This document shows positions 1-64,000 of a stretch of 64,000 bases of DNA, one piece after another. Where the stretch lies: the IMG/VR virus record IMGVR_UViG_3300034106_002919; one strand, given 5' to 3'. The number at the start of each line of letters is the position of its first letter. The stretch's first letter is position 1. Source of the stretch: an uncultured virus (IMG/VR IMGVR_UViG_3300034106_002919) (lineage: Duplodnaviria; Heunggongvirae; Uroviricota; Caudoviricetes). The notes below the pieces were generated by a model. It saw only the letters and a list, made by a program, of their open reading frames with translations. It had not been told where the DNA came from and ran no database searches. Position numbers and translations under genes: made by a program.

Positions 1-107
1 AACGGAAGAGGAATTGGAGTTTGAATTGCTTTTCCAAAAGGTTGCCCAAGAGCGTTGGATATTTACAAAGCATAGGTATGCAAGACAGAAACTTAAAGGA
101 GATAGAA

Positions 108-308
108 ATGGGTAAGGATTTTATTAAGGTATATGACCCAAATGGGTCAGAAGTTGAGTATTACTTGACCAAAGAAGAGGTTGAGCAATTGGTTCAAGAA
201 GCAAAAGAAGTGGTAGACCAGGCTTTTGATATGAATATGGATGATAGAGATCTTAGGGATATTGTTTGGGAATATCATCAGATTTTGGAGGAAAGTAGTG
301 AGTTCTAA
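108..308 (+). CDS. hypothetical acidic phage protein
   Basis: ORF 21..308; AAGGAG RBS before ATG at 108 suggests the shorter start. Confidence 0.6.
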   Translation: MGKDFIKVYDPNGSEVEYYLTKEEVEQLVQEAKEVVDQAFDMNMDDRDLRDIVWEYHQILEESSEF

Positions 309-567
309 TATCCTTACGGATATCAATGGGAAAGAGTTACCCAATAGAATTGTTGCTTCCAGAGCCATTACATACGATATGGAGAAGGTTTTGGAGGACT
401 TTGATCAGTTGGGTTTGGAGAAAACCATTGAGAATATCCAAGAAAGGATAAATACTTGGATTGAGGAAGACTTTCGGCAGCCCATTGGGAAATGGGAAGT
501 TCTAACAATGTTGCAATTCAATGATGGGGAACTTGAGGAATATTTTCCCCTTGAATTGGAGGAATAA
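298..567 (+). CDS. hypothetical acidic phage protein
   Basis: ORF 241..567; GGAGG RBS before in-frame GTG at 298, overlapping the upstream stop. Confidence 0.6.
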   Translation: MSSNILTDINGKELPNRIVASRAITYDMEKVLEDFDQLGLEKTIENIQERINTWIEEDFRQPIGKWEVLTMLQFNDGELEEYFPLELEE

Positions 568-783
568 TAGGGATCTCATCTAAGATATGAATTGAAACAT
601 ATATCTGGGATAGATGGGATATGAAATATACCCTGTAGGGGGTTGAGGTAAAAAATCGGGTTGGGGATATCTATAGGAGTAAAAAGAACTATAGAGAAGA
701 GAATAGAGATATACGTCAGGTTTGTTGTCATCAAAGGGATGCTCTATTCATTTCAATCTGAGATATACATCAAATACAGTTCT

Positions 784-829
784 AAATGGGCATACGGTGT
801 ATAAACAAATAGGCATACGGTGTATAAAC
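784..829. repeat. 23-bp tandem repeat x2
   Basis: aaatgggcatacggtgtataaac / aaataggcatacggtgtataaac (1 mismatch). Confidence 0.9.
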
Positions 830-1405
830 CTCATCTTCTAAGCGTTAAATAAACCTCAAATTTATTTAACTAGACGGGAGTAAATGAATACATATAGACG
901 CTTATATGTGTTCTCTCTCTATAGGATATATTCATATCTGAAAGAATTTAACCCGAAAATAAACAAAAATTTAGTGCATAAAATAACAATAAAATGCATA
1001 AAAACACAGCAAAAGCTTACCAAAGTTGGCAATATCAATGCAAAAGTTGCATATTATTACCAGTTTTGTAAAGGGGTTATAATTTGGAATGGTATAACCC
1101 CCCCATAAAGGTCTATTTTGTCAATAATTGTTTAATACTCTCTATAGAGAATACAATAAAGGGTTGTTTAACCCAGCTTTTGAAGCATTAATTAACTCAT
1201 GCAATATCTCAGACTTATTATGAGATAATAAGTGATAAAACTTGTACAAATTACACGCCTGTAAATAGGTAAAGCATACGCTAAGGCTGGGTCTAAGAGA
1301 TTATCCCCATAATTTGTAATGGTATGACTCAGCATAAAGGTTAGACCTAAAATGAATTAGGAAATTCATAATCTTTTTTTTTATTTTTGGACCTGTAATC
1401 TTACA

Positions 1406-1437
1406 TACTAAAAAGATTACAGCCCTGTAATCTTACA
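1406..1437 (+). repeat. degenerate cassette-boundary element (no GC inverted repeat)
   Basis: tactaaaaagattacagccctgtaatcttaca resembles the left part of the seven full elements. Confidence 0.5.
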
Positions 1438-1612
1438 ACGGTGGTGTTTTATTTATCTAAAGCTTTATTTAAAGATTTATTTCCGCATAGGCTCGATCTT
1501 TTACTTTTTATTAAGTTGGCTTTGTAGGCATTTGCGTATCTGCTATGATGAAATTAAGCCTAGGGTAAGGTGAAGAAATTAATTAAATTTAAAAAAAGAA
1601 AAGGAAAATGAA

Positions 1613-1903
1613 ATGGAAATTGAAATCATTAAAGAATCAGAAGTTGTTTTTTCTAAAAGAGGAAGAAAAGCAAATGCTGATCCAAAAGACATTGAAATCT
1701 TCAAATCGGTAAAAATTGGTCAAATGTTCCAGATTAAGGAAATGGGAATCAATTCCGAAATGAAAGACCAAAAGGAAATTGCAAACCATAAGGCAAAAGT
1801 TGGTGCTCAAATTAGGGCAATTGCTAATGCTGCAGGTTGGGAAAAAGTTTCCGTAAAATGGACAAATAACGGAATTCCTTGCGTAATCCGTTCGGGAAAG
1901 TAA
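1613..1903 (+). CDS. family A small basic protein (KRGRK motif), copy 1; putative DNA-binding
   Basis: MEIEIIKESEVVFSKRGRK...AQIRA...V.W paralogous to 2554-2847 and 3432-3707; AAGGA RBS; own terminator. Confidence 0.85.
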   Translation: MEIEIIKESEVVFSKRGRKANADPKDIEIFKSVKIGQMFQIKEMGINSEMKDQKEIANHKAKVGAQIRAIANAAGWEKVSVKWTNNGIPCVIRSGK

Positions 1904-1942
1904 AACCCAAAAACTAAAACAAAACTTACCCAAAGCCTAAAG

Positions 1943-1975
1943 AATCCCGCTGAGAAATCGGCGGGATTTTTTTTT
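1943..1975 (+). terminator. intrinsic terminator
   Basis: aatcccgctga-gaaa-tcggcgggatt followed by T-tract. Confidence 0.9.
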
Positions 1976-2090
1976 GTCTTTAATTACTAATAAAGTAAAA
2001 GAATTCTTTGCCCATAAAGTCTCATAAAGTAATTAATTGTAATTACTTTTAATAAAGAAAAAAATAAAGCTTTTTTTGGATTCCTAAACT

Positions 2091-2162
2091 TACTAAACAG
2101 TAAGGTTACAGAGTTGTAATCTTACACGGGTGTAAGTGCCGATCAAAGCATCGGAACACCCG
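2091..2162 (+). repeat. cassette-boundary element 1
   Basis: tactaaa + agtaaggttaca-gagt-tgtaatcttaca + cgggtgt...acacccg (36 bp). Confidence 0.85.
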
Positions 2163-2356
2163 CCTGTAAGGTTACGGACTTGTAAGGTAGGAATTGTAAT
2201 CTTACACAAGCCCATAAAGGTTACAAAAATGAAAGATTGGGTAATAAATAAAGTAAAGAAAAAACAAATGTTAAAAAGTTACAGCTCTGTAATCTTACTC
2301 CATCCTGGCTAACAAGCTTGTAAGATAACGATCTTGTAAGTTTTCAGGGGCATAAG

Positions 2357-2387
2357 AAAAGGGGAGAGGGCAACCGCCCTCTCCCCT
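2357..2387 (-). terminator. intrinsic terminator for minus-strand unit
   Basis: aggggagagggc-aacc-gccctctcccct with A-run on the left (U-tract on minus strand). Confidence 0.85.
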
Positions 2388-2553
2388 ACAAGGTTGTAAG
2401 TGTACGGACTTGTTAGTCGCGCTTACAACTTCTTACCCTTCGGAAGTGTGACACGCTATCGGAACCGCTTGGGCAGTAACTTACAAAGTTGCGAGTTTTG
2501 TATTACTTACCTAGCAGTCTCCCCGATAAGGTATAAGAAGTAAGTCGAGAAAC

Positions 2554-2847
2554 TTACTTCTTTGTCACTTTTGCTGGCATTACCTGCGGAACGGAACTAC
2601 CGTTCTTATCCGCTGGTGACCATACAACTTTGACCTTACGGTTGACTGCCGTACCTGCCGCGCGAATTTGCGCCGAGATACGAGCCTTGTCAACTTTGTA
2701 AGTTTCCAGAGTTGTATTGACTGCCAGACTAGGAAGTCTGAACGCATTACCTTTTGCGATAGCGTCTGCAACATTCTGGTCAAATGTCGCTTTCCGCCCC
2801 CGCTTGGTGAACACAATTTCAGACTCCGAAATAATCTCAATTTCCAT
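2554..2847 (-). CDS. family A small basic protein, copy 2
   Basis: MEIEIISESEIVFTKRGRK; start moved to 2847 by paralog alignment and GGAAGGGG RBS. Confidence 0.85.
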   Translation of the reverse strand: MEIEIISESEIVFTKRGRKATFDQNVADAIAKGNAFRLPSLAVNTTLETYKVDKARISAQIRAAGTAVNRKVKVVWSPADKNGSSVPQVMPAKVTKK

Positions 2848-3229
2848 TGTGATTACCCCTTCCAAGTCTTACAAGGTTGTAATCGTTCACGCCTGAACGA
2901 TTAGTAAATGGTGTCGTATGGCGTGACCATTCCACGCCCATCCCCAACTACTAACACGGACACCCGACGCGCCTAATGCCTAAACTTCCAAGTCTGGAAG
3001 TTTCGCCTAGCGCGGACTTCGGGCTGGGGTCAACCGCTACGAACTAGCCTACCTAAACTTACAAGTCTGAACAAGCCCATAATTTGTACAATTTGTAAAA
3101 AAATAATTGGGGAAAGAATAGCATAAAGGTCTATCTTACAAGTGTGATATCTTACAAGGATCATAAAGTCCTACCCCAGAATTACATATTTGTAAACTTA
3201 CAAGCTCCATAAAGTCCGATTAGAAAAAA

Positions 3230-3301
3230 TACTAAATTGTAATCTTACAACCCTGTAAACTTACACGGGCGTAAGTTTTCTGGATAAAACTAGCACGCCC
3301 G
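3230..3301 (+). repeat. cassette-boundary element 2
   Basis: tactaaat + tgtaatcttaca-accc-tgtaaacttaca + cgggcgt...acgcccg (36 bp). Confidence 0.9.
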
Positions 3302-3384
3302 CCCGTAAGATTACAATTGTGTAATCTTACAATGTTGTAAGGAGCTGCGTGTAAGTTTGCAGCTTTGTAAGATATCAAACTTGC

Positions 3385-3417
3385 AAGAAAGGGCAGGGGT
3401 CGAGCGACCCCTGCCCT
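3385..3417 (-). terminator. intrinsic terminator
   Basis: agggcaggggtcg-ag-cgacccctgccct just downstream of 3432-3707. Confidence 0.85.
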
Positions 3418-3431
3418 GACTTACAACCCTG

Positions 3432-3707
3432 TCAGGCAGGGCGTACTTGCGGGATTCCGTCAGGCGACCAAAGAACGGAAGACTTTTTGAATCCTGCCTC
3501 GGTCATTGCTGAGCGAATCTGCGCCGATACTCGCGCTTTATCTTTTGCGAAAGTGTCAGAGTTTGGGTCAAGTTTCATACTTGTAAGTCTAGCGACTTGA
3601 CCTTTCTTTAGACCCTTAAAGGCTTGCACCATCTTTGGGTCAGTATTTGACTTGCGACCTCGTTTTGTGAAAACGACCTCGCTTTCGCTGATAATTTCAA
3701 TATCCAT
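3432..3707 (-). CDS. family A small basic protein, copy 3
   Basis: MDIEIISESEVVFTKRGRK...DKARVSAQIR...WSPDGIPQV; leader ctaaccgaaagg. Confidence 0.85.
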   Translation of the reverse strand: MDIEIISESEVVFTKRGRKSNTDPKMVQAFKGLKKGQVARLTSMKLDPNSDTFAKDKARVSAQIRSAMTEAGFKKSSVLWSPDGIPQVRPA

Positions 3708-3931
3708 TGCCTTAGCCTTTCGGTTAGTGTTCGGGACTCATTCCCTAACAAGTAAAACACTACCTAAACTTACAAGTGGAAACTAGGTCAAATGGGCATT
3801 TTTTCTTTACTTTTTGTAAAGTTAGTGCGCTTGTGAAATCATTGTAGTCTTACAAGCTTGTCATAAAGGTGCGGGAGCTTGAATTACATTTTTAATATCT
3901 TACAAGCTTGCCAGATATGAATTCCATAAAG

Positions 3932-4003
3932 TACTAAATTGTTATCTTACAAGTATGAAAACTTACAAGGGTGTAAGCCCAGCTCACAAGCGGCTTACAC
4001 CCT
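3932..4003 (+). repeat. cassette-boundary element 3
   Basis: tactaaat + tgttatcttaca-agta-tgaaaacttaca + agggtgtaagcc...ggcttacaccct (36 bp). Confidence 0.9.
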
Positions 4004-4052
4004 CGTAAGACTACAAAGTTGTAAGATATCAAAGTTGTAAGATATCAGGATC

Positions 4053-4085
4053 AAAAGAGAAGGGCTGGTTTCCCAGCCCTTCTCT
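4053..4085 (-). terminator. intrinsic terminator
   Basis: agagaagggctgg-tttc-ccagcccttctct with A-run on the left. Confidence 0.85.
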
Positions 4086-4097
4086 CTTACAAGTCTG

Positions 4098-4301
4098 TCA
4101 GACTTCGGCAATGGTTCTAATGATACCTACCGAGGAAACAACCGTTGCCAAAACTGACAAGACTGTAAGACTGAACCACCATATTGCGCCTATGGTAGAC
4201 ATTTCAGCACCAGCAAGACTTACAAATATGTAACTTGTGTTTAGTCCTAAAACTGTTAGCAAACAAAACCCAACAAGTCTTACAAGTTTGTAACCCATCA
4301 C
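4098..4301 (-). CDS. small membrane protein (2 hydrophobic segments)
   Basis: 67 aa, two hydrophobic stretches; GTGA overlap with the upstream gene and AAAGGGGG RBS. Confidence 0.7.
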   Translation of the reverse strand: MMGYKLVRLVGFCLLTVLGLNTSYIFVSLAGAEMSTIGAIWWFSLTVLSVLATVVSSVGIIRTIAEV

Positions 4302-4705
4302 TCACCCCCTTTCGTTGCCTTGTACGCCTCAACCTCAATGACCGTGAGCATTTTATTGGTAGCGTCTTTGACAAACTTGTAAGATGGCAGGACTGTTTGG
4401 TATCCCCAAACTTGTTCAACCTTGTGTGACGCACTAATCGCAAGCGTTGCTTGACTTACAAGTATGGAAGCATTGGCAAAACTAACGGACTGCCAATTTA
4501 TTGACTTTGCGTAATCTGTCAAAACTGTAAGTCTGTGGTTCATATGGGATACGGCTTCCAACACTTCAGAACTTACAAACTTGTAAGGGTTCTTGCGGTT
4601 TTTTGTCTTTGCGGTTGTGACAGTACCCGACAGATACTTGTTCACAAACTTACAATACTGTAAGAGAAGCTTTGCTGTCTCTTGACTTACAACTTCGTTA
4701 CTCAT
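4298..4705 (-). CDS. hypothetical protein, coding sequence rich in CTTACAA/TTGTAAG motifs
   Basis: 135 aa ORF with ctaccgaaagga leader and sigma70-type promoter. Confidence 0.75.
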   Translation of the reverse strand: MSNEVVSQETAKLLLQYCKFVNKYLSGTVTTAKTKNRKNPYKFVSSEVLEAVSHMNHRLTVLTDYAKSINWQSVSFANASILVSQATLAISASHKVEQVWGYQTVLPSYKFVKDATNKMLTVIEVEAYKATKGGE

Positions 4706-4741
4706 GGGCTTATCCTTTCGGTAGGTGAACTTACAAGTACC

Positions 4742-4770
4742 ACTCTAGGCTAACTTACAAGTCAAGTCAA
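4742..4770 (-). promoter_or_regulatory. sigma70/SigA-type promoter
   Basis: minus strand TTGACT-17 bp-TAGAGT upstream of 4705. Confidence 0.7.
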
Positions 4771-4883
4771 GCCTCTAAAACCCTTATTTTATAAGGCTTT
4801 GCTGGATCACTAAACTTACAAGTTTGTAATTGAATTAGAAAATCGGTAAAAAAACAAGTTTGTAAGATAGCATTACATAAAGG

Positions 4884-4954
4884 TACTAAACTCAAACTTA
4901 CATTTGTGTAAACTTACAAGGGCGTAAGGCAAGCTCACAAGCTCCTTACGCCCT
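4884..4954 (+). repeat. cassette-boundary element 4
   Basis: tactaaa + ctcaaacttaca-tttg-tgtaaacttaca + agggcgtaagg...ccttacgccct (36 bp). Confidence 0.9.
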
Positions 4955-5192
4955 CCTGCTGTAAGATTACAAATTGTGAATATCTAATCGCCCATAAAGT
5001 TTATTTTGTAACCTTACAACTAGGTAACCTTACAAGGCACTTGTAACCTTACAAGGTTGTAAAATGATCCATTGTAGCTCCGTTACATTGTCAATCTGGC
5101 GGGGCTGTAAGGATTCGCAACTGTCATAGTCCCGTGTGGTAGTTTTGGATTGTCGGGAATCCGCCCGACACCTACCCAGAAGGGGGGCAGTC

Positions 5193-5648
5193 ATGGCAAC
5201 CAAGCCTGATGCCTATTCATGGTCGGTTGTGAAACCGACAGCCAAGGCTGAGCGTTCAGCCCGTGACATTTGGGCTGAATACAACGCCCAAGCGTCTGCC
5301 AACCAAACCAAGCCATTGGCACCATCACGCTGTCTAGTCATGGCAGTCATGCTCACGCTGAATTGCATTCCCGACAATTTGCGTGATGATTGCAAATTTG
5401 ACGTGAAGGGCGACCGCTCAAAAGCAACCGACCGTTTCCGTCTTTGCAATAATTCATCTGGCAAGGCTGATTGGGTAACACGCATTGAGATTCCCGCCGT
5501 GTGTGAATCTCGTTCAGCGTCACCACGCAAAGACAATCAGTTGCGTGAATGCGTAGATTCAATCATGGAAACCATCGGCGGGCTGTACACGGTTACGCCC
5601 GACCGTAACGATGGTGATTACGCATTCATCGTGCGTGTGTCTAAGTAG
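5193..5648 (+). CDS. family B hypothetical protein, copy 1
   Basis: DRS.A..R, CE.RSA.PR..N.LRE and PDR..G..A.IVR motifs shared with 6167 and 7826; ATG at 5193 after AAGGGGGG. Confidence 0.85.
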   Translation: MATKPDAYSWSVVKPTAKAERSARDIWAEYNAQASANQTKPLAPSRCLVMAVMLTLNCIPDNLRDDCKFDVKGDRSKATDRFRLCNNSSGKADWVTRIEIPAVCESRSASPRKDNQLRECVDSIMETIGGLYTVTPDRNDGDYAFIVRVSK

Positions 5649-5660
5649 ACACAACTAAAG

Positions 5661-5697
5661 AACACCCAACCGCAAATGCGGTTGGGTGTTTTTTTTT
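5661..5697 (+). terminator. intrinsic terminator
   Basis: aacacccaaccgca-aa-tgcggttgggtgtt + T-tract. Confidence 0.9.
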
Positions 5698-5774
5698 ATC
5701 TCATGTCGAGGTGCTGCAAATTGTTTTTAGATAAATGATCATTACGCATTTACCTAAATGCGATTACATAAAAG

Positions 5775-5847
5775 TACTAAATGTAATCTTACAAGTATGT
5801 AAGATTTTGCGGGCGTGCATCCCCAGCGTAGCGACCCCTTCCGCCCG
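5775..5847 (+). repeat. cassette-boundary element 5
   Basis: tactaaatgtaatcttacaagtatgtaagattttg + cgggcg...cgcccg (38 bp); 71/73 identical to element 6. Confidence 0.9.
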
Positions 5848-6025
5848 TCTGGCTTATAAATTGTAATAGAATGATGCGGAATAAAGGTTTAGTCGTAAGA
5901 TTACAATTTTGTAATATTACAATGTGAATAGAAGTATCGCCCATAAAGTATTAAACCGTAACCTTACAGTTGTGTAAGATTACTAGGGCGTTTTGTAATC
6001 TTACAAGTTTGTAAGTAGATCAGGG

Positions 6026-6062
6026 CGAACAAGTGTTCGCTCCTTGACCGAACACTTGTTCG
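6026..6062. promoter_or_regulatory. two LexA (SOS) boxes, Gram-positive/actinobacterial type
   Basis: cgaacaagtgttcg (6026-6039) and cgaacacttgttcg (6049-6062). Confidence 0.8.
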
Positions 6063-6166
6063 GAAAACTTTTTTACAAAAAGTTAAGTGAAACTATTGAT
6101 CCAGCCTTACAAGGCTGCTAAAAATGAAGTATCGGAATAAGCCGATACCTACCAAAGGGGTTAGTT

Positions 6167-6568
6167 ATGTCAGTACCGAAGAAAGTAACGGAAGCGTTTA
6201 ATCGCTTCAACGCCGAAGCGAAAGCGAAGCAGGTCAAGCAGATAAGCGAAGCAAGGCTTCCGCTTTTTGCGCTTATCTATGCGCTGACCGTAGTGCCGAA
6301 GTCCGAAGTCGCATTCGCTGACAAGTCAGACCGAAGCCTTGCGAAAGCCCGCTTTCAGACTTCCTACGAAGCCGAAGCGAACGGAGTGAAGTGGATAGTT
6401 TCCGTCAATGTCCCCGATTATTGCGAAGCACGAAGCGCAAGTCCCCGCTGGGAAAATACGCTTCGTGAAGCGGTGAAGTCTTATGTCGCTTTATTCCCGA
6501 AGCAGGACTTCGTAATCGTTCCAGACCGAACGAACGGAGACTTCGCTTATATCGTTCGCACGAAGTAA
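6167..6568 (+). CDS. family B hypothetical protein, copy 2
   Basis: 133 aa, paralog of 5193 and 7826; leader hairpin + ctaccaaagggg. Confidence 0.85.
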   Translation: MSVPKKVTEAFNRFNAEAKAKQVKQISEARLPLFALIYALTVVPKSEVAFADKSDRSLAKARFQTSYEAEANGVKWIVSVNVPDYCEARSASPRWENTLREAVKSYVALFPKQDFVIVPDRTNGDFAYIVRTK

Positions 6569-6582
6569 GCGAAAGAAGCACG

Positions 6583-6619
6583 AAGCCCCAGCCCGAAAGG
6601 GCTGGGGCTTTTTTGTTTT
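6583..6619 (+). terminator. intrinsic terminator
   Basis: aagccccagccc-gaaa-gggctggggctt + T-tract. Confidence 0.9.
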
Positions 6620-6714
6620 CGGATTAAGTCGAGATAAAAACTTTTGTCATAAAGTGTGACAATAGATTAGATAAAGATATAGGAAATAAAATACAGGAAT
6701 CAAATTACAGGAAT

Positions 6715-6787
6715 TACTAAATGTAATCTTACAAGTGTGTAAGATTTCGCGGGCGTGCATCCCCAGCGTAGCGACCCCTTCCGCCCG
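6715..6787 (+). repeat. cassette-boundary element 6
   Basis: near-identical copy of 5775-5847. Confidence 0.9.
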
Positions 6788-6855
6788 CGATGTAATTTTA
6801 CATATTTGTAAGTTTACGATCTTGTAATCTTACAACTATGTAAGAAGCTCAGGGG

Positions 6856-6869
6856 CGAACATTTGTTCG
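6856..6869. promoter_or_regulatory. LexA (SOS) box
   Basis: cgaacatttgttcg upstream of 6973. Confidence 0.8.
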
Positions 6870-6972
6870 CAAAGCTTTTTTACAAAAAGTTAAGCAAAAG
6901 ACTTGTAAGCGGGTCTGTCATTGTGTATTGTTAATGCATAGGGATAGTCCCTACTAACCGAAAGGATTAGAC

Positions 6973-7266
6973 ATGAAAAAGAGTCAACGGGAAGTCGTTG
7001 AATTAGCAGAAGAATTGGGCATTAGTGCCGATGAACTGCTAGATGAAATGGAAGTAGGTTCACCTCTCAAGGGATTCACCGTTGCCGTTTCTTTCTCCCG
7101 ACTTCAGGATATGAAAGACTTCGGCAGAGCACTTAGCCATATCGGAGTTGGTATCTACAAGGCAGACGCTCTAGACCCTGAATGGGGCGGTCATGCAAAT
7201 AAAAACAAGTTTGTGCTGCGGGTTGTAGATTCCCCAAGCAAGCCAGAGGAATGGCGTATCGCTTAG
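6973..7266 (+). CDS. hypothetical protein, possible N-terminal HTH-like segment
   Basis: 97 aa; VVELAEELGISADELL; leader ctaaccgaaagga. Confidence 0.8.
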   Translation: MKKSQREVVELAEELGISADELLDEMEVGSPLKGFTVAVSFSRLQDMKDFGRALSHIGVGIYKADALDPEWGGHANKNKFVLRVVDSPSKPEEWRIA

Positions 7267-7272
7267 CGGGTC

Positions 7273-7311
7273 TGTAGTCCCCGACCCGCTCAGGGTCGGG
7301 GATTACAATTT
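7273..7311 (+). terminator. terminator-like hairpin
   Basis: tgtagtccccgaccc-gctca-gggtcggggattaca, weak T-tract. Confidence 0.7.
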
Positions 7312-7350
7312 CGTAAAGTTACAAATGTGAGAGAGATCAGCTACATAAAG

Positions 7351-7423
7351 TACTAAATTGTAACCTTACAGTTATGTAAGATTACAGGGGCGTAAGGATA
7401 TCTGTATATCCTCCTTACGCCCC
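7351..7423 (+). repeat. cassette-boundary element 7
   Basis: tactaaat + tgtaaccttaca-gtta-tgtaagattaca + ggggcgtaagga...tccttacgcccc (37 bp). Confidence 0.9.
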
Positions 7424-7431
7424 CCTGGAAG

Positions 7432-7577
7432 TTATCCACAGGTTATCCACAGCACTGTGGATAAAGTGAGGCTGACCTGTGGATAAAGTATGAGTTATCC
7501 ACAGAGTTATCCACAACCCAGAAGTTATCCACAGGGTTTGAATAAAGTTATCCACAGATATTCACAGGTTATCCACA
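7432..7577. promoter_or_regulatory. cluster of nine perfect DnaA boxes
   Basis: TTATCCACA at 7432, 7443, 7495, 7507, 7525, 7548, 7569; TGTGGATAA at 7456, 7478; degenerate boxes at 7537 and 7558. Confidence 0.9.
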
Positions 7578-7660
7578 CCATAAAATGTAATAGAGTTACA
7601 GGCCATAAAGGTTAACCCGTAAGGTTACACTACTGTAAGATTACGAAACTACGCCTAGAC

Positions 7661-7720
7661 CGAACACCTGTTCGCACCTCGACCGAACACTTGTTCGCAA
7701 GCTAAGCGAACACTTGTTCG
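7661..7720. promoter_or_regulatory. three LexA (SOS) boxes at 23-bp spacing
   Basis: cgaacacctgttcg 7661, cgaacacttgttcg 7684 and 7707. Confidence 0.8.
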
Positions 7721-7825
7721 CAAAAAAAAATATCAGGCTATAATAGAAATGGGGTTGATCAAGGCTTACAACTATGGTAAAAATGGTGTATCGGAATAAC
7801 CCGATATCTACCGAAAGGATAAGTC

Positions 7826-8233
7826 ATGAAAGTATCCGCCAAACTCGCAAAGGCTTTTGCGAAATACAACGCCAACGCCAAGGCTCACCAAGTCAAGCCG
7901 ATTAGCGAGGCTCGCCTACCGTTGTTCTCACTCTTGGAGAACATTGTCAAAGTCGTACCTAGCACACTCTCCGAGTTTGCGGATACGAGTGACCGTTCAA
8001 CCGCTACGGCTCGCTACCGTTCTTGTGTGGAGGCTTACGAGTCGGGCGAGTCTTGGGTAACGCTCGTAGATGTCTTTGACTTCTGCGAAGTCCGTTCTGC
8101 TAATCCTCGCTACGAGAACACTTTGCGCGAGGCTATTAACTCGTACTACTTGCTAGGCGTGAACGCTCGCTCGTTCTCCGTAGTACCCGATAGGGCAAAC
8201 GGGCAACGGGCATATATCGTTCGCACCAAGTAG
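7826..8233 (+). CDS. family B hypothetical protein, copy 3
   Basis: 135 aa; ISEARLPLF shared with 6167; leader ctaccgaaagga. Confidence 0.85.
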   Translation: MKVSAKLAKAFAKYNANAKAHQVKPISEARLPLFSLLENIVKVVPSTLSEFADTSDRSTATARYRSCVEAYESGESWVTLVDVFDFCEVRSANPRYENTLREAINSYYLLGVNARSFSVVPDRANGQRAYIVRTK

Positions 8234-8254
8234 CAAACAAAACTGACCCGCTTT

Positions 8255-8289
8255 GCGAGAGTCCTAGCCGAAAGGCTAGGACTCTTTGC
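8255..8289 (+). terminator. intrinsic terminator
   Basis: gagagtcctagcc-gaaa-ggctaggactctt. Confidence 0.8.
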
Positions 8290-8483
8290 TATTGACGCTG
8301 CGAACACACGGTCGAGAGCGGGTCTGTACCTAAGCATTACCCTCAAGAAATATATACTCAAATTTTTCCTAAAATTGGATCGGAAATAAGCCTTGAAAGC
8401 TGGGGCTAAGAAAAAATCGGGGCTAAGACAATAATAAAGACATGCAATAATCTACATAGGAGAAGGAATAAAAGTTTCGGGGT

Positions 8484-8714
8484 TTAATCTTCTTCAGGAT
8501 TGCAAACTAATAGGTTTCTAATATCTAAGAGAAGATCAAACATCTCATTGGAGGAATAAATCTCTCTAGACAATGAGAGTTCAAGATTTTCATCAATGGA
8601 ATCTAGGGCTGCCAATACATTTTCAATCAATAGTTGCTTGGGGATAACACTCACGCCCTTTTTCTTGGGGTTCTTCTTTGTGGGGTTCTTTGGTTTTTCA
8701 ATGAGTGCTTCCAT
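8484..8714 (-). CDS. hypothetical protein
   Basis: 76 aa ORF with AAGGA RBS; last gene of the minus-strand block. Confidence 0.6.
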   Translation of the reverse strand: MEALIEKPKNPTKKNPKKKGVSVIPKQLLIENVLAALDSIDENLELSLSREIYSSNEMFDLLLDIRNLLVCNPEED

Positions 8715-8821
8715 ATCCTTGTTCCATTACATATATCATATCAACAATTCCACAATTTGCATAAGTCACATAAGTCACCTGAATGCCTTGAATGCCTCTG
8801 TTAGTATCTTCCGAGGCCCAC

Positions 8822-9568
8822 TCAATTGATTTCAATGTTGAACTTTGGCTTGCTATTGTGCTGGGCAAGATTATTCTCACCCAATTTTGTTATTTCATAC
8901 CCCAAATCTTCCAATAACTTGTACAACTCCTGTCTTCTTGGTTGAAACCATTCCTTATGAGTCCAAGCCTCAAACATGATCGGAGGATACCCATTGTTTG
9001 TTAGTGTTTGAACGGCCCCACGAATCACGGCCATCTCCAAGCCCTCAACATCAATCTTTATAAGCCTTATATTTTCTATGTTGAGAGCATCAAGATATGT
9101 TGAAATCATGAATTCAACCTCACCCTTTGTTGAGGCTTCATATGCTTTTTCACGAACCTCTGGGTCAATACTGAAGGCTCCAATATTACCTTCTGTCATA
9201 TAGTTGGGTAATTGTATTTCTACCTCTTCTTCACGATCTGAAATTGCATACTCATATGCATATACATTATGTAATGAGTTTATAATTATGTTTCCGCAAA
9301 GTTGGTAATAAATAACCCTTTGAGGCTCGTATGCATTGAATTTTATATGTGGAAAGGTCTTTGCCAACGGGATTGTAAAAACTCCAAGATTTGCGCCAAT
9401 ATCCAAAACAACCCCATCTTCGCATTCAGATAGAATCGCATTGGCTATCTTTAATAATGCTTGCTCAAAACCGCCCGTGTGTCTTATGGAGTCGGAAACA
9501 ATGTCATTCTTTTTGAATAGGATAAACTTGCACCCATTTGTTTCAATAATATCAGTCTGAGGAAGCAT
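8822..9568 (-). CDS. FkbM-family methyltransferase
   Basis: VLDIGANLG, YEPQ and IKIDVEGLE motifs. Confidence 0.9.
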   Translation of the reverse strand: MLPQTDIIETNGCKFILFKKNDIVSDSIRHTGGFEQALLKIANAILSECEDGVVLDIGANLGVFTIPLAKTFPHIKFNAYEPQRVIYYQLCGNIIINSLHNVYAYEYAISDREEEVEIQLPNYMTEGNIGAFSIDPEVREKAYEASTKGEVEFMISTYLDALNIENIRLIKIDVEGLEMAVIRGAVQTLTNNGYPPIMFEAWTHKEWFQPRRQELYKLLEDLGYEITKLGENNLAQHNSKPKFNIEIN

Positions 9569-9572
9569 TTGA

Positions 9573-10202
9573 TTATCTTATCAGAATCAGGCCAGCAACT
9601 CTTGATATCCACCAACTTCTTTTTAAAGATCCAGTTCCGTTGTAATGAATACCATCACCATAAAACCAAGTTGGATTTGACTTTGCAATTGTTGCCCAAT
9701 CAAAGATATACATATTTGAATATTTTACTTTTTGTTTAATTAGCATTGAGTTCCAAATATTTGAGTTTTTTGCACTATATGTCGGCCTTGTTGGAGAATC
9801 TGACCAAACATTTATCCAAAGTACCTTTTGACCACCAATTACAAACATCATTTTATTAAAACGATCAAGCATGCCTTCTGGAGATGTTGCTGATGAATCA
9901 TTTGTCCCGAGTGCTACAACCCAACAGATGTTATCCCCCAGAGCCTCCTGATAGTGCCTCACAGTTTCTATTCCATTCATTGGGGCAGAATCACCCGAAA
10001 AGATAATTGAACGACCATTGGAGGCATTTACAACGACCTGAGAGAATCCTGCTGCCTCGTAGTCGGTCTTGATTGTTCCCATCATTGACAAAGTTGTTGA
10101 ATCACCAATATGAACAAGATAATCACATCTTTGAGTTGTTTTAATCCCTTCACAGGAAAAAGGGGTTAACAATAAAGAAATTATTAAGATTAATATTTTC
10201 AT
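9573..10202 (-). CDS. secreted SGNH/GDSL hydrolase-like protein
   Basis: signal peptide; GDS, LGTND and DGIH blocks. Confidence 0.85.
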   Translation of the reverse strand: MKILILIISLLLTPFSCEGIKTTQRCDYLVHIGDSTTLSMMGTIKTDYEAAGFSQVVVNASNGRSIIFSGDSAPMNGIETVRHYQEALGDNICWVVALGTNDSSATSPEGMLDRFNKMMFVIGGQKVLWINVWSDSPTRPTYSAKNSNIWNSMLIKQKVKYSNMYIFDWATIAKSNPTWFYGDGIHYNGTGSLKRSWWISRVAGLILIR

Positions 10203-10206
10203 CCTG

Positions 10207-10291
10207 CGGAGAGAGAGGGATTTGAACCCCCGCTATCTTGCGATAGGCCTGTTTTCAAGACAGGTGCATTAGTCCACTCTGCCATCTCTCC
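10207..10291 (-). tRNA. tRNA-Ser(UGA)
   Basis: cloverleaf GGAGAGA..., anticodon loop CTTGAAA, long variable arm, GGTTCAAATCC. Confidence 0.92.
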
Positions 10292-10348
10292 AACGAATTA
10301 ACACCATGTACAGAGCCTCACCTAAGCGGTCAATGTTAATTCTATAGG

Positions 10349-10423
<75 letters not shown>

Positions 10424-10427
10424 GCTG

Positions 10428-10500
10428 TCTGGATGGCAGGACTTGAACCTGCGACCTCCTGTTCCCAAAACAGGTGCGCTACCAACTGTGCTACATCCAG
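10428..10500 (-). tRNA. tRNA-Pro(UGG)
   Basis: CTGGATGTAGCACAGTTGGTAGCGC..., loop TTTGGGA. Confidence 0.93.
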
Positions 10501-10510
10501 CAATTCTTAA

Positions 10511-11137
10511 TCATTCTACATCGTAATGATATCTATCATCATCAGATGTTCTCCATTTATCCGCATCCTCAACATCCCATTGTCTGGTGTTAATCAGGCG
10601 ATCAATGAGGTTTACTTTCTTTGTGGTAAATGAAGGATCATAAAGTCTTACACGATTATTTGGTTGAATTGCAAAATTACCATCGTTTCTTAACATTACA
10701 TGACCGCACTTGTGCTGGCCAGGATTAGTGCTAAAACCAAGATTTGTAATATTATCATCTGGAGCATGCCAGTCTAGTGTGAATAGATATTTAGCATCTA
10801 CAAACTCCCCAGATCTGCTTACATACTTCATTCGCATATTCCTCATTGCTTGAAACTCAGTTACCGTAACATGAGGGCTGAATGAATTCCATAAGACAAG
10901 TTCATGGATATCAACTTCTGGCACATCTGGTTCAGCACAGAATGCGCTAATTGGCATTCTCCACCAAACACCTCCGTCTTCCATTAGAAAGTGAAATAAA
11001 GGACTACGGCCTTGTATTGATGCTACTCCAAAAATCATGCATGGAAAATACTTATCAAAAGAATCCTTTTGATTGCGAAGATAGTTTCCTCTTACATAAC
11101 ATTCAATTGGCGGTATATTTATATTTAGTTCTGGCAT
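10511..11137 (-). CDS. conserved-looking hypothetical phage protein
   Basis: 208 aa ORF inside the tRNA cluster; TATAAT just upstream (leaderless). Confidence 0.8.
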   Translation of the reverse strand: MPELNINIPPIECYVRGNYLRNQKDSFDKYFPCMIFGVASIQGRSPLFHFLMEDGGVWWRMPISAFCAEPDVPEVDIHELVLWNSFSPHVTVTEFQAMRNMRMKYVSRSGEFVDAKYLFTLDWHAPDDNITNLGFSTNPGQHKCGHVMLRNDGNFAIQPNNRVRLYDPSFTTKKVNLIDRLINTRQWDVEDADKWRTSDDDRYHYDVE

Positions 11138-11152
11138 GATGCCATTATACAG

Positions 11153-11226
11153 TAGGTGCAGTGAGATTTGAACTCACACTGGAAGGATTTTAAGTCCTCT
11201 GTCTCTGCCGATTGGACTATGCACCC
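11153..11226 (-). tRNA. tRNA-Leu(UAA), short variable loop
   Basis: GGGTGCATAGTCCAATCGGCAGAGAC..., loop CTTAAAA. Confidence 0.85.
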
Positions 11227-11234
11227 TTGTTCAG

Positions 11235-11316
11235 TGGGCAAAGAGGGACTTGAACCCTCACTCCGAAAGGAACAGGAACCTAAATCCTGCGCGTCTGCCA
11301 ATTTCGCCATTCGCCC
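11235..11316 (-). tRNA. tRNA-Leu(UAG)
   Basis: GGGCGAATGGCGAAATTGGCAGACGC..., loop TTTAGGT, long variable arm. Confidence 0.93.
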
Positions 11317-11320
11317 TCTG

Positions 11321-11393
11321 CTCCAACCCCAGGGCTTGAACCTGGAACCAACGGATTAACAGTCCGCTGCTCTGCCAATTGAGCTAGGTTGGA
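11321..11393 (-). tRNA. tRNA-Asn(GUU)
   Basis: TCCAACCTAGCTCAATTGGCAGAGC..., loop CTGTTAA. Confidence 0.95.
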
Positions 11394-11410
11394 TCAATCG
11401 CACTGTTGAT

Positions 11411-11704
11411 CTAATCTTTTATATTAAATTTAATGTTAATATCTAAAGAACCATCATTAGTTTCAAACTTTTCTGTTGTATCTGAAAAGTCTAGTTCTTT
11501 TACTCTTTCTTCAATTAATTGAGAAATAATAATTTTTAATTCTTCTGTTTCTTCGTCTGTCATTTTTGATTCAATATCAATGAAGTCTCTTTCATTATCA
11601 GACCAATTACTTTTCACAAACCTTCCTTTTTTTTGAATTTTATAATCAACCAGCAAATATATAATCCATCCTAAACAGGTAATAGCAATAAGGATTTCAT
11701 ACAT
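11411..11704 (-). CDS. hypothetical protein with N-terminal TM helix
   Basis: 97 aa, hydrophobic N-terminus, GAGG RBS. Confidence 0.7.
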   Translation of the reverse strand: MYEILIAITCLGWIIYLLVDYKIQKKGRFVKSNWSDNERDFIDIESKMTDEETEELKIIISQLIEERVKELDFSDTTEKFETNDGSLDINIKFNIKD

Positions 11705-11705
11705 A

Positions 11706-12317
11706 CTAATAACCTCTCAATGGCAGTAAAAACTCACATTCTTTTGTATGAGGGTCTATTCTAATAAACATCATAGCAACAACACAGTATCCAAGAATAT
11801 CAATCAAAGTGTCTACAACTGTTTCATTTGGAACAGAATTGAGTTTGCCAATATTCAAAATATTTTTAAAGTCATCACTACCAGACTTCATAAATAGATT
11901 ACTAAGTCTAGCCAATTTATCACTCAGCCTAATACAAATTCCAATAAGACCGAACTTGGAAATATTCTCAGGTCCATAATCTTTTTGTTTTCTAGTAAGA
12001 AGGTTAGCAATGCTTTCAACACGAACATCTTCTGGAGAAATATCTTGAAGAATTGAACAAGAAGTTGCTGCAATCATAAACCAATCAAAGTCATTTTGAT
12101 CAGCAATTTTTTCAGAGTTTAAGCCTTTTACAATAGGAGCAATATTTGTATCAAAATAAGTAATTAAATAGTTATACTTATCATGAGTTGTCATATCTCC
12201 TTGATCCCAGTAACACTTGTCTAATACATCGTAGACACAGTTATAACAAGCATCTTCCCAAGACTGCCTTGAATCCGTTGGATTATAAACAACCCATTTA
12301 TTTTTTCTAATTTTCAC
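11706..12317 (-). CDS. DUF1599 / nucleotide-modification-associated domain 1-like protein
   Basis: RKQKDYG...IRLSDKLARL...DTLIDILGY signature. Confidence 0.75.
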   Translation of the reverse strand: MKIRKNKWVVYNPTDSRQSWEDACYNCVYDVLDKCYWDQGDMTTHDKYNYLITYFDTNIAPIVKGLNSEKIADQNDFDWFMIAATSCSILQDISPEDVRVESIANLLTRKQKDYGPENISKFGLIGICIRLSDKLARLSNLFMKSGSDDFKNILNIGKLNSVPNETVVDTLIDILGYCVVAMMFIRIDPHTKECEFLLPLRGY

Positions 12318-12736
12318 TTTTCTTTTCTCCTTTCTTCCTCTGGGTTAAGGATTTCAAAGTTACCTCTTCCAACCTTTTTAAAGTATGCTCTATTGTTGTT
12401 AAAAAAGTTATAGAATGTAGGGAGGGTAATTCCAAGTTCTTCAACCATGTCTTTACCAGAAATTGTTTTTCCTACATTGTTTTCCAAAAATGCTTTAATG
12501 GATGAGCTCTTAGATCCTCGTTTTTTCTTTTCTTTCATCTCAATATCAAAATTATAATTTTTCCAAAACTCATTGGCTAATTCTTGATTTAAATTATAAT
12601 AATTAATTGTTTCGGTAAGCGACATTTCGTAATGATTACCAGTAAGAATTGCAGAAATAGTTCTTCTAGATTCTTGATCTAGATTTCTATTAATATTTTT
12701 AATTTCTTGGTCTAATTGCTGTCTAGAAATACCCAT
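12314..12736 (-). CDS. putative winged-HTH DNA-binding protein
   Basis: ISGKDMVEELGITLPTFYNF...FKKVGRGNFEI. Confidence 0.65.
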   Translation of the reverse strand: MGISRQQLDQEIKNINRNLDQESRRTISAILTGNHYEMSLTETINYYNLNQELANEFWKNYNFDIEMKEKKKRGSKSSSIKAFLENNVGKTISGKDMVEELGITLPTFYNFFNNNRAYFKKVGRGNFEILNPEEERRKEK

Positions 12737-12762
12737 TGTTCTCCTTTGATAGTAGGAGTATA

Positions 12763-13284
12763 TCAGGACTTTCTAGAAGGAGTCCTATTTTTTGTAGCAG
12801 TTTTTTTGGCTGGAACTTTTTTTGGTTCAATTAACTTTGGCATATCTGGAGTTGGGAATAGAGGAGCTATTGCTTCTGAAATTAGATCAATTGCTCTCTC
12901 TGATTGATATCTAACAGCAGCTTCCATTGTTTTTGAAATTGTTGGATTTGTATCATTTACATCCAAAGCCTTTACAATTTCAACAGCAACCTCTTCTATT
13001 GGAGAAAAATGACAATGAAGTAATTCATGAACAACCGTAGCTCTTAAATCTTCTGGTTTATCTTTCTTGTAATTTTTATGAAATTGCATTTTTGCTAGAT
13101 GTTGCCATTCAGTAACGCTGGTTTCAGCTAAAGCGTCTTCTGAACATGGCTGGGGGTCTATGACTATCTTCCAATTAGACAGGTTCATCATCCCCTTCAT
13201 CTTATTAACATACCTAACTAGCCAGTCATCAACTTTTGGCACTTCTTTAATTTGGTTAGGTTCTGTTTTCTTTATTGTGTTCAT
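12763..13284 (-). CDS. HExxH zincin-like metallopeptidase
   Basis: VVHELLHCH motif. Confidence 0.65.
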   Translation of the reverse strand: MNTIKKTEPNQIKEVPKVDDWLVRYVNKMKGMMNLSNWKIVIDPQPCSEDALAETSVTEWQHLAKMQFHKNYKKDKPEDLRATVVHELLHCHFSPIEEVAVEIVKALDVNDTNPTISKTMEAAVRYQSERAIDLISEAIAPLFPTPDMPKLIEPKKVPAKKTATKNRTPSRKS

Positions 13285-13357
13285 AATAAAAAATAGGCCC
13301 TTGGCCTACTGCAAAGAACTAGCGCTCTTCACAGCCCAAGGGCCTATTTAAATTTTA

Positions 13358-13573
13358 TCAGGACTTTCTGCTCTTTGCCTTTAAATGCCAAGAAATATGA
13401 TCATCTAATTTAGATGAAACATCCTTAACATCATCATGTAAAACTTTTAGTGATTCTCTTACAAACGCATGGTCTTCTTTATTTTCTTTGCGTAGTTTTT
13501 GAACAATAGCAATAACAATACCGCTAAGCCCAGTTAAACCAGCAACAATAATTGCAGACCAAGCTTCAGTCAT
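13358..13573 (-). CDS. small membrane protein
   Basis: N-terminal TM helix followed by coiled-coil (RKENKEDH...LDDHISWH). Confidence 0.75.
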   Translation of the reverse strand: MTEAWSAIIVAGLTGLSGIVIAIVQKLRKENKEDHAFVRESLKVLHDDVKDVSSKLDDHISWHLKAKSRKS

Positions 13574-13574
13574 A

Positions 13575-13964
13575 CTACTTTAGTCCAAGAATAACGTCAG
13601 CAATATCTTCAACTGACATATCAAATGAACCATATTCGCTTACATGATCTTTGAGAATCTCAATAAGATCGCTCTTCTTAACAATTTGAGCATCTAGTGG
13701 AACCTCTTTTGCTGGAGAGGCATAGCCAGCTCCAGATGTTGGTGGTTGAGCACTTCCAAACTCTGGGATATTTGTTACCTTTTTGTCTGGGTCCAATGGA
13801 ATTTCTTCCATCATGCTTTTAAGAAGATCTGTTTGTGAGTTATGCCAAGCAGCAGCCTTAATGTGGTCCTGCATTGACTCAGCAGCAGCTTTTGCCATTG
13901 ACTCATGCCAATTCTTCATAGAATCATGATCTGTAACCATTTTTTGAATATTATTATTCTTCAT
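13575..13964 (-). CDS. hypothetical protein
   Basis: 129 aa, AGGAGG RBS. Confidence 0.75.
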   Translation of the reverse strand: MKNNNIQKMVTDHDSMKNWHESMAKAAAESMQDHIKAAAWHNSQTDLLKSMMEEIPLDPDKKVTNIPEFGSAQPPTSGAGYASPAKEVPLDAQIVKKSDLIEILKDHVSEYGSFDMSVEDIADVILGLK

Positions 13965-14967
13965 TTTTCCTCCTATTTAAAATAACCTCTTTAAATAAAG
14001 AAATTAATTGAGAAAGCGACATTTCTTCATCTTCCATTTCGCTTTCCATCTCGTCTTCCATCTTGTCTTCTTCCTCTTCTTCATCATTTTCCATTTGAAC
14101 AAGACCGTCTGGAATCACGGCAAATCTGCACTTGCCAAAATCTTCTACTTCGCCAGCAATAATTTTACATACGCCATTACCTTCATAAAGAACACAATTC
14201 ATACAATGAACTCCTATTTCTTTATCATCATTTTCTTCAGCCGACTCATATCCAGCCCAAATTCCAGTTCCATCTTCATTAAATTTGCCATATTTTTCAG
14301 CAATAGCCTTTAAAGAATAAGCAAGCATTGCTTCATCTTCTGTAAGGTATTCTGAATAATTTTTATTCATGTCCATTTTAGACACCCTCCTATACTTTCC
14401 GCCTCTTTTTTTGTACTCCCTAACAAGCCAAGCATTTGCATAAGCAGATGGGTAAACATCAAATTTTGCCTTTGCTTCTGCCTTTACTCTAGCATAAAGG
14501 GTTGGGTTTGTTGGAACATTTACAGATTCAGCTTTTTCTGTAGAGACATAGATTGGCTTCTTATCTTGCCTTCTTTCAGTAGACTCTGCCCTTCTTTTTC
14601 TTCTGACAGCTGAAGCGATTTCTTCTGGAGACATTCTAGCTGCTCTTGCTGCTGGAACACACTTCGGATATTTGCCTTTATCTGCATCTGGTCTACCGCA
14701 TGGCTCAAATCCACCACCAGCTTTTGGTCTTGATAGATCAACCCATTCTTCCGCAAACCAGTCTTTTAAGCCTTTAACAACTTCTTGAACTTCTTTTTCA
14801 AACTTAGTTGTAGGTTCATACTCACCAATTGCAATCCCTTGAATTGTAGCTTTTCTTTTCGCTTCACTCATACTTTTTTCATTATTTGGAGTATATGTAT
14901 AGCACTTACCAGAGTCACCCCATTTAAAACCAGGTTTTTCACCAGAAGAGCACGAATTTACAGGCAT
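13954..14967 (-). CDS. mosaic multidomain protein (DUF5872-like segments and 4-Cys HiPIP-like motif)
   Basis: WF.EEWVD, YPSAYAN..LV.EYKKRGG and CMNC-x8-C-x12-C motifs. Confidence 0.75.
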   Translation of the reverse strand: MPVNSCSSGEKPGFKWGDSGKCYTYTPNNEKSMSEAKRKATIQGIAIGEYEPTTKFEKEVQEVVKGLKDWFAEEWVDLSRPKAGGGFEPCGRPDADKGKYPKCVPAARAARMSPEEIASAVRRKRRAESTERRQDKKPIYVSTEKAESVNVPTNPTLYARVKAEAKAKFDVYPSAYANAWLVREYKKRGGKYRRVSKMDMNKNYSEYLTEDEAMLAYSLKAIAEKYGKFNEDGTGIWAGYESAEENDDKEIGVHCMNCVLYEGNGVCKIIAGEVEDFGKCRFAVIPDGLVQMENDEEEEEDKMEDEMESEMEDEEMSLSQLISLFKEVILNRRKNEE

Positions 14968-14989
14968 AGTAAGTTTATTTTATCATAAA

Positions 14990-15277
14990 TTACTTATAAA
15001 TGGTATATAGATCTTCTTGTTCCCAGCGCTGAACTGGTATTTTTACATTATGAAAAGCAGCATAAGCATCATCTGATGAATAGTACATCCTTGCGTATGC
15101 TTTTCTTGCCCCTTCATCATAAACAGGGCATTCTGGGTTTGGGTCAAGATAAAGAGCCTTATATTGATAAGGATCCTCTTCCCAGTGAACTGCATTAACT
15201 ATTTTTAGCTCTTTAAAGCAGTATGGACAAATTTTTGTTGGATAAGGAAAATCCTTAATTATCCTCCCAATAATCAT
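14990..15277 (-). CDS. hypothetical protein
   Basis: 95 aa, CPYC motif. Confidence 0.7.
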   Translation of the reverse strand: MIIGRIIKDFPYPTKICPYCFKELKIVNAVHWEEDPYQYKALYLDPNPECPVYDEGARKAYARMYYSSDDAYAAFHNVKIPVQRWEQEDLYTIYK

Positions 15278-15548
15278 CTACATCATCTCCATCGTTATCT
15301 TCAAATCTTCTTTTACTAATATTATTGTTTAGAATAAAAGCAATTATCTCATCAATTTTATTATGAGCAATCTCAACTCCATCCATTAAGCAATTAAGTT
15401 CTTCAATAGTCATAACATATTCATCTGATGGTGACAATATTGTAAAAACTGGAACAAATGAGTCCTCAAACGGAATTGCTTTAATCAGCACTGCTAGGCT
15501 CTCTATCTGTTCTAAACTATCATCACCCTCGTATGGAACAATTCTCAT
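15255..15548 (-). CDS. hypothetical protein
   Basis: ORF 15255..15575; ATG at 15548 follows AAGGA. Confidence 0.7.
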   Translation of the reverse strand: MRIVPYEGDDSLEQIESLAVLIKAIPFEDSFVPVFTILSPSDEYVMTIEELNCLMDGVEIAHNKIDEIIAFILNNNISKRRFEDNDGDDVDDYWEDN

Positions 15549-15550
15549 AT

Positions 15551-15649
15551 TTAATCCTTTGAGGCGACAAACCAACTGGCAATCAGAAGACCCAAGCCTG
15601 TGGTTATAAGCAACAAGCCAGTAATTCCTGGATCATGACCGAATGACAT
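15551..15649 (-). CDS. 32-aa single-TM peptide (not in ORF track)
   Basis: MSFGHDPGITGLLLITTGLGLLIASWFVASKD*, GGGG RBS, fills the gap. Confidence 0.55.
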   Translation of the reverse strand: MSFGHDPGITGLLLITTGLGLLIASWFVASKD

Positions 15650-15720
15650 GACAACACCCCATCTAATAATTAATGCAATTAGATAATTCCAAGCAAGAAG
15701 TATTAGTAAAGCAACTACAA

Positions 15721-16407
15721 TCATACAGCCTCACGACCATTTTCAACAAATGCTTTATGAGTAATTGGCATACAATCTGCAAATACTTGTTCAATAACAT
15801 CTGCATAGCATCTAATTTCATACTGTGCATGCTCATCATTTCTAAGCGAAATAAAATTAATCAAACTTCTAGCATTAACAGTCCAAATAAACTCTGTATA
15901 TTGTCCAACTGGAAGAACTGATCTAGCAATCTCTTTAGCAACACCTTCTGCTAATAGAACTTGGTAAGTATTATAAGCATAATTGTATACTGATTTTGTC
16001 TTAGATTCTACAAGTGAAAGAACAGCAGGGTCATTTATTGTTTCAAAACTGTAAGAACCAGGCTTACCGACTTGTTGTCTAATATTTTCTGGATTGTAAA
16101 AATCAATAGATTCTGGGACATAATATCTCATACTCATTTCATTAAATGAAGACCATCTATGTCTAAACCACTCTCTTGCTACAAAAATTGGACACTTAAT
16201 ATAAAATTTAAAAACTGAGTGCTCAAATGGAGTAGCATGTTTGTTTTTCATTAAAAAGTTAATAAGACCAATAGATTTCTCATCCATTTCGGTCTGGTAA
16301 GTAGCAAAAGATACTCTTGCTGCATTTACAACATCAAGGTCATTTGCCATCTTGTCAAGAAGCTTTACTGAGCCGTGATCTAGTACAAAAAATTCGTTAT
16401 CTGCCAT
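15721..16407 (-). CDS. thyX: flavin-dependent thymidylate synthase
   Basis: H.TPFEH, RHRWSSFNEMSMRY and HAQYEIR motifs. Confidence 0.97.
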   Translation of the reverse strand: MADNEFFVLDHGSVKLLDKMANDLDVVNAARVSFATYQTEMDEKSIGLINFLMKNKHATPFEHSVFKFYIKCPIFVAREWFRHRWSSFNEMSMRYYVPESIDFYNPENIRQQVGKPGSYSFETINDPAVLSLVESKTKSVYNYAYNTYQVLLAEGVAKEIARSVLPVGQYTEFIWTVNARSLINFISLRNDEHAQYEIRCYADVIEQVFADCMPITHKAFVENGREAV

Positions 16408-16619
16408 AGGGTGATATCCTATCAGAAAAAAATCAAAAATTTCTTTTGTTTTGATTTGAATTTTCCAGAATCTGTTTGTATACTCCGTATACCAGTATAC
16501 GGAAGCATACTAATATACTTAAATACTTTAATAGTCTATAGTATGTTTAGTATACTAAGCATGCTTAGCATAGAGAAAGAGACTTCTTTGTATAAAAGCC
16601 AGAATGGTATAATTGCACT

Positions 16620-16859
16620 ATGAGAATAGTTGCTATTATTGAATCTGATGACTGTGGACCAGCAGCTGTGCTTGACGCAGAAAACATTACGATTACAAAA
16701 ATTAATGATCTTTATATAGCAGCTAGCAGGTGCATGTATCGCAATAGTCCTGTCGTTTGTGAAATTTCTAAAGAAGTTGCTACAAAGTTGATGCTTAATG
16801 GTGTAAGATGTTTAGACTTTAACGACTCTACGACTGTTGCTGATAATGAAAAAGATTAG
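16620..16859 (+). CDS. hypothetical protein
   Basis: 79 aa; TATAAT 7 nt before ATG (leaderless). Confidence 0.7.
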   Translation: MRIVAIIESDDCGPAAVLDAENITITKINDLYIAASRCMYRNSPVVCEISKEVATKLMLNGVRCLDFNDSTTVADNEKD

Positions 16860-17859
16860 TTGGTTTTCCCTAAACAATTTAGATGCATCTGGAGAACGGT
16901 GGTTTAGCCAAGGCTATTTCAACGCTGCCCTATCTACGATTAAGGCTCTCCAGAGCCGTAAGTGTGCTGTTTATTACAACAGAGAAGATCTTGACTTTCA
17001 TGTAAACTTTTGTCCGCCTCATTATTATCAAAAAACTAGCAAATACAATGTTGGCTATACTCCTTGGGAGAGCACAAAGGTTCCACAAGGCTGGATTTCT
17101 AAGATGAGAGAATGCGATGAAATTTGGGCTACATCTAATTTTGTAAAAGATGTTTACGAAAAAAATAATGTTAATGCTAATATTTATGTTATTCCTCATG
17201 GAATAAGTTCTGAATTTTCTCCAATTGATAGAGAAATTACAACAACATTTAATTTTTTACATATAGGCGGGGATTCAAAAAGAAAAAACGCACAGTTAGT
17301 TGTTGATGCATTCTTAGAATTATTTGATGGAGACTTGGACTACAAGTTAATTCTTAAATATAACAACTATTGCTATGCAGATGTTTATATAGATGGAAAA
17401 ATTGTCCCAGCAAATCATCATCCTCAGATTTTAGGAATACCATCCACATTTGACACAGAACAAATGGCTTCTTTGTATAAGAAATGCCATTGTCTTGTTT
17501 ATCCAACAAGTGGAGAGGGCTTTGGAATGATTCCATTTGAAGCAATTGCAACTGGAATGCCAACAATTGTTACAAATCTTACTGGATGTGCAGACTTTGC
17601 AGAATTATCAATTCCTTTAAAAGCAACATGGGGTGATTCTGATTATCATCGTCATCTTTATTCTGAAGATGTAGGGAATTGGGCAATTCCAGATTACGAT
17701 GAACTTCTTGATCTAATGCAGCATGTTGTTAATGAATATGATGAATTTAGAAGTTATACAATGAAATCCGCAAAAATTGTCCATGCGGAGTGGTCTTGGG
17801 AAGCAACTGCTGATAAGATTCTAGGCCGATTGGAATCTTACGAAAAAAGTTTTGCTTAG
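16846..17859 (+). CDS. glycosyltransferase, GT4/GT-B family
   Basis: YTPWEST, RKN and YPTSGEGFGMIPFEAIATG motifs. Confidence 0.92.
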   Translation: MKKISWFSLNNLDASGERWFSQGYFNAALSTIKALQSRKCAVYYNREDLDFHVNFCPPHYYQKTSKYNVGYTPWESTKVPQGWISKMRECDEIWATSNFVKDVYEKNNVNANIYVIPHGISSEFSPIDREITTTFNFLHIGGDSKRKNAQLVVDAFLELFDGDLDYKLILKYNNYCYADVYIDGKIVPANHHPQILGIPSTFDTEQMASLYKKCHCLVYPTSGEGFGMIPFEAIATGMPTIVTNLTGCADFAELSIPLKATWGDSDYHRHLYSEDVGNWAIPDYDELLDLMQHVVNEYDEFRSYTMKSAKIVHAEWSWEATADKILGRLESYEKSFA

Positions 17860-17931
17860 TCCTTAGTACTAAATCTTGAACATAAATTTAAGTTTGATAA
17901 CATTGACTTTACTATTCTACAGGAGGAAAAA

Positions 17932-19944
17932 ATGACTGTTACACAACAATCTATTATTACAATCAATGGCAATGGATTTGAAATTAATTTGCCATCCCTG
18001 TTTTCAAAAAGTGGTCTTCAAGGCTACAAGATTTTTTTAGACAGATACACGCTTAAGGCTAAGAAAGGCGATCTACAGCCAGGTGATTTAGTTTTGGTTA
18101 TCACCGTTAAAGACCCAAAATTTCCACAAAAAGAAATTGGAATTATTCAAGAAGTTCTTGCTGATGAAGCTTATGTTCTTTTACAAGATGGAAAAGTTAT
18201 TAAAGAAAGTTTTGATCTTATTTCAAAACCTCTTGAAACAGAGCCAGATCAAGTAAAAGAAAGAGTTGCAAATGCTCTTGCATCATCAGAAAGCCCAGCG
18301 GTTAGGGAGTATTGGGTTGAATCATTTAGAAACATTCTTTTTGATAAATTTATTCCAGGAGGAAGAATCCTTGCTGGTGCTGGAGTTAGTGGACTAACTC
18401 TTCAAAACTGTTTTGTTCTGCCATCACCACACGACTCAAGAAGTGGAATTATGGACCGTCTAAAAGAGATGGCCGAGACTCACTCAAGAGGTGGTGGAGT
18501 AGGTCTTAACCTTTCAAGCCTTAGACCACGATATGCTCATGTTATTGGTGTTAATGGAATCTCTTCTGGTGCTGTTTCTTGGGGGAAGATGTTTAATCTA
18601 TCAACTGGTTTGATTGAGCAGGGCGGTTCTCGCAGAGGTGCAACAATGCTAATGATTAACGACTGGCATCCAGATGTAATGGAGTTTATTACCGCTAAGC
18701 ATACGCCTGGTGAATTTGAAAATGTAAATATGAGCGTATGTATTTCTGATGCCTTCATGGAGGCAGTAAAAGCAGATCTTGATTGGGACTTGGTATTTCC
18801 AGATACAAAAGACCAAGACTATGACTCAGTATGGGATGGAAATCTTGAGAGGTGGATTGCTCTTAACAAGGGAGTTAAAGTCTATAAGACTGTTCGTGCA
18901 AGAGAGATTTGGAATGCTATTGTTGAGTCCGCTTGGGCTTCAGCAGAACCTGGCCTTCATTTTCTTGAGAGATCAAATAAAATGAGCAATAGTTGGTACT
19001 TCGCTCCGCTGGTAGCAACTAACCCATGTGGTGAGCAACCACTGGAGGCTTATGGTGTCTGTACTCTTGGTGCAATTGATCTATCAAGATTTGTTGAAAA
19101 CAAAACTGTTGACTGGGATGACTTAAAATTTACTGTAGCAACAGCTGTTAGATTCTTAGACAATGTTATTGATATTAACGAATATCATTTTGAATCAATT
19201 TATAAGAATCATACAGGCAATAGAAGAATTGGTCTTGGTGTAATGGGTCTTGCAGAAATGCTACTTAGACTTAATATCAAGTATGGTTCGGCTGAGTCGG
19301 TTGCTTTTATTGATGAATTGTTTGAAACAATTGCTACTGAAGCATACATGACCTCATCTAGTATTGCTAAAGAAAAAGGCTCATTCCCTAAGTATGATGA
19401 AGAAAAATATCTAATGTCTGGATTCACTCAGGCTCTTCCTAAATCTGTTCGTTCAAAAATTAAGGAAAACGGTATTAGAAACATCTGTATTCTAACTGTT
19501 GCACCAACTGGAACAACTGGAACAATGGTCGGAACATCAACTGGAGTTGAACCTTATTTTAACTGGAGATACACAAGAACATCAAGACTTGGTGTCCACA
19601 CAGAAACTGTTCCAGTTTTAAACGATCTTGGCATTGAAGTTAATAATCTTCCAGACTACTGTGTTACAGCAATGGATCTAAAGCCAGAAGCTCATGTTGC
19701 TGTTCAAGCAGCAGTTCAGAGATGGGTTGATTCAGCAATTAGTAAAACAACCAACTGTCCTAGCGATTATACAGTAAAGCAAACAAATGATTTGTATATG
19801 CTTGCTTATGATCTTGGATGTAAAGGTATTACAATATATAGAGATAACTCTAGAGAAATTCAAGTTCTTAACAATATTCAAGAAGAGGATGACGTTATTG
19901 CATGCAGTCTGGATGATCCAGAATGTACAACTTGCGCTCTCTAG
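17932..19944 (+). CDS. nrdJ: adenosylcobalamin-dependent (class II) ribonucleotide reductase
   Basis: PGGRIL, GGGVG, TNPCGEQPL, APTGT, SAISKT motifs; C-terminal CxxC; no small subunit nearby. Confidence 0.9.
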   Translation: MTVTQQSIITINGNGFEINLPSLFSKSGLQGYKIFLDRYTLKAKKGDLQPGDLVLVITVKDPKFPQKEIGIIQEVLADEAYVLLQDGKVIKESFDLISKPLETEPDQVKERVANALASSESPAVREYWVESFRNILFDKFIPGGRILAGAGVSGLTLQNCFVLPSPHDSRSGIMDRLKEMAETHSRGGGVGLNLSSLRPRYAHVIGVNGISSGAVSWGKMFNLSTGLIEQGGSRRGATMLMINDWHPDVMEFITAKHTPGEFENVNMSVCISDAFMEAVKADLDWDLVFPDTKDQDYDSVWDGNLERWIALNKGVKVYKTVRAREIWNAIVESAWASAEPGLHFLERSNKMSNSWYFAPLVATNPCGEQPLEAYGVCTLGAIDLSRFVENKTVDWDDLKFTVATAVRFLDNVIDINEYHFESIYKNHTGNRRIGLGVMGLAEMLLRLNIKYGSAESVAFIDELFETIATEAYMTSSSIAKEKGSFPKYDEEKYLMSGFTQALPKSVRSKIKENGIRNICILTVAPTGTTGTMVGTSTGVEPYFNWRYTRTSRLGVHTETVPVLNDLGIEVNNLPDYCVTAMDLKPEAHVAVQAAVQRWVDSAISKTTNCPSDYTVKQTNDLYMLAYDLGCKGITIYRDNSREIQVLNNIQEEDDVIACSLDDPECTTCAL

Positions 19945-19965
19945 TACATAAAAGAGTAAAAAAAT

Positions 19966-20005
19966 GGCGAAAGCGTACCGATACGGTACGCTTTTGTCGC
20001 TTTTG
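19966..20005 (+). terminator. intrinsic terminator
   Basis: aaagcgtaccg-ata-cggtacgcttt. Confidence 0.8.
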
Positions 20006-20032
20006 TAAGGTATTTTGTGTATAATAGCAACC

Positions 20033-20374
20033 ATGCAATCAGATTTTTCATCATACAACAGTCAACTCTGGATTCCAGAGAGATCTTTTGGTATTTGTTA
20101 CTGGTTAGATGAAGACGATATGCCCCTGACAGATGGTGATGGAATACTTTGTGCTGAAGGTTTTATTGGTGATAAAAAAGTTGAAAAAATGGTTGAAGAG
20201 GCTGCAAAGTATTGGACAAGTGGTGCTGGTGGAAGGATTGTTTGGATGGCTGGTGCAAGAAAGGTGTCGGCTTCAGAAAAAGAAGACCAAGCAGAAAGAC
20301 TTGCCGCTGGTTATATTCCAGATCCAATGCAAGATTTAATTGATTACGAGGTAAGTAGAAAAAATGGAAAATAA
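20033..20374 (+). CDS. hypothetical protein upstream of portal
   Basis: ORF 20015..20374; TATAAT ~7 nt before ATG at 20033. Confidence 0.75.
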   Translation: MQSDFSSYNSQLWIPERSFGICYWLDEDDMPLTDGDGILCAEGFIGDKKVEKMVEEAAKYWTSGAGGRIVWMAGARKVSASEKEDQAERLAAGYIPDPMQDLIDYEVSRKNGK

Positions 20375-21974
20375 ACTTGTTCATATAGAAGACTCTGAAA
20401 ATGCAGAAATAGAACTAGATGATATTTCTTATATCAGTCACTCAGCCGAAGCTGAATTAAGCGATCCTTTTAAAAAAATATCTTTTGCAAATCTTTCTCC
20501 TAAAATGAAGAGAAAATATAATAGATTAGAAAAAAAGCACGAAGGGGCTGATGGAACCAATTCTAAATACATAGATCCAGAAAGAATTACTGGATATTCT
20601 CTTTATGATGTTGTTAATCCACCATATGATTTGGATACCCTAGCAAAACTTTATGATCAAAGCGCTATCCATAATGCTTCTATAAATGCAAGAGTTATGA
20701 ATACAGTTGGTCTTGGCTATGAATTTATTGAAACAACAAAAGCTCGCAGAAAACTTGAGAAAGCATTTGAAGACGAAGAAAAACTAGCCAGAGTTAGAAA
20801 AGTTCTTCAAGATGAAAAAGAAATGATGGATGAAATTTTTGAAAATTTCAACATTGAAGAAACATTGATTGAAACTCTTGTTAGAGTTTGGCAAGATGTT
20901 CTTGCAACTGGTAATGGCTATCTTGAAATTGGTAGAAATAGGGCAGGAAAGATTGGCTATATTGGTCATGTTCCATCTCCACTTGTTCGCATAAGAAGAG
21001 AAAGAGATGGCTTTGTTCAGATCGCAAAAAGTAATAAAATACAAGCAGTATTCTTTAGAAACTTTCAAGATTTTGAAACAAAAGATTCTATTAACGAAGA
21101 TCCTTCTCCAAACGAATTGATGCATTTTAAAATTTATTCTCCAAACCATGCCTACTATGGAATACCATCATCAGTATCAGCGGCTGCTGCAATTATTGGA
21201 GATAAGTTTGCTAAAGAGTATAATATTGATTATTTTGAGAACAAAGCTATTCCAAGATACGCAATTATTATCAAGGGTGCAAAACTTAGCAATAAATCAA
21301 AACAAGAATTAATTAATTACTTTAGAACTGAAGTAAAGGGAAGAAATCATGGAACACTCGTTGTACCAATACCAGCATCTATTGGTACAGATAGTGATAT
21401 TCGTTTTGAAAAACTTGAAGCTGGTATTCAAGATGGTTCTTTTGATAAATATCGTAAGTCAAATAGAGATGAGATCTTGGTAGCCAATAGAGTTCCAGCA
21501 CCAAAGGTTGGCGTTTATGATAACGCAAACCTGGCAGTTTCAAGAGATGCTGACAAAACTTTTAAGATGCAAGTAATTGGTCCAGACCAAGCAGTTATTG
21601 AAAAGAAATTGAATAGACTTGTTCTTGAATTTAGTGATCTTGTTAAACTTAAACTAAAAAAGATTGATCTTATTGACGAAGATTTGCAATCAAGAGTTGA
21701 TGACAGATATCTCAGAACTGAAGTTGTTACTCCAAATGAGATTAGAACAAGACTTGGCCTTCCAGCAAAGGTTGGAGGAGATGAGGCTCTTCCTTATCCA
21801 ACAAAACTTAAGAAAGAGGCTGGCGCTCCATTTGGTAATACAAACAACCATGCAACAAATCCTCCTAAAGCTGAGGGTGATTCTGGAACGGTTCCAAGCG
21901 GTTCTGAAGAAAGTGGAACCAATGCTGAAAGAGGTCAAAGACAAGATTCAAATGACAATAGTGAAGCACAATAA
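20364..21974 (+). CDS. portal protein
   Basis: TGNGYLEIGR, YYGIP, YFENKAIP, RDEILVANRVP, TPNEIR motifs; position before protease and capsid. Confidence 0.93.
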   Translation: MENKLVHIEDSENAEIELDDISYISHSAEAELSDPFKKISFANLSPKMKRKYNRLEKKHEGADGTNSKYIDPERITGYSLYDVVNPPYDLDTLAKLYDQSAIHNASINARVMNTVGLGYEFIETTKARRKLEKAFEDEEKLARVRKVLQDEKEMMDEIFENFNIEETLIETLVRVWQDVLATGNGYLEIGRNRAGKIGYIGHVPSPLVRIRRERDGFVQIAKSNKIQAVFFRNFQDFETKDSINEDPSPNELMHFKIYSPNHAYYGIPSSVSAAAAIIGDKFAKEYNIDYFENKAIPRYAIIIKGAKLSNKSKQELINYFRTEVKGRNHGTLVVPIPASIGTDSDIRFEKLEAGIQDGSFDKYRKSNRDEILVANRVPAPKVGVYDNANLAVSRDADKTFKMQVIGPDQAVIEKKLNRLVLEFSDLVKLKLKKIDLIDEDLQSRVDDRYLRTEVVTPNEIRTRLGLPAKVGGDEALPYPTKLKKEAGAPFGNTNNHATNPPKAEGDSGTVPSGSEESGTNAERGQRQDSNDNSEAQ

Positions 21975-22041
21975 TCTTTATTTATTGTCATTATGAAATA
22001 AAATAATTTACAATATTAGTATTGTAAAAACAGGAGGAAAA

Positions 22042-22305
22042 ATGGAAGCAAGTCTAGTATATTCAGATACTTCGGTATCAAGCGCAGACGGTACAGTTTC
22101 TGTTGGTCACCATACCAGCAGTATTAATTTTTTAAATTTAGATACGACTACTAATGCAGTTGTTAAGCTTAATAATCAATTTAGTGTTTTAATCCCTAAA
22201 GCACCATCCGCTGGTGGATGGGACTATACAGAAATCTATGGCGACTATACAAAGTTTGAAGTCATCACAGCAAACGTATCATTAGCAGTTTTTGCTGTTG
22301 GCTGA
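22042..22305 (+). CDS. small beta-rich structural/hypothetical protein
   Basis: 87 aa, AGGAGG RBS, in head module. Confidence 0.7.
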   Translation: MEASLVYSDTSVSSADGTVSVGHHTSSINFLNLDTTTNAVVKLNNQFSVLIPKAPSAGGWDYTEIYGDYTKFEVITANVSLAVFAVG

Positions 22306-22358
22306 TATTGTAATATTTAAACAAATAATGTATAATTCATTAATTGTAAGAGGTTTTT

Positions 22359-24044
22359 ATGTCTGAATTCACAATTAGTTTTCCAATTGAAATGATCAAG
22401 AAGGAACAAAGAATTGTTAGTGGTATTGCAACCGCAGATAATATTGATAAAGCTGGAGATCTAATTGATTTTAATGCCTCATTAGAAGCATTTAAGAGTT
22501 GGCAAGGCAATATTAGAGAAATGCATGCCCCAATTGCCGTTGGGAAAGCTGTCAATTACGAGCCAGTGAAGATTAAAGGTCCAGACGGAGAGATTTATAA
22601 TGCAATTAGAGTTGATGCTTATATTTCAAAAGGAGCAGAAGACACTTGGCAAAAAGTTCTTGATGGGACATTAAGATCTTTCTCTGTAGGTGGAAAAATT
22701 GTACAGAAAGAACAAATGGCTAACAAGTCATACAACGGAAGACCAGTTAACCATATTAAAAAATATGTTCTTGGTGAACTTAGTTTAGTTGATAATCCAG
22801 GAAATGCTTTGGCAGTTATTGACATTATTAAAATGAATGATTCTGGAGAACTTGACTATATTCTAAAGATTGATTGTGGAGATATTGATTTATCAATCCC
22901 AGAGTCTGTTCAAAATGCCGCAAGAGTCGGCCTTGAGCAAAGAAAGAAAGAAGGTCGTGGTGGAACCAGCGTAGGTCTTGGTTCTGCAAGAAGACTTGCC
23001 GCTGGTGGTCAAGCAAGCGAACAATTTGTTCGTAAAGTAGCAATGTATTTCCCAAGACATGAGGTTGATAAACAAGGCAAAGGCTGGAACCCAGGGGAAG
23101 ATGGTTATCCATCAAATGGAAGAATTGCTTGGAACCTTTGGGGAGGAGATGCTGGCTGGTCTTGGGCAAGATCTAAAGTTAACCAATTAAACAATTGCAC
23201 CACAAAAAAAATTGATACAATTGAAAATTCATGTTCTTGTGGATGTGGTTCTTGTGAAGAACTTAATAAAGAAACTGCTTCTGTAACTACTGAAAATGTT
23301 GCAATTAAGAATCCTACACAGGGAAGTCTAAAACCACAAAGAACTCCAAAGTTTAAATCAAGGAGAAAAAAGATTATGAAAAATGAAGAGGAATCAATAA
23401 CAGATGAAGAGTTTGTTGAAATTATGCAAAGTGTTATTGAAGAGTCAATTAATAAGAAATCTATAGAAGAAAATGTTAAATCTGAATCTGATGTAGATTT
23501 TCTTAAAATGCAAGAGATTTTATTGCAAAATGATAGTTTTTATGATAGTCTATCAAGGATAGATGAGATAGGTGAAGAAAAGTTATCTCTTCTAAAAAGG
23601 TTTGTTAACTGGCTAATCCCAGCTAACGAAAAAAACGCTTCAACAATTTCAGTTGAAGTTGAAAATGACCAAGTGGAGGAAGAAATGGATGTAAATATTC
23701 TAAAAGAAGCCCTTGGTACTGTAATTGATGAAAAGTTGACCGATTTTTCAACTTCAATTAAAGCTGAAATTGAGGCTTCGGTAAACGAGAAGCTTGAAAC
23801 AATTACTAAGGGCTTTGAGGTTCAGACTGCTGAACTTCAAGAAAAACTACAGACTGCTGAGAGCGCACTCGCTGAGCAGACTGAGAAGGTTGAGGCTTTC
23901 GCTTCGGCTGGAGCAATTAAGAAGAGTGTAGATCCAGAAGATGACGGGGAAGAGGAAGAGGTTAGAAAATCAGCTCCTAAGTCTGTATGGAACAATATTT
24001 ATCTCCCTCAAGACCTAATCGTGTCTTTGGGATATGAGTCATAA
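22359..24044 (+). CDS. prohead protease-scaffold fusion with inserted domain
   Basis: HK97-type protease motifs (REMH, FSVGG, ELSLVDNP), then GRIAWNLWGG domain and coiled-coil C-terminus. Confidence 0.88.
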   Translation: MSEFTISFPIEMIKKEQRIVSGIATADNIDKAGDLIDFNASLEAFKSWQGNIREMHAPIAVGKAVNYEPVKIKGPDGEIYNAIRVDAYISKGAEDTWQKVLDGTLRSFSVGGKIVQKEQMANKSYNGRPVNHIKKYVLGELSLVDNPGNALAVIDIIKMNDSGELDYILKIDCGDIDLSIPESVQNAARVGLEQRKKEGRGGTSVGLGSARRLAAGGQASEQFVRKVAMYFPRHEVDKQGKGWNPGEDGYPSNGRIAWNLWGGDAGWSWARSKVNQLNNCTTKKIDTIENSCSCGCGSCEELNKETASVTTENVAIKNPTQGSLKPQRTPKFKSRRKKIMKNEEESITDEEFVEIMQSVIEESINKKSIEENVKSESDVDFLKMQEILLQNDSFYDSLSRIDEIGEEKLSLLKRFVNWLIPANEKNASTISVEVENDQVEEEMDVNILKEALGTVIDEKLTDFSTSIKAEIEASVNEKLETITKGFEVQTAELQEKLQTAESALAEQTEKVEAFASAGAIKKSVDPEDDGEEEEVRKSAPKSVWNNIYLPQDLIVSLGYES

Positions 24045-24063
24045 GGTATAGGAGGAAAAAAAT

Positions 24064-25095
24064 ATGGCAACACAGGAAGAAATTCTTTCCAAGGCCAATG
24101 AAGTAACAACAAGCGTTGTTGGTAATGATAGTGGTGGTATTCTAAAGCCAGCACAGTCAAACCGCTTCCTTGACTTCGTGGTTGATCAATCAGTCCTTAT
24201 GCGTAACTCAAGAGTTGTTCGCATGAGAACCCCATCTATGGAGATTGACAAGCTTTCAGTAGGCACTCGCTTGCTTGCTAAGGCTACAGAAATTACAGAT
24301 GATGGCACAAACGCCGCTGTTACCTTCAGCAAGGTTTCGCTTACCGCTGTTAAGCTTCGCCTTGACTGGAATATCAGCACAGAGTCCCTAGAGGACAACA
24401 TTGAAGGTGCTTCGCTTGAAGACCACATCGCTTCTGTTATGGCTCGCCAGACAGCAAACGACCTTGATGATCTATTCATCAACGGCAACACTTCTTCAGC
24501 AAACGCACTTCTCAAGGCACTTGATGGCTTCATCAAGCTTGCTAAGGCTAGTGGTACAGTCGTTGACGAGGGTGGTAACAACATTTCTCGCGCAACATAC
24601 GACAGAGTTCTACGCAACCTTCCAGCAAAGTACTTGCAGCGCAGAAATGAGCTCAGGTTCTTCTCTGGCCCAGGTCTTGTTCAGGACTCAATATTCAGCC
24701 TAGGCAATCCAAACTCAGCAACCGCTGCTACAGCAGGTGCACCAGCACCAGCATCAACAGCAGGTGAGTTGGCATACCTACAAGGTGCAATGGGTGCTAA
24801 TGGTGGTCCAGGTTCAACTGGTCTTGCACCATTCGGTATTCCTCTAATTGAGGTTCCATTGATGCCAGAGACAGCCAATGGTGACTACTCAGGTGCGTCA
24901 GGCTCACACGGTCATGTTGAATTGACATTCCCAAATAACAGAGTCGTTGGTATCTACCGTGACATTACTGTTTACCGTCAGTTCAAGCCAAAGACCGACA
25001 CAATTGAGTACACTCAGTACATGAGAGTTGCTGCAAACATTGAAAACGCAGATTCATACGTTATTGCTAAGAACGTAAAGATGCGTACACTCTAA
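24064..25095 (+). CDS. major capsid protein (HK97 fold)
   Basis: GGIL.P.Q...F, ISTESLEDNIEG, D.DDLFINGN; strong RBS, high-expression codon bias, terminator. Confidence 0.93.
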   Translation: MATQEEILSKANEVTTSVVGNDSGGILKPAQSNRFLDFVVDQSVLMRNSRVVRMRTPSMEIDKLSVGTRLLAKATEITDDGTNAAVTFSKVSLTAVKLRLDWNISTESLEDNIEGASLEDHIASVMARQTANDLDDLFINGNTSSANALLKALDGFIKLAKASGTVVDEGGNNISRATYDRVLRNLPAKYLQRRNELRFFSGPGLVQDSIFSLGNPNSATAATAGAPAPASTAGELAYLQGAMGANGGPGSTGLAPFGIPLIEVPLMPETANGDYSGASGSHGHVELTFPNNRVVGIYRDITVYRQFKPKTDTIEYTQYMRVAANIENADSYVIAKNVKMRTL

Positions 25096-25120
25096 GTCTA
25101 ACTTAGGACTGTTATAGGTA

Positions 25121-25149
25121 AGAAGAGGGGCTGAAAAGCCCCTCTTTTT
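25121..25149 (+). terminator. intrinsic terminator
   Basis: aagaggggct-gaaa-agcccctctt + T-tract. Confidence 0.9.
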
Positions 25150-25186
25150 GCTTGTAAGGATACTTTAATGCTGATATTATATAATC

Positions 25187-25489
25187 ATGCCTACAAATAA
25201 TTCATTTACATCAGAGGATCTAAATCCAAAACCAGCAAAGAAAGCTCCCGCTAAAAAGGCTGCTCCTAAAAAAGAAAAGGAAGCACCACAGCCTCAAGGT
25301 GAGGATACCTTTATTGTTGTTTATGAAAGTGGTGCTGGATATGTTACTAACTCTGGATTCAAATTTACCAGACAAAATAACATTGCAGAACTTCCATATG
25401 AAGAAGCAATGAGACTCCTTTCTTTGGACAACTTTAGAAGACCTTCTGATGAGGAAATTGCAGAATATAAAAACTCTTTAGGTGAGTAA
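25187..25489 (+). CDS. capsid-adjacent small protein (domain shared with the glycosyltransferase at 61323)
   Basis: AKK-rich N-terminus; SG...T.SG.KF...LLS..NFR.PS.EEI domain. Confidence 0.8.
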   Translation: MPTNNSFTSEDLNPKPAKKAPAKKAAPKKEKEAPQPQGEDTFIVVYESGAGYVTNSGFKFTRQNNIAELPYEEAMRLLSLDNFRRPSDEEIAEYKNSLGE

Positions 25490-25872
25490 TGTCTGGTAGC
25501 ATTACTCAATATTTAGAGGATAAAGTTGTTGATCACATTCTTGGTACTGCAACATATACAAAGCCTTCTTCAGTCTATGTTGCTTTGTACACAACAGCCC
25601 CAACAAAGACCACTTCTGGGACAGAAGTTACTGGTGGTTCTTATGTAAGAAAGGTTGCTACCTTTACAGCATCATCCTCTGGTCTTTCATCTAATTCTGC
25701 TGACATTGATTTTACTTCAATGCCTACTTGTATAGTAGTCGCAGTTGGAGTTTTTGATTCATTAACTTCTGGAAATCTTTTATTTTTTAGCACACTAGAT
25801 ACCAGTAAATCTTTAACAAGTGGAGATACATTTAGAATCGCTACTGGCGATCTAGATATATCTATCAATTAG
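25489..25872 (+). CDS. minor virion structural protein
   Basis: YVALYT..P...GTEVTGGSY.R...GNLLF motif typical of small phage virion proteins. Confidence 0.75.
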   Translation: MSGSITQYLEDKVVDHILGTATYTKPSSVYVALYTTAPTKTTSGTEVTGGSYVRKVATFTASSSGLSSNSADIDFTSMPTCIVVAVGVFDSLTSGNLLFFSTLDTSKSLTSGDTFRIATGDLDISIN

Positions 25873-25886
25873 GTTTATAAAAGATT

Positions 25887-26150
25887 ATGTCATATAATAA
25901 TCTTATGACTAATATTAAAAATATTCTTTTAAGAATACTTGCTGTTTTCGCTGCATCTGGCTTAAGTGTTGTAGGTGCTGGTGCAATTGCAAACATTCCA
26001 ATTTGGAAAGCTGCTGTAATGGCAGGTATTGCAGGTGTAGCAACTGTAATTGAAGGTCTATCAAGAGCGTTTCTTGATGATGGCAAATTAAGCGTTTCAG
26101 AAATCAACGAAGTGTTCAACAAAGTTGATAAGAAGTCAAAGCAAGATTAA
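25887..26150 (+). CDS. holin-like membrane protein
   Basis: two TM segments, charged C-terminus, near endolysin. Confidence 0.65.
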   Translation: MSYNNLMTNIKNILLRILAVFAASGLSVVGAGAIANIPIWKAAVMAGIAGVATVIEGLSRAFLDDGKLSVSEINEVFNKVDKKSKQD

Positions 26151-26196
26151 CTTTTCTAAATAACTTTTATCACATTATAATTATTAAGGTGATAAT

Positions 26197-27573
26197 GTGA
26201 AATTAAGACTAAGAAAAGGTTCTTGGATATGGATTCCTCTTTTTATTTATCTTTGGGCATCTCCTTCTTTTGCTGAAGATAATCAACAAACACAAGGTCT
26301 TTATATAACTGTTTACGATAATTTAGGATACAATAACGCACCTCCACTTCCTCCAACAAACATTGCTGGAACCTTTGTAGGTTCAGATATTACACATTCT
26401 TTTGATCAAGAGCCTTGGTTTAATTTATACGAAGATTTTGTAGTTAAATATGAAGGCTATATTACAGCTCCATGTACATGCCCAGTTAAATTTATGTTAC
26501 AAGCCGATGATGGCACACAATTATTTCTTAATAATGAATTAATTACTTATGACTGGTGGGATAAGGGTGGTGGAGGATCTATTAGTGCTCCAATTAATTT
26601 TATTGAAAATCAGTCAAAATCAATAACTGTCTGGTTCTATGAAAATGGTGGAGGAGCTTGGATTCAAGCTTGGTGGATGATTGATAATAACTGGGAAATT
26701 ATACCAAATACAGCGTTTTCTTTAGTAGAAGTTACACCACCTACAACGACAACCGTTCCTGAAACAACTACAACAATTGAGGAAACTACTACCACAACAG
26801 AACCTCCTACAACCACAACGATCCCAGAAACAACTACAACTCAATCAACTACAACTACTACGACTATTCCTCAAACAACCACTACTACAACTGTTGTTGA
26901 GACAACAACTACCACTATTCTCCCAACAACCTTGCCAAGCACAACCCTGCCAGAAACGACAATACCAGAGACAACAATTCCAGAAACAACAATTCCAGAA
27001 ACAACAATTCCAGAAACAACCACCTCCACTACAAGTCCTACAACAATACCAGAAACAACAACAACACTTCCAACAACAATTGAAGAGGAAATATTAAATG
27101 TTGAAACCGCAGAAGAATTATCTAATATTGTTGAAAATTTAAATATAGAAGAAATAACAACTGATCAAGTTATAGCAATCTTAGAAAACCCAGTGTTTGA
27201 AGAGTTAACAAAAGAAGAAGTAGAAAAAGTTTTTGAATCAATTAATATAGAAGAATTAAACGAAGAAGATAAGGAACAGCTTATTGATGTTATCAATCAA
27301 GTTTCTGATGATATTAAAGATGAATTTGAAAATGAAATTGATGTTTTTGCTGAGGGGCTTGATGAGTATGTCCCATCAGGATCTCAAGTTGATGTAAAAA
27401 CTAGAAGAGCAATAATTGCAGTAACGGCTGTTACAACAACAATATCAATCTCAACTGCTGGCTCAGCAGGTGGTATGGGTGGAGGAAGTCCTTCACCAAG
27501 CCCAAGCGGAGGCTCACCAGATACTTCTGGTTCAGAGCCATCTGAAAAAAGAAGTTCTAGGAGAAGAAAATGA
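26197..27573 (+). CDS. exported PA14-domain protein with Thr/Pro mucin-like stalk and C-terminal hydrophobic anchor
   Basis: signal peptide; ADDG, WFYENGGGA (PA14); PETTI repeats; acidic helical region. Confidence 0.8.
   Translation: MKLRLRKGSWIWIPLFIYLWASPSFAEDNQQTQGLYITVYDNLGYNNAPPLPPTNIAGTFVGSDITHSFDQEPWFNLYEDFVVKYEGYITAPCTCPVKFMLQADDGTQLFLNNELITYDWWDKGGGGSISAPINFIENQSKSITVWFYENGGGAWIQAWWMIDNNWEIIPNTAFSLVEVTPPTTTTVPETTTTIEETTTTTEPPTTTTIPETTTTQSTTTTTTIPQTTTTTTVVETTTTTILPTTLPSTTLPETTIPETTIPETTIPETTIPETTTSTTSPTTIPETTTTLPTTIEEEILNVETAEELSNIVENLNIEEITTDQVIAILENPVFEELTKEEVEKVFESINIEELNEEDKEQLIDVINQVSDDIKDEFENEIDVFAEGLDEYVPSGSQVDVKTRRAIIAVTAVTTTISISTAGSAGGMGGGSPSPSPSGGSPDTSGSEPSEKRSSRRRK
26950..27020 (+). 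repeat. 15-bp coding tandem repeat (PETTI)
   Basis: ccagaaacaacaatt-like units x4-5. Confidence 0.85.
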
Positions 27574-27788
27574 AAAAAATAAAATTATTTACAATTGGAT
27601 TTGTATTAACTGGACTATTAACAGTTTTAACATCTGATTCTGAAAAAAATATAACACAACTTTTTACAACAAAAGTTGCAAATGCATCTGGTACTGGAGC
27701 GGATACTATTAAATCGTTTTTAATGGCATATATTTTAATTATGATTGGAATAATGCTAATGAGTTATGTTAGGAGGAAAAAAGCATGA
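27570..27788 (+). CDS. small membrane protein
   Basis: two hydrophobic segments, basic C-terminus. Confidence 0.65.
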   Translation: MKKIKLFTIGFVLTGLLTVLTSDSEKNITQLFTTKVANASGTGADTIKSFLMAYILIMIGIMLMSYVRRKKA

Positions 27789-27952
27789 TAAAGAAGCTTT
27801 TAAATGAAATACATGCACTAACTTGGACCCTTGGAGGAACTGGTATGGTTTTGATTACTTTGTCTGGTAATACAAGAGATTTGGGAATTAAAATAACCAT
27901 TGCTTCTTTGATTATTCATCTATTTGGAGTTCTTATTAAGAAAGAAGACTAA
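27785..27952 (+). CDS. 55-aa two-TM protein (not in ORF track)
   Basis: MIKKLLNEIHALTWTLGGTGMVLITLSG...LIIHLFGVLIKKED*; AGGAGG RBS, ATGA overlap. Confidence 0.75.
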   Translation: MIKKLLNEIHALTWTLGGTGMVLITLSGNTRDLGIKITIASLIIHLFGVLIKKED

Positions 27953-28006
27953 TGACTCATATGAAATATGATGATAAAATTATGTATATAAACAAAGGAG
28001 GTACCA

Positions 28007-28696
28007 ATGGCTAGACCATACACAGGTAATGCAGATGCTCCAGCATCTGGAACCCGCCCAGGTTTAAATGGGTTTATTAAGGCTGCAACAGAGAAGCGTA
28101 AAACAATGGCAGGAGAAGTTTCTTTTTGGGGCCTTACAAATATTGGAACTTTTTCAAATCGTTTAATGCGCTCAGCACCAGCAGGTCTTACACCTGCGTC
28201 ACCAGACTACAAAAAATGGGTATCAGTACATGCTACTGGTCGTGCAGTAGATCTTGGTTGGACAGATCGTGCAAAGGCAGAAGATTTTTGTCGTTTTCTT
28301 GAGAAGCATGCTGATGCTTTAGGTATTGAGGAAATTCATGACTATGACTATGTTGGTCCATCAGGTCAATGGGGTCGTGGATGGCGTTGCAACCGTAACG
28401 GTGTAGCAGGGTGGAAGATTTATGATGCCAATGATAATGCTGGCACACCAGGGGGAGACTGGATCCATGTTGAAATCTCTCCAGCAATGGCTGCTGACGA
28501 GAAGAAGGCTTATGACACATTTAAGGCTGAGTTTGAAAAGTATCTTGGTCAGAAGCGTGTTGAAGACTATCTAAAAGGTCTTGCTGAAGAAGCAAAAAAG
28601 AAAGCCGAAGAAGAAAAGAAACTATCCAAAGAAGAGCGTGAAAAGCGTAAAAAGAATCGTCAAGCCGCTAAAAAAGCACTTGAAGATAGTAAATAA
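28007..28696 (+). CDS. endolysin, peptidase M15-like zinc peptidase
   Basis: SVHATGRAVD and WIHVE zinc-binding motifs; basic C-terminal tail. Confidence 0.8.
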   Translation: MARPYTGNADAPASGTRPGLNGFIKAATEKRKTMAGEVSFWGLTNIGTFSNRLMRSAPAGLTPASPDYKKWVSVHATGRAVDLGWTDRAKAEDFCRFLEKHADALGIEEIHDYDYVGPSGQWGRGWRCNRNGVAGWKIYDANDNAGTPGGDWIHVEISPAMAADEKKAYDTFKAEFEKYLGQKRVEDYLKGLAEEAKKKAEEEKKLSKEEREKRKKNRQAAKKALEDSK

Positions 28697-28707
28697 CGAG
28701 GTTTTTT

Positions 28708-28803
28708 ATGGGTAAAGAAGAAAGTAGTCGTGTTAAAAGATGCGAATGCGGATGTGACTGCAATGACTATTGTGATTGTGGTTGCGAAGAATGCGATTGT
28801 TAA
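28708..28803 (+). CDS. 31-aa Cys-rich metallothionein-like peptide (not in ORF track)
   Basis: MGKEESSRVKRCECGCDCNDYCDCGCEECDC*, GAGG RBS. Confidence 0.7.
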   Translation: MGKEESSRVKRCECGCDCNDYCDCGCEECDC

Positions 28804-28821
28804 GGATTAATAGGAGATAAA

Positions 28822-29163
28822 ATGACACCAGGCTCTAGAGACATATCAATATATCAGGGCGATACTTATATTCACGAATTGAGAATTAAAGACTCAAATA
28901 GTGCTAACATAAATATCACTGGTAGAACATATTCTGGTCAAATTAAGGTGAGTAAAAGAAGTTCAACAGTAACTGCTAATTTTACTGCAAATATTACAAA
29001 CGCCGCTAATGGCGTAGTTCAGTTTAGCCTTACCCCAGCCCAGACTGCAAATATTGATCCTGGAACGTACTATTACGATTTTCAGCAATTAGACGGTGTA
29101 ATAAAACTTACTCTAGTTGCTGGAAGTGCAGTTGTTTCTGGAGAAGTAACAAATGGCAGCTGA
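28822..29163 (+). CDS. virion Ig-like fibre-adaptor protein (BppU/LtfC-like)
   Basis: I.IYQGDT...G.V.FSLT..QTA...G.YYYD.Q motif. Confidence 0.7.
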   Translation: MTPGSRDISIYQGDTYIHELRIKDSNSANINITGRTYSGQIKVSKRSSTVTANFTANITNAANGVVQFSLTPAQTANIDPGTYYYDFQQLDGVIKLTLVAGSAVVSGEVTNGS

Positions 29164-29428
29164 AGTAACAGAAGTAAAATTTTCAGATAAAGACATTACA
29201 ACTCTTACGGTTACATCTTCTGATGTAACCTCTGTAAGTATTACTGCAACAGATACTACCATTTTAACATCTGCACCTGCTACAATTAATACTGCCAACT
29301 TAAATTTATCGGACAGCAACCCCAGTAATATAGCAAGAACTGCTAGCTCTGGGGTTAGCAACTTTGTAAGCAGAGCTGATCATGTCCACTCAGCAGCAAA
29401 TCTGCTACTTGATGGAGGAAGCTACTAA
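29153..29428 (+). CDS. small fibre-associated protein
   Basis: SRADHVH motif, C-terminal DGG. Confidence 0.7.
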   Translation: MAAEVTEVKFSDKDITTLTVTSSDVTSVSITATDTTILTSAPATINTANLNLSDSNPSNIARTASSGVSNFVSRADHVHSAANLLLDGGSY

Positions 29429-31039
29429 ATGGCTAATACAATTAGAATTAAAAGAAGAGCATCTGGCGCGGCGGGTGCTCCAACAAGCTTGGAAAATGCT
29501 GAGCTTGCATATAACGAAGTAGATGACGTTCTTTACTATGGTAAAGGAACAGGTGGTGCTGGAGGATCAGCAACAAGCGTACAAGCAATCGCTGGTGCTG
29601 GTGCATATGTTGCACTATCTGGTGCTCAAACAATTACAGGTAATAAAACATTTTCTGGAACAGTAGAATTAGGATCTTCTGCAACCGCTACAACCCCAGC
29701 ATCAAATAGCAATAGCACAACTGTTGCAACAACAGCTTTTGTCCAAGGAATAGTTAGCAATGTAGGGGCATCCTTTACTGTTGCTGGTGATTCTGGAACA
29801 AACCAGACAATTACGGGTGGAATTGACACTCTAACAATTGCTGGCGGTACTGGTTTATCTTCTGTTGCTGGTGCAACTGACACTATTACTTTAAATCTTG
29901 ATAATACAGCAGTTACTGCTGGTAACTATGGTAGCGCTACAGCGGTAGGAACCTTTACAGTTGATGCACAAGGTAGAATTACAGCAGCATCAAATACTGC
30001 AATTTCAATCGCATCAACCGCAGTTAGCGACTTTAATGAAGCCGCTCAGGATGCAATAGGAACATTGATCACAAATGGTGACAAGACTGGAATCACCGTA
30101 ACATATGATGATGCTAATGCAAAGATTAACTTTTCAGTAACAAGTCAATCAATCACAGTTGCTGGTGATGCTGGAACTCCTCAAACAGTTACATCTGGAG
30201 ACACTCTAACAATCTCTGGCGGTACAGCGCTCACAGCTACTGCTGGTTCCACCGATACAGTCACCATTGATCTTGATAATACAGCAGTTACTGCTGGTAA
30301 CTATGGTGGTGCAGGAACTGTAGGAACATTCACAGTTGATGCACAGGGTCGTTTAACGACTGCTGCAAACTCAAATATTTCAATCACTGCTTCACAAATT
30401 AGTGATAGAGCAACAAACCTTGTAACGGGTTTGACAGGAACCGCAAATGAAATTACAGTATCAAACTCTGGTGTTGGTGCGGTAACATTGAGCCTTCCAT
30501 CTAATGTTACGATTAGTAATAATCTAACTGTAACTGGAGATCTTGTTGTTAATGGTAATACAACAACTCTTAACACATCAACTCTAGTTGTTGAAGATAA
30601 GAATGTTGTCCTTGCTAATGTTGAGTCACCAACAGATATTACAGCGGATGGTGCTGGGCTTACGATTAAAGGCAACACAGATAAGACACTTAACTGGGTT
30701 GATGCTACAGATGCTTGGACCGCATCAGAGCATTTCAACCTTGCATCTGGTAAGTCATATTACATTGGGGGTTCGGCGGTACTTTCAAATACAACTTTGG
30801 GTTCAAGTGTTGTTACATCAAGCCTTACATCGCTAGGAACAATTAGTACTGGAACATGGCAAGGTACAGCTATTGGCCTTGCTCATGGTGGTACTGGCGC
30901 AAACAGTGCAAGCGGTGCTCGTACAGCTTTAGAGTTAGGTACAATTGCAACTCAAAATGCCAACAATGTTGCAATTACTGGTGGTAATATTTCTAGTGTC
31001 ACCCTTGATCTAGTTTTGATTGATGGAGGCACTTTCTAA
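29429..31039 (+). CDS. tail/virion fibre protein
   Basis: MANTIRIKR, GAQTITGNKTF, duplicated TVDAQGR.T repeats, C-terminal IDGGTF. Confidence 0.85.
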   Translation: MANTIRIKRRASGAAGAPTSLENAELAYNEVDDVLYYGKGTGGAGGSATSVQAIAGAGAYVALSGAQTITGNKTFSGTVELGSSATATTPASNSNSTTVATTAFVQGIVSNVGASFTVAGDSGTNQTITGGIDTLTIAGGTGLSSVAGATDTITLNLDNTAVTAGNYGSATAVGTFTVDAQGRITAASNTAISIASTAVSDFNEAAQDAIGTLITNGDKTGITVTYDDANAKINFSVTSQSITVAGDAGTPQTVTSGDTLTISGGTALTATAGSTDTVTIDLDNTAVTAGNYGGAGTVGTFTVDAQGRLTTAANSNISITASQISDRATNLVTGLTGTANEITVSNSGVGAVTLSLPSNVTISNNLTVTGDLVVNGNTTTLNTSTLVVEDKNVVLANVESPTDITADGAGLTIKGNTDKTLNWVDATDAWTASEHFNLASGKSYYIGGSAVLSNTTLGSSVVTSSLTSLGTISTGTWQGTAIGLAHGGTGANSASGARTALELGTIATQNANNVAITGGNISSVTLDLVLIDGGTF

Positions 31040-31055
31040 ATAGAAGGAGTCCTCA

Positions 31056-32786
31056 ATGGCTAATACAATTAGAATTAAAAGTTCTGGGCTTACTGGAAAC
31101 ACTCCATCATCTCTTGAACATGGCGAGTTAGCATTAAACTATGCTGATGGAAAGATGTTTTATAAAAATAATTCCAATTCTATTGTTCAATTTGGTATTG
31201 AAAGTTTTGCTCTCAATGATATAAACAATGTTACTGCACCAACTCCTTCTTCTGGTGATTTCCTTAAATGGAACGGTTCAGCATGGATAAATGATGCTAT
31301 TGATCTTGGTACTGACACCGTTGGTGACTATGTTTCATCTCTTGTTGCTGGATCTGGAATTACTTTATCAAATAACTCTGGTGAAGGAGCAACTCCAACA
31401 GTTGCCTTAACCAGTAACTCCATAACAATAAATGGAACATCTATTGCTCTTGGTACTTCTGGAACAGTGACTGCAAATGCTCAAACACTTACTGGAACAT
31501 CTTTAAATTCCACCGTTGTAGGATCAAGCCTAACATCTGTTGGCAATGTTACATCTGGAACATGGTCTGCTGGAACTATTGCTGTTTCATCTGGTGGTAC
31601 TGGAGTAACAACAATTACTGCTAATGGTGTTTTGTATGGGAATGGAACTGGTGCGATCGCTAATACTGGTGCTGGAACTGCTGGACAGGTCCTAACAGCA
31701 GGTACTGGAGGTGTTCCAACTTGGACAGCAAATACTGGTACTGGAAATGTAGTTAGGGCTACATCCCCATCAATTACTACCTCTATTACAACTGCTAATA
31801 CATCTTTTGATCTTATAAATACAACAGCGACTACACTCAACATTGGTGGTGGTGCAAGTACATCTGTAAATATTGGCAATGCTTCTGGTGTTGTAAATAT
31901 TAATGCTAATAAGTTAAGTATTAATAACTCAAATGGTGCTGAAGGTGGAGAGTTGTTTCTTGCTCAACCAGCATCAAATACAACTCTTGCTGGTGGAATA
32001 ACAATTGACGTTTTTCAAGATAGACTTCGTTTTTTTGAACAGGGCGGTGGTGCGCGTGGTTACTTCTTAGATCTGACTTCAGGCGCTAATGGTGCTACTA
32101 CTGCAATACTTTATAATGGTTTTACAGGTCCCTTTTTTACCACATCAATTACAACTGGTAGCACCACATTTGCCTTACTTAATACAACAGCAACCACTAT
32201 CAACTTTGGTGGAGCAGCAACAACTATAAACATGGGCGCAACTGGCGCAATAACCAACATTACTGGTTCTGTAACATCCACAGGTTCTATAACCGCTGGT
32301 GGACTTATTAAAACCAATGGTCGTTTTGATGCTGATGATAGCCTTGGTTTTTGGGTTGCAAGAGATAATGATGGAACCGTATTATTTCGTGCCGACACAA
32401 CAGACACAGTACATAACGATGTAATCACTGGTAGAGCAGTAATCATCAACGCTGCTGGCACACTTGGTACCGCAACCTCTTCAATAAGAAGAAAGACTGA
32501 TGTATCAAATTACCTCTTTGATACATCAGCAGTACTTGAACTCCAGCCAGTAAAGTTCAAGTATAAAGAAGAATACGACAGTGAAGGCAACCAACAGGAC
32601 TGGCAGTACGGCTTTATTGCCGAACAAGCACAAGAAATTGGTTTAACAGAACTAGTTGGATTTAACGAAAATGGCCTACCAGATTACTTTGCATATGAGC
32701 GTTTGTGTGTCGCTCAACAGCAAGTGATTCGTGAGTTATGGGCAAAAGTAGAGGCTCTTGAAGAGCAAGTTGGATTAGCAACCTAA
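31056..32786 (+). CDS. fibre protein with C-terminal intramolecular chaperone (peptidase S74-like)
   Basis: G/T/S-rich; SSIRRK.D...PV.FKY...GFIAE. Confidence 0.85.
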   Translation: MANTIRIKSSGLTGNTPSSLEHGELALNYADGKMFYKNNSNSIVQFGIESFALNDINNVTAPTPSSGDFLKWNGSAWINDAIDLGTDTVGDYVSSLVAGSGITLSNNSGEGATPTVALTSNSITINGTSIALGTSGTVTANAQTLTGTSLNSTVVGSSLTSVGNVTSGTWSAGTIAVSSGGTGVTTITANGVLYGNGTGAIANTGAGTAGQVLTAGTGGVPTWTANTGTGNVVRATSPSITTSITTANTSFDLINTTATTLNIGGGASTSVNIGNASGVVNINANKLSINNSNGAEGGELFLAQPASNTTLAGGITIDVFQDRLRFFEQGGGARGYFLDLTSGANGATTAILYNGFTGPFFTTSITTGSTTFALLNTTATTINFGGAATTINMGATGAITNITGSVTSTGSITAGGLIKTNGRFDADDSLGFWVARDNDGTVLFRADTTDTVHNDVITGRAVIINAAGTLGTATSSIRRKTDVSNYLFDTSAVLELQPVKFKYKEEYDSEGNQQDWQYGFIAEQAQEIGLTELVGFNENGLPDYFAYERLCVAQQQVIRELWAKVEALEEQVGLAT

Positions 32787-32813
32787 TAAATATATAGGTA
32801 TAATTGAGGTTAT

Positions 32814-33740
32814 ATGGATGAAGTAAAAATTAATACAAGTAAAACACTAACTCTGACACTTCCATCCGACCCCGCCAGCAATACGGTTTCGGTGTCCCTT
32901 TACCATGAGTTCGGGGATCTTGTCTCAGGCCCCACCAATGCGACCAGAACGGGCACAGGAGTCTATTCAATTACCTATGGGCAGGAAGCCTCTGGTATCT
33001 ATACTTTAAATTCAGCGGGGCAACACAGGGCTGATTTCAAGTACACAATTGGGGGTACTCAGTACACCCAGTCTCAATATATTAATGTCTATACCCCATA
33101 CATTGACTCAGATGATTTTTTCACGTTCTATCCAGAACTAGAAACTACATTCGGTACAACTTTTGACCGTAATGAAAAAAGAGCGAGATATATTATCAAT
33201 GCATATTGCGGTCAATCTTTTGAGTACTATCCAGAAAAAACATTTACTCTTGATGGTGATGGATACCTAACACTAAGGCTTCCATATCCAATTTTTACAA
33301 TTCGTAAAGTTACAGCAGATTTAGGCACAGACCAAGAATCAGTTCTTTTAGATATTGATGATCCAAGTGTTAATGCTATTGAAAAAGTTAGGTATCCATT
33401 CAGTTTTGAATCTTCATATGGGATTAGATTTAAAAAAATTCTAACAGACACAGTTCTTGAGCAACTTGTGGAAACATTCTTTAGAAAAAACTCTACTTAT
33501 ACAATCTACGGCGACTATGGCTGGAGAATTGTACCAGACAACATCAAGCAAGCTGCTGCTTTAATTATTGCTGACCTTATGAATGATGACTCTGAGTATA
33601 GAAGACACGGAATTACTGGTATCAATATGGATTCTGTTTCGTTTACAATGACAAACAAATTCTATGAATCAACAGGAAATATTGAAGCCGATGTTCTTCT
33701 TATGGACTATATTTTATTTGTTATGGATTATGTGGTGTAG
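32814..33740 (+). CDS. head-to-tail adaptor
   Basis: IINAYCGQSF, GDYGW..VPDNIKQAA, TGN.EAD.LL; position. Confidence 0.8.
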   Translation: MDEVKINTSKTLTLTLPSDPASNTVSVSLYHEFGDLVSGPTNATRTGTGVYSITYGQEASGIYTLNSAGQHRADFKYTIGGTQYTQSQYINVYTPYIDSDDFFTFYPELETTFGTTFDRNEKRARYIINAYCGQSFEYYPEKTFTLDGDGYLTLRLPYPIFTIRKVTADLGTDQESVLLDIDDPSVNAIEKVRYPFSFESSYGIRFKKILTDTVLEQLVETFFRKNSTYTIYGDYGWRIVPDNIKQAAALIIADLMNDDSEYRRHGITGINMDSVSFTMTNKFYESTGNIEADVLLMDYILFVMDYVV

Positions 33741-33742
33741 TC

Positions 33743-34117
33743 ATGTCATACAAGACATTTCTTCGCTTTGTTCATAAAGCAGATATACATGCAAGAACAG
33801 TTACGGTTAATGATGCTGGTCAAAAAATAGCAACATTTGCTCTTACTCAAAACATACCTTTGTATTTCCAATCTAATGCAACAGAAAGAAGACTTGTTCC
33901 GTATGTTGCAGACATTGATGAATTTCAGTTTTATATCCCTTGGCAATACAATTCAATCATCACCTATAAAAATAGAATTTTTAATGTAAAAGATAGATAT
34001 GGAAATATTTTAGAGGCTGGTCCTCTTGAGATTACAGAGATTGAAAAAAAGACTGGTTTTGGTGGTAAATTACATCATATTTTAATCACAGCAAGAAGAG
34101 TGGTGGAAAATGCTTAA
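33743..34117 (+). CDS. head-to-tail stopper / head closure protein
   Basis: size and synteny after the adaptor. Confidence 0.65.
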   Translation: MSYKTFLRFVHKADIHARTVTVNDAGQKIATFALTQNIPLYFQSNATERRLVPYVADIDEFQFYIPWQYNSIITYKNRIFNVKDRYGNILEAGPLEITEIEKKTGFGGKLHHILITARRVVENA

Positions 34118-34667
34118 GATTACAGTTAATAAGAATGCAACTGCAATGCTAGATGCTCTTGCTAAAAAGGTTGACACATATCCAAATAGAATCAAACAAG
34201 CACAGTATACAGCAGCTGTTGCTACAGCAAGAACTATGCCAAGAAGAGTTGGTGGAATTACAAAAGGTGCTAAATATATTGAATATGATGTTGCATCTTA
34301 TGGCCCAACTGGACTAGTACTAACTGCAAGACCACCTAAGAAAATTGATTCAGGTGGAAAACATAAAAGATCTAAATTCTATGCAGCAGCTACAACTTTA
34401 GGAGGAAGAAGAAAATTTGTTCTTACAAGAGCACACCTTAAAGGTAAACAATACTTCGTTCTAAGACCAGAAAGCAGAGCTCAATATGGCAAGAGAAAGA
34501 AGCCTCCTTTGACAATACCAAAAATGTTCTCAAAAGAAGATATGATTAAAGATGAGTTAAGAGACACAATGATAAATGAACTTCAAAAAGCATTTAGAAG
34601 ACAAGGCTTTGGTCCAAGAGGCGGTAGGTCAGGACCAGATCTTCCTTCGTCTGGGGTTGGTAGATAA
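34110..34667 (+). CDS. basic neck / tail-completion protein
   Basis: synteny (HK97 gp10-like position), highly basic. Confidence 0.55.
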   Translation: MLKITVNKNATAMLDALAKKVDTYPNRIKQAQYTAAVATARTMPRRVGGITKGAKYIEYDVASYGPTGLVLTARPPKKIDSGGKHKRSKFYAAATTLGGRRKFVLTRAHLKGKQYFVLRPESRAQYGKRKKPPLTIPKMFSKEDMIKDELRDTMINELQKAFRRQGFGPRGGRSGPDLPSSGVGR

Positions 34668-35083
34668 TGAGTTTAGCTATATATGACGTTAATACTTTTT
34701 TGAAAGCAGACACTACTTTGGCAAATATTGCTGGTAAGACTATGAGTTTTTATCCAGTTATTGGAGATTCTGAGGAAACACCTCCTTTTGTTATTTATTA
34801 TGCTACTCCTTCAATTTCTTCTGTAGAAGATTGGTGGAATAGATATGATAATGTTAGATACTGCATATATGATAGTAATGTTGATAGATTGTTAAAAATA
34901 TCAGAAAGATTTTTAGTCCTTTTAGGTAGGGGAGATACAGTCTCTGAATCTACAGGGATACAGAGTAATTCAAGTAGGATCTTGTCAAGTATTTTTGTTG
35001 ATTCTTCTATAGAAGAACCAGAGGAAAAACTTGGCTGGTACAAGATGGATTTGGACTTCCAAATCTACCATGTCATCAAGTAG
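34667..35083 (+). CDS. tail terminator
   Basis: PPFVIY motif, size and synteny before the major tail gene. Confidence 0.65.
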   Translation: MSLAIYDVNTFLKADTTLANIAGKTMSFYPVIGDSEETPPFVIYYATPSISSVEDWWNRYDNVRYCIYDSNVDRLLKISERFLVLLGRGDTVSESTGIQSNSSRILSSIFVDSSIEEPEEKLGWYKMDLDFQIYHVIK

Positions 35084-35102
35084 TGTGGTAATATAATAAG
35101 AT

Positions 35103-35297
35103 ATGAAGTATACTACTATTACATATGTTGGTAAGAATCCAGGATATACCGTAAGAATTCAGGCTAAATCCTATGAATTTGAGTGGAATAAGTCTCTTGC
35201 CATCGGAAAAAGGAACGATGAAGTTCAAATTGATCACGCCAAGAGGATTTCCAAATGGCGAGACAAAAAAGGAAAAAGGATTTTTATCCTTGAATAA
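35103..35297 (+). CDS. hypothetical protein
   Basis: 64 aa ORF, -10-like box upstream. Confidence 0.65.
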   Translation: MKYTTITYVGKNPGYTVRIQAKSYEFEWNKSLAIGKRNDEVQIDHAKRISKWRDKKGKRIFILE

Positions 35298-35313
35298 TTA
35301 GGAGGAAAACAAA

Positions 35314-35907
35314 ATGCCAGGTTCAAGTAATGTAACTGTAGCAAATATTGTTGTCGGTGAAGCAGAGATGAAGATCGGTACATCAAACACCTCATTGACT
35401 CTAAACGACTTTGACAGCCTCACATCTGTCGGTGGTACACAAAACGGTGTTGAGATTTCATGGGAGCCAGACATGGTTGACATTGAAGTTGATCAGTACG
35501 GTGATGCCGCTAAGGTCATCCAGTCAAAGGTTAAGGTTATGGTTAAGACCACTCTCGCAGAGGCTACCCTAAACAACCTTGCTGCAGCATGGAGCTACGA
35601 CAACGCAACAGGTGGTGCAGATGTTAAGGCTAACCAAGACGGTGCAAACACAAAGACATTTATGTTCGGTGTTCAGAATGTGTACCCATACGAGAAGGCT
35701 ATCCAGATCGTAGGTAATGCCCCAGGTTCAAATGCAGCATCAACACTTACTCGTAAGTTTAATACCAAGAGAGCAATTTCAATGGAGTCATCAACAATCT
35801 CAATGAAGAGAGCTGAGGCTACAACTTTTGCTGTTTCGTTCAGAATTCTCCCAGTCAGCGGAGACTCAGGTTACGAGTACGGTAAGATCATTGATCAGAC
35901 TGCCTGA
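35314..35907 (+). CDS. major tail (tube) protein
   Basis: NIVVG.A, VG.T.NGVE...P....IEVDQ..D, TTLAEATL.NL motifs. Confidence 0.88.
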   Translation: MPGSSNVTVANIVVGEAEMKIGTSNTSLTLNDFDSLTSVGGTQNGVEISWEPDMVDIEVDQYGDAAKVIQSKVKVMVKTTLAEATLNNLAAAWSYDNATGGADVKANQDGANTKTFMFGVQNVYPYEKAIQIVGNAPGSNAASTLTRKFNTKRAISMESSTISMKRAEATTFAVSFRILPVSGDSGYEYGKIIDQTA

Positions 35908-36001
35908 TTAAAAACTTAATAAAGCCGTAGAGAGGGTGCCCTCAGTGTGATATACTATGACACTGAGGGTTTTCCCTTATATAGACACAAGGAGTGTAGT
36001 T

Positions 36002-36310
36002 TTGACTGAAAAGAATAAAGACCTATACAAAGGTGTAGAAATTGTTTTTGCTGACGGTAAGGCTAGGGTTATTAAGCCTCTAACAATTCGTCAGTTAAGA
36101 AAGTTTATGAAGGTTGTTTCAGAAATGAAGGCGACAGAGGATCAATTAAGTGATGAGGACATTGATAGAATGGTTCAGGCCGCTTCAATTGCTCTTCAAA
36201 AGGTTGAGCCAGAATTGTCAGAAGACCTTGATGCACTTGAAGACATTCTAGACCTACGCAGTTTTAACCTAATTATGGGTGCTGCAATGGGTTCTGACCC
36301 AAACTCGTAA
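36002..36310 (+). CDS. tail assembly chaperone (G)
   Basis: TTG start after AAGGAG; IKPLTIRQLRKFM; between tail tube and tape measure genes. Confidence 0.85.
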   Translation: MTEKNKDLYKGVEIVFADGKARVIKPLTIRQLRKFMKVVSEMKATEDQLSDEDIDRMVQAASIALQKVEPELSEDLDALEDILDLRSFNLIMGAAMGSDPNS

Positions 36311-36627
36311 AGGGCGATGGCTCAGGAGAAGGTACTCCTTGGGAAGACCTCGCCCTTCTAAAATACGAAGCTGAAATATTTGTAAAAATAGGCGCTTGGC
36401 AAAGCATAGAAGAACTTGAGAGCAAGATCTGTCTAGAAGAACTGTTTTTACTTTATAGAGCATGCGGTAATGAAACTTCACAACAAGTTAAAATCAGTGC
36501 TCTTGCTTGGGGTGCTGATGTTGACTTTAGTGATGATTGGTATGACCCAGTAGAAGTTGAACCTGACTATATTACTGGAGACAACATTAAGTATGTTCCA
36601 ATTGGTCTTGGGTATGAAGCTCAATAA
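36298..36627 (+). CDS. tail assembly chaperone -1 frameshift extension (GT)
   Basis: slippery C CCA AAC at 36298-36304; -1 frame open to TAA at 36627 (KLVKGDGSGEGTPWEDLALLKYEAEIF...LGYEAQ). Confidence 0.85.
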   Translation, partial: PKLVKGDGSGEGTPWEDLALLKYEAEIFVKIGAWQSIEELESKICLEELFLLYRACGNETSQQVKISALAWGADVDFSDDWYDPVEVEPDYITGDNIKYVPIGLGYEAQ

Positions 36628-36674
36628 ATTGCTTTATTTAAAGAATAATGCAATAATTAACCTGGTATTACTCT

Positions 36675-39600
36675 ATGGCTACAACTAAAATTGACATACT
36701 TGTAGACGTTCTGGGCACACAGAGCATTAGGGACTTGTCAATAGGGTTAAGAAACCTTGTTGGACAAGTTAATGGCGTATCTGCTTCTACAAGGGCGCTT
36801 GATGCTCGCCAAAGGGCGCTTAATATTGCTATGGGTAGTGCTTCCTCTGAAACTGGAAAGCATGCAAAAACAGTATCAGAATTAACAAGAAATCAATCAG
36901 CGCTTTCTGGTGAAATTAGTAAAGTAAATAATGATTTAAAACTTTTAAATGCTACATACAAAGCTGGTCTAATTAATGCTAAAAACTATAAATCAGCAAG
37001 TCAAGATTTATCAACATATGGTAATGCACTAAAAGGAATTAAATTAAGAGCATTTTCCTCAGACCTTCAGTCTGTTGGTCAAAATATTAAGCGTCTTGGT
37101 AAAGACGCTCAGTTTACAGGCAGAAGCCTTATTATTGGTTTAACAACGCCAATGCTTGTTTTTGGAAGAACAGCTTTGTATTCAATAATGGCCGTTGACA
37201 GAGAAACTGTAAGACTTACAAAGTTGCTTGAAAATAGTGCAATGAACTTGGATCAAGCATATGTAAAACTTGGAACAACTACAGGCGAAATTGCAACAAA
37301 ACTTCAATCAACCAATCAACAAGAAATTGAAAGTGCAAAAATTCTACAAGAAAGAGCTGACGCGATGCTTGAATCTTATAGAAAATTAAATGCAGAAATT
37401 CAAAGACAATCTTTATACTTTGGTGTAGCACAAGAACTCGTAACAGCAGTTGCTGGAGACTTTGCAGAATTAGGTTTTGCTGCTAATGAAAGTGTTACGC
37501 AACTAGCAGAACTAACTTTCAGAATGGAAAAACTAGGCAGTCTAGATACTTCTGCAAGTCAACAGTTTGTACAGTCGGTTTTCCAGCAAACTGCAAGAGT
37601 TGCTGATGCTTCTGGAAGACAATTTGAGTCAGCAGCTGAAAGAGAGGAAGTCATAATCGGTGCAGTTACTGCTCAATTAGCAATGTTCAACACAGTTGAA
37701 AACGTAACAGCATTATCTCTAAGAGATCTAGCAGACGCATTCCCCGAAATGTCAGCTGCCGCTACATCCTTTGGTTTGTCAATGACTGAAGCCGCTGCAT
37801 TGCTTGCGCCTATGAAGGCTGCTGGTTTTGAAATCGGTGCATCTGCAAACTCTATTAAAGTTTCTTTGCAAAGACTTGTTGCACCAACAAAAGCCAACCT
37901 TGACTTAATTAATCAACTTGCAGATAGTTATGCAAAAGATCTTGGAGTAGACGCTGTAAAGCACTTTGAAGAAGTAAAAGGTGCTGGAATTGACTCACTA
38001 CAATCATTAGTTGATATGTTTATTGCTCTTGATGACAATGGTAAAAATACTCAAGCAACAATGGAATTTTTTGCAAAGATTTTTGGTGTTAGACAAGGAC
38101 CAAGAATGGAGAGATCAATTGCAGAACTTGCAATGTTCCAACAAAGACTAACTGGAATAAACTCTGGCGCTGGAAATACTGAAGCAAAAGTAAGGGAAGT
38201 TTTTAATACTGCATACCAAGAAGCACAAAAAGCAAACGGTGGTTCAATACAGCTAGTCAATACAATTGAAGATATAGGTATTGCAGCAAGAATTGCAACA
38301 GCCCAAGTAGGCCAAACTATTGAAGGATTTGGGAAAGTAACAAAAGCAGATATTGAAAATGCAAAAGATGCAAGACAAGGTTTAGCTGACTTTATTAAAG
38401 AAAGAAGCATGGCTGGTGAAGATGTTTTTGCTGGAATTACCACTCAGGCTGGAAAAGTATTGGTTACGCAAATGGCTGGTGCTGCAAGCGCAATGGATAT
38501 TGCTGATAAAGAATTAAAACAGGTTCTTGGATCTCTATCTGTACAGTTTGATAGGTTAAGAGTTGCTTTTAAAATTACAGCAAAAGATTTAATTGAACAA
38601 TTTAGACCAGCAATAGAAAAAATTATTGATAGTTTAATAAAGTTTATGGATGCTATAAGAAACATGGATCCAGCCGCTAAGAAGTTTATTGGTATCTTAG
38701 CAATTGCTGCTGCATCAATTGGTCCTCTTGTTTTCGCCTTTGGTCAGGTAAAACTTGCTGGTGGTGTGATACTTGAAACTTTTGCAAGATTCTTGCCAGG
38801 TTTAAGAAACCTTAGCATAGAATCAGTAGCTGCCGCTGGACAATTACGATTTCTTAGAAAACCATTAGTTATGGTTGGTAATACTGTATCAACAGATAGC
38901 GGTAAGTTTTCTATTTTTATTGCAAAACTTGCAAGTATGGAAAATCCTGTTGGAAGGCTCGTTAGAAAATTTGGTCAATTAAGCGGTGTTCTTAGACAAA
39001 CATCAACTGCATCAAAAGAAGTTCAAACGGCATTAAGTCAAATAGGTCCAGTAACAAGAGGAAGTCAAGCAGTTCAGGCAACCCCAGGGTTTTTAGGAAC
39101 CCCTCAGTTTGATAGATCAGTAGAAAATAAAACAAAAACTTTATTTAGACAGCAACATGGTTTAACAACATCTCAATATCAAAAGACAATGGCAACAATG
39201 CCTCAGTATCAAGTTACACCTGGCGGTGGATTTGTTGGTAAAACTCCATCTGGTAAATTCACAAAACTTTCAGCAATCCAAAAAAGAGCACTAAAAGTTG
39301 CTCTAAATCAAGACGATTTTGACTCTGTACTTAATAATATAAAACAACAAGCAATTGTACAAGTTTCTGATGACTATTCAAAGAAAGTTGCTCAAAACTT
39401 AAAAGCTCAAACTCCTACTAAAACTCCAGTAACAAATCTTGCAACTGCAAAAACAAGAGTTGGAGAAAATATTGTAAGTGCTAAAACAAAAGTTACAGAT
39501 ATGGGGACAAAAGCCTTTACTAAAGCAAAAGATGTTGGTTCAAAAGTATTAAATCCAATGGTTTCAATTGGTAAAAAAGCTGGAGATGCTTTAATGCATC

Positions 39601-42350
39601 CAGTTAAAAGTCTTAAAATGATGGGTGGAGCGATTCTCCATCCAATACAGTCTCTTCAAGCATTTTCTAGCATGATAATGCACTCTACAAAAGTCTTTAA
39701 CGTACTGAAGTTTGCAATTATTAGTTCTGGAATTGGCCTTGTTCTACTTGCTGTTGCTGCTGTTGTGATGATTGTGATGAAAAACTTTGATAAGTTTAAG
39801 AAAGCAATTGAACCAGCAATTAAAGCATTTAAAGATACTTTCAATATTCTTAAAGAAGCATTAATGTCAATAATTCAGCCATTCCTTGACTTTATTGCTG
39901 GATTTATCTCTGGATCAGACAAGGCTGGCGGTGCAGTAAATGGAATTGCTGCTGTTATTAACTTCCTTGCTAAACTTATCAAGGGTGTAGCAAGTGTTAT
40001 TGCATTCTTAATGAGGAATGTTGTTGCCAAGGCCATAGGCTTCATATTAAAACCAATAGCAGCACTTATTAGAGGAATTGCTAATTTTGTAGGCGGATTT
40101 ATAAAAATCTTCAAGGGAGACTTTATGGCTGGCATAAAGCAAGTCCTTACTGGAATCGGACAAGCAATTATTGGTCTTATGGGACCATTTGCCCATGTCT
40201 TTAGATTTATTGTTCTAGGGTTCTTGCAGGTTGCTAAAGCAGCAGCATGGGTAACAAGTTGGATCCCAGGAGTAAAAAGTCTAACCAAGGGGGCTGTTAG
40301 CGCTCTTGAAGGAATTCTTGGATTTATTGATGACGCTATGAAAGGTGGTGATGGTGAAAAATTAGTAGAATCAGCAACTGATGGAGCTGAAGAGGATGCT
40401 AAAGATAAAGGTGAAATTATTGGAGATGCTTTAGGTGAGGGCATTGAAGAGGGAGTAGGTGGTAGCGCAGGTTCAGTAGGCCAAGCTCTCAGAGATATGC
40501 TGCAGGAATTTGTTGACAAAACTCTTGATTATGTTGCTGAAAATGTCAAAGACTACACAGGTCAACTCACGCAAGCACTACAGGATCAAAAAGAAGCTGC
40601 TCTTAAGGTATTTGATGATCAAATTAAAACAATAGATGCTCTTGAAAAAGCAGAGGAATCTCTCACAAGAACAAAAGAATACGAACTTAAAAGAAGAGAG
40701 ATGCTTGATGAAAGAGAACTTAATAGACAAAATTATGTTCGCAATCGCGCTTTGGCTATTTATGAAGGTCGTATTGATGATGCAAGAATGCTTGATCTGG
40801 AGGAGCAAAAAGCAAAGATTGAATCTGCAAAATCAGTATCAGACCTAGATACTAAGAGAGCAGAGGATCTTGCAAAAGAAAATAGAGATGCTATTCGTGA
40901 AGCAATTAAGGAAGCAAAAGAGGCTGCTTCAGAATACTACGACTCAGTAATTGAAGACTTCCAGAAAGCAGCAGAAAAAATTACTGAATTCCCTCCAAAT
41001 ACAATTGATGAGTTTAATAACCAATTAAATCAACTGCTAAATGCTGCTAAGGGAGTTGCAGCCGACAGTAAAGCAGAATTTGCAAATATGATGACAGAAT
41101 TGGCAACTAAAATCACTACTGGTCTTCCAAATGAAGCAGTAGGTGCTTTTACTACAAGTCTTGATCAACTTGTAAATACGGCGGTTGATAAATATGGACT
41201 TGGAACTAATGCAAAAGATAATACAACAGTAATTGGTGCAACTATAGGAATGCTTAATGCAATTCCTACACAAATTAATTCTGGTCAATGGTCACAGCAA
41301 GCAAAAGATCTTTTTGGTAAAAAACTAGATTTACTTCCTGGCCAAATGAAGAGAATTGGAAATATTATGCTTGGTGGAAAAGAACAACCAGGTTCCCTTA
41401 GAAATATATTCTCTAGATTAAGAGATATCCTAAGAAATAATAATCCATTCCTTGTTTGGGTGAATGCAATGGATAGAGCTAATAAATCTATTCAGCACGC
41501 AATGGAAAGAACTGTTGGTCATATTTTAAGCAAGGTTCAAACCCTTGCTGCTGGACTTTCACCACTGCTTGCTGGCATTGCTTCAGAAATGGATAACGCT
41601 GCTAACTCTGGAGGAGGGGGAGGAGGCTCTGGTGGTGGAACAGCACCAACAGTAAGCAGTGGTCAGTCAAAGCATTTAATGAGTGATTTTAAGCCAATGC
41701 CTTTTAACCCAATGCCTTATCTCCCAATGCCTAATAACCCAATAGGTAACCCAATAGGAAGCACCACAGGTTTTAAACCACCCGTAGCAATGCCTTATCT
41801 TAAACCAAAGCCTGTTGAAACAATTTCTTTATCTAACCCAATGCCTAGTAACCCAATGCCTAAGAACCCAATGCCTAGTAACCCAATGCCTAGTAACCCA
41901 ATGCCTAGTAACCCAATGCCTAAGAACCCAATGCCTAGTAACCCAATGCCTGTTAACACAATAAAGCCATATAATCCTCCAAAATATACATTTAAAAAAG
42001 CAAATGGTGGATATATAAATGCTTTCAGTTCTCAATCTATTCCAACACTTTTGCATGGTGGTGAATATGTTGTTAGTTCTAAAGCAGTTAGAAATATTGG
42101 GTTAGCAACTCTTGAAAGTCTAAATTCAATTAGAAATGCAAATACTTCTTCAATAAAGTCAGCAAATGGAACTGAATCTTATTCTGAGCAAAATATTAAC
42201 ATATGTGTTGACAATTTTATTGGCGAAAGAGAATGGTTTGAATCAATGATGAAGGAATACAATATCAAAGTTGTACCCAATAATCAAAGAGCCGCTGGTA
42301 CAAATAAAAGGGTTGTTAGAACTTACAATGGTATTAATAGAGGTATGTAA
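36675..42350 (+). CDS. tape measure protein
   Basis: 1891 aa helical, Ala-rich with hydrophobic repeats; follows the chaperones. Confidence 0.93.
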   Translation: MATTKIDILVDVLGTQSIRDLSIGLRNLVGQVNGVSASTRALDARQRALNIAMGSASSETGKHAKTVSELTRNQSALSGEISKVNNDLKLLNATYKAGLINAKNYKSASQDLSTYGNALKGIKLRAFSSDLQSVGQNIKRLGKDAQFTGRSLIIGLTTPMLVFGRTALYSIMAVDRETVRLTKLLENSAMNLDQAYVKLGTTTGEIATKLQSTNQQEIESAKILQERADAMLESYRKLNAEIQRQSLYFGVAQELVTAVAGDFAELGFAANESVTQLAELTFRMEKLGSLDTSASQQFVQSVFQQTARVADASGRQFESAAEREEVIIGAVTAQLAMFNTVENVTALSLRDLADAFPEMSAAATSFGLSMTEAAALLAPMKAAGFEIGASANSIKVSLQRLVAPTKANLDLINQLADSYAKDLGVDAVKHFEEVKGAGIDSLQSLVDMFIALDDNGKNTQATMEFFAKIFGVRQGPRMERSIAELAMFQQRLTGINSGAGNTEAKVREVFNTAYQEAQKANGGSIQLVNTIEDIGIAARIATAQVGQTIEGFGKVTKADIENAKDARQGLADFIKERSMAGEDVFAGITTQAGKVLVTQMAGAASAMDIADKELKQVLGSLSVQFDRLRVAFKITAKDLIEQFRPAIEKIIDSLIKFMDAIRNMDPAAKKFIGILAIAAASIGPLVFAFGQVKLAGGVILETFARFLPGLRNLSIESVAAAGQLRFLRKPLVMVGNTVSTDSGKFSIFIAKLASMENPVGRLVRKFGQLSGVLRQTSTASKEVQTALSQIGPVTRGSQAVQATPGFLGTPQFDRSVENKTKTLFRQQHGLTTSQYQKTMATMPQYQVTPGGGFVGKTPSGKFTKLSAIQKRALKVALNQDDFDSVLNNIKQQAIVQVSDDYSKKVAQNLKAQTPTKTPVTNLATAKTRVGENIVSAKTKVTDMGTKAFTKAKDVGSKVLNPMVSIGKKAGDALMHPVKSLKMMGGAILHPIQSLQAFSSMIMHSTKVFNVLKFAIISSGIGLVLLAVAAVVMIVMKNFDKFKKAIEPAIKAFKDTFNILKEALMSIIQPFLDFIAGFISGSDKAGGAVNGIAAVINFLAKLIKGVASVIAFLMRNVVAKAIGFILKPIAALIRGIANFVGGFIKIFKGDFMAGIKQVLTGIGQAIIGLMGPFAHVFRFIVLGFLQVAKAAAWVTSWIPGVKSLTKGAVSALEGILGFIDDAMKGGDGEKLVESATDGAEEDAKDKGEIIGDALGEGIEEGVGGSAGSVGQALRDMLQEFVDKTLDYVAENVKDYTGQLTQALQDQKEAALKVFDDQIKTIDALEKAEESLTRTKEYELKRREMLDERELNRQNYVRNRALAIYEGRIDDARMLDLEEQKAKIESAKSVSDLDTKRAEDLAKENRDAIREAIKEAKEAASEYYDSVIEDFQKAAEKITEFPPNTIDEFNNQLNQLLNAAKGVAADSKAEFANMMTELATKITTGLPNEAVGAFTTSLDQLVNTAVDKYGLGTNAKDNTTVIGATIGMLNAIPTQINSGQWSQQAKDLFGKKLDLLPGQMKRIGNIMLGGKEQPGSLRNIFSRLRDILRNNNPFLVWVNAMDRANKSIQHAMERTVGHILSKVQTLAAGLSPLLAGIASEMDNAANSGGGGGGSGGGTAPTVSSGQSKHLMSDFKPMPFNPMPYLPMPNNPIGNPIGSTTGFKPPVAMPYLKPKPVETISLSNPMPSNPMPKNPMPSNPMPSNPMPSNPMPKNPMPSNPMPVNTIKPYNPPKYTFKKANGGYINAFSSQSIPTLLHGGEYVVSSKAVRNIGLATLESLNSIRNANTSSIKSANGTESYSEQNINICVDNFIGEREWFESMMKEYNIKVVPNNQRAAGTNKRVVRTYNGINRGM
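41835..41954 (+). repeat. 15-bp coding tandem repeat x8 (NPMPS/K)
   Basis: aacccaatgcct(agt/aag/gtt) x8. Confidence 0.95.
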
Positions 42351-42769
42351 TGGCTGTCATAGATAACCAACTTACAGATCTAGTAAATATAATCTCAATA
42401 AATGGAACAGAAATTACAGAACATGGAAGAACACTATCCTCAGACTACGCAATTAACTCTAGTGTAGTAGAACTTTCAAGAGGCCTGACTAAAAAGTACT
42501 TTAAGAAATCAAAAAGAAGTTTTGCATTTACATATACCCTTCTTCCAGAATCAACAGATCATACAATTGATGGCAGAGCTGGCAGAAATTTTTTAAGAAC
42601 TCTTGTTGAAGCAAAACAATCTGCAACATTAGTTATTAAAGACACATCTAATTCTTATACTTATAATACAAGTGTTTTTGTAACTTCATATAATGAAGAT
42701 CTTGTTAGAAGGGATTTTGAACAAGGCTACGCTTTTTATAATGTAACAATTGTTTTTGAGGAATTATAA
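42350..42769 (+). CDS. minor tail protein (distal-tail-like)
   Basis: TEHGRT, T.DGR.GR, YNE.L.RRD shared with the next gene. Confidence 0.75.
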   Translation: MAVIDNQLTDLVNIISINGTEITEHGRTLSSDYAINSSVVELSRGLTKKYFKKSKRSFAFTYTLLPESTDHTIDGRAGRNFLRTLVEAKQSATLVIKDTSNSYTYNTSVFVTSYNEDLVRRDFEQGYAFYNVTIVFEEL

Positions 42770-43269
42770 TGGCAACTGTAACAGGATCTGCTTCATTAGC
42801 AATCACAAGTCTTTCAACTTGCAATAATGTACTTAAACTTGTAGGTGGAACAACGATGTATAACGAGCCTAGAGCTTTGATTATCGTAAACAATAAACCA
42901 CTTACAGACCACGGTAGAACAATTCAAATTGGTTACAATTTTTCAGTAACTGAAAATACAAACTGGAATGGTACAAGATCAAGGTATTTTAGAAGGGCAT
43001 CTTCTTCTGGAAAAAATTCTTGGTCAATATCTTGGAGAATGGTTCCAGGAACAAAAAGAGACACAGCAGATGGTAGATACGGTAGAGATTACTTCAAAGA
43101 GCTGGCTTCAGGCGAAGATGTTTATACCCTAAAATTAATTAAAGTACAAGATGGAACATATTCAACTCACACCGTATTTGTTGAGGCTTATAATGAAAAT
43201 CTAATTAGAAGAGACTTAATAAATAATGTATACTATTGGGACTGTTCTATTGTTTTTAATGAGGCATAA
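42769..43269 (+). CDS. minor tail protein (paralog of the preceding gene)
   Basis: TDHGRT, TADGRYGR, YNENLIRRD. Confidence 0.75.
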   Translation: MATVTGSASLAITSLSTCNNVLKLVGGTTMYNEPRALIIVNNKPLTDHGRTIQIGYNFSVTENTNWNGTRSRYFRRASSSGKNSWSISWRMVPGTKRDTADGRYGRDYFKELASGEDVYTLKLIKVQDGTYSTHTVFVEAYNENLIRRDLINNVYYWDCSIVFNEA

Positions 43270-46200
43270 TGTTAACTACTGATATTTATGGCAAAACTTT
43301 ATCTAACTCTTTTAATACTGCCATAACTTCCTATGCCCAAAAAGTAAAGCCAAGAATTATTATAGATTTTTTGGATTTAAGACATTTAGATAATCTATCT
43401 GTTACAACAAACGACCCTCACTCAAATACTGCAAAAGGTAGCATTGGATATTATTTTTCAAAAGATCAGGTTGGAAATGGTCTTGAAAGACAGACCTTTA
43501 CTTGGGCAGTATGCAATGCAAAAGATAAATATGGTGATGTAATTAAGTCAGACGGAACATATTTTGCTATGCCATCTTCTTTGGATAATAACTTAGAATA
43601 TGGCTGGTGGTCTGGAACAAAGAGTCAAGCAAATACAGATCCTACATATACTGATTATTATGGGTTTGCTACAGACCCATATGTTGAAATGACATTTGAT
43701 GAAAGAAAAGTTAATAAAATTGTCATCAACACAGCAGAGTTTCATGGCCAAATTAAAAATTATAGACTTGAAGTTTTTAATGGTGCTACATCAATCTTAG
43801 ACGAAACTGGTTTGATAGAAGACGGTACTTATTTTAAAGAACATCTTATTGAAACCGCTGCTGCAAAAGCTGCTAGTTACGCAACAACTAAAATCAAAGT
43901 AACTGTATACACAACTAAAAACCCTACAGATTATGCAAGAATTCATTCAATAGTTCCTCTTTATCAAGTAGATATTACAGATTATGTTATTAACTATTCA
44001 ATATCTCGTACTAGAGATCTACATGAAACAAACTTGCCAATTGGAGGTTCAAGTTCTTCTAAACTTTCTGTTTCTTTAGATAATACAAGCAAAGACTTTT
44101 CAAGGTTTAGTGCTGGTTCTGAGTATGGTCCGTATATGTATAAAGATCTTAAGGTTCATGTTTCAACTGGATGGCAGATTAAAAGAAGTGATGACATTAT
44201 TTCAAACACCGCACTATCTGCAAATATAAGTAATTCATCAACAACAATTAATGTCTATGATGCAGACATATTTCCAGACGGTGGTGCTGGAAATGAGTTT
44301 ACAATTAAAATTGATGCTGGAACCCAGAGCGAAGAAGTTATTTTATGTTCTGCTAAAGCAAGCGATAAAAGTCTTACCGCTTCACAGAGAGGTTATGCAA
44401 ATACGACAGCAGTAGCCCATTCAACAGATGCTATTGTAAGTTTTGATACATATGAGTATATATCTGGCGGTACATTTTATATTGATGACTGGAGCGCCTC
44501 ATCAGAAATGTCTGTAGGTTTTTCTGCCAATGACTGGTCAAAGTTCTTAACAGAAAAAACAATGGAAAGAGGATTCTTTCAACAAAACACAACTGTTGGA
44601 GACTCTATTGAAAATCTTCTAATGCATGCTGGTTTTCCAAAAGGTGACTATAACCAATTAAATTCATATTCTGACGGTATTAAAAAATTAAACCCAATTG
44701 CGAGTTGGTCGTTTAAAGAACCAACAATTGATAGATCTGGAAACGTAATTGTTCCATCAACTGGGTTTAGAGCAAGGTTCTGGGGGATGCCAGAAGGAAG
44801 AAGGCAGAATACAACTGTAGGAGACATTCTTGCAGATGCAATTGACAAAGTTCTAAGTCCATTAGACTTAGCACTTGGAGAAAAAGCTTTTACATCTCCA
44901 TCTTTTGTAACATTAAGTAAAAGTATTTCAAACTCAAATGCTGCTATCAACTTTCAATCTTATACTTTTACTGGAGCCGATGGTAATACTTATGGAAGTT
45001 TTTATAATGGTGTTATGGATGGCTATTATGTTCCAATTAAACACGATGCCTCTGGAGAAGATTTTGTAATAACTGTAAGAAGGGGAGCTGTAAGGCTATA
45101 TCTTGATGATACTCTTGTAATTGATTCATGGAAAAGGAATATCATATCAACAACAGTAACATCTTATGAAACTTTAGGAAGACACCTTAATTTAACACCA
45201 GGTCAACCCTATAAAATTAGATTAGAGTTTGCTCACTATGCTTCAACATTTGATTTATCACTATCCATCAAATATATTGGTGCAAATACAACATCTTTGA
45301 TACCAGCAACTGATTGCTACACTATTGTCCCACTAGATTCAGTTGGATCTAAAGAAGAAAGTTATGATAAAGATGAAGATAACTTTAACCACTATAGAAA
45401 CAATGGTGTTTATGTTGGAACACCAACTCTAGGAATTGCTTCTGGAATTGTTGGTGAATCTGATAATAAGGCTGTAACATTATCTAACTCAGCGTATATT
45501 AGAATTCCATATGACGAAACTCTTGATTTTGCTAACTCAGTAAGTCCGCTATACACAAGTGAATGGACAATTGAGTTATATGTTAAGCCAACAGGAAGTC
45601 CATATAGCAGTACTGGTGAATACTTGAGCACATGGAATAACTCATCTCCAACATCTGGGTTTGAGTTCTACAGTAATTCATCTTCAAATGGTTTTAAAAT
45701 TATTGATAACGGTGGAACTAAAACTGTAAGCACAATAACTGCCCTATCAAACTCAGCATTTTCACATCTAGTTGTAACACATCAAGGTGGAAATATGAAG
45801 TATTACATCAATGGTGTAAAAGTTGATACGGAAGGTAGTATTTCTGGCGAGGTTTCTTGGGCTAATCGTGATATAACAATTGGAGGTCGTGGTGCATCAT
45901 TTACTGCAAATACTGGTGAAGTTGCACCTTCAACAATTAGAAGTCTTGATATTGATGAGTTTGCAATATATAAAAGAGAACTATCTCAAGAGGAGATTAG
46001 CGATAGATATACAGCAACTCAAATGCAACCCCTTGGTAAATTCCCATTCCTATACGGTGGTAACAGCACAATCAGAGAAATTATTGATGGCATAGCGATT
46101 GCAGATCTTGGAAGGCTTTACATTGATGAAGAAGATTATGCAAGATACGAACACTTCTACAGGTTCTATGAAAATACAATTGCTCAACATAGCCAAATAC

Positions 46201-47153
46201 AGTCAACATTTTCTGACTCTACCAATATTGTTTCTGGTGACTATAATGTTCAACTTCAAGCAAATAAGGTTGTTGTAAAGGTTGCTGGTCTTTCATCTGC
46301 CAAAATTGGAACACAGTCTTTATGGAGAGCACAAGATCCTACATCTTTAGCAGCTGTAACACTAACAGCAAATCTTACTGCAAATGCTACTAGTATGTAT
46401 GTAAATACAACAGACGATCCAGTATTTCCAACTTCTGGTTATATAAAAATTGATAGTGAAATTATAAAATATTCATCTAAGTCTTCTTCTGAGTTTTTGA
46501 ATCTTGAAAGAGGCGCTTTAGATACAACAGCAGCAACACATACCGCTAATGCTCTTGTTAGAGAGGTTAAGTACTTTGATGCTCAGTATGACAAAGCCCC
46601 AGCTTTTAATGTTAAGAATCCTTTGATTTCTGAGATTGACAACCAAGAACCAGACTTAATTGAAATTCATAAGTTTGAGGCTCAAGCATATAGTGCCAAT
46701 TTAATTGTTGCTGCTTCAAACAATGTTAATTCTGGTGAAATTGTTTTCTTAGAAGGAACCAATCCTTTAACAGACAAAGTTGCATATGCTGCTATCGCTG
46801 GTATTCCAGTTATAACTACAGAACAAAATAGTCAAGTTATGGAGCAATCAGAAGCCTTGACGGAAAATATTAGAAAGTACGGTTTAAAGGAAGTTGTTAT
46901 AGATAGCCCATACATTACAGATGCTGTTCAGGCCCAGAAATTGGCTACTTTTATCATAAATAAAATGCAAGATCCAGTTCCGATTATTACTATAAATACA
47001 CTTGCAATGCCAAAAATACAACTTGGTGATAGAATTAGAATATCGTCTTTTGATGCACTAGACATTACTGACGTTGACTATTGGGTTGTATCTCACGATA
47101 TGAATGTTGGAGATACATTGACTCACTCAATAACTCTAAGGAAGGCTTCATAA
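43269..47153 (+). CDS. large minor tail / hub protein with PA14 and LamG-like domains
   Basis: VRLYLDD..VID.W...YKIRLEF (PA14); WTIE..VK, SHLVVT, YYINGV, IDEFAIY...LS (LamG). Confidence 0.85.
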   Translation: MLTTDIYGKTLSNSFNTAITSYAQKVKPRIIIDFLDLRHLDNLSVTTNDPHSNTAKGSIGYYFSKDQVGNGLERQTFTWAVCNAKDKYGDVIKSDGTYFAMPSSLDNNLEYGWWSGTKSQANTDPTYTDYYGFATDPYVEMTFDERKVNKIVINTAEFHGQIKNYRLEVFNGATSILDETGLIEDGTYFKEHLIETAAAKAASYATTKIKVTVYTTKNPTDYARIHSIVPLYQVDITDYVINYSISRTRDLHETNLPIGGSSSSKLSVSLDNTSKDFSRFSAGSEYGPYMYKDLKVHVSTGWQIKRSDDIISNTALSANISNSSTTINVYDADIFPDGGAGNEFTIKIDAGTQSEEVILCSAKASDKSLTASQRGYANTTAVAHSTDAIVSFDTYEYISGGTFYIDDWSASSEMSVGFSANDWSKFLTEKTMERGFFQQNTTVGDSIENLLMHAGFPKGDYNQLNSYSDGIKKLNPIASWSFKEPTIDRSGNVIVPSTGFRARFWGMPEGRRQNTTVGDILADAIDKVLSPLDLALGEKAFTSPSFVTLSKSISNSNAAINFQSYTFTGADGNTYGSFYNGVMDGYYVPIKHDASGEDFVITVRRGAVRLYLDDTLVIDSWKRNIISTTVTSYETLGRHLNLTPGQPYKIRLEFAHYASTFDLSLSIKYIGANTTSLIPATDCYTIVPLDSVGSKEESYDKDEDNFNHYRNNGVYVGTPTLGIASGIVGESDNKAVTLSNSAYIRIPYDETLDFANSVSPLYTSEWTIELYVKPTGSPYSSTGEYLSTWNNSSPTSGFEFYSNSSSNGFKIIDNGGTKTVSTITALSNSAFSHLVVTHQGGNMKYYINGVKVDTEGSISGEVSWANRDITIGGRGASFTANTGEVAPSTIRSLDIDEFAIYKRELSQEEISDRYTATQMQPLGKFPFLYGGNSTIREIIDGIAIADLGRLYIDEEDYARYEHFYRFYENTIAQHSQIQSTFSDSTNIVSGDYNVQLQANKVVVKVAGLSSAKIGTQSLWRAQDPTSLAAVTLTANLTANATSMYVNTTDDPVFPTSGYIKIDSEIIKYSSKSSSEFLNLERGALDTTAATHTANALVREVKYFDAQYDKAPAFNVKNPLISEIDNQEPDLIEIHKFEAQAYSANLIVAASNNVNSGEIVFLEGTNPLTDKVAYAAIAGIPVITTEQNSQVMEQSEALTENIRKYGLKEVVIDSPYITDAVQAQKLATFIINKMQDPVPIITINTLAMPKIQLGDRIRISSFDALDITDVDYWVVSHDMNVGDTLTHSITLRKAS

Positions 47154-48772
47154 TGGGCGATAGGCTTACTGGTAATACAATTAAAGGTGATGGTGAGAAC
47201 AAGATTGTCTTCTTTAAAGGAGGCGGTCACAACCATGATGGAACCTCTTCTACATTAATTGACTCTAGCAAATATTCAGTATTTGATTTTAACTTTTCCC
47301 TTACAGGAACAGATCCAACAAGAGTAAGAAAACAAGCAAAAAATAAAAGTCAAGTTGAAAATTTTATTTTAGATACAGTTAATAAGGCATCGCTCAAACC
47401 AGAAAGTATAAGGCTTCAGCCATACTCTGTAACTTCTGACTTATTATCAGCGGACTTTATTCTTGTAGATCAAACCATATCAAGCAATGGTTACATTGCT
47501 AATTCTAATGGTTGGGCTATTTTTGCAAACGGATATGCAGAATTTGCAAATGTTTTAGTAAGAGGAAATATTCAAGCGACTACTGGAAGCATTGGTGGAT
47601 GGCAGATAACTTCAAATACAATCCAATCAACAGACGCTACAGTAAAATTTATCTCTGATGCCTCCACTCTTGACGGTAATGTTTTAGTTTTTCAAGATAA
47701 TGCATCAAGCCCAAGCAATTATATTACAATTTCAAGAAGTTCTATTAATGTTAGAGGCAATGGTATATCAACACAATATGGAACAACAATTGAACCAACA
47801 TCACTTACAGTTACAGATAGTAATGATAAAACAACTGTTATTAGTGGTGGAAATGTTAGCATTGAAAATCAGCTTCAAGTTGCAAATTTGGCTTCTGGAA
47901 GTAATGCTTATTTATATGGTAATGGAGTTATGCAACTAAGTGATGGTGCAATTTTAACTTTATATCCAAATGCTTATATAAATTCTAATAGTGAGCTCCT
48001 ACTAAGTGCTACTGGTGATTATACAAGAATATTTGGAGGTTCAACACTTCCAGCATCTTTAACCGCAAATACAGGAATACTTATAGTTGGAAGCCCAACA
48101 GGTGCTCATGTTGCTTTTGATGCAAATGAAATTCAAGCAAAAGCTAATGGAACAGCTGGTGCTAATCTTACTCTTAACAAAGCTGGTGGAGATGTAGAAC
48201 TTTCAAACGGTGTTCTGACAACTGTTAGAGCATTTAACTCCATTATAGTAGGTGCAGCAATCACGATGAGTGGTGCTATTTCTGGAGTTGCAAGTTTAAC
48301 GACAAACGCAAACACGGCTCCTTGGGTTCTTCAAAATTCTGACGGAACCGATATGATGCTAATTTCTCAAAACCTCGGTGTGTATAGCCAGTCATTAACT
48401 GGTGGTAGAAATATGATGGTTATATCCAACAATCTAATCGGATACAACAGTGCTTCATCAATTAGATTTAAAGAAGATATTAGCGAATATAGTTTCAATA
48501 CAGAAGGTCTTTTATCAATAAAACCAGTTAGATTCAAATATAAAGAGGGATTCTCTATTTATGATGGTGATGAAAGGCCTTGGTCATATGGTTTTATTGC
48601 GGAAGATGTAGAGTCTGCTGGGGTTACAGAAATCTTACAGTATGACTCAGAAGGTAAGCCAGACTATATTGCTTATGACATGCTTCCTGTTCTCCACCAT
48701 CAAATTCTAAGAACTTTTGATGAAAAGATAAAAAGTCTAGAAAATAGACTAAAAGCCTTAGAAGAGGTATAA
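47153..48772 (+). CDS. tail fibre/spike with C-terminal S74-like chaperone
   Basis: start at TAATG overlap (MGDRL); GGHNHDG; SSIRFKEDI...GFIAEDV. Confidence 0.82.
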   Translation: MGDRLTGNTIKGDGENKIVFFKGGGHNHDGTSSTLIDSSKYSVFDFNFSLTGTDPTRVRKQAKNKSQVENFILDTVNKASLKPESIRLQPYSVTSDLLSADFILVDQTISSNGYIANSNGWAIFANGYAEFANVLVRGNIQATTGSIGGWQITSNTIQSTDATVKFISDASTLDGNVLVFQDNASSPSNYITISRSSINVRGNGISTQYGTTIEPTSLTVTDSNDKTTVISGGNVSIENQLQVANLASGSNAYLYGNGVMQLSDGAILTLYPNAYINSNSELLLSATGDYTRIFGGSTLPASLTANTGILIVGSPTGAHVAFDANEIQAKANGTAGANLTLNKAGGDVELSNGVLTTVRAFNSIIVGAAITMSGAISGVASLTTNANTAPWVLQNSDGTDMMLISQNLGVYSQSLTGGRNMMVISNNLIGYNSASSIRFKEDISEYSFNTEGLLSIKPVRFKYKEGFSIYDGDERPWSYGFIAEDVESAGVTEILQYDSEGKPDYIAYDMLPVLHHQILRTFDEKIKSLENRLKALEEV

Positions 48773-48785
48773 TTAAAGAGGTATT

Positions 48786-49451
48786 ATGGCTTACGAAAAC
48801 TATTCATTTGTATCTTGGACAGACGGAACACCGCTTTCAAGTGACAGGCTTGCTCAAATGTCAACAAATATTGAGCAGGTTAAAACTGCCAATGATGACA
48901 AAGCAATTGGAGTACTAGCCTTAAAAAATGTTACTACTAGTACAGCAAATTCAAACACATATGGTAGCGAAGTTGAAATTATTGGACTAAAAGATGAGAG
49001 CGGTTCTGGTGGTGCAGATAATAGGGTTTCAATTGATCCAAGTAGATACTATAAAGTTGTTCTAAATTTCCCAGGTGTTTCAATTTATGGTGCTGGTGGT
49101 GAAGATGGTAGATTTATTCTCAGACTATATAATGGTATATCTGGATCAGGCCCTACGGAGATTGCAGAGTATCAATTCAGTATGCCAATTCATAGTTTTA
49201 TCAATACTGCAAGTGCAGTTGCAAATGTTGCTAATCATACACTAAAAACAACACCAAGATCTACAAGAGTTGGTGCTGGAAAATATGAAATTGTTCTAAC
49301 ATCAGATGCTTCTGGTCTTACAAATCAATCATTTTATTGCTCTCTAGAAAGAGCTGCTGGTGTAAGTTCTAACAACCCTTCTTCATATCAAGTGATCGCT
49401 TCTGTTTCAAATATGCAACTTTATGTTGAAGATGCTGGCGGAACTGTCTGA
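48786..49451 (+). CDS. minor tail/virion protein
   Basis: SWTDGTPLSSDRLAQMSTN N-terminus; end of tail module. Confidence 0.7.
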   Translation: MAYENYSFVSWTDGTPLSSDRLAQMSTNIEQVKTANDDKAIGVLALKNVTTSTANSNTYGSEVEIIGLKDESGSGGADNRVSIDPSRYYKVVLNFPGVSIYGAGGEDGRFILRLYNGISGSGPTEIAEYQFSMPIHSFINTASAVANVANHTLKTTPRSTRVGAGKYEIVLTSDASGLTNQSFYCSLERAAGVSSNNPSSYQVIASVSNMQLYVEDAGGTV

Positions 49452-49457
49452 TAGACT

Positions 49458-49907
49458 ATGCCAAAAGAACTTGCATCAAAACGCAAGGATATTTCTTGGA
49501 AAGAAAAAACAAATGTTGGAGAAATGGCTTCTAATTATTCTGGAGGCAAATACATTGACGACAAAGGATATGTAAGAGTCCTAAATCCAGAGCATCCGCG
49601 CAATATTAAAGGGTATGTTTACGAACATAGACTTTTAATGGAAAAATACTTAGGTCGCCTATTACAGCCTTGGGAAACCGTTCATCATATTAATGAGATC
49701 AAAGTTGATAATAGAATTGAAAACCTCTTCCTCTGTACAGTAAGCGAACATAGCGCAATCCATAAAGAAGGTCGTAAAGGATCTATTGAAGAACGAGACA
49801 GGATGCGTAAGATGGCTAAAAATGTTAAGCCTCATACCATGAAAAGAGGTCATACAAAAAAAAGTCTTAAGGAAAGAAATTTTCCAAAAATTGACAAAAA
49901 TCCCTAG
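49458..49907 (+). CDS. HNH endonuclease
   Basis: YEHRLLME..LGR.L...E.VHHINE.K.DNRIENL. Confidence 0.92.
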   Translation: MPKELASKRKDISWKEKTNVGEMASNYSGGKYIDDKGYVRVLNPEHPRNIKGYVYEHRLLMEKYLGRLLQPWETVHHINEIKVDNRIENLFLCTVSEHSAIHKEGRKGSIEERDRMRKMAKNVKPHTMKRGHTKKSLKERNFPKIDKNP

Positions 49908-49949
49908 GACTGGGTGTATCATAGGAAAACCCCAACTCAAGGAGATTGA

Positions 49950-51116
49950 ATGAAGAAATGTGGAGCAGAAGGCTGTGACATTGAGTTTGAGCCTAATACT
50001 GCTAATCAGAAGTATGCTGATGCAAGTTGTAGGAAATCTATAGATTCCCTAGGCCTGTGTAAGTACAGAAAAGAAAATGGAATTGTAAGTATTCCAGTTA
50101 GTAATGAAGAAGAAGTTCCATCAACAGATGTAGAACTAAGAATTGCCTATACAAAGCTTCTTCAAGAATATGATAAGGTTAAAGGCAAACAAGATGCACT
50201 AGCAGACGCTGTATATCGTGCTGTAAAGGATGAGATTGGATTCTATAAAGAGTCACCGATTGAACCACCAGTACATGATGCTAGAACAACTGGAGAAGAA
50301 ATAGCGGTTGCAGTTCTCGCTGACTGGCAGTTGGCTAAAGTTACTCCAGACTATAACTCATCTGTATGTGAAGATAGGATCTCTATCTTTGCAGAAAAGA
50401 TTTGTCATCTTACAGACATTCAAAGACAAGACCATCCAGTTAAAGAATTGCATATTTGGGCATTGGGAGACATTATTGAGGGAGAACTAATTTTCCCTGG
50501 TCAATCTTTTTTGATTGATGGAGGTCTTTATCGTCAGATTACAATTGATGGTCCAAGAATTATGCGTAACTTCATCAAGAGAATGCTTGAGCATTTTGAG
50601 AAAGTTGTATTTGTAGGTGTCATTGGTAATCATGGTGCTCTTGGCGGTAGGTCAAGAAGAGATCACGATCCAGAAACTAATGGTGATAGAATGCTTTATC
50701 GCATCGTTCAACTTATGTTTGAAGATGAGAAAAGAATTGAATTCCATATTCCAGACGGTAAAGGCGAAAGGCACTGGTATGCAATTGACAGAATTGGTAA
50801 CTACAGCAGTTTGCTTTGTCATGGAGATCAGTTCAGCAGTCTTTCAACAATGTATAGTTTCCAGAAGAAAGTTTATGGCTGGAAGATTGGTGCTTTAGGT
50901 GAAGACTTTGATGATGTTTACATTGGTCATTTCCATACTCCTACAAAGATGACCTTCAATACAATTCAGATGAGAATCTCTGGTAGCCCAGAGTCAACTA
51001 ATACATATGCTTCTGAAAGTCTTGCTGCTATTGGAAGACCATCACAACCGTTAATGTTTGTTCATCCAGAGAAAGGTATTGTAACAGCAGAATACAACTG
51101 CTGGCTAGACAAATGA
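49950..51116 (+). CDS. calcineurin-like metallophosphoesterase
   Basis: D.Q, GDIIEG, GNHG, HGD and GHFH motifs. Confidence 0.85.
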   Translation: MKKCGAEGCDIEFEPNTANQKYADASCRKSIDSLGLCKYRKENGIVSIPVSNEEEVPSTDVELRIAYTKLLQEYDKVKGKQDALADAVYRAVKDEIGFYKESPIEPPVHDARTTGEEIAVAVLADWQLAKVTPDYNSSVCEDRISIFAEKICHLTDIQRQDHPVKELHIWALGDIIEGELIFPGQSFLIDGGLYRQITIDGPRIMRNFIKRMLEHFEKVVFVGVIGNHGALGGRSRRDHDPETNGDRMLYRIVQLMFEDEKRIEFHIPDGKGERHWYAIDRIGNYSSLLCHGDQFSSLSTMYSFQKKVYGWKIGALGEDFDDVYIGHFHTPTKMTFNTIQMRISGSPESTNTYASESLAAIGRPSQPLMFVHPEKGIVTAEYNCWLDK

Positions 51117-51298
51117 GAACTCTGAGATGTAAAAAATGCAAAGGCATTAAATACATTGGAGAAGAGTATGTAGCATTTGGCACTAAATATGTAGATGTTA
51201 CATGCATGAAATGCGGACATTCTAAAGATATTGATGTAGAAAGTCTTAAAAAGTATCTCAAAGCTTTGGGATACAAAGGAGACAAGAGATATGTTTAG
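51113..51298 (+). CDS. small zinc-ribbon protein
   Basis: CKKC...CMKCG. Confidence 0.75.
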   Translation: MRTLRCKKCKGIKYIGEEYVAFGTKYVDVTCMKCGHSKDIDVESLKKYLKALGYKGDKRYV

Positions 51299-51737
51299 CA
51301 AGTCTCCAATAGCCAATAAGTTTTATAGGTATGCAAATACAATTGTAAAAATCAAGAAAGTTCAAAAAACAAAAAATAAAATTTTTGTTGAAGATCTTTC
51401 TAATGGCTCTTCTATTGTTATGCCATATGAACAGAGCGACCTTCTTTTGAGAAGAGTTTTTACTGTTGGTGAAGTAGCGAAAATAGTTGAAAGAAAATCA
51501 GATACGCTGAGAAAGTATGAAAGAAGAGGACTCATCCCAGAGTCTAAGAAATTTGGAGAACCATTTGGTTCGTACAAAAACTGGAGAATCTATGATGAAG
51601 ATGATGTATATTCTATTGTAGAATTCTTTTCAGACAGAACGGCTGGTAGACCTGTTAAGGAACATTCAGTCAAAACAAAAATAAACACATTAAATCAAAA
51701 AGTAAAAATTATGAACAGGAGTGCAAATGTCAGATAA
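51291..51737 (+). CDS. MerR-like HTH DNA-binding protein
   Basis: FTVGEVAKIVERKSDTLRKYERRGLIP...WRIY. Confidence 0.88.
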   Translation: MFSKSPIANKFYRYANTIVKIKKVQKTKNKIFVEDLSNGSSIVMPYEQSDLLLRRVFTVGEVAKIVERKSDTLRKYERRGLIPESKKFGEPFGSYKNWRIYDEDDVYSIVEFFSDRTAGRPVKEHSVKTKINTLNQKVKIMNRSANVR

Positions 51738-51921
51738 AGTAAAAGTATGGGCATCTATTGGAATTACTAAAAACTTGGGCAACTACGAGTCTTTGAGACT
51801 TGATGCTGGTGCAGAGTTATATGTTGATTCTGTTGATGAGAAAGAGGCTTGGCAAAAGCTTTGGGACTCAATTGATGCACAGATTGAAGCAAAACTTCAG
51901 GAAGTTGATCTAGGTAAGTAA
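51727..51921 (+). CDS. conserved small phage protein
   Basis: GITKNLGNYESLRLDAG motif. Confidence 0.75.
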   Translation: MSDKVKVWASIGITKNLGNYESLRLDAGAELYVDSVDEKEAWQKLWDSIDAQIEAKLQEVDLGK

Positions 51922-52205
51922 TGATTGACGACTCTAGAGCGTTGTGTCAAGGTGACGAAAAAAGCAGCGCTTGGTTTTCATATCAAATTGAAGATATTAA
52001 CTACGCTAAATCAGTTTGTGCTGAGTGTGAAGTTAAATTGCCATGTTTCTTTAATGCTTTAGAAAATGAGTTTATGGGCGTTAACGCTGGTATATCTGAA
52101 TTTGAATTTATGATGAAAACATGGAAGGAGGCAAAGACTAAAAATGAATCTAACTGGACAAGAAGTGATAAAGTACTTCAAAGAATCCTGCGAGAAGCAC
52201 TCTAA
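51921..52205 (+). CDS. WhiB-family transcription factor (divergent)
   Basis: ALC...AKSVCAECEVKLPC...AL; GVNAG in place of GVWGG. Confidence 0.78.
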   Translation: MIDDSRALCQGDEKSSAWFSYQIEDINYAKSVCAECEVKLPCFFNALENEFMGVNAGISEFEFMMKTWKEAKTKNESNWTRSDKVLQRILREAL

Positions 52206-52449
52206 GTTATTCATCCCAGATATTCCTAGGGAAGATGCTGTTGCAGAGAGTCTTGGAAAGTATTACAATTCAAAAGACCTTGAAAAAGCCATTGATTGGT
52301 ATGTAAATACAAATAAAGGACCATTCCTTGTATTTGACTTTGCTGTTCAATCAAGGGATATTATTGAAAAGGCAAAATATGAATCTGAAGCCGTTGATCG
52401 GTTTAAGCAAATTGTTGAGGAAACAAAAAGAAAGTTCCATACTGAATGA
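52144..52449 (+). CDS. hypothetical protein upstream of helicase
   Basis: 101 aa, overlapping neighbours. Confidence 0.7.
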   Translation: MNLTGQEVIKYFKESCEKHSKLFIPDIPREDAVAESLGKYYNSKDLEKAIDWYVNTNKGPFLVFDFAVQSRDIIEKAKYESEAVDRFKQIVEETKRKFHTE

Positions 52450-53663
52450 ACTATGAATCAAAACTAATTAATGCCATCGTTGACACAGGAGATTATGTAA
52501 CTGCTGTAAACGCTGGTTGTGAAAACTGTTTTATTGAATACAGAGACATTTGGAGTTTTATTAACTCTCATTACGAGAGTCATAAGAAAGTTCCATCTAA
52601 AGAAACAGTCAAACATCACTATCCAGACTTTGAGTTCTTTAATACTACAGAACCAATTGATTACTATATTGATGAGGCAAAAAGGGAATCTCTGTCATAT
52701 CAGACAAGACAGATTGTTGCAAAAGCACATAATGTTTTGACTGATAGTGGTCCAAAAGATGCTCTGACTTATTTGATGGAAAGTACATCAAAGCTTTATA
52801 AGTTCTCAAGTAGTCTTAAAGACACAGACCTGGTTGGAGAATGGAAAGATAGGCTTGATGACTTGAGAGAGAGATCTCTTAATCCAAATAAAGAATTTAT
52901 CGGTATTCCAAGTGGTATTTCTGTTATTGATAAAACATTTGGCGGTTGGCAACCAGGTGACTTTGTTGTACTGCTTGGCTGGACAGGTGTTGGTAAATCA
53001 TTTATTGCAAGACTGTTTGCGGTTAATGCTTGGAAGGCTGGCTATAGGCCAATGATCATTTCATTAGAAATGAATAAGCACCAAGAAGGTCAAAGACTTG
53101 ATACTTTGCTTAATAATGGTGAGGGGCATTTTACTAATACTGATCTTATCAAGGCAAATCCAAGCGTTGTTGGTACATACGAAACTTGGGGTGAAAAGAT
53201 GTTTGATGGCAAACAGCCAATCTATCTAATCACATCAGAAGGTCTTGAAACAGCCGACCAAAACATGGTTCAGGCAAAGATTGACCAGTACCATCCAGAC
53301 CTAGTTATTCTTGACTATCACGGTCTATTTGATGATGCTACAGGCGCTAGGAATGAAACTGAGAAGGCTAAGAACCTTTCTAAAGCCTTTAAGAGAATTG
53401 CGGTTAAGAATAATGTTCCTATCATTGACGTAGCAGCAGTAACTATGGCTGATGGTCACTCAGATAGACCACCAGAACTTGAAGAAGTTGCATGGAGTAA
53501 ACAGCTTGCGTATGATGCTGACTTAGTTCTTGCAATCCACAGAGAATTTAACTCTGATCTTTTTCAAGTAGTATCTAGAAAGGTTAGAAGAGCAACACAT
53601 TTTGGTTTCTATCTTAGATGGAACCTTGAGACAGGAAAATGGGCAGAAGAATGGGATCTGTAA
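52446..53663 (+). CDS. dnaB: replicative DNA helicase
   Basis: GWTGVGKS, SLEM, ILDY, QLAYDADLV motifs. Confidence 0.93.
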   Translation: MNYESKLINAIVDTGDYVTAVNAGCENCFIEYRDIWSFINSHYESHKKVPSKETVKHHYPDFEFFNTTEPIDYYIDEAKRESLSYQTRQIVAKAHNVLTDSGPKDALTYLMESTSKLYKFSSSLKDTDLVGEWKDRLDDLRERSLNPNKEFIGIPSGISVIDKTFGGWQPGDFVVLLGWTGVGKSFIARLFAVNAWKAGYRPMIISLEMNKHQEGQRLDTLLNNGEGHFTNTDLIKANPSVVGTYETWGEKMFDGKQPIYLITSEGLETADQNMVQAKIDQYHPDLVILDYHGLFDDATGARNETEKAKNLSKAFKRIAVKNNVPIIDVAAVTMADGHSDRPPELEEVAWSKQLAYDADLVLAIHREFNSDLFQVVSRKVRRATHFGFYLRWNLETGKWAEEWDL

Positions 53664-53836
53664 AAAAACGAGAAATTGCTGGTGTAGCCAGAGATATTGA
53701 AACTATTATTAGACTTAGACCTTGGATGGAAGATGAAGCAAGAAATATCCACGGTCAGTTTAGTAAGTCAAAATTAATCACAGACTATGATAGTGAGAAT
53801 GAACTCTTTAAATTCAAAATCATCCTTGAACCATAA
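53639..53836 (+). CDS. hypothetical protein
   Basis: 65 aa between helicase and primase. Confidence 0.6.
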   Translation: MGRRMGSVKKREIAGVARDIETIIRLRPWMEDEARNIHGQFSKSKLITDYDSENELFKFKIILEP

Positions 53837-54734
53837 TCTTAGACAAGAGATAGTAAAGTTATTTGAGAATCATAATATTCAGATTGTTAATGAATCTGGA
53901 GAAGAAATAACTACCTATTGTCTTTTTCACCAAAACACAAATAGCCCTGCTTTTTATATCAATATTAAAACAGGCCTATGGCAGTGCTTTAACCCATCTT
54001 GCAATAAAAAGGGTAACTTTAGACAACTGTACAGGCATGTAACAGGAAAGTCTTATGGCAAAGATATTGCTTTAGACCCAATTGCCTTAAAGTTGATGCT
54101 AGAAAAAGAACTTGGTGATGAAGACCATAAAGATGAATTACAAATAGAGCAAATTCAACTTGATTATGAAAATGGTGAAGATAAGAAATTACTTAATCAG
54201 TTTTTTGAAAGAGGTCTTTCTTATGAAACATTAGAATATTTTGAAGTTGGATATTCTAAAGTTAAAGATAGAATTGTGATTCCTGTAAGAGATCAGCAAT
54301 ATAAACTGGTTGGTTTTATTGGAAGAGCAGTATATGATTACCAAGAACCTCGTTATTTATACAACAAGGGGTTTAAGAGAGCGAATGTGCTATTCAATAT
54401 ACAGAATGCAAAGAAATACGATTCATGCATTATTGTTGAGGGTAGTACTGATGCAATGAAGGTTCATCAGTCAGGGTTCCCAAATGTTGTAGCAGCATTG
54501 GGTGCAAAAATGTCTGATAACCATTTCGCCATGCTCAGAAAATACTTTGATGAAATCATCATCTTTTCTGATAATGACGGAGCAGGTGACGAAATGGCAT
54601 CTGCTATAATTGTTGGGTGTCAAGGCAAAAGGATGTATAGAGCCAGCATTAGTGATGGTCTTAAAGATCCAGGCGAAATGACAGAACAACAAATTAAAGA
54701 AGCAATCACAAACAAAAAAACCACATACATTTAG
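53787..54734 (+). CDS. dnaG: DNA primase
   Basis: CLFH...CFNPSC zinc finger; VEG..D, DND.AG, KDPG TOPRIM motifs. Confidence 0.93.
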   Translation: MIVRMNSLNSKSSLNHNLRQEIVKLFENHNIQIVNESGEEITTYCLFHQNTNSPAFYINIKTGLWQCFNPSCNKKGNFRQLYRHVTGKSYGKDIALDPIALKLMLEKELGDEDHKDELQIEQIQLDYENGEDKKLLNQFFERGLSYETLEYFEVGYSKVKDRIVIPVRDQQYKLVGFIGRAVYDYQEPRYLYNKGFKRANVLFNIQNAKKYDSCIIVEGSTDAMKVHQSGFPNVVAALGAKMSDNHFAMLRKYFDEIIIFSDNDGAGDEMASAIIVGCQGKRMYRASISDGLKDPGEMTEQQIKEAITNKKTTYI

Positions 54735-54747
54735 GAGGTAGGTAGGA

Positions 54748-55392
54748 ATGTTTAATTCAATTAAAACACTTAAAGATTTGGAATCAGCTACAGTTCCAAA
54801 GACAAATCAAGGTAGCGGAGTCAAGAAGTATTTTACTATTGGCTCTGGAGAATCTTACAAGATTCGTTTCCGTCAGGAACTTACAGAAGACGCTAAGTTT
54901 TATGACGAACAAGTAGGGGCAGGTATTACTGTTCCTGTTATCACATCACCAATTAACTGGAAATGGAAGACAGCATCTACAGCGAATTTGGCACAGTTTG
55001 ATTACCGCTGTTGGGGTAACGAACAGGCTGTCGTTGATAAGCGCTGGAAGCCAAAGCAACACTTGCTGATCAACATTGCTGTTGAGACTGAACCAGGAAA
55101 TTGGGAACCTCGTATCATTGATACGACATTTAATCAGCGTCATATTGGCCTTATTCTTATTGAATACGCCAAGGAATTCGGGACAATTACCGACAGATAC
55201 TATAAGTATTCTCGTACAGGAACAGGTGCTTCAGACACAAACTATAGCCTTATTCCTCTTGAAGTTGCTGAGATGCCAGAAGTAATTAAAAACCTTCCGC
55301 TTCATCAACTTGATAATATTTATACAACTCTTGATTACAGCAAGCAACAGCAGTTCTTGACTACTGGTGAAATTGCTAAAGACAGTTGGTAA
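54748..55392 (+). CDS. single-stranded DNA-binding protein (gp32-like)
   Basis: KIRFRQEL...SRTGTGASDTNYSLIP; in replication module; terminator follows. Confidence 0.7.
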   Translation: MFNSIKTLKDLESATVPKTNQGSGVKKYFTIGSGESYKIRFRQELTEDAKFYDEQVGAGITVPVITSPINWKWKTASTANLAQFDYRCWGNEQAVVDKRWKPKQHLLINIAVETEPGNWEPRIIDTTFNQRHIGLILIEYAKEFGTITDRYYKYSRTGTGASDTNYSLIPLEVAEMPEVIKNLPLHQLDNIYTTLDYSKQQQFLTTGEIAKDSW

Positions 55393-55405
55393 AGATTGGA
55401 GTGTG

Positions 55406-55432
55406 ATGGCAGGGGGTAAAACCCCTGCCATC
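55406..55432 (+). terminator. terminator-like hairpin
   Basis: gatggcagggg-gtaaaa-cccctgccatc. Confidence 0.65.
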
Positions 55433-55439
55433 TACTATT

Positions 55440-55952
55440 ATGAAAAACATTGTTTTAGACCTTGATGGCGTTATTGCTGATATCGCTTATGGGCTTAATA
55501 AAGTTCTGAAAGATAAGGTTGATTATTCTAAATGGTTGATTGAAGATAATTGCGATCAACAAGCTTTGGATATATTTGGTAATCCTTTGTTTTGGAAAAA
55601 TCTTAAACCATTTGAAGATGCTTGGCATCAAGTAAACTATTGGTTTAGTTGTAATTATGACGTTTATGTTGTAACTGCTAGAAGAACCGATGCCTCAATG
55701 AGCAATACAGAAACTTGGCTTGATTCTTGGCGTATCAGCACAATGCGACCAATATTTACCAATATTGGAGAAAAGCATACTGTTATTAAAGAACTCAATC
55801 CAGTATTTGTAGTTGAAGATAATCCGAATGAAATTGCGATTCTAGAGAATCACGGAATCAACTGCTACATGCGTAATGCATGGTATAATCAGGACAGAAA
55901 AAAAGAATTTAAGAATATTGACACACTTTACGAATTGAGAATAAATGACTGA
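55440..55952 (+). CDS. HAD-family 5'(3')-nucleotidase-like protein
   Basis: DLDGVIAD, VTAR and VEDN motifs. Confidence 0.85.
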   Translation: MKNIVLDLDGVIADIAYGLNKVLKDKVDYSKWLIEDNCDQQALDIFGNPLFWKNLKPFEDAWHQVNYWFSCNYDVYVVTARRTDASMSNTETWLDSWRISTMRPIFTNIGEKHTVIKELNPVFVVEDNPNEIAILENHGINCYMRNAWYNQDRKKEFKNIDTLYELRIND

Positions 55953-58900
55953 TTTTGTTCATCTTCATTGCCATAGTGAATACTCACTGCTTGATGGAAT
56001 GTCAACACCAACAGATATTGCAAGAATTGCTTCAACTAACGGACAATACGCTGCTGCTATTACAGATCATGGAACAATGGGAGGATTCTTAAAGTTTCAG
56101 AAAGCCTGTGAGTCTCATGCTGTTAAGCCTATCTTTGGTGTAGAAGCATATTTTGTTCCATCAGTGATTAGTGATGGTGAAGGTAAGCATGAGAGATTCC
56201 ATCTTATCCTTCTTGCTAAGAATGATGAGGGATTGAAGAAGTTGTTTAAAGCATCTCAAGTAGGATGGGCTAATAACTTTTATTATAAGCCAAGAATTGA
56301 TTTTGAACTACTTGAAGACTTAGTTGATAATGACATTGTTGCACTCTCTGGTTGTATGGGTAGTGCAATTTCTAAGGCAATCACGGCAGACAATTCTGCA
56401 AGAGCAGAGCAGTTGGCTGAAAGGTTTGTGTCTATTTTTGGAGATGACTTTTACTTTGAGACACAGGCATGGAACCCTAAGAAATTAAATGATGGACTTA
56501 TCTCTCTTGCTGAATCTTTTAATAAAAAAGTAGTAGCGACTGCTGATTGCCATTTCCCAACTTATCAAGACAGAGGAGCCGAAGAGGTTCTTCTTCTTGT
56601 TTCGCAGTACCCAAGTTTTAACGCTCCAGAATTGAGAAGAGCAAGAGATAACAATTCTGTCTGTCAAGATGGAAGTATTGATATTATTGACAAAATGAAT
56701 GCAATGTACCCAGATAGACATTTGCGTTTTGATGAAATCAATCCTTATATTGCACCTGCTTCTGACATTACTGAGTGGTTTAAGAAAGCTGGTTACGACA
56801 GAACAGATATTCTTGAGAATACGATTGAAGTTGCAGATAAATGTACGGCAAAGATGCCTACAAAAAGAAATCTTTTGCCAAAGTATTCTAAGTTTACTGA
56901 CTCAGCATCTTATCTAAAAGAGATTGCTGACTTTGCAATTAAACAAAGAGGCCTTGGTCAAGAGTATAAAGAACGTCTTGATGAAGAGATTAAAATCATT
57001 AATGATTTAGGTTTTGCAGACTACTTCTTGATTGTATGGGATCTTGTTCATTGGGCAGATGCCAATAATATTGGTCGTGGTACTGGTAGAGGATCTGTTG
57101 GTGGAAGTGTGCTTGCATTTCTTCTTGATATCTCAAAGGTTGACCCAGTTAAGTACAGCCTGTTGTTCTCAAGATTTATTAATCCAGAGAGAAACGACTA
57201 TCCAGACATTGACTTAGACTTTGAAGATAAGCGCAGACACGAAGTTAGAAACTATCTCAGAGAACGATGGGGTGAAGACAATGTAGCAGCAATTGCTACA
57301 TATGGAGAATTTAAGCCCAAGTCTGTTATTAAAGACGTATCTAGAGTGTATCAAGTTCCATTTGAAGAAATTAACAGCATTACACCATTCTTTGAAACAC
57401 TACAAGAACTAGAGTCATCACCTAGGGGTAAGTCGTTTATGACAAAGTATCCCGACATTATGAAGATCTCTAAGAAACTTGAAGGTCGTATTAGAAATAC
57501 AGGCGTTCATGCTGCTGGTATGGTTGTATCTTCTATACCATTAACAGAAGTATGTCCTGTTGAAACAAGGAAGGAAACAAACCAAGACGGTAGATTCCTT
57601 GTTACTGCTTTTGATATGGATGATGCAGAAGCAGTTGGTCTTATTAAGGTTGATATTCTTGGTCTTAAAACTGTTTCGGTTATTAAAGACTGCATTGCCA
57701 AGATTAAAGAACTTTATGGTGTTGATGTATCAGAAGTTTCACTACAACTTGACGATCCTAAAGTATACGATAATTTTAATAAAGGGAATACTGTTGGAGT
57801 ATTCCAAGCAGATGCTGCTGCTTATAGAAACCTAATTGACCGAATGGGTATTGATAACTTTAATGACCTTGTAGTTAGCAACGCACTAGTTCGCCCTGGT
57901 GCTCTTCTATCTCAGGGGCAAGATTATATCAACAGGAAGAAAGGCATTGATAATCCATCTTATGCACATCCTCTTGTGAAAGACATTCTTGAAGAGACAT
58001 ACGGAACTGTAATTTTTCAGGAACAACTTATGCAAATGGCAGTTATTCTTGCCGACTTCTCTTGGTCAGATGCTGATAAGCTTAGAAAAATTATTGGTAA
58101 GAAGCGAGATGCTAATGAGTTTGAACAATTTAAAGAGAAGTTTGTAAACAATCAATACTTAACAAGAAAGCAGTCTGAGAAGATTTGGGCAGACTTTGAA
58201 TTGTCGGCTCTATATATGTTTAATAAGTCTCACGCAGTTGCTTATTCAATGCTCTCGTATCAGACAATGTGGTTGAAGATTAATTATCCAGCAGAGTTTG
58301 TATGGTCGCTACTTTATAATGAAGAGGCTACGGACAAAATTACTGCTTATCTAATGGAAGCACAGAGGCTAGGGGTTAGTATCCTGCCTCCAGATGTAAA
58401 TCTTTCTGATGAGTATTTTACGATTGATAAAGGCAACGGAATTAGATTTGGTCTAAAAAATGTTGCTTCCTGTGGTAACTCTGCAATTAAAGAGATCTTA
58501 AATAAAAGACCTTTCTCTTCTTTTGATGAGTTTAATAACAAGTGTACAAAAACTGCTGTTAAGAGTAATCTTAGAGAAAATCTAGATAAGATTGGTGCAT
58601 TTGAATCTCTTGGTCATGTGTCGCAGTTTGACCATAAGAAATATTACTTACCAATTCTTGGCTTTGCTATTGACGATCTTGATTCAAATAATGAACTTGA
58701 TGAAATGGTAGGAAATATATCTGAGTTCCATGAAATCAATTCTGAGCTAACTTTGGTTAAGGCAATTGTTAGATCAACTAAGAAAACACCACAGTATCTT
58801 AGAGTAGAGTTTGAGGATAAATCAGGCTCTTGCACCTTGTTCGCTGATAGAAATGCAGAGATAGCCCAAAGAGACTATATGTATGCTCTTATTGGAGATA

Positions 58901-59334
58901 GGACTATCCATACATTCTGTGATGCATACCATTATCATGATACTGAGTTGTATGACATTATGATGATGAAAAGAAATGGGACTAACCATCAATACAGTTG
59001 GCTCTATGATCATGGCCTTGGCTTTGTAGAAGATGAAAAGTGTCTACTTAATATCTTTAGTGCTAGAAAGTTTACAACATCAAAAGGTAAAGAGATGGCA
59101 AACATCTATGCCTTTGATGGGAAAAAGATTGTAAAGATTGTACTCTTCTCAGCAATATGTAAGAAAGTATATCCACAGATTAAATTAGGTCAGTGGTATG
59201 CAGCTAAACTAGAAAAGATTGATGATAGAAACAATTTAACAAGAATTGACTCTTATAAACTAACTAGCGATCAAGCAATTATTACTGCTGATAGTTATAT
59301 TCAAAGAAAGGGTCTAGTAAAGAGCAATGTTTGA
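55945..59334 (+). CDS. dnaE: DNA polymerase III alpha subunit
   Basis: HLHCHSEYSLLDG (PHP), GRGS, PDIDLDF, HAAG, FNKSHAVAY. Confidence 0.97.
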   Translation: MTDFVHLHCHSEYSLLDGMSTPTDIARIASTNGQYAAAITDHGTMGGFLKFQKACESHAVKPIFGVEAYFVPSVISDGEGKHERFHLILLAKNDEGLKKLFKASQVGWANNFYYKPRIDFELLEDLVDNDIVALSGCMGSAISKAITADNSARAEQLAERFVSIFGDDFYFETQAWNPKKLNDGLISLAESFNKKVVATADCHFPTYQDRGAEEVLLLVSQYPSFNAPELRRARDNNSVCQDGSIDIIDKMNAMYPDRHLRFDEINPYIAPASDITEWFKKAGYDRTDILENTIEVADKCTAKMPTKRNLLPKYSKFTDSASYLKEIADFAIKQRGLGQEYKERLDEEIKIINDLGFADYFLIVWDLVHWADANNIGRGTGRGSVGGSVLAFLLDISKVDPVKYSLLFSRFINPERNDYPDIDLDFEDKRRHEVRNYLRERWGEDNVAAIATYGEFKPKSVIKDVSRVYQVPFEEINSITPFFETLQELESSPRGKSFMTKYPDIMKISKKLEGRIRNTGVHAAGMVVSSIPLTEVCPVETRKETNQDGRFLVTAFDMDDAEAVGLIKVDILGLKTVSVIKDCIAKIKELYGVDVSEVSLQLDDPKVYDNFNKGNTVGVFQADAAAYRNLIDRMGIDNFNDLVVSNALVRPGALLSQGQDYINRKKGIDNPSYAHPLVKDILEETYGTVIFQEQLMQMAVILADFSWSDADKLRKIIGKKRDANEFEQFKEKFVNNQYLTRKQSEKIWADFELSALYMFNKSHAVAYSMLSYQTMWLKINYPAEFVWSLLYNEEATDKITAYLMEAQRLGVSILPPDVNLSDEYFTIDKGNGIRFGLKNVASCGNSAIKEILNKRPFSSFDEFNNKCTKTAVKSNLRENLDKIGAFESLGHVSQFDHKKYYLPILGFAIDDLDSNNELDEMVGNISEFHEINSELTLVKAIVRSTKKTPQYLRVEFEDKSGSCTLFADRNAEIAQRDYMYALIGDRTIHTFCDAYHYHDTELYDIMMMKRNGTNHQYSWLYDHGLGFVEDEKCLLNIFSARKFTTSKGKEMANIYAFDGKKIVKIVLFSAICKKVYPQIKLGQWYAAKLEKIDDRNNLTRIDSYKLTSDQAIITADSYIQRKGLVKSNV

Positions 59335-59944
59335 TTTAATTATTAGCGATAGCAAATGGTCTGAATCGCATGGTGCTGAAGGAAACCATCTTGGAATGGG
59401 AATAATGTATTATGCAATTCCATATGTTCTAAAAGCACAGCATTGTGTATGTCTAGGATCTGGCGCTGGTTTTGTTCCTAAATTAATGCACCGCGCACAG
59501 TCTCAATTGATAGAAGAGAGCATTATTTCTTCTCATAAAATTACATTAATTGATGCCAATATTGGACCTTGGGGACTTCCAGTTTATCAGGAAGGGATTG
59601 ATGGTTATCCTGAAATTACTTTAATAAAGTCTATAACAGACGATGCTGTACAACTTGTTGACAATATTGACTATCTACATGTTGATGCAGATCATACATA
59701 TGACCAAGTACTTAATGACTTTAATAATTATTTATCAAAAATGAATGGTGATAACTGGGCAATAACTGTTCATGATACATATAATTTTAGCGATGCAGAT
59801 CATCCACCAATTGGTTCTTACCAAGCTGCTATTGATTTCTCGCAAGCAAATGATTTATATTTTACAAATTTTAGAATAGGTTGTGGTACTGGATTAATTA
59901 TGCCAAGGAGGAAATTTGAAACGCTGGGAATATTTAATTTCTGA
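59327..59944 (+). CDS. class I SAM-dependent methyltransferase (Methyltransf_24-like)
   Basis: CLGSGAGF, IDYLHVDADHTY, VHDT. Confidence 0.8.
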   Translation: MFDLIISDSKWSESHGAEGNHLGMGIMYYAIPYVLKAQHCVCLGSGAGFVPKLMHRAQSQLIEESIISSHKITLIDANIGPWGLPVYQEGIDGYPEITLIKSITDDAVQLVDNIDYLHVDADHTYDQVLNDFNNYLSKMNGDNWAITVHDTYNFSDADHPPIGSYQAAIDFSQANDLYFTNFRIGCGTGLIMPRRKFETLGIFNF

Positions 59945-60404
59945 ACAATATAAAATTAGAAAAATTATTGCTTCACATTATTTATCTTCATGTGACAATG
60001 TGATTGATGTTGGTAGTTATGGGGAGCATTTAATTGGGATTGATGCCAATAAACTACATTCTATTGATCCACTAATGTCAATTCCTGATTCTTTTCATGG
60101 AACATTTTCCGAATGGCTTAGTCGTAATCAAAACCTATATGGAACAATAGGTGTAGCAATTCTTGGTTTTGATATAGAGGGTGATGGAGAATATGAAGAA
60201 CTACTATCTTTTTTAAAAGGAGTAGATACCATTGTGCTAGAATATGCTATGGAGTTTGAGCCATCAGTGCAACAATCAAAGCATTTAATGAGTCAAATTC
60301 CACATAAGGTTGAAACTGTAATCAATCTAGAGTTACCAGAAGTGAAAACAGAAGGTTTCCCAACATACAGTAAAAGAAAAATTACTATTTTGAAAAGAGG
60401 ATAA
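59916..60404 (+). CDS. methyltransferase-like protein
   Basis: VIDVGSY...SIDP motif. Confidence 0.55.
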   Translation: MKRWEYLISEQYKIRKIIASHYLSSCDNVIDVGSYGEHLIGIDANKLHSIDPLMSIPDSFHGTFSEWLSRNQNLYGTIGVAILGFDIEGDGEYEELLSFLKGVDTIVLEYAMEFEPSVQQSKHLMSQIPHKVETVINLELPEVKTEGFPTYSKRKITILKRG

Positions 60405-61319
60405 ATGTTAGTAGTAGATAAAAGAAAAGGCGATACAATGCCTCAACATGAGATTATTAAGACCCCAAGTCTTGGTCTTAACAGAGCTCTTGGTGGAGGT
60501 CTTTATACAGGTGCAACCCATCTATTTTGGGGAACGCCATCGGTTGGTAAAACAACTATGTGTTTCAGAATTATTGCAGAAGCCCAAAAAATGGGCTACA
60601 GGCCAGTAATTATTGATTCAGAATATTCTTATAGAGATGAATATGCAGCAAAGTGTGGAATTAACACAGAGGATGTTGTTATTATTCAATCAACAGTTGT
60701 TGAAGATATTCTTAAGAATGTTCATCCATATCTTACACACGAAGATGAAAAACATATCTTTCTGTTTGACTCACTATCAAACATCATTAAAGAAGAATTT
60801 TATGACAAACCAGAAGGTGGTAAAGCAATGGGTCTTCAGTCAAGAAGTCAGGGCTTCCTTCTTCAAAAATTGGTTAATTATCTTCATAAAGAAAGAAACA
60901 TTATGCTGTTTGTAGCCCATCAAACCATTGATCTAAGCGGAATGTATGCTGTTACAAAAGCAAAGATGGGTAATACTGTTCATCACAATATGCATAATAT
61001 TGTAAAATTGTTTTTGTCAATGTCTCAGAAAGAGATGGACCGTGATGAAACAAATAAGATTACAAGTCAGAGAGCAGTTTGGACAATTGAAAAGACAAAG
61101 CAGATTCCTACAATTGGATCATCTGGTTATTATTATGTCCTTCCGCAAGAGGGAAAGATTGACACAGAGAGAGAGTTGATTGATATTGCTGTTGAAATGG
61201 ACATTATCCAGAGAAGAGGTGCTTGGTTCTCTTTTAATGAAGAAAAGTGGAACGGCATGAGCAAGATTGAACTAAATGACTCTCAAAGAGAAGAGATTAT
61301 TAAACTTATTAATGGTTAA
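60405..61319 (+). CDS. recA: RecA-family recombinase
   Basis: TPS.GLNRALGGG, GTPSVGKTT, IDSE, FDSL, GAWFS. Confidence 0.92.
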   Translation: MLVVDKRKGDTMPQHEIIKTPSLGLNRALGGGLYTGATHLFWGTPSVGKTTMCFRIIAEAQKMGYRPVIIDSEYSYRDEYAAKCGINTEDVVIIQSTVVEDILKNVHPYLTHEDEKHIFLFDSLSNIIKEEFYDKPEGGKAMGLQSRSQGFLLQKLVNYLHKERNIMLFVAHQTIDLSGMYAVTKAKMGNTVHHNMHNIVKLFLSMSQKEMDRDETNKITSQRAVWTIEKTKQIPTIGSSGYYYVLPQEGKIDTERELIDIAVEMDIIQRRGAWFSFNEEKWNGMSKIELNDSQREEIIKLING

Positions 61320-61322
61320 GTA

Positions 61323-62570
61323 ATGCTAATCTCTCTTCACACAGATCAGCATATTAAGGATGCTGTAAATATATTTGGCTATGCCTACGGATATAATAGA
61401 ATTTGTAAACATTTTAATAAGTTTGTTTATAGAAATCAAAAACTAAATGTAGTTCAAAATTCACCAGAGGCAAGGGTTCAAATGTTTTATATGGAACCTG
61501 AATGGTATAACCTAGAAACAATGACCAGCTTTAGAGCGCCAGGTTTTCGCAAATTTTATGATCATCAATATAAAATATATGGGACTCATTTAGAGTCTAC
61601 ACAAGCATGGCCTCATTGGATTGAGTCAATGAATCAGGTTGATGAAATATGGACAGGTAATCAGTTTGCAGCAAATGCTGTAATTGAATCTAAAGTTAAG
61701 ACTCCTGTTTATGTATTTGAGCATGGAATTGATGACGGATGGACTCCTAAAATGCGTGGAAAAGGGTCTAAAATCCGTTTCCTTCATGTTGATTCTGGTA
61801 GCCCAAGAAAGAGGGCAGATCTTGTTGAAAAGGCATTTTTAACCCTTTTTAAAGGCAATACGGATGTTGAACTAACACTTAAATACCACAGTCATGAATA
61901 TGATGGTGGTTTTAATGTTCTGGATTTATTTAATGATAATAAAAATGTTAAAAAGATCTATAAGACAGTAACTCATGAAGAAATGGTTGAACTATTTCAT
62001 TCTCACGATGTTCTTGTATACCCATCAGAAGGTGAAGGTTTTGGTTTTATTCCTCTTCAAGCGTTAGCGACAGGAATGCCAACAATATCAACTGGTAGAT
62101 GGTGCTCGTATGAAAAATACATGCCAGGAAATATTATAGATTCTAAACTTGGAAGAACTACATATACTGGATATGAGTATGGAGATGTGGTCCTTGCAGA
62201 GTTTGATTCTCTTGTGCAACTTATGGAAAACGCTTATAAAAATATTAATTCACAAGCAGAGTTCTATTATAAGCAAGCACCAAAAGTTTATAAAGAATAC
62301 AATTGGCAAGGTAGATGCGACACTTTTTTGAAATCTTTTATTAAAAGAGTCGGTATCAACATGCTCAAGCCAGATGAATCAAAGAGAGAGCCTGGAAAGA
62401 AATTGATATACTTTAAATCAGGAGTCGCCTTCTGCACCCATTCGGGAGTAAAATTTGATCAAAGCAATAGGCTTCAAGAAGTTCCTGAGTTTGAATTTGA
62501 TAATTTACTTAGTCAACCAAATTTTAGAGAACCTTCTGAAGAAGAAATAATTAAACACAGGGGGTATTAA
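61323..62570 (+). CDS. GT4 glycosyltransferase with extra C-terminal domain
   Basis: YPSEGEGFGFIPLQALATGMP; last ~57 aa homologous to the 25187-25489 product. Confidence 0.9.
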   Translation: MLISLHTDQHIKDAVNIFGYAYGYNRICKHFNKFVYRNQKLNVVQNSPEARVQMFYMEPEWYNLETMTSFRAPGFRKFYDHQYKIYGTHLESTQAWPHWIESMNQVDEIWTGNQFAANAVIESKVKTPVYVFEHGIDDGWTPKMRGKGSKIRFLHVDSGSPRKRADLVEKAFLTLFKGNTDVELTLKYHSHEYDGGFNVLDLFNDNKNVKKIYKTVTHEEMVELFHSHDVLVYPSEGEGFGFIPLQALATGMPTISTGRWCSYEKYMPGNIIDSKLGRTTYTGYEYGDVVLAEFDSLVQLMENAYKNINSQAEFYYKQAPKVYKEYNWQGRCDTFLKSFIKRVGINMLKPDESKREPGKKLIYFKSGVAFCTHSGVKFDQSNRLQEVPEFEFDNLLSQPNFREPSEEEIIKHRGY

Positions 62571-62869
62571 TGAAGAGAGATGAAAAACAAGAAATTAAAA
62601 AAGATAAAGCAAAAGCAGTAAAAAACTCTGGTCGTGGTTTTAAGAAAGGCGATGCAACATTTCATGAATTTGTTTTAGATTACAAACATAATGGTGCAAG
62701 TTTTACATTAACTAGAAAAGCTTGGCTAAAGATGAGAAAAGATGCTTGGAACTCAAACTATAAACATGCTTGTATTTCAGTTGTTCTTGGAGAAGATTCT
62801 GATGTGAAGGTTGCTATAATTGACTGGCAGGTATTTAAAGACCTTATTGAAGGTTCTCAATATGAATAG
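62570..62869 (+). CDS. Holliday junction resolvase-like PD-(D/E)xK nuclease
   Basis: KNSGRG..KGDA......D.K motif. Confidence 0.7.
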   Translation: MKRDEKQEIKKDKAKAVKNSGRGFKKGDATFHEFVLDYKHNGASFTLTRKAWLKMRKDAWNSNYKHACISVVLGEDSDVKVAIIDWQVFKDLIEGSQYE

Positions 62870-63032
62870 ATCTTACATGGACCCAGAACACACAGAGCAT
62901 CTTCTTGAAATTAAAATTAAACAAATTCAAGATGAACTTAGAAAAAATTATGAGCAAAGAAGTTTTCTTAATATCTGCTTAAGCGATGCTATAAATGAAC
63001 TTGCATTGTTTAGATCTAAGAAAGGCTCATAA
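62862..63032 (+). CDS. small coiled-coil hypothetical protein
   Basis: ORF 62820..63032, ATG at 62862. Confidence 0.55.
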   Translation: MNRSYMDPEHTEHLLEIKIKQIQDELRKNYEQRSFLNICLSDAINELALFRSKKGS

Positions 63033-63507
63033 TTTGAAACCAGCAAACTTTCCCATAAAGTCTTCAGAACTTAAGTGGTTAAAAGCTTGTACAATGCTTG
63101 GAGAAATATTTTCAACTTGTTCAAGAAGAAAATATTTTGCAGTAATCTTAGCAGAAAATGGGCGTGTATCAGGTATTGGATATAACGGTGCTTTGCCTAA
63201 TTTAAAACATTGTATTGACGGAGGATGCCCTAGGGCTTTTACTGATGTTGAGCATGGTTCAAATTATGACAACTGTGTAGCAGTACATGCAGAAGCAAAT
63301 GCTTTGCTTTGGTCTGATAGAACAATGAGGCAAAGTGGAACCTTAATTATAAATGGTCCTCCATGCTTTAGTTGTGCAAAACTAATTGCAACATCTGGTA
63401 TTTCAAAAGTTCTGTGTTTGAGAGATGATGAGTATAAAAATTTTGATCAAGTTGAAAAGCTGCTTAAAGAAGCGGGTATATTTTTAGGAGTAATTGATGA
63501 AATCTAA
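62995..63507 (+). CDS. dCMP deaminase
   Basis: STC.RR, GYNG, HAEANA and PC..C motifs; exact start uncertain. Confidence 0.9.
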   Translation: MNLHCLDLRKAHNLKPANFPIKSSELKWLKACTMLGEIFSTCSRRKYFAVILAENGRVSGIGYNGALPNLKHCIDGGCPRAFTDVEHGSNYDNCVAVHAEANALLWSDRTMRQSGTLIINGPPCFSCAKLIATSGISKVLCLRDDEYKNFDQVEKLLKEAGIFLGVIDEI

Positions 63508-63751
63508 AGTTTTAAAAATGATAAAAATGAAAAGATATTTCTTCATTAGATCGCTATTAGAAGAAATCTATTTAGAAATTGATTCTTTGGAGCGTTTGGC
63601 GAAGAATCACAAGGTTGTCTCTGATACACTAGCGAGCACCATATGCGAAATTGTTGAACACAGTTCGCCATCATGGGTAAGTAAGATGAAGCAGTTAGGT
63701 ATAGATCAAAAGATACAAAAGTCTATGGAGACATATGAACGAACAAGGTAA
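63494..63751 (+). CDS. hypothetical protein
   Basis: 85 aa, AGGAG RBS. Confidence 0.6.
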   Translation: MMKSKVLKMIKMKRYFFIRSLLEEIYLEIDSLERLAKNHKVVSDTLASTICEIVEHSSPSWVSKMKQLGIDQKIQKSMETYERTR

Positions 63752-64000
63752 AACATTTGGAAGCCTATTTGCAGGAGTTGGTGGTTTTGACATTGGTTTA
63801 GAAAACGCTGGCTGGAAATGTGAATGGCAAGTTGAATGGGATAAGCATTGTCAAGAAGTACTTAAAAGACACTGGCCCGACATTCCTAAGTATCTTGATG
63901 TTCAAGATGTAGATGGAACAAAAATTAAGCCAGTAGATATGATTACCTTTGGTTCACCTTGTCAGGATTTATCTGTCGCTGGTAAGCGAGCAGGTCTTGA
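63735..64000 (+). CDS. DNA (cytosine-5) methyltransferase, truncated by window end
   Basis: MNEQGKTFGSLFAGVGGFD...GSPCQDLSVAGKR (motifs I and IV). Confidence 0.93.
   Translation, partial: MNEQGKTFGSLFAGVGGFDIGLENAGWKCEWQVEWDKHCQEVLKRHWPDIPKYLDVQDVDGTKIKPVDMITFGSPCQDLSVAGKRAGL

Follow-up and report, generated by a model that had tools for sequence, protein, structure and literature searches.

Introduction

The stoperators of cluster A mycobacteriophages are operator arrays of phage repressors, the archaeal halovirus HF2 has intergenic repeats carrying promoters, the put RNAs of phage HK022 consist of two stem-loops downstream of early promoters, and the early genes of T7 are separated by RNase III hairpins. 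The promoter-early stem-loop (PeSL) cassettes of T4-type myophages (Arbiol et al. 2010, PMC2839356; Comeau et al. 2014, PMC4122927) are described, in the accessible parts of these papers, as a promoter with a stem-loop that occurs among orphan genes, with insertions and deletions via homologous recombination. For the injection-stop region of T5 the accessible part of one report (Davison, bioRxiv 10.1101/866236) gives eight DnaA boxes in the first-step-transfer DNA.

Here we describe an array of small genes in a 64,000-nucleotide stretch of DNA from an uncultured tailed phage, the whole of which is called the window below. The phage is probably a large siphophage from lake water, and the array its variable region of small genes, which would be expressed early. 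As far as the accessible descriptions of PeSL go, the locus resembles it in having a conserved, short motif of composite build that includes a stem-loop and is directly repeated between the small orphan genes of a variable region. In both cases units are inserted, deleted or replaced at the motif between related phages, and homologous recombination is invoked with no dedicated recombinase.

Anatomy of the repeated element

Motif scanning and alignment over the 64-kb window gave seven full copies of the element, all on the plus strand and where a sequence-only reading had placed them; a covariance model agreed, with scores of 74-91 bits (Table 1). The heptamer TACTAAA starts on the plus strand at 1406, 2091, 3230, 3932, 4884, 5775, 6715 and 7351, eight array sites among 13 plus-strand occurrences in the window, and none of the four reverse-strand occurrences falls within 1300-8400. 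A 20-nt pattern of TACTAAA and the first palindrome (up to three mismatches allowed) matched 12 times, always from 2091 to 7370, against 0.16 matches expected from shuffles. Similarly, 32 of the 33 GTAAnnTTAC words in the window fall in 1300-8400. The copies, spaced 636-1139 bp apart, align over ~82 nt instead of the ~72 bp first given, with a mean column identity of 75%. The degenerate copy proposed at 1406 is indeed present, but without the GC-rich hairpin, and a partial copy with TATTAAA had been overlooked.

The element starts with [C/G]ATAAAG and TACTAAA, followed by a hairpin of two TGTAAnnTTACA palindromes and then by a GC-rich hairpin. Every full copy folds into two adjacent hairpins (z −2.6 to −6.8), which are 0-2 nt apart and occupy ~65-70 nt in total directly after the oriented A/T box. 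The pair of palindromes separated by four nucleotides that had been reported was found in most copies, but at 5775 and 6715 the second is a half-site only, which pairs with the first. Internal mismatches abolish the inner pairs of the first hairpin in two of the seven copies, with the palindrome sequence retained. As a T-run follows neither of the hairpins, the element does not qualify as a canonical terminator.

A scan with the sigma-70 consensus, which may not be that of the host, gave 11 promoter-like hits, below the 14.7 expected; none of these lay in an element and no −35/−10 pair was found inside one. Because such a pair is missing, TACTAAA misfits TAnnnT in four of the seven copies and the two A/T boxes occur in swapped order in some relatives, promoter function of the element is putative. 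No Rfam family matched the array; the search of positions 1-17000 at E≤1 returned only tRNAs and sub-threshold noise.

Table 1. Coordinates of the element copies, gene units and other features in the window.
Feature	Position	Strand	Remarks
Degenerate element copy	1394-1440	+	TACTAAA flanked by two palindromes; GC hairpin absent; missed by covariance model at E≤0.01
Unit 1, paralogue A1 (96 aa)	1613-1903	+	terminator 1939-1972
Element copy 1	2085-2166	+	79.8 bits; fold z −5.4
Unit 2, paralogue A2 (97 aa)	2554-2847	−	terminator 2360-2387, minus strand
Element copy 2	3224-3305	+	86.7 bits; fold z −3.7
Unit 3, paralogue A3 (91 aa)	3432-3707	−	terminator hairpin inside 3380-3431, minus strand
Element copy 3	3926-4007	+	84 bits; fold z −5.1
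Unit 4, overlapping ORFs C2 and C1	4098-4705	−	terminator hairpin inside 4040-4097, minus strand
C1 (67 aa)	4098-4301	−	hydrophobic; in unit 4, overlaps C2
C2 (135 aa)	4298-4705	−	in unit 4, overlaps C1
Element copy 4	4878-4958	+	83.9 bits; fold z −6.0
Unit 5, paralogue B1 (151 aa)	5193-5648	+	terminator 5657-5694
Element copy 5	5769-5851	+	96% identical to copy 6 over 76 nt
Partial extra element copy	5943-6045	+	CATAAAG-TATTAAA and palindromes; usual GC hairpin absent; 40.1 bits
Unit 6, paralogue B2 (133 aa)	6167-6568	+	carries word CGAAGC; terminator 6582-6611
Element copy 6	6709-6791	+	74.5 bits
Unit 7, orphan gene D (97 aa)	6973-7266	+	terminator hairpin inside 7267-7315
Element copy 7	7345-7427	+	91.1 bits; fold z −6.8
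Nine DnaA-box nonamers	7432-7577		seven TTATCCACA and two TGTGGATAA; only ones in the 64-kb window
Three CGAACAnnTGTTCG palindromes	7661-7720		ahead of promoter-like TTCGCA-16-TATAAT
Unit 8, paralogue B3 (135 aa)	7826-8233	+	terminator hairpin inside 8234-8300; array ends here
Exonuclease-family gene	49950-51116		
RecA gene	60405-61319		

Gene units of the array

Eight units lie between the element copies, and their genes run +,−,−,−,+,+,+,+ while the element keeps one orientation, as had been described. Each unit has its own ribosome-binding site and terminator hairpin, in agreement with the earlier view of a modular array of autonomous small-gene units. The statement that each interval holds one transcription unit with leader and terminator also held, with the refinement that the single unit of 3932-4884 contains two genes. 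All eight units are closed by a strong hairpin, four of which were detected by a terminator scan and four by folding (z −6.0 to −7.2). The leader cta(a/c)cgaaagg(a/c)t(a/t)ag is common to four of the nine genes, with a near copy at B2. The array genes include paralogues of two families, A and B, each present three times; none of the nine array proteins matched Pfam or PHROGs, and the early, host-takeover or anti-defence role proposed before is putative.

Conservation in related phages

The covariance model located the element in all ten distinct related arrays, which came from lake metagenomes and held 3-7 copies each; within an array the best-scoring hit at every element site was on one strand. 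Between phages with family A proteins only 30-50% identical, the element DNA is 77-86% identical, and by this comparison the element is more conserved than the array genes. Pairing in the GC stem was found in 97.5% of cells with 67 distinct sequences, and both sides had changed in four of the eight pairs (for example U-A 48 versus C-G 16). The covariation score of this stem was 0.212, compared to 0.087 in shuffles and at most 0.092 with slid partners.

Across the arrays the units follow the order of a plus-strand A unit, two minus-strand A units, a two-gene minus-strand unit and B-type units. The two minus-strand A units with elements between them were present in 10/10 arrays, preceded by the plus-strand A unit in 8/10, and after them came the two-gene unit and then genes of the B superfamily.

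The central dinucleotide of the palindrome is lineage-specific: it is TC/GA in the present phage and the related array L047, AC/GT in L002, L013, L011 and L016, and TA/TT in L019, L008 and L014. When 185,579 species genomes were scanned for exact matches to the double palindrome, only 23 scattered loci were obtained, none of which was titled as a lake taxon. The palindrome is thus local, lineage-tuned and rare in species genomes, which argues for a phage-encoded binder over a host regulator.

Gain and loss of units

Seven insertions or deletions between relatives could be mapped, five of which comprised whole units bounded by elements. These five support the view that relatives differ by whole units at the element; the other two were single-gene events away from any element. 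In three of the five unit-sized cases the single element of the shorter phage aligned twice, which would be the mark of a homologous crossover. Because order and orientation are so strongly conserved, shuffling must be rare.

The sequence-only reading had listed RecA and a resolvase in the window; the former is present, whereas no ORF scanned carried the label resolvase, nor was a tyrosine or serine recombinase found among these ORFs. In three near-complete relatives neither the Phage_integrase family (control positive in 14/14 genomes) nor the Resolvase family (control 12/14) gave a match. Variant junctions, which had been anticipated in reads, were not seen: contigs of four lake runs, which drop rare variants, were colinear across five of the seven element sites with no joint at an element. 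A long terminal repeat had also been suggested, but contig depth in the array was ~0.6-1.3 times that of the right flank and not twofold, which at low coverage and with one figure per contig is a weak hint against it.

Function of the element

The observed anatomy, conservation, covariation, synteny and unit-level indels can be combined in one reading, to which we assign a probability of roughly 55%: the element is a composite regulatory spacer at unit boundaries which doubles as a substrate for homologous crossover, in a PeSL-like manner and with no site-specific recombinase. A mini-unit would combine start signals of its own with the common ribosome-binding leader, followed by one or two small genes and closed by a strong terminator, and the spacer would sit once at every unit boundary. 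The first part of the spacer, the oriented A/T-rich box, is a possible start signal that differs from the usual −35/−10 consensus. The second, the pair of 12-bp palindromes, may serve as operators for a phage-encoded dimeric regulator, a reading suggested by the same palindrome being scattered through leaders. The third, the GC-rich stem-loop, would be preserved through selection for its base pairs. With 80-130 bp of shared sequence directly repeated at intervals of 0.6-1.1 kb, the element could be used for ordinary RecA-type unequal crossover, and as recombination machinery a RecA gene and an exonuclease-family gene are present (Table 1). Such events would duplicate, delete and occasionally replace whole units, accounting for the paralogue families and the unit-sized indels between relatives, with no dedicated site-specific recombinase involved. 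Promoter and operator functions, a binding protein, the timing of expression and the recombination pathway are what we infer from this arrangement. A plain gene promoter would not keep a fixed orientation even beside reversed genes.

Several features set the element apart from PeSL. There is no sequence similarity, a recognisable sigma-70 −35/−10 pair is missing, and two stem-loops without a T-run follow the A/T box, whereas the available PeSL descriptions place a terminator hairpin before the promoter. The element also embeds 12-bp palindromic operator-like sites and keeps a single orientation beside reversed genes, and the phage is of siphovirus type with a DnaE-type polymerase, unlike the T4-type phages that carry PeSL. 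The palindromes resemble stoperators in that dozens of copies of a short protein-binding-like site with lineage-specific variants occur between genes and in leaders. Unlike stoperators they are symmetric, confined to a 7-kb region and often paired or in triplets with a 16-bp period, and their binding protein is putative. The HF2 repeats, compared by description only, likewise form classes of intergenic repeats that are conserved, contain A/T-rich boxes and head gene units, but a two-hairpin module is not part of their description.

The element may work as an operator and promoter region, as a cis-acting RNA or as a strand-specific replication signal. We consider it rather unlikely that it acts as a cis-acting RNA of two hairpins, transcribed from a start signal within the element and serving as an antiterminator that passes plus-strand transcription through terminators, in RNA processing or stability, or as a small non-coding RNA. 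The fixed orientation, independent of neighbouring genes, would in that case stem from a single rightward transcript that reads through all units and would have to overcome the strong terminator at every unit end, but three units would be antisense to such a transcript. The two adjacent stem-loops directly after the oriented A/T box are in line with an RNA, and the compensatory substitutions seen in the GC stem suggest that a single-stranded form exists; however, the loss of inner pairs from the first hairpin with preservation of the palindrome fits a protein site in duplex DNA better. The put RNAs of HK022 are similar in size, in having two adjacent, orientation-specific stem-loops and in their terminator-rich early region; they differ in number (two versus seven copies), neither sequence nor Rfam supports a relationship, and an RNA function here is putative.

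A replication-control region is improbable in our view. Here the elements would be strand-specific signals in single-stranded DNA, such as priming or helicase-loading hairpins, and would cooperate with the cluster of DnaA boxes and with the family B proteins, which would bind the origin as initiators and recognize words in their own genes. The uniform strand orientation regardless of transcription and the hairpin covariation are compatible with this, and the phage encodes its own helicase, primase, SSB and DnaE-type polymerase. The nine DnaA boxes lie within 146 bp, but relatives have 0-1 exact boxes per locus yet retain the elements, so the cluster is specific to the present phage. As far as the accessible description of T5 goes, both are large siphophages of lytic type in which a dense cluster is surrounded by repeats and palindromes and adjoins small genes without known function. 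Unlike in T5, the present cluster sits between two gene units and is not conserved in relatives, and contig depth, at low coverage, gave no evidence of a terminal repeat. The B2 structure was predicted with confidence (pLDDT 89.7, pTM 0.80), and its top structural neighbour was the iteron-binding initiator RepE (2z9o_A; Z 5.1, rmsd 3.8, 76 aligned), a Z score below that typical for unrelated models in this search. The Pi initiator was also among the neighbours (Z 4.0), and by their titles ~20 of 50 neighbour rows were helix-turn-helix or winged-helix DNA binders; Foldseek with the B2 model gave nothing at E≤0.001. Genes of the B superfamily have private over-represented hexamers. In B2 the word CGAAGC occurs ten times on the plus strand within 6214-6581, compared to 12 times in the whole window; nine copies lie in the ORF, spread over all three frames, a count reached by 0/300 codon shuffles. 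No regular spacing of the hexamer words was found, and to our knowledge seven priming signals within 6 kb have no precedent.

That the element is an attC-like site at which a site-specific recombinase excises, inserts or inverts cassettes, the analogy first drawn, is very improbable and largely refuted: short units separated by an imperfect hairpin-forming repeat with a variable loop, units in both orientations beside a fixed element, and whole-unit gain and loss do recall integrons, but integrase and resolvase matches are lacking as described above, the R/L core motifs of attC (GTTRRRY or RYYYAAC) are absent from 7/7 elements, the units carry their own predicted promoters, ribosome-binding sites and terminators and point both ways, their order and orientation are kept across ten arrays, contigs of four runs are colinear, they contain paralogues and not captured foreign genes, and the indels bear the duplicated-homology signature of homologous crossover.

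Two further repeats were observed in the array. Besides the copies in Table 1, CGAACAnnTGTTCG occurs at 6026, 6049 and 6856; the six copies in the window are all located upstream of the genes B2, D and B3. In unit 4 the word CTTACA is present 11 times.

The phage and its setting

The window comes from a large tailed phage and, besides the genes listed in the table, encodes a DnaB-type helicase, a primase, SSB, ThyX, ribonucleotide reductase and RecA. By polymerase sequence, the nearest cultured relatives are Streptomyces siphophages, with an identity of only 38%. All 24 public runs listed with the array region are lake-water metagenomes, and no RNA data set is among them. The array (2000-8400) has a GC content of 43.6% versus 36.5% for the sequence to its right. 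Its location is the same in relatives, adjoining a methyltransferase gene, the tRNA genes and the phrog_3704 gene; gene content varies among these phages while the flanks are shared. The tRNA-Asn gene forms a 56-bp block that is 84-88% conserved in most relatives.

A blastn search of the array region against 50,697 phage records returned only four 85-bp matches at chance level, tblastn with protein A3 gave no match, and the array region is missing from G001 (20.7 kb), the nearest record. Sigma70_r2 gave a single match, in an incomplete relative and below the family cut-off. T7-type RNA polymerase (PF00940) had no matches in relatives, in a search whose control was equally silent.

Coordinates of features in the window and, for F4, in a related locus
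Feature	Position	Strand	Remark
Portal	20364-21974		
Major capsid protein	24064-25095		
Tape-measure protein	36675-42350		1891 aa
DnaE-type polymerase	55945-59334		
Six tRNA genes (Ser, Thr, Pro, Leu, Leu, Asn)	10206-11393	minus	around the phrog_3704 ('ferredoxin') gene
Second repeat family D16	1077-1113, 1307-1343, 5854-5890, 7578-7614		~37 nt
CGAACAnnTGTTCG palindromes	6026-6062, 6856-6869, 7661-7720		six copies
ACCCTTAT/ATAAGGGT hairpin	4770-4800		followed by TTTTA
Contig joint	2287 to 11518		only 24 letters on one side, one contig
Contig joint	7452 to 7494		41-bp skip inside DnaA-box repeats, runs X4 and X17
Contig joint	11223 to 11275		among tRNA genes
F4 gene (example)	L019 12733-12978		also in L008, L011, L016 and others

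Anatomy and proposed function of the element

We read the element as a composite regulatory spacer that would combine a start-signal box, operators and a structured stem-loop, and that would double as a homologous crossover point. It would then be a cassette of the PeSL type in function (PMC2839356, PMC4122927). The probability of this reading is about 55%, and all functions of the element are inferred.

The repeat noticed by the sequence-only reading is present where it was placed. TACTAAA occurs at all eight positions on the plus strand, accounting for 8 of the 13 plus-strand copies in the window, and none of the four reverse-strand copies lies in the array region. A 20-nt element pattern gave 12 matches, all within 2091-7370, against 0.16 expected. 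GTAAnnTTAC is found 32 times in the array region and once elsewhere in the window, and CATAAAG occurs there 15 times on the plus and never on the minus strand. Seven copies align over ~82 nt and reach 74-91 bits under a covariance model derived from the same copies. The eighth, at 1406, is indeed a degenerate copy, but it has no GC hairpin and was missed by the model. A partial extra copy is located at 5943-6045, and no Rfam family matched the element.

Each element consists of conserved, oriented A/T boxes followed by two 12-bp palindromes that are 4 nt apart and able to pair mutually as one hairpin. A GC-rich hairpin, GGGYGTAAG-loop-CTTACRCCC, follows after 0-2 nt; its stem holds the half-sites TGTAA and TTACA, and its loop is unconstrained in length and sequence. 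Folding z-scores for the two hairpins per element ranged from -2.6 to -6.8. Among 67 distinct copies from the window and related phages, 97.5% of the GC-stem cells were paired, in an alignment that was fitted to the covariance model and is biased toward pairing. Compensatory changes on both sides occurred in four of the eight stem pairs, and the covariation score was 0.212, compared to 0.087 for shuffles and at most 0.092 with the partners slid. The covarying stem implies a single-stranded form of the element, RNA or DNA. This form could be a cis-acting two-hairpin RNA, for example an antiterminator or a processing site, which we consider unlikely. No T-run follows either hairpin. The fixed orientation of the element beside reversed genes suggests that its function is its own rather than that of serving one neighbour gene. 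None of 11 promoter-like matches placed a sigma-70-type -35/-10 pair in an element, in a consensus scan that may not represent the promoter type of the host. PeSL motifs include an early promoter of the host sigma-70 type.

Strand-specific replication signals in an origin-control region are a less probable explanation than a cis-acting RNA. The only DnaA-box nonamers of the window, nine in number, are clustered in 146 bp (7432-7577), in the stretch that separates element 7 from the promoter region of B3, and relatives have zero or one exact DnaA box per locus. The 41-bp skip in lake-run contigs suggests that the number of boxes varies. According to a preprint (bioRxiv 10.1101/866236), T5-like phages carry 8 DnaA boxes in the injection-stop region.

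For the composite spacer, the palindrome TGTAAnnTTACA would provide the operators. It occurs only in the array, where copies in leaders are grouped by two or three at a 16-bp period, and its central dinucleotide is lineage-specific. Across 185,579 species genomes the double palindrome was no recurrent site. These properties together suggest an operator for a phage-encoded dimer, and family A is the obvious candidate binder since no array has the palindrome without it. A host transcription-factor site was rejected as the identity of TGTAAnnTTACA: exact double palindromes were scattered, mostly in Streptococcus, with no lake taxon among the hits.

The units and their genes

The ORF layout bears out the eight units and their orientations (+,-,-,-,+,+,+,+), each with its own ribosome-binding site and terminator. 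The claim of one transcription unit per interval holds in that a strong terminal hairpin is present in each, but one unit contains two overlapping ORFs. A leader, cta(a/c)cgaaagg(a/c)t(a/t)ag, precedes the start codon of four of the nine genes, with a near copy in B2.

None of the nine array proteins matched Pfam or PHROGs. Family A proteins have ~90 aa and share an RGR motif that is invariant in alignment A1. When 1.84 billion representatives were searched with a profile, 116 small unnamed proteins matched; no sequence match was found in the PDB, the AF2 model (pLDDT 82) had no Foldseek match at E<=0.001, and an Atlas search returned nothing but unnamed viral clusters. For family B, too, Pfam gave no credible family, Foldseek no match at E<=0.001 and the Atlas nothing useful. 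The model of B2 is confident (pLDDT 89.7), and its best neighbours, all weak, are winged-helix DNA binders with RepE first (2z9o_A: Z 5.1, rmsd 3.8, 76 aligned; Pi, 2nra_C: Z 4.0). RepE and Pi are replication initiators of the iteron type.

Genes of the B superfamily have an excess of private hexamers. CGAAGC occurs 10 times on the plus strand at 6214-6581, in and around B2 (6167-6611), out of 12 in the 64-kb window. Nine of these copies are inside the B2 ORF, in all three frames, and one is in its terminator; the B2 count was reached by none of 300 codon shuffles. At homologous codons B2 and B3 use different synonymous codons, giving CGAAGC versus CGAGTC or GCTCGC. For B1 and B3 the excess had p about 0.02-0.03. 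The private words of B-superfamily genes in relatives are TTGCAA, AGGCAG and ACCGCC. Among gene families of relatives, the excess had p<0.05 in four of five distinct F11 ORFs and in 9 of 16 F2 rows, which include overlapping alternative-frame ORFs. The same level was reached by 2 of 9 F5 ORFs and by 1 of 46 ORFs of families A, F4, F7, F66 and F68 (an F4 copy in L008, p=0.047). Within the coding sequence of the C2-C1 unit (4098-4705) CTTACA was counted 11 times, compared to at most six in mononucleotide shuffles. CTTACA is also a half-site of the palindrome of the array.

A more elaborate interpretation, which we regard as improbable, is that the array is a control hub comprising two families of small sequence-specific nucleic-acid binders and their sites. 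Family A, which has three paralogues in nearly every relative, would be the binder of the TGTAAnnTTACA palindromes, in which the central bases change with the lineage. Each B paralogue, being winged-helix-like, would recognise its private hexamer (CGAAGC for B2, other words for B1, B3 and the copies in relatives), which selection would have written into the coding sequence of the B gene itself in each of the three frames. A parallel would be the repeats of the lambda origin, which sit inside the O gene. A further target of the B proteins would be the CGAACAnnTGTTCG palindromes that precede B2, D and B3. Combined with the nine DnaA boxes and the strand-fixed two-hairpin elements, this would make up a multi-initiator replication or host-factor-titration module in place of a plain early operon set. 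If true, this would be a new way to embed protein-binding sites in coding sequence.

In relatives, F4 encodes a small, very acidic protein ending in DITDELPEDILAD, beside the CxxC protein F7 in the fourth unit. Small acidic phage proteins are often DNA mimics.

Conservation of the array in relatives

In IMG/VR, exact matches to the double palindrome were found at 20 loci on 16 contigs. Scanning metagenomes with protein A3 gave only four loci, and two of these could be used: L045 (98% identity, colinear over 1.75 kb) and L047 (74%). This resulted in ten distinct arrays: the window (W), L047, L019, L008, L014, L005, L011, L016, L002 (=L006) and L013 (=L003, L004). The element is present in all ten, with 3-7 copies each, and within an array the best match at every site is on one strand. 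Between phages, element DNA is 77-86% identical, compared to 65-70% for the DNA of conserved genes and 30-50% for family A proteins. The repeat is constrained more strongly than the genes that it separates.

Family A genes are ordered A+ / A- / A-, with each neighbouring pair split by an element; all ten arrays have the A-A- part, and eight of the ten have A+. A two-gene minus-strand unit follows, F4-F7 in most relatives and C2-C1 in the window and L047, and then B-type genes. B1-B3 align with F11 and F2 of relatives, sharing an RPEN motif (alignment A5). The order of L047, whose A3 is 74% identical, is exactly that of the window plus one extra C2-like unit. Its order and the shared layout of A genes, two-gene unit and B genes indicate that order and orientation have been kept over long divergence. 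As judged from these sequences, the array genes are not a random cassette collection.

Gain and loss of units

Seven indels were mapped between arrays, and the proposal that cassettes change at the element was borne out in part. Five of the seven are whole element-bounded units, but two are within units and gene order and orientation are conserved. Between L008 and L019 one indel is a 1.0-kb two-gene insertion which starts immediately after a GC hairpin and ends in a palindrome pair beside a TACTAAA. A second indel between these loci is an extra element plus a unit with an F4 paralogue, in which the L019 element is aligned twice. Relative to L011, L016 has one more unit and then a second additional one, and in both cases the L011 element is aligned twice. 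L047 has an additional C2-like unit between two elements as compared to the window. The two within-unit indels are single genes, an F4 copy and F46. The double alignment of one element, i.e. duplicated homology, is the trace that unequal homologous crossover leaves. Between copies 5 and 6 the identity is 96% over 76 nt, and these near-identical copies with their paralogous neighbours fit a tandem duplication.

In four lake runs (2020-2024) the contigs run colinear with the window through five of the seven element sites. The copies at 5769-5851 and 6709-6791 were unbridged because contigs end at these near-identical sequences. The variant junctions expected from a shuffling array, or from mini-circles excised between flanking motifs as in PeSL cassettes, were seen at no element in these contigs. 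Since assembled contigs drop rare variants and forms, this limits rearrangement rather than excluding it. The ratio of array to right-flank depth was ~1.2, 1.3, 0.6 and 1.1 in the four runs, at low coverage and with one figure per contig. A long direct terminal repeat, as in the first-step transfer of T5-type phages, would double the depth. The depth figures thus lend no support, on weak grounds, to the proposed long terminal repeat, and relatives are classed as 'linear, no end repeats'. The contig ends of relatives were rejected as a guide to genome termini, as some records have the array pointing toward the contig end and others have it pointing the opposite way.

The integron-like system proposed from the sequence alone is highly improbable. 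Integron cassettes are promoterless and run in the same direction under a common promoter, whereas the units here are bidirectional with their own signals. An integron also has a neighbouring IntI-type tyrosine recombinase; Phage_integrase (PF00589; control positive in 14 of 14 genomes) and the Resolvase family (working control) were each found in none of three near-complete relatives, and neither matched among the window ORFs scanned. The core sites of attC are defined as RYYYAAC / GTTRRRY, and none of the seven elements contained one when searched with 10-nt flanks on each side.

The composite spacer agrees better with the PeSLs. As in PeSLs, a stable stem-loop is adjacent (here two hairpins per element), the site lies among orphan genes of a variable region, and indel or replacement breakpoints fall in the motif (5 of 7 indels, with the element aligned twice in three). 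Membership of the T4-type myophages and a sequence relationship to published PeSLs are absent here. The element is PeSL-like in its working and outside the PeSL sequence family, given the 1891-aa tape measure, the DnaE-type polymerase and the siphophages as nearest cultured relatives. Beyond published PeSLs, it combines a fixed orientation beside reversed genes, a covarying hairpin, a lineage-tuned palindrome and gene-private hexamers. Regulatory repeats as modular joints of phage accessory regions have been in print as a concept since 2010 (PMC2839356, PMC4122927). A full-text literature search of main texts returned PeSLs, HF2 intergenic repeats, stoperators and the T5 stop region as comparable elements, and found no description of the present one. 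The novelty lies in the sequence family, the two-hairpin-plus-palindrome architecture, the gene-independent orientation, the phage group and the gene-private words. With genomes of roughly 95-109 kb, these uncultured lake siphophages would be a further independent phage lineage whose small accessory genes are kept as plug-in units, with a conserved regulatory repeat as the joint.

Further repeats and hairpins

The CGAACAnnTGTTCG palindromes are found only in the window phage, upstream of its own B2, D and B3 units. Two copies are followed by A-then-T runs and were scored as terminator-like by the scan. The sequence resembles the Gram-positive or actinobacterial LexA box (Cheo-box-like), and a LexA site is possible. 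A hairpin, ACCCTTAT-nnnn-ATAAGGGT, is located in the 5' leaders of several minus-strand units of the window phage and its relatives (L047, L005, L011 and L002) and may be an attenuator. The D16 repeats have the sequence ATAAtTTGTAAT-N12-[C/A]ATAAAGGT with two ATAA boxes spaced 25 nt, and may represent a second class of start signal.

Follow-up and report, generated by a model that had tools for sequence, protein, structure and literature searches.

Allele-specific short words in the coding DNA of a small hypervariable gene family from a lake siphophage

Three small paralogous genes that lie side by side in a phage genome each use a different set of short DNA words. Do these words follow from codon usage and avoided sites, or is the DNA itself read by something? 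We addressed this question in a 64,000-nucleotide stretch (here called the window) of an uncultured lake siphophage (Caudoviricetes; IMG/VR record IMGVR_UViG_3300034106_002919), in which the genes, termed the B family, lie within a 7-kb control region that is mostly non-coding. A first-pass annotation had proposed that several genes of this region are each saturated with a private k-mer; its five by-eye counts were all exact on recount.

Short words in the coding DNA of the B genes

The genes compared within the window are as follows:
B1, 5193-5648, plus strand: 151 aa, 51% GC; 8 TGAAT/ATTCA, 7 ACGCA and 7 CACGC; no GATC; 14 4-bp palindromes versus 24.8 under permutation
B2, 6167-6568, plus strand: 133 aa, 51% GC; 16 CGAAG/CTTCG in the coding sequence and 1 in the terminator stem
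C, 6973-7266, plus strand: 97 aa, a small gene unrelated to B, between B2 and B3
B3, 7826-8233, plus strand: 135 aa, 53% GC; 15 CGAG/CTCG in the coding sequence and 2 directly downstream

Within the coding sequences, B2 has no CGAG/CTCG beside its 16 copies of CGAAG/CTTCG, B3 has a single CGAAG beside its 15 copies of CGAG/CTCG, and B1 has no CGAAG, one CGAG/CTCG and 29 TGA/TCA, its top trinucleotide. Of the CGAAG copies in B2, terminator stem included, 16 of 17 read CGAAGY. When codons were redrawn from the phage's own usage (300 draws), CGAAG occurred on average 1.2 times in B2 (maximum, 4); a codon redraw of B3 gave 1.0 CGAG. Permuting B2's own codons raised the CGAAG expectation to 8.3 of the 16, and glutamate is encoded by GAA and GAG 9 and 0 times in B2 but 1 and 8 times in B3. 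The words had been put down in large part to synonymous choice, which accounts for the rise from 1.2 to 8.3 and leaves a remainder (z = 4.0) beyond it.

DNA-level comparisons covered six B genes from three related phages: B1 to B3 and, from loci L001 and L002, L1_Ba, L1_Bb and L2_B1. The main statistic was the 5-mer index of coincidence (IC) against within-gene permutation of synonymous codons. Ordinary chunks served as controls (43 of 405 nt for the permutation, 17 for a dinucleotide-preserving synonymous shuffle and 28 for palindrome counts). Permutation gave z values of 10.7 for B2, 9.4 for B1 and 7.7 for B3, compared with a mean of 0.87 (SD, 1.0; maximum, 3.06) in ordinary chunks. Under the dinucleotide-preserving shuffle, z was 5.3 for B1, 5.1 for B2, 6.3 for B3 and 3.5 to 6.3 for the three genes of L001 and L002, all six being high (ordinary chunks: mean, 0.55; maximum, 3.93). 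The excess persisted when palindromes were capped (z = 3.5 to 12.1 over the six genes and 7.9 to 12.1 for B1, B2, B3 and L2_B1) and when shuffles were confined to each gene's own set of 4-mers (z = 2.0 to 5.8). Gene C, the control between B2 and B3, gave −0.1, 0.7 and −0.2 under permutation, dinucleotide shuffle and palindrome capping, respectively. The enrichment thus outlasts the codon shuffling that the first-pass annotation had proposed as a check, ordinary core genes do not match it, and homologs in the two related phages carry words of their own.

Among 72 open reading frames (ORFs), B2, B1 and B3 rank first to third in repetitiveness. Against reading the words as an array, the major capsid gene reached a z value of 5.4 in the same comparison, and no one word dominates in B1, B3 or the L001 genes, which are not outlying in raw repetitiveness. 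Over 400-nt segments, B2 was the only raw outlier (0.0082 to 0.0089, against 0.0036 ± 0.0010 in the bulk).

The allele-specific words across the B genes are CGAAG, CGAG, TGAAT/CACGC, GATC, CAATG and GAATC; they are 4 to 7 nt long and form a small set per allele. They are found on either strand, in every codon phase and evenly along the gene, and in B2 and B3 they run on beyond the stop codon. Pairs of 5-mers exceed expectation in direct and inverted orientation alike, uniformly from 5 to >100 nt. Spacing is irregular over the whole unit, and a 10- to 11-bp periodicity is absent. The L002 unit carries GATC 14 times in 660 bp, 8 copies preceding the start codon and four in the leader being spaced 20, 20 and 19 bp, yet GATC is missing from the other five B genes, which points to positive amplification and not to avoidance alone. 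Besides encoding a well-folded protein, the DNA of each B allele uses a small, allele-specific set of words, and these patterns suggest that the DNA of the B genes is itself read by something.

The paralogs were also said to have non-overlapping vocabularies, and they are indeed more disjoint than codon usage predicts: strand-merged 5-mers common to paralog pairs gave z values of −4.1 to −6.3, and of all strand-merged 4-mers, a fraction of 0.456 (against 0.231) was lacking in one or more of B1 to B3. The B genes contain fewer distinct 5-mers than their permuted versions (z = −3.8 to −8.1). At identical residues, codon sharing between paralogs equals the codon-usage prediction (z = −0.8 to 1.5). 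This gives no support to the idea that recoding suppresses recombination between the copies; the codon pattern of the paralogs is one of saturation, not repulsion.

Neighbouring genes and a palindrome array

Private saturation had been claimed for two further stretches, 1613-1903 and 4098-4705, where it did not hold. The features concerned are the following:
A1, 1613-1903, plus strand: 96 aa, 35% GC; 13 AAAT/ATTT
A2, 2554-2847, minus strand: paralog of A1
A3, 3432-3707, minus strand: paralog of A1
TM, 4098-4301, minus strand: 67-aa hydrophobic ORF overlapping the end of X; two full palindromes, at 4220 and 4280
X, 4298-4705, minus strand: 135 aa; two full TTACA-N4-TGTAA palindromes, at 4573 and 4650
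Palindrome array, 1251-7638, no strand assigned: 27 TTACA-N4-TGTAA and 20 TGTAA-N2-TTACA; 16-bp period

The AAAT richness of A1 is plain composition: the word shows no excess over chance in A1 and has no place among its top words, and the dinucleotide-preserving shuffle gave z values of only 0.5, 1.3 and 0.2 for A1, A2 and A3. Between 4098 and 4705 there are 8 CTTACAA/TTGTAAG and 11 CTTACA/TGTAAG, and CTTACA is enriched over codon expectation (8 versus 2.1; z = 5.1). These words of X and TM are half-sites of the region-wide palindrome array and differ in kind from the B words. The array comprises 132 half-sites before position 8500, with 13 inside the X and TM ORFs, and no other spacing was enriched (at most two chance pairs per spacer for spacers of 0 to 10). 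That a strictly spaced array is embedded in coding DNA of the same region speaks for reading the B words as an array too.

Transcription units, cassettes and the B protein

The control elements of the B genes are as follows:
5′-UTR hairpin, 5151-5170, plus strand: 5′ of the B1 ribosome-binding site
Same hairpin element, 6127-6150: before B2
Same hairpin element, 7789-7806: before B3
B1 terminator, 5657-5694, plus strand
B2 terminator, 6582-6611
B3 terminator, about 8259-8290
Two CGAAC-N4-GTTCG palindromes, 6026-6062, no strand assigned: upstream of B2; repeat families D9 and D17
CGAAC-N4-GTTCG palindrome, 6856-6869: before C
Three CGAAC-N4-GTTCG palindromes, 7661-7720: before B3
Cluster of nine perfect TTATCCACA boxes, 7432-7577, seven on the plus and two on the minus strand: directly upstream of B3

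Each B gene is a separate transcription unit with a promoter-like region, a 5′-UTR hairpin and a terminator. The hairpin also precedes the B genes of L001 and L002, and 3 of its 7 pairs show compensatory changes among the six sequences. Terminator-like sites number 22, versus 8.3 ± 2.7 in shuffles. Upstream of B2, the pair of CGAAC-N4-GTTCG palindromes is followed by a conserved promoter-like block, TTTACAAAAAGT. There are six such palindromes upstream of B2, C and B3, and three in L001, upstream of both its B genes. We take CGAAC-N4-GTTCG to be the LexA (Cheo-type) operator consensus, and the copies near promoters fit this pattern as putative sites. A DnaA-box cluster and AT-rich DNA adjoin the B genes.

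The B genes are hypervariable cassettes, restricted to one lineage and set between conserved flanks. When L002 is compared with the window, most 50-nt blocks of the flanks are 90 to 100% identical, whereas the body of B1 is 46 to 82% identical and the two proteins share 64% identity. Among 1.84 billion representatives, the family accounts for only 6 clusters at the 50% identity level, and it has 13 matches, all close kin, in 5.8 billion proteins; no match was found in named phages or IMG/VR. GC content is 51 to 53% and the CpG observed/expected ratio is 1.02 in the B genes, against 36.5% and 0.42 in the genome; as the family is confined to one lineage, this high-GC, CpG-rich make-up must be kept up in situ. 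Alignments of paralogs and of orthologs need few or no indels. Contigs from four lake runs hardly differ from the window across the B genes, which are stable at the population level, and ongoing hypermutation was rejected. Dual coding was rejected as well: a 107-aa antisense ORF of B1 is broken into three in L002, and no overlapping or antisense ORF is shared with the B genes of L001.

The AF2 model of the B protein has a pLDDT of 92. A VIA-align search with it listed mostly winged-helix DNA-binding domains, RepE being the best (Z, 4.8; rmsd, 3.6; 76 residues), with all matches below Z 5, the chance level of the tool. Foldseek returned no match at an E value of ≤0.001, so that the protein is assigned to no known fold, and neither sequence nor structure searches found a likeness to terminase subunits. 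Conservation within the family peaks at residues 89 to 105, the putative recognition helix, a pattern that counts against allele-specific DNA reading by that helix.

Possible readers and origins of the B words

With less than even confidence, we favour the possibility that each B unit doubles as an array of words on double-stranded DNA for a sequence-specific factor. The words of a unit would be recognition words read on double-stranded DNA, the transcription unit would also be a dense cis-acting array, and gene and array would be swapped between phages as a single cassette. The B product itself is a candidate factor, given that its model weakly resembles winged-helix DNA binders; alternatively, the factor may be a host methylase or a SeqA-like or restriction-type reader. 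About half of the effect would arise secondarily, from unusual codon usage and from the avoidance of restriction-type, ribosome-binding-site-like and AT-rich words. The earlier suggestion that each gene is a decoy carpet for a different DNA-binding enzyme is close to this array reading. Against the array reading, the words are only 4 to 6 bp long and irregularly spaced, unlike pac sites or iterons.

The passages on pac in PMC10028697 (citing Sternberg and Coulby) describe the P1 site as seven TGATCA/G hexamers inside pacA, a word written into the coding sequence by codon choice and read on double-stranded DNA in a GATC methylation-dependent manner; it is one fixed word in two tight blocks within 161 bp. 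As in that account, B coding sequences repeat a short word beyond codon-usage expectation, and most of the 14 GATC in the L002 allele are TGATC. Unlike the site described there, the B words are irregular and allele specific and cover the whole unit with no compact spaced cluster, only the L002 leader having four GATC 19 to 20 bp apart, and B has no likeness to terminase subunits.

Origins inside initiator genes offer another comparison. In lambda O/ori and SPP1 gene 38/oriL, the hypervariable initiator gene contains the repeats that its own product binds, so that gene and sites travel as one cassette. The DnaA-box cluster and AT-rich DNA beside the B genes resemble such systems, as would the best, weak fold matches of the modelled protein, the iteron-binding RepE and Pi. 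Iterons are 17 to 22 bp long, few, clustered and phased, whereas B words are 4 to 6 bp long and unphased, with 10 to 17 copies, and no tandem 17- to 22-bp iterons were found in or beside the B genes. B is also half the size of initiators of the lambda O or SPP1 gene 38 type and comes as three paralogs side by side.

The main rival to the array reading, which we hold to be unlikely, is that short, highly expressed and probably first-acting B genes dodge many words at once, the recurring words being leftovers. The constraints, in an equally doubtful elaboration, would be restriction palindromes, internal ribosome-binding-site-like words and AT-rich words, with paralogs differing by historical accident. 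Restriction-site (palindrome) avoidance is described in phage genomes (PMC6286503), and in keeping with it TCGA and CCGG are absent and AGCT, GGCC and CGCG nearly absent from the B genes. The B genes come close to excluding palindromes of 4 and 6 bp. Observed-to-permuted ratios of 4-bp palindromes are 0.29 in B2, 0.48 in B3, 0.51 in L2_B1, 0.54 in L1_Bb, 0.56 in B1 and 0.68 in L1_Ba, against a mean of 0.82 (minimum, 0.43) in 28 ordinary chunks; B2 has 7 4-bp palindromes versus 24.3 and no 6-bp palindromes versus 5.5. Pooled over the six genes, the depleted words are CGCG (3 versus 16.6), TCGA (0 versus 8.6), GGCC (0 versus 9.2), AGCT (0 versus 10.1), CCGG (0 versus 4.6), AAGG (15 versus 24.6) and TAAA (9 versus 18.1). 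The restriction-type palindromes, depleted here against synonymous expectation, are also depleted genome-wide. The scarcity of distinct 5-mers fits avoidance as well, and about half of the excess reappears when the 4-mers that a gene lacks are forbidden. Avoidance is nevertheless not sufficient, as the excess left by palindrome capping and by confinement to a gene's own 4-mers indicates. Paralogs of one genome, with the same host, avoid differing word sets (trinucleotide table); GATC, avoided in five B genes, is amplified in the sixth, non-coding DNA included; and seven TCGA sites are kept in intergenic DNA of the B region. Nor do the enriched words behave as restriction targets, since the remaining 55.5 kb shows no avoidance of them (observed versus expected: CGAAG, 35 versus 34; GATC, 174 versus 199; GAATC, 124 versus 95), while TCGA and CCGG are missing there (0 each), from all 12 small genes and from all B genes alike. 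These counts do not support the proposal that distinct vocabularies let one copy survive any restriction; in a one-molecule genome, a cut at any place, whichever paralog it struck, would presumably be lethal.

It seems improbable that each cassette instead keeps the codon and oligonucleotide usage of a different former replicon, shuffled by recombination in the conserved flanks, even though the raw enrichment is mostly codon choice, the base composition departs from that of the genome, and the pattern is strand symmetric and uniform along the gene with cassette-like boundaries. The family has no matches beyond close kin and hence no visible outside donor pool, ordinary genes have z values of about 1 despite the genome's own strong signature, and the phage's own avoided sites are common to all B genes. 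We give little credence to a function in RNA, in which B mRNAs would be structured, act as sponges or each lack the cut sites of different sequence-specific RNases, one always surviving; the last version is a workable form of the bet-hedging idea because the B genes are transcribed separately. The share of sense-strand 4-mers that one or more of B1 to B3 lack is 0.684, against 0.543 (z = 6.1), and the B2 word is strand biased (14 sense to 3 antisense), but in B3, L1_Ba and L1_Bb the enrichment of reverse-complement words matches that of direct ones, and the L002 GATC words lie largely upstream of the transcript body. Folding as the cause was rejected, the folding-energy z values of the B genes (−0.5 to −4.5) being near the range of 17 ordinary chunks (mean, −1.5; SD, 1.3; minimum, −4.2).

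A similarly slim chance attaches to mutational cryptic simplicity, in which slippage or template switching near an origin would spread motifs that tolerant, fast-evolving genes accumulate. Cryptic simplicity of fast-evolving sequences was reportedly described by Tautz, Trick and Dover in 1986; a literature search judged by titles and abstract openings found no paper about phages. The B genes share its scrambled excess of short motifs in sequence that diverges fast, amplified short motifs abound throughout the region, (GATCGT) runs of 2 to 3 units lie upstream of the L002 gene, and words form close doublets (21 direct pairs at 5 to 12 nt versus 8 in B2). In contrast to cryptic simplicity, however, the B genes show no length changes or local clustering and are stable across the lake runs, and gene C is unaffected between B2 and B3. 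The pooled pair excess at >100 nt versus within 12 nt is 1.70 versus 1.47 for direct and 1.73 versus 2.24 for inverted pairs. Local slippage was rejected, as the repeats are neither concentrated at short range nor variable in length between relatives.

The first-step-transfer region of T5 is repeat rich, bears DnaA boxes and small early genes and has a special restriction-site content. The B region resembles it in sequence features; unlike the T5 region, it is where every TCGA site of the window lies, the seven intergenic ones.

Small genes and repeated elements at 1100-8300

The small genes discussed here belong to a tailed phage (36.5% GC over the window). Its genes include those for a portal, a capsid, a tape measure protein of 1,891 aa, and six tRNAs. 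It also encodes a DnaB-type helicase, a DnaG-type primase, a RecA-like protein, and a polymerase III alpha subunit, together with ribonucleotide reductase, ThyX, dCMP deaminase, and two each of GT4 glycosyltransferases and methyltransferases. Its closest named relatives are Streptomyces phages, with a polymerase identity of only 38%, and a nucleotide search with the window returned nothing beyond tRNA-sized matches. ThyX, the dCMP deaminase, the GT4 "conflict-system" glycosyltransferases, and the methyltransferases lie at 15721-17859 and 59327-63507, a gene set that points to the possible presence of a modified base in the phage DNA, perhaps a glycosylated one.

The region 1100-8300 has a GC content of 42% and a CpG observed/expected ratio of 1.02, versus 0.42 in the remaining 55.5 kb. 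About 42% of it is coding (the sum of nine ORF lengths), and it contains 22 terminator-like hairpins, versus 8.3 ± 2.7 in shuffles. Each of its nine small ORFs is apparently a separate transcription unit.

Small ORFs of the region (coordinates, strand, designation)
1613-1903 (+), A1, family A (about 50% identity among members)
2554-2847 (-), A2, family A
3432-3707 (-), A3, family A
4098-4301 (-), TM
4298-4705 (-), X
5193-5648 (+), B1, family B (35% identity to B2)
6167-6568 (+), B2, family B
6973-7266, C, an unrelated small gene
7826-8233 (+), B3, family B (56% identity to B2)

None of the nine proteins had a family in Pfam or PHROGs or came near an NCBIfam cutoff (best E value, 0.0011, at 19 bits versus a cutoff of 331), and in Rfam over positions 1-12000 only the six tRNAs reached the gathering score. 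Positions 1100-8500 were found in lake-water metagenomes (24 runs from 24 studies among the matches listed). To the left of the region, AT-rich noncoding DNA holds two tandem 23-nt copies (784-829; 96% identity).

The intergenic DNA of the region is filled by two palindromes, TTACA-N4-TGTAA (27 copies) and TGTAA-N2-TTACA (20 copies), all within 1251-7638, which interlock to give a 16-bp period. Pairs of TTACA and TGTAA at other spacers (0 to 10 nt) occur at most twice, which is the chance level. The array is absent from the other 56 kb and recurs in two related metagenome loci (L001, 279-1452; L002, 48-1218); it resembles a cooperative operator, or an array of centromere-like type, to which a putative dimeric protein would bind. 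Before position 8500 there are 132 half-sites: TM and X hold 13, including four full palindromes, A2 and A3 have one apiece, and A1, C, and all B genes have none. The CTTACAA/TTGTAAG richness of 4098-4705, which the first-pass annotation took for a private gene vocabulary, is therefore real but consists of half-sites of the region-wide array: because the strictly spaced array runs through coding DNA there, this is not a private-vocabulary gene. The half-sites in TM and X do mean that arrays of putative binding sites sit within coding sequence in this phage. The motif CATAAAG occurs 16 times in 1104-7604, on the plus strand only, even beside the minus-strand genes A2, A3, TM, and X, and often has an array palindrome 7 to 12 nt after it; a role as a -10-like element of plus-strand transcripts is possible.

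Other elements accompany the B genes. All share a 5′-UTR hairpin in which 3 of the 7 pairs show compensatory changes. Palindromes of the form CGAAC-N4-GTTCG, which we take to be Gram-positive-type LexA boxes, stand upstream of all B genes except the B1 type: they precede B2, C, B3, and both B genes of L001, in ones, twos, and threes (window, 6026-6062, 6856-6869, and 7661-7720; L001, 403-440 and 1496-1511). Four of these five units, namely B2, C, and the two L001 B genes, have a conserved TTTACAAAAAGT block after the palindromes; the B3 leader has none. Between C and the B3 promoter region, nine perfect TTATCCACA boxes, the DnaA-box consensus, are packed into 146 bp (7432-7577); the cluster is likely a replication origin or a DnaA-titrating site. 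Bacterial contigs from the lake runs pile up at the same position. Ahead of the control regions of B2 and C stands a 76-nt element in two copies (5772-5847 and 6712-6787; 96% identity), made up of a promoter-like ACTAAAT block, a single array palindrome, and a GC-rich stem whose loop measures 25 nt. This element is kept in both related loci (L001, ~1165-1240; L002, 1188-1263), has no match in Rfam, and is possibly a small RNA or a protein-binding module.

Gene-specific vocabularies in family B

The first-pass annotation had claimed that paralogous genes of this region are each saturated with their own short words, and all five of its word counts were exact on recount. With synonymous codons redrawn from the phage's usage, B2 is expected to hold 1.2 CGAAG and B3 1.0 CGAG, against 16 and 15 observed, respectively. 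When the gene's own codons were permuted, the expectation for CGAAG in B2 rose to 8.3, so about half of the raw excess reflects unusual codon choice; for glutamate, GAA and GAG are used 9 and 0 times in B2 and 1 and 8 times in B3. To avoid post hoc picking of words, we scored repetitiveness as the index of coincidence (IC) of 5-mers with the two strands merged. When synonymous codons were permuted within each gene, the IC z score was 10.7 for B2, 9.4 for B1, and 7.7 for B3, followed by X (5.0), TM (4.6), A3 (3.6), A1 (2.6), A2 (1.8), and C (−0.1); 43 ordinary chunks averaged 0.87 (SD, 1.0; maximum, 3.06). Among 72 nonoverlapping ORFs of at least 70 aa, the B genes took ranks 1 to 3 and the major capsid gene (5.4) took rank 4. 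High scores survived a dinucleotide-preserving shuffle only in family B (B1, 5.3; B2, 5.1; B3, 6.3), compared with 0.2 to 1.3 in the A genes, 1.7 in X, 0.7 in C, and a mean of 0.55 (maximum, 3.93) in 17 ordinary chunks. A private vocabulary beyond codon choice is real and specific to family B, and AAAT, put forward as the word of A1, is plain composition. By the raw repetitiveness of 400-nt windows, B2 was the sole outlier, and no clusters of CGAAG or CGAG (at least 4 in 150 bp) were found outside their own genes.

The words of the B genes occur in all three codon phases (in B2, 4, 5, and 8 times) and lie on both strands without a 10- or 11-bp periodicity (CGAG/CTCG, 8/9 in B3; 6/5 for the word of L001 gene b; B2 is biased, 14/3). 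Pairs of 5-mers are in excess in direct and inverted orientation alike and about equally at 5 to 12, 13 to 30, 31 to 100, and >100 nt (pooled ratios over these classes, 1.47 to 1.76 for direct and 2.24 to 1.73 for inverted pairs). In distinct 5-mers, the B genes fall 10 to 22% short of their permutations (z, −3.8 to −8.1), and paralogs have fewer strand-merged 5-mers in common than expected (z, −3.0 to −6.3). Of the strand-merged 4-mers, a fraction of 0.456 is absent from one or more of B1 to B3, versus 0.231 expected. The words of B2 and B3 run on just 3′ of the stop codons, and those of the L002 B gene extend into its leader and promoter region.

Family B is tiny: searches gave 13 proteins among 5.8 billion and, at 50% identity, six clusters in a set of 1.84 billion representatives. 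None was found in named phages or IMG/VR, nor was DNA of relatives found in IMG/VR or in a pattern scan of genome contigs. A metagenome scan gave only the two syntenic loci, and the A-family alignment was too variable for scanning loci. The DNA-level tests cover six B genes from three related phages. L002 carries a B1 ortholog, and in L001 two more B genes separate the end of a C-family gene from the methyltransferase gene. As the annotation had predicted of homologs, all three have distinct vocabularies of their own, with IC z scores of 7.3, 3.4, and 4.3 under synonymous permutation and 6.3, 3.5, and 3.6 under the dinucleotide-preserving shuffle. The L002 gene is rich in GATC/GATCA (6 in the coding sequence and 8 upstream, 14 in 660 bp, versus none in the window's B1), gene a of L001 in CAATG/CATTG (11 copies), and gene b in GAATC/GATTC (10 copies). 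Within L002 462-625, the promoter region has two short tandem (GATCGT) runs of 2 to 3 units, of which the window has none there, and four further GATC sites spaced 20, 20, and 19 bp run through the leader and start codon.

Avoided words and the exchange of B genes

Four-base palindromes are strongly depleted in the B genes (observed/permuted, 0.29 to 0.68; in 28 ordinary chunks, mean of 0.82 and minimum of 0.43). Pooled over the six genes, observed versus expected counts were 3 versus 16.6 for CGCG, 0 versus 8.6 for TCGA, 0 versus 9.2 for GGCC, 0 versus 10.1 for AGCT, and 0 versus 4.6 for CCGG, and ribosome-binding-site-like and AT-rich 4-mers were likewise low. This avoidance matches the phage at large: the 55.5-kb bulk has no TCGA (51 to 185 expected), no CCGG (27 to 61 expected), and 19 ACGT (58 to 185 expected), and the 287 CpG contexts in 12 small genes include neither TCGA nor CCGG. 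In the bulk, the enriched words show no such avoidance (observed/expected, 35/34 for CGAAG, 174/199 for GATC, and 124/95 for GAATC). The proposal that distinct vocabularies let one copy survive restriction fails on these counts, as the truly avoided sites are avoided in every paralog; moreover, a single cut would kill a one-molecule genome. Only seven TCGA occur in the window (1493, 2545, 3400, 5706, 6629, 7679, and 8312), all intergenic and all before 8500. Five of them read TCGAG and lie in hairpin loops or shortly past gene-unit terminators, as if marking unit borders, and the placement pattern is the same in L001 and L002. The CGAAC-N4-GTTCG boxes never form TCGA because their flanking bases are G or C.

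When L002 is compared with the window, identity is 90 to 100% in most 50-nt blocks of the flanks and 46 to 82% in the B1 body; the B1 proteins share 64% identity, with the same codon at 59% of identical residues. Between paralogs, synonymous sites are saturated (31 to 44% same codons). Contigs from four lake runs (80% likeness) differ from the window at five places in B2, two in B3, and none in B1, and this near identity rules out ongoing hypermutation. From the identity blocks, the codon saturation, and the stable lake contigs, we infer that B diversity is old and exchanged as blocks rather than arising now. Suppression of recombination by recoding, also suggested earlier, found no support: paralogs use the same codon at identical residues as often as codon usage predicts (z, −0.8 to 1.5), which rejects active recoding. 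At a GC-rich hairpin (4920-4953; L002, ~319-352), the 9- to 10-bp stems are identical and the ~15-nt loop appears by eye to be reverse complemented between the phages (block identity, 35/50), which would mean a small inversion between inverted repeats.

Readings of the word excess

The DNA of the B genes is under selection or a gene-specific process beyond protein and codon usage, and this process is allele-specific and strand-symmetric, with avoiding and amplifying components. We tentatively take the amplifying component to be a word array in double-stranded DNA for a putative sequence-specific reader, a possibility we would put short of even. Supporting this are the GATC-saturated L002 allele with its leader sites phased at 19 to 20 bp, the spill of words into untranslated flanks, the cassette boundaries, and the precedent of P1 pacA/pac (PMC10028697). 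The main rival, which we consider unlikely, is that the vocabularies are the remainder after many words have been forbidden. Shuffles confined to a gene's own 4-mer set do recover about half of the excess, but they leave z scores of 2.0 to 5.8, and shuffles capped at the observed palindrome count leave 3.5 and 4.9 for the L001 pair and 7.9 to 12.1 for the other four genes (B1 to B3 and that of L002); avoidance is insufficient for the whole excess. A foreign signature is improbable as the source of the vocabularies and, like the two rivals that follow, runs into specific contrary results. We give very little weight to a function at the RNA level, as RNA structure is rejected as the driver by B-gene folding energies (MFE z, −0.5 to −4.5) that fall inside or close to the span seen in ordinary genes (mean, −1.5; minimum, −4.2), and equally little to mutational simplicity, since an excess uniform over distance rules out local slippage. 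Dual coding was rejected because the antisense ORFs are not conserved in relatives.

A narrower form of the word-array reading, which we regard as quite doubtful, would make each B allele one half of an orthogonal protein-DNA pair, in which the small winged-helix-like protein or a partner factor reads a private 4- to 6-bp word carpeting its own transcription unit. The carpet could then serve as an array for titration or timing, or as a switch that senses methylation; one phage would hold three pairs without cross talk, and pairs would be swapped as cassettes between related phages. The AlphaFold2 model of B2 (15 sequences) has a pLDDT of 92 and a pTM of 0.85. Foldseek gave no match at an E value of ≤0.001 for B in PDB or BFVD or for A in PDB. 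VIA-align returned only weak rows for B (best, RepE; Z of 4.8, below chance level), mostly winged-helix DNA-binding domains (Pi, OmpR/PhoB-type, Stn1, ScpB, BirA, and CtsR), and a best Z of 5.3 for A. The best hit of a PDB sequence search had an E value of 0.57, no ESM Atlas entry exceeded 0.88, and an A-versus-B profile comparison had a probability of 0.2%. The winged-helix resemblance of modeled B is a lead, not a finding. Residues 89-105, the would-be recognition helix in such a fold, are the most conserved stretch of the family, which speaks against allele-specific reading by that helix.

If gene bodies can be selected as allele-specific word arrays and go on encoding protein, the synonymous sites of small phage early genes would hold a second readable layer, and an unknown gene's enriched word would indicate the specificity of its reader, which would allow the function of ORFan arms-race genes to be approached by computation alone. 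Orthogonal pairs, if true, would form a set of natural DNA-recognition pairs, a library of short-word readers with specificities legible from gene spelling. Titles and abstract openings yielded no literature on "cryptic simplicity" in phages, a search too narrow to show that the phenomenon is unpublished. Even under multiword avoidance, the B genes would be a sharp example of nucleotide-level constraint shaping a 400-bp gene, and synonymous-permutation tests can single out such genes from a genome. The top vocabulary score outside family B belongs to the major capsid gene (24064-25095), whose GC content is 47% (genome, 36.5%) and whose mRNA folding score is the strongest (z, −4.2).
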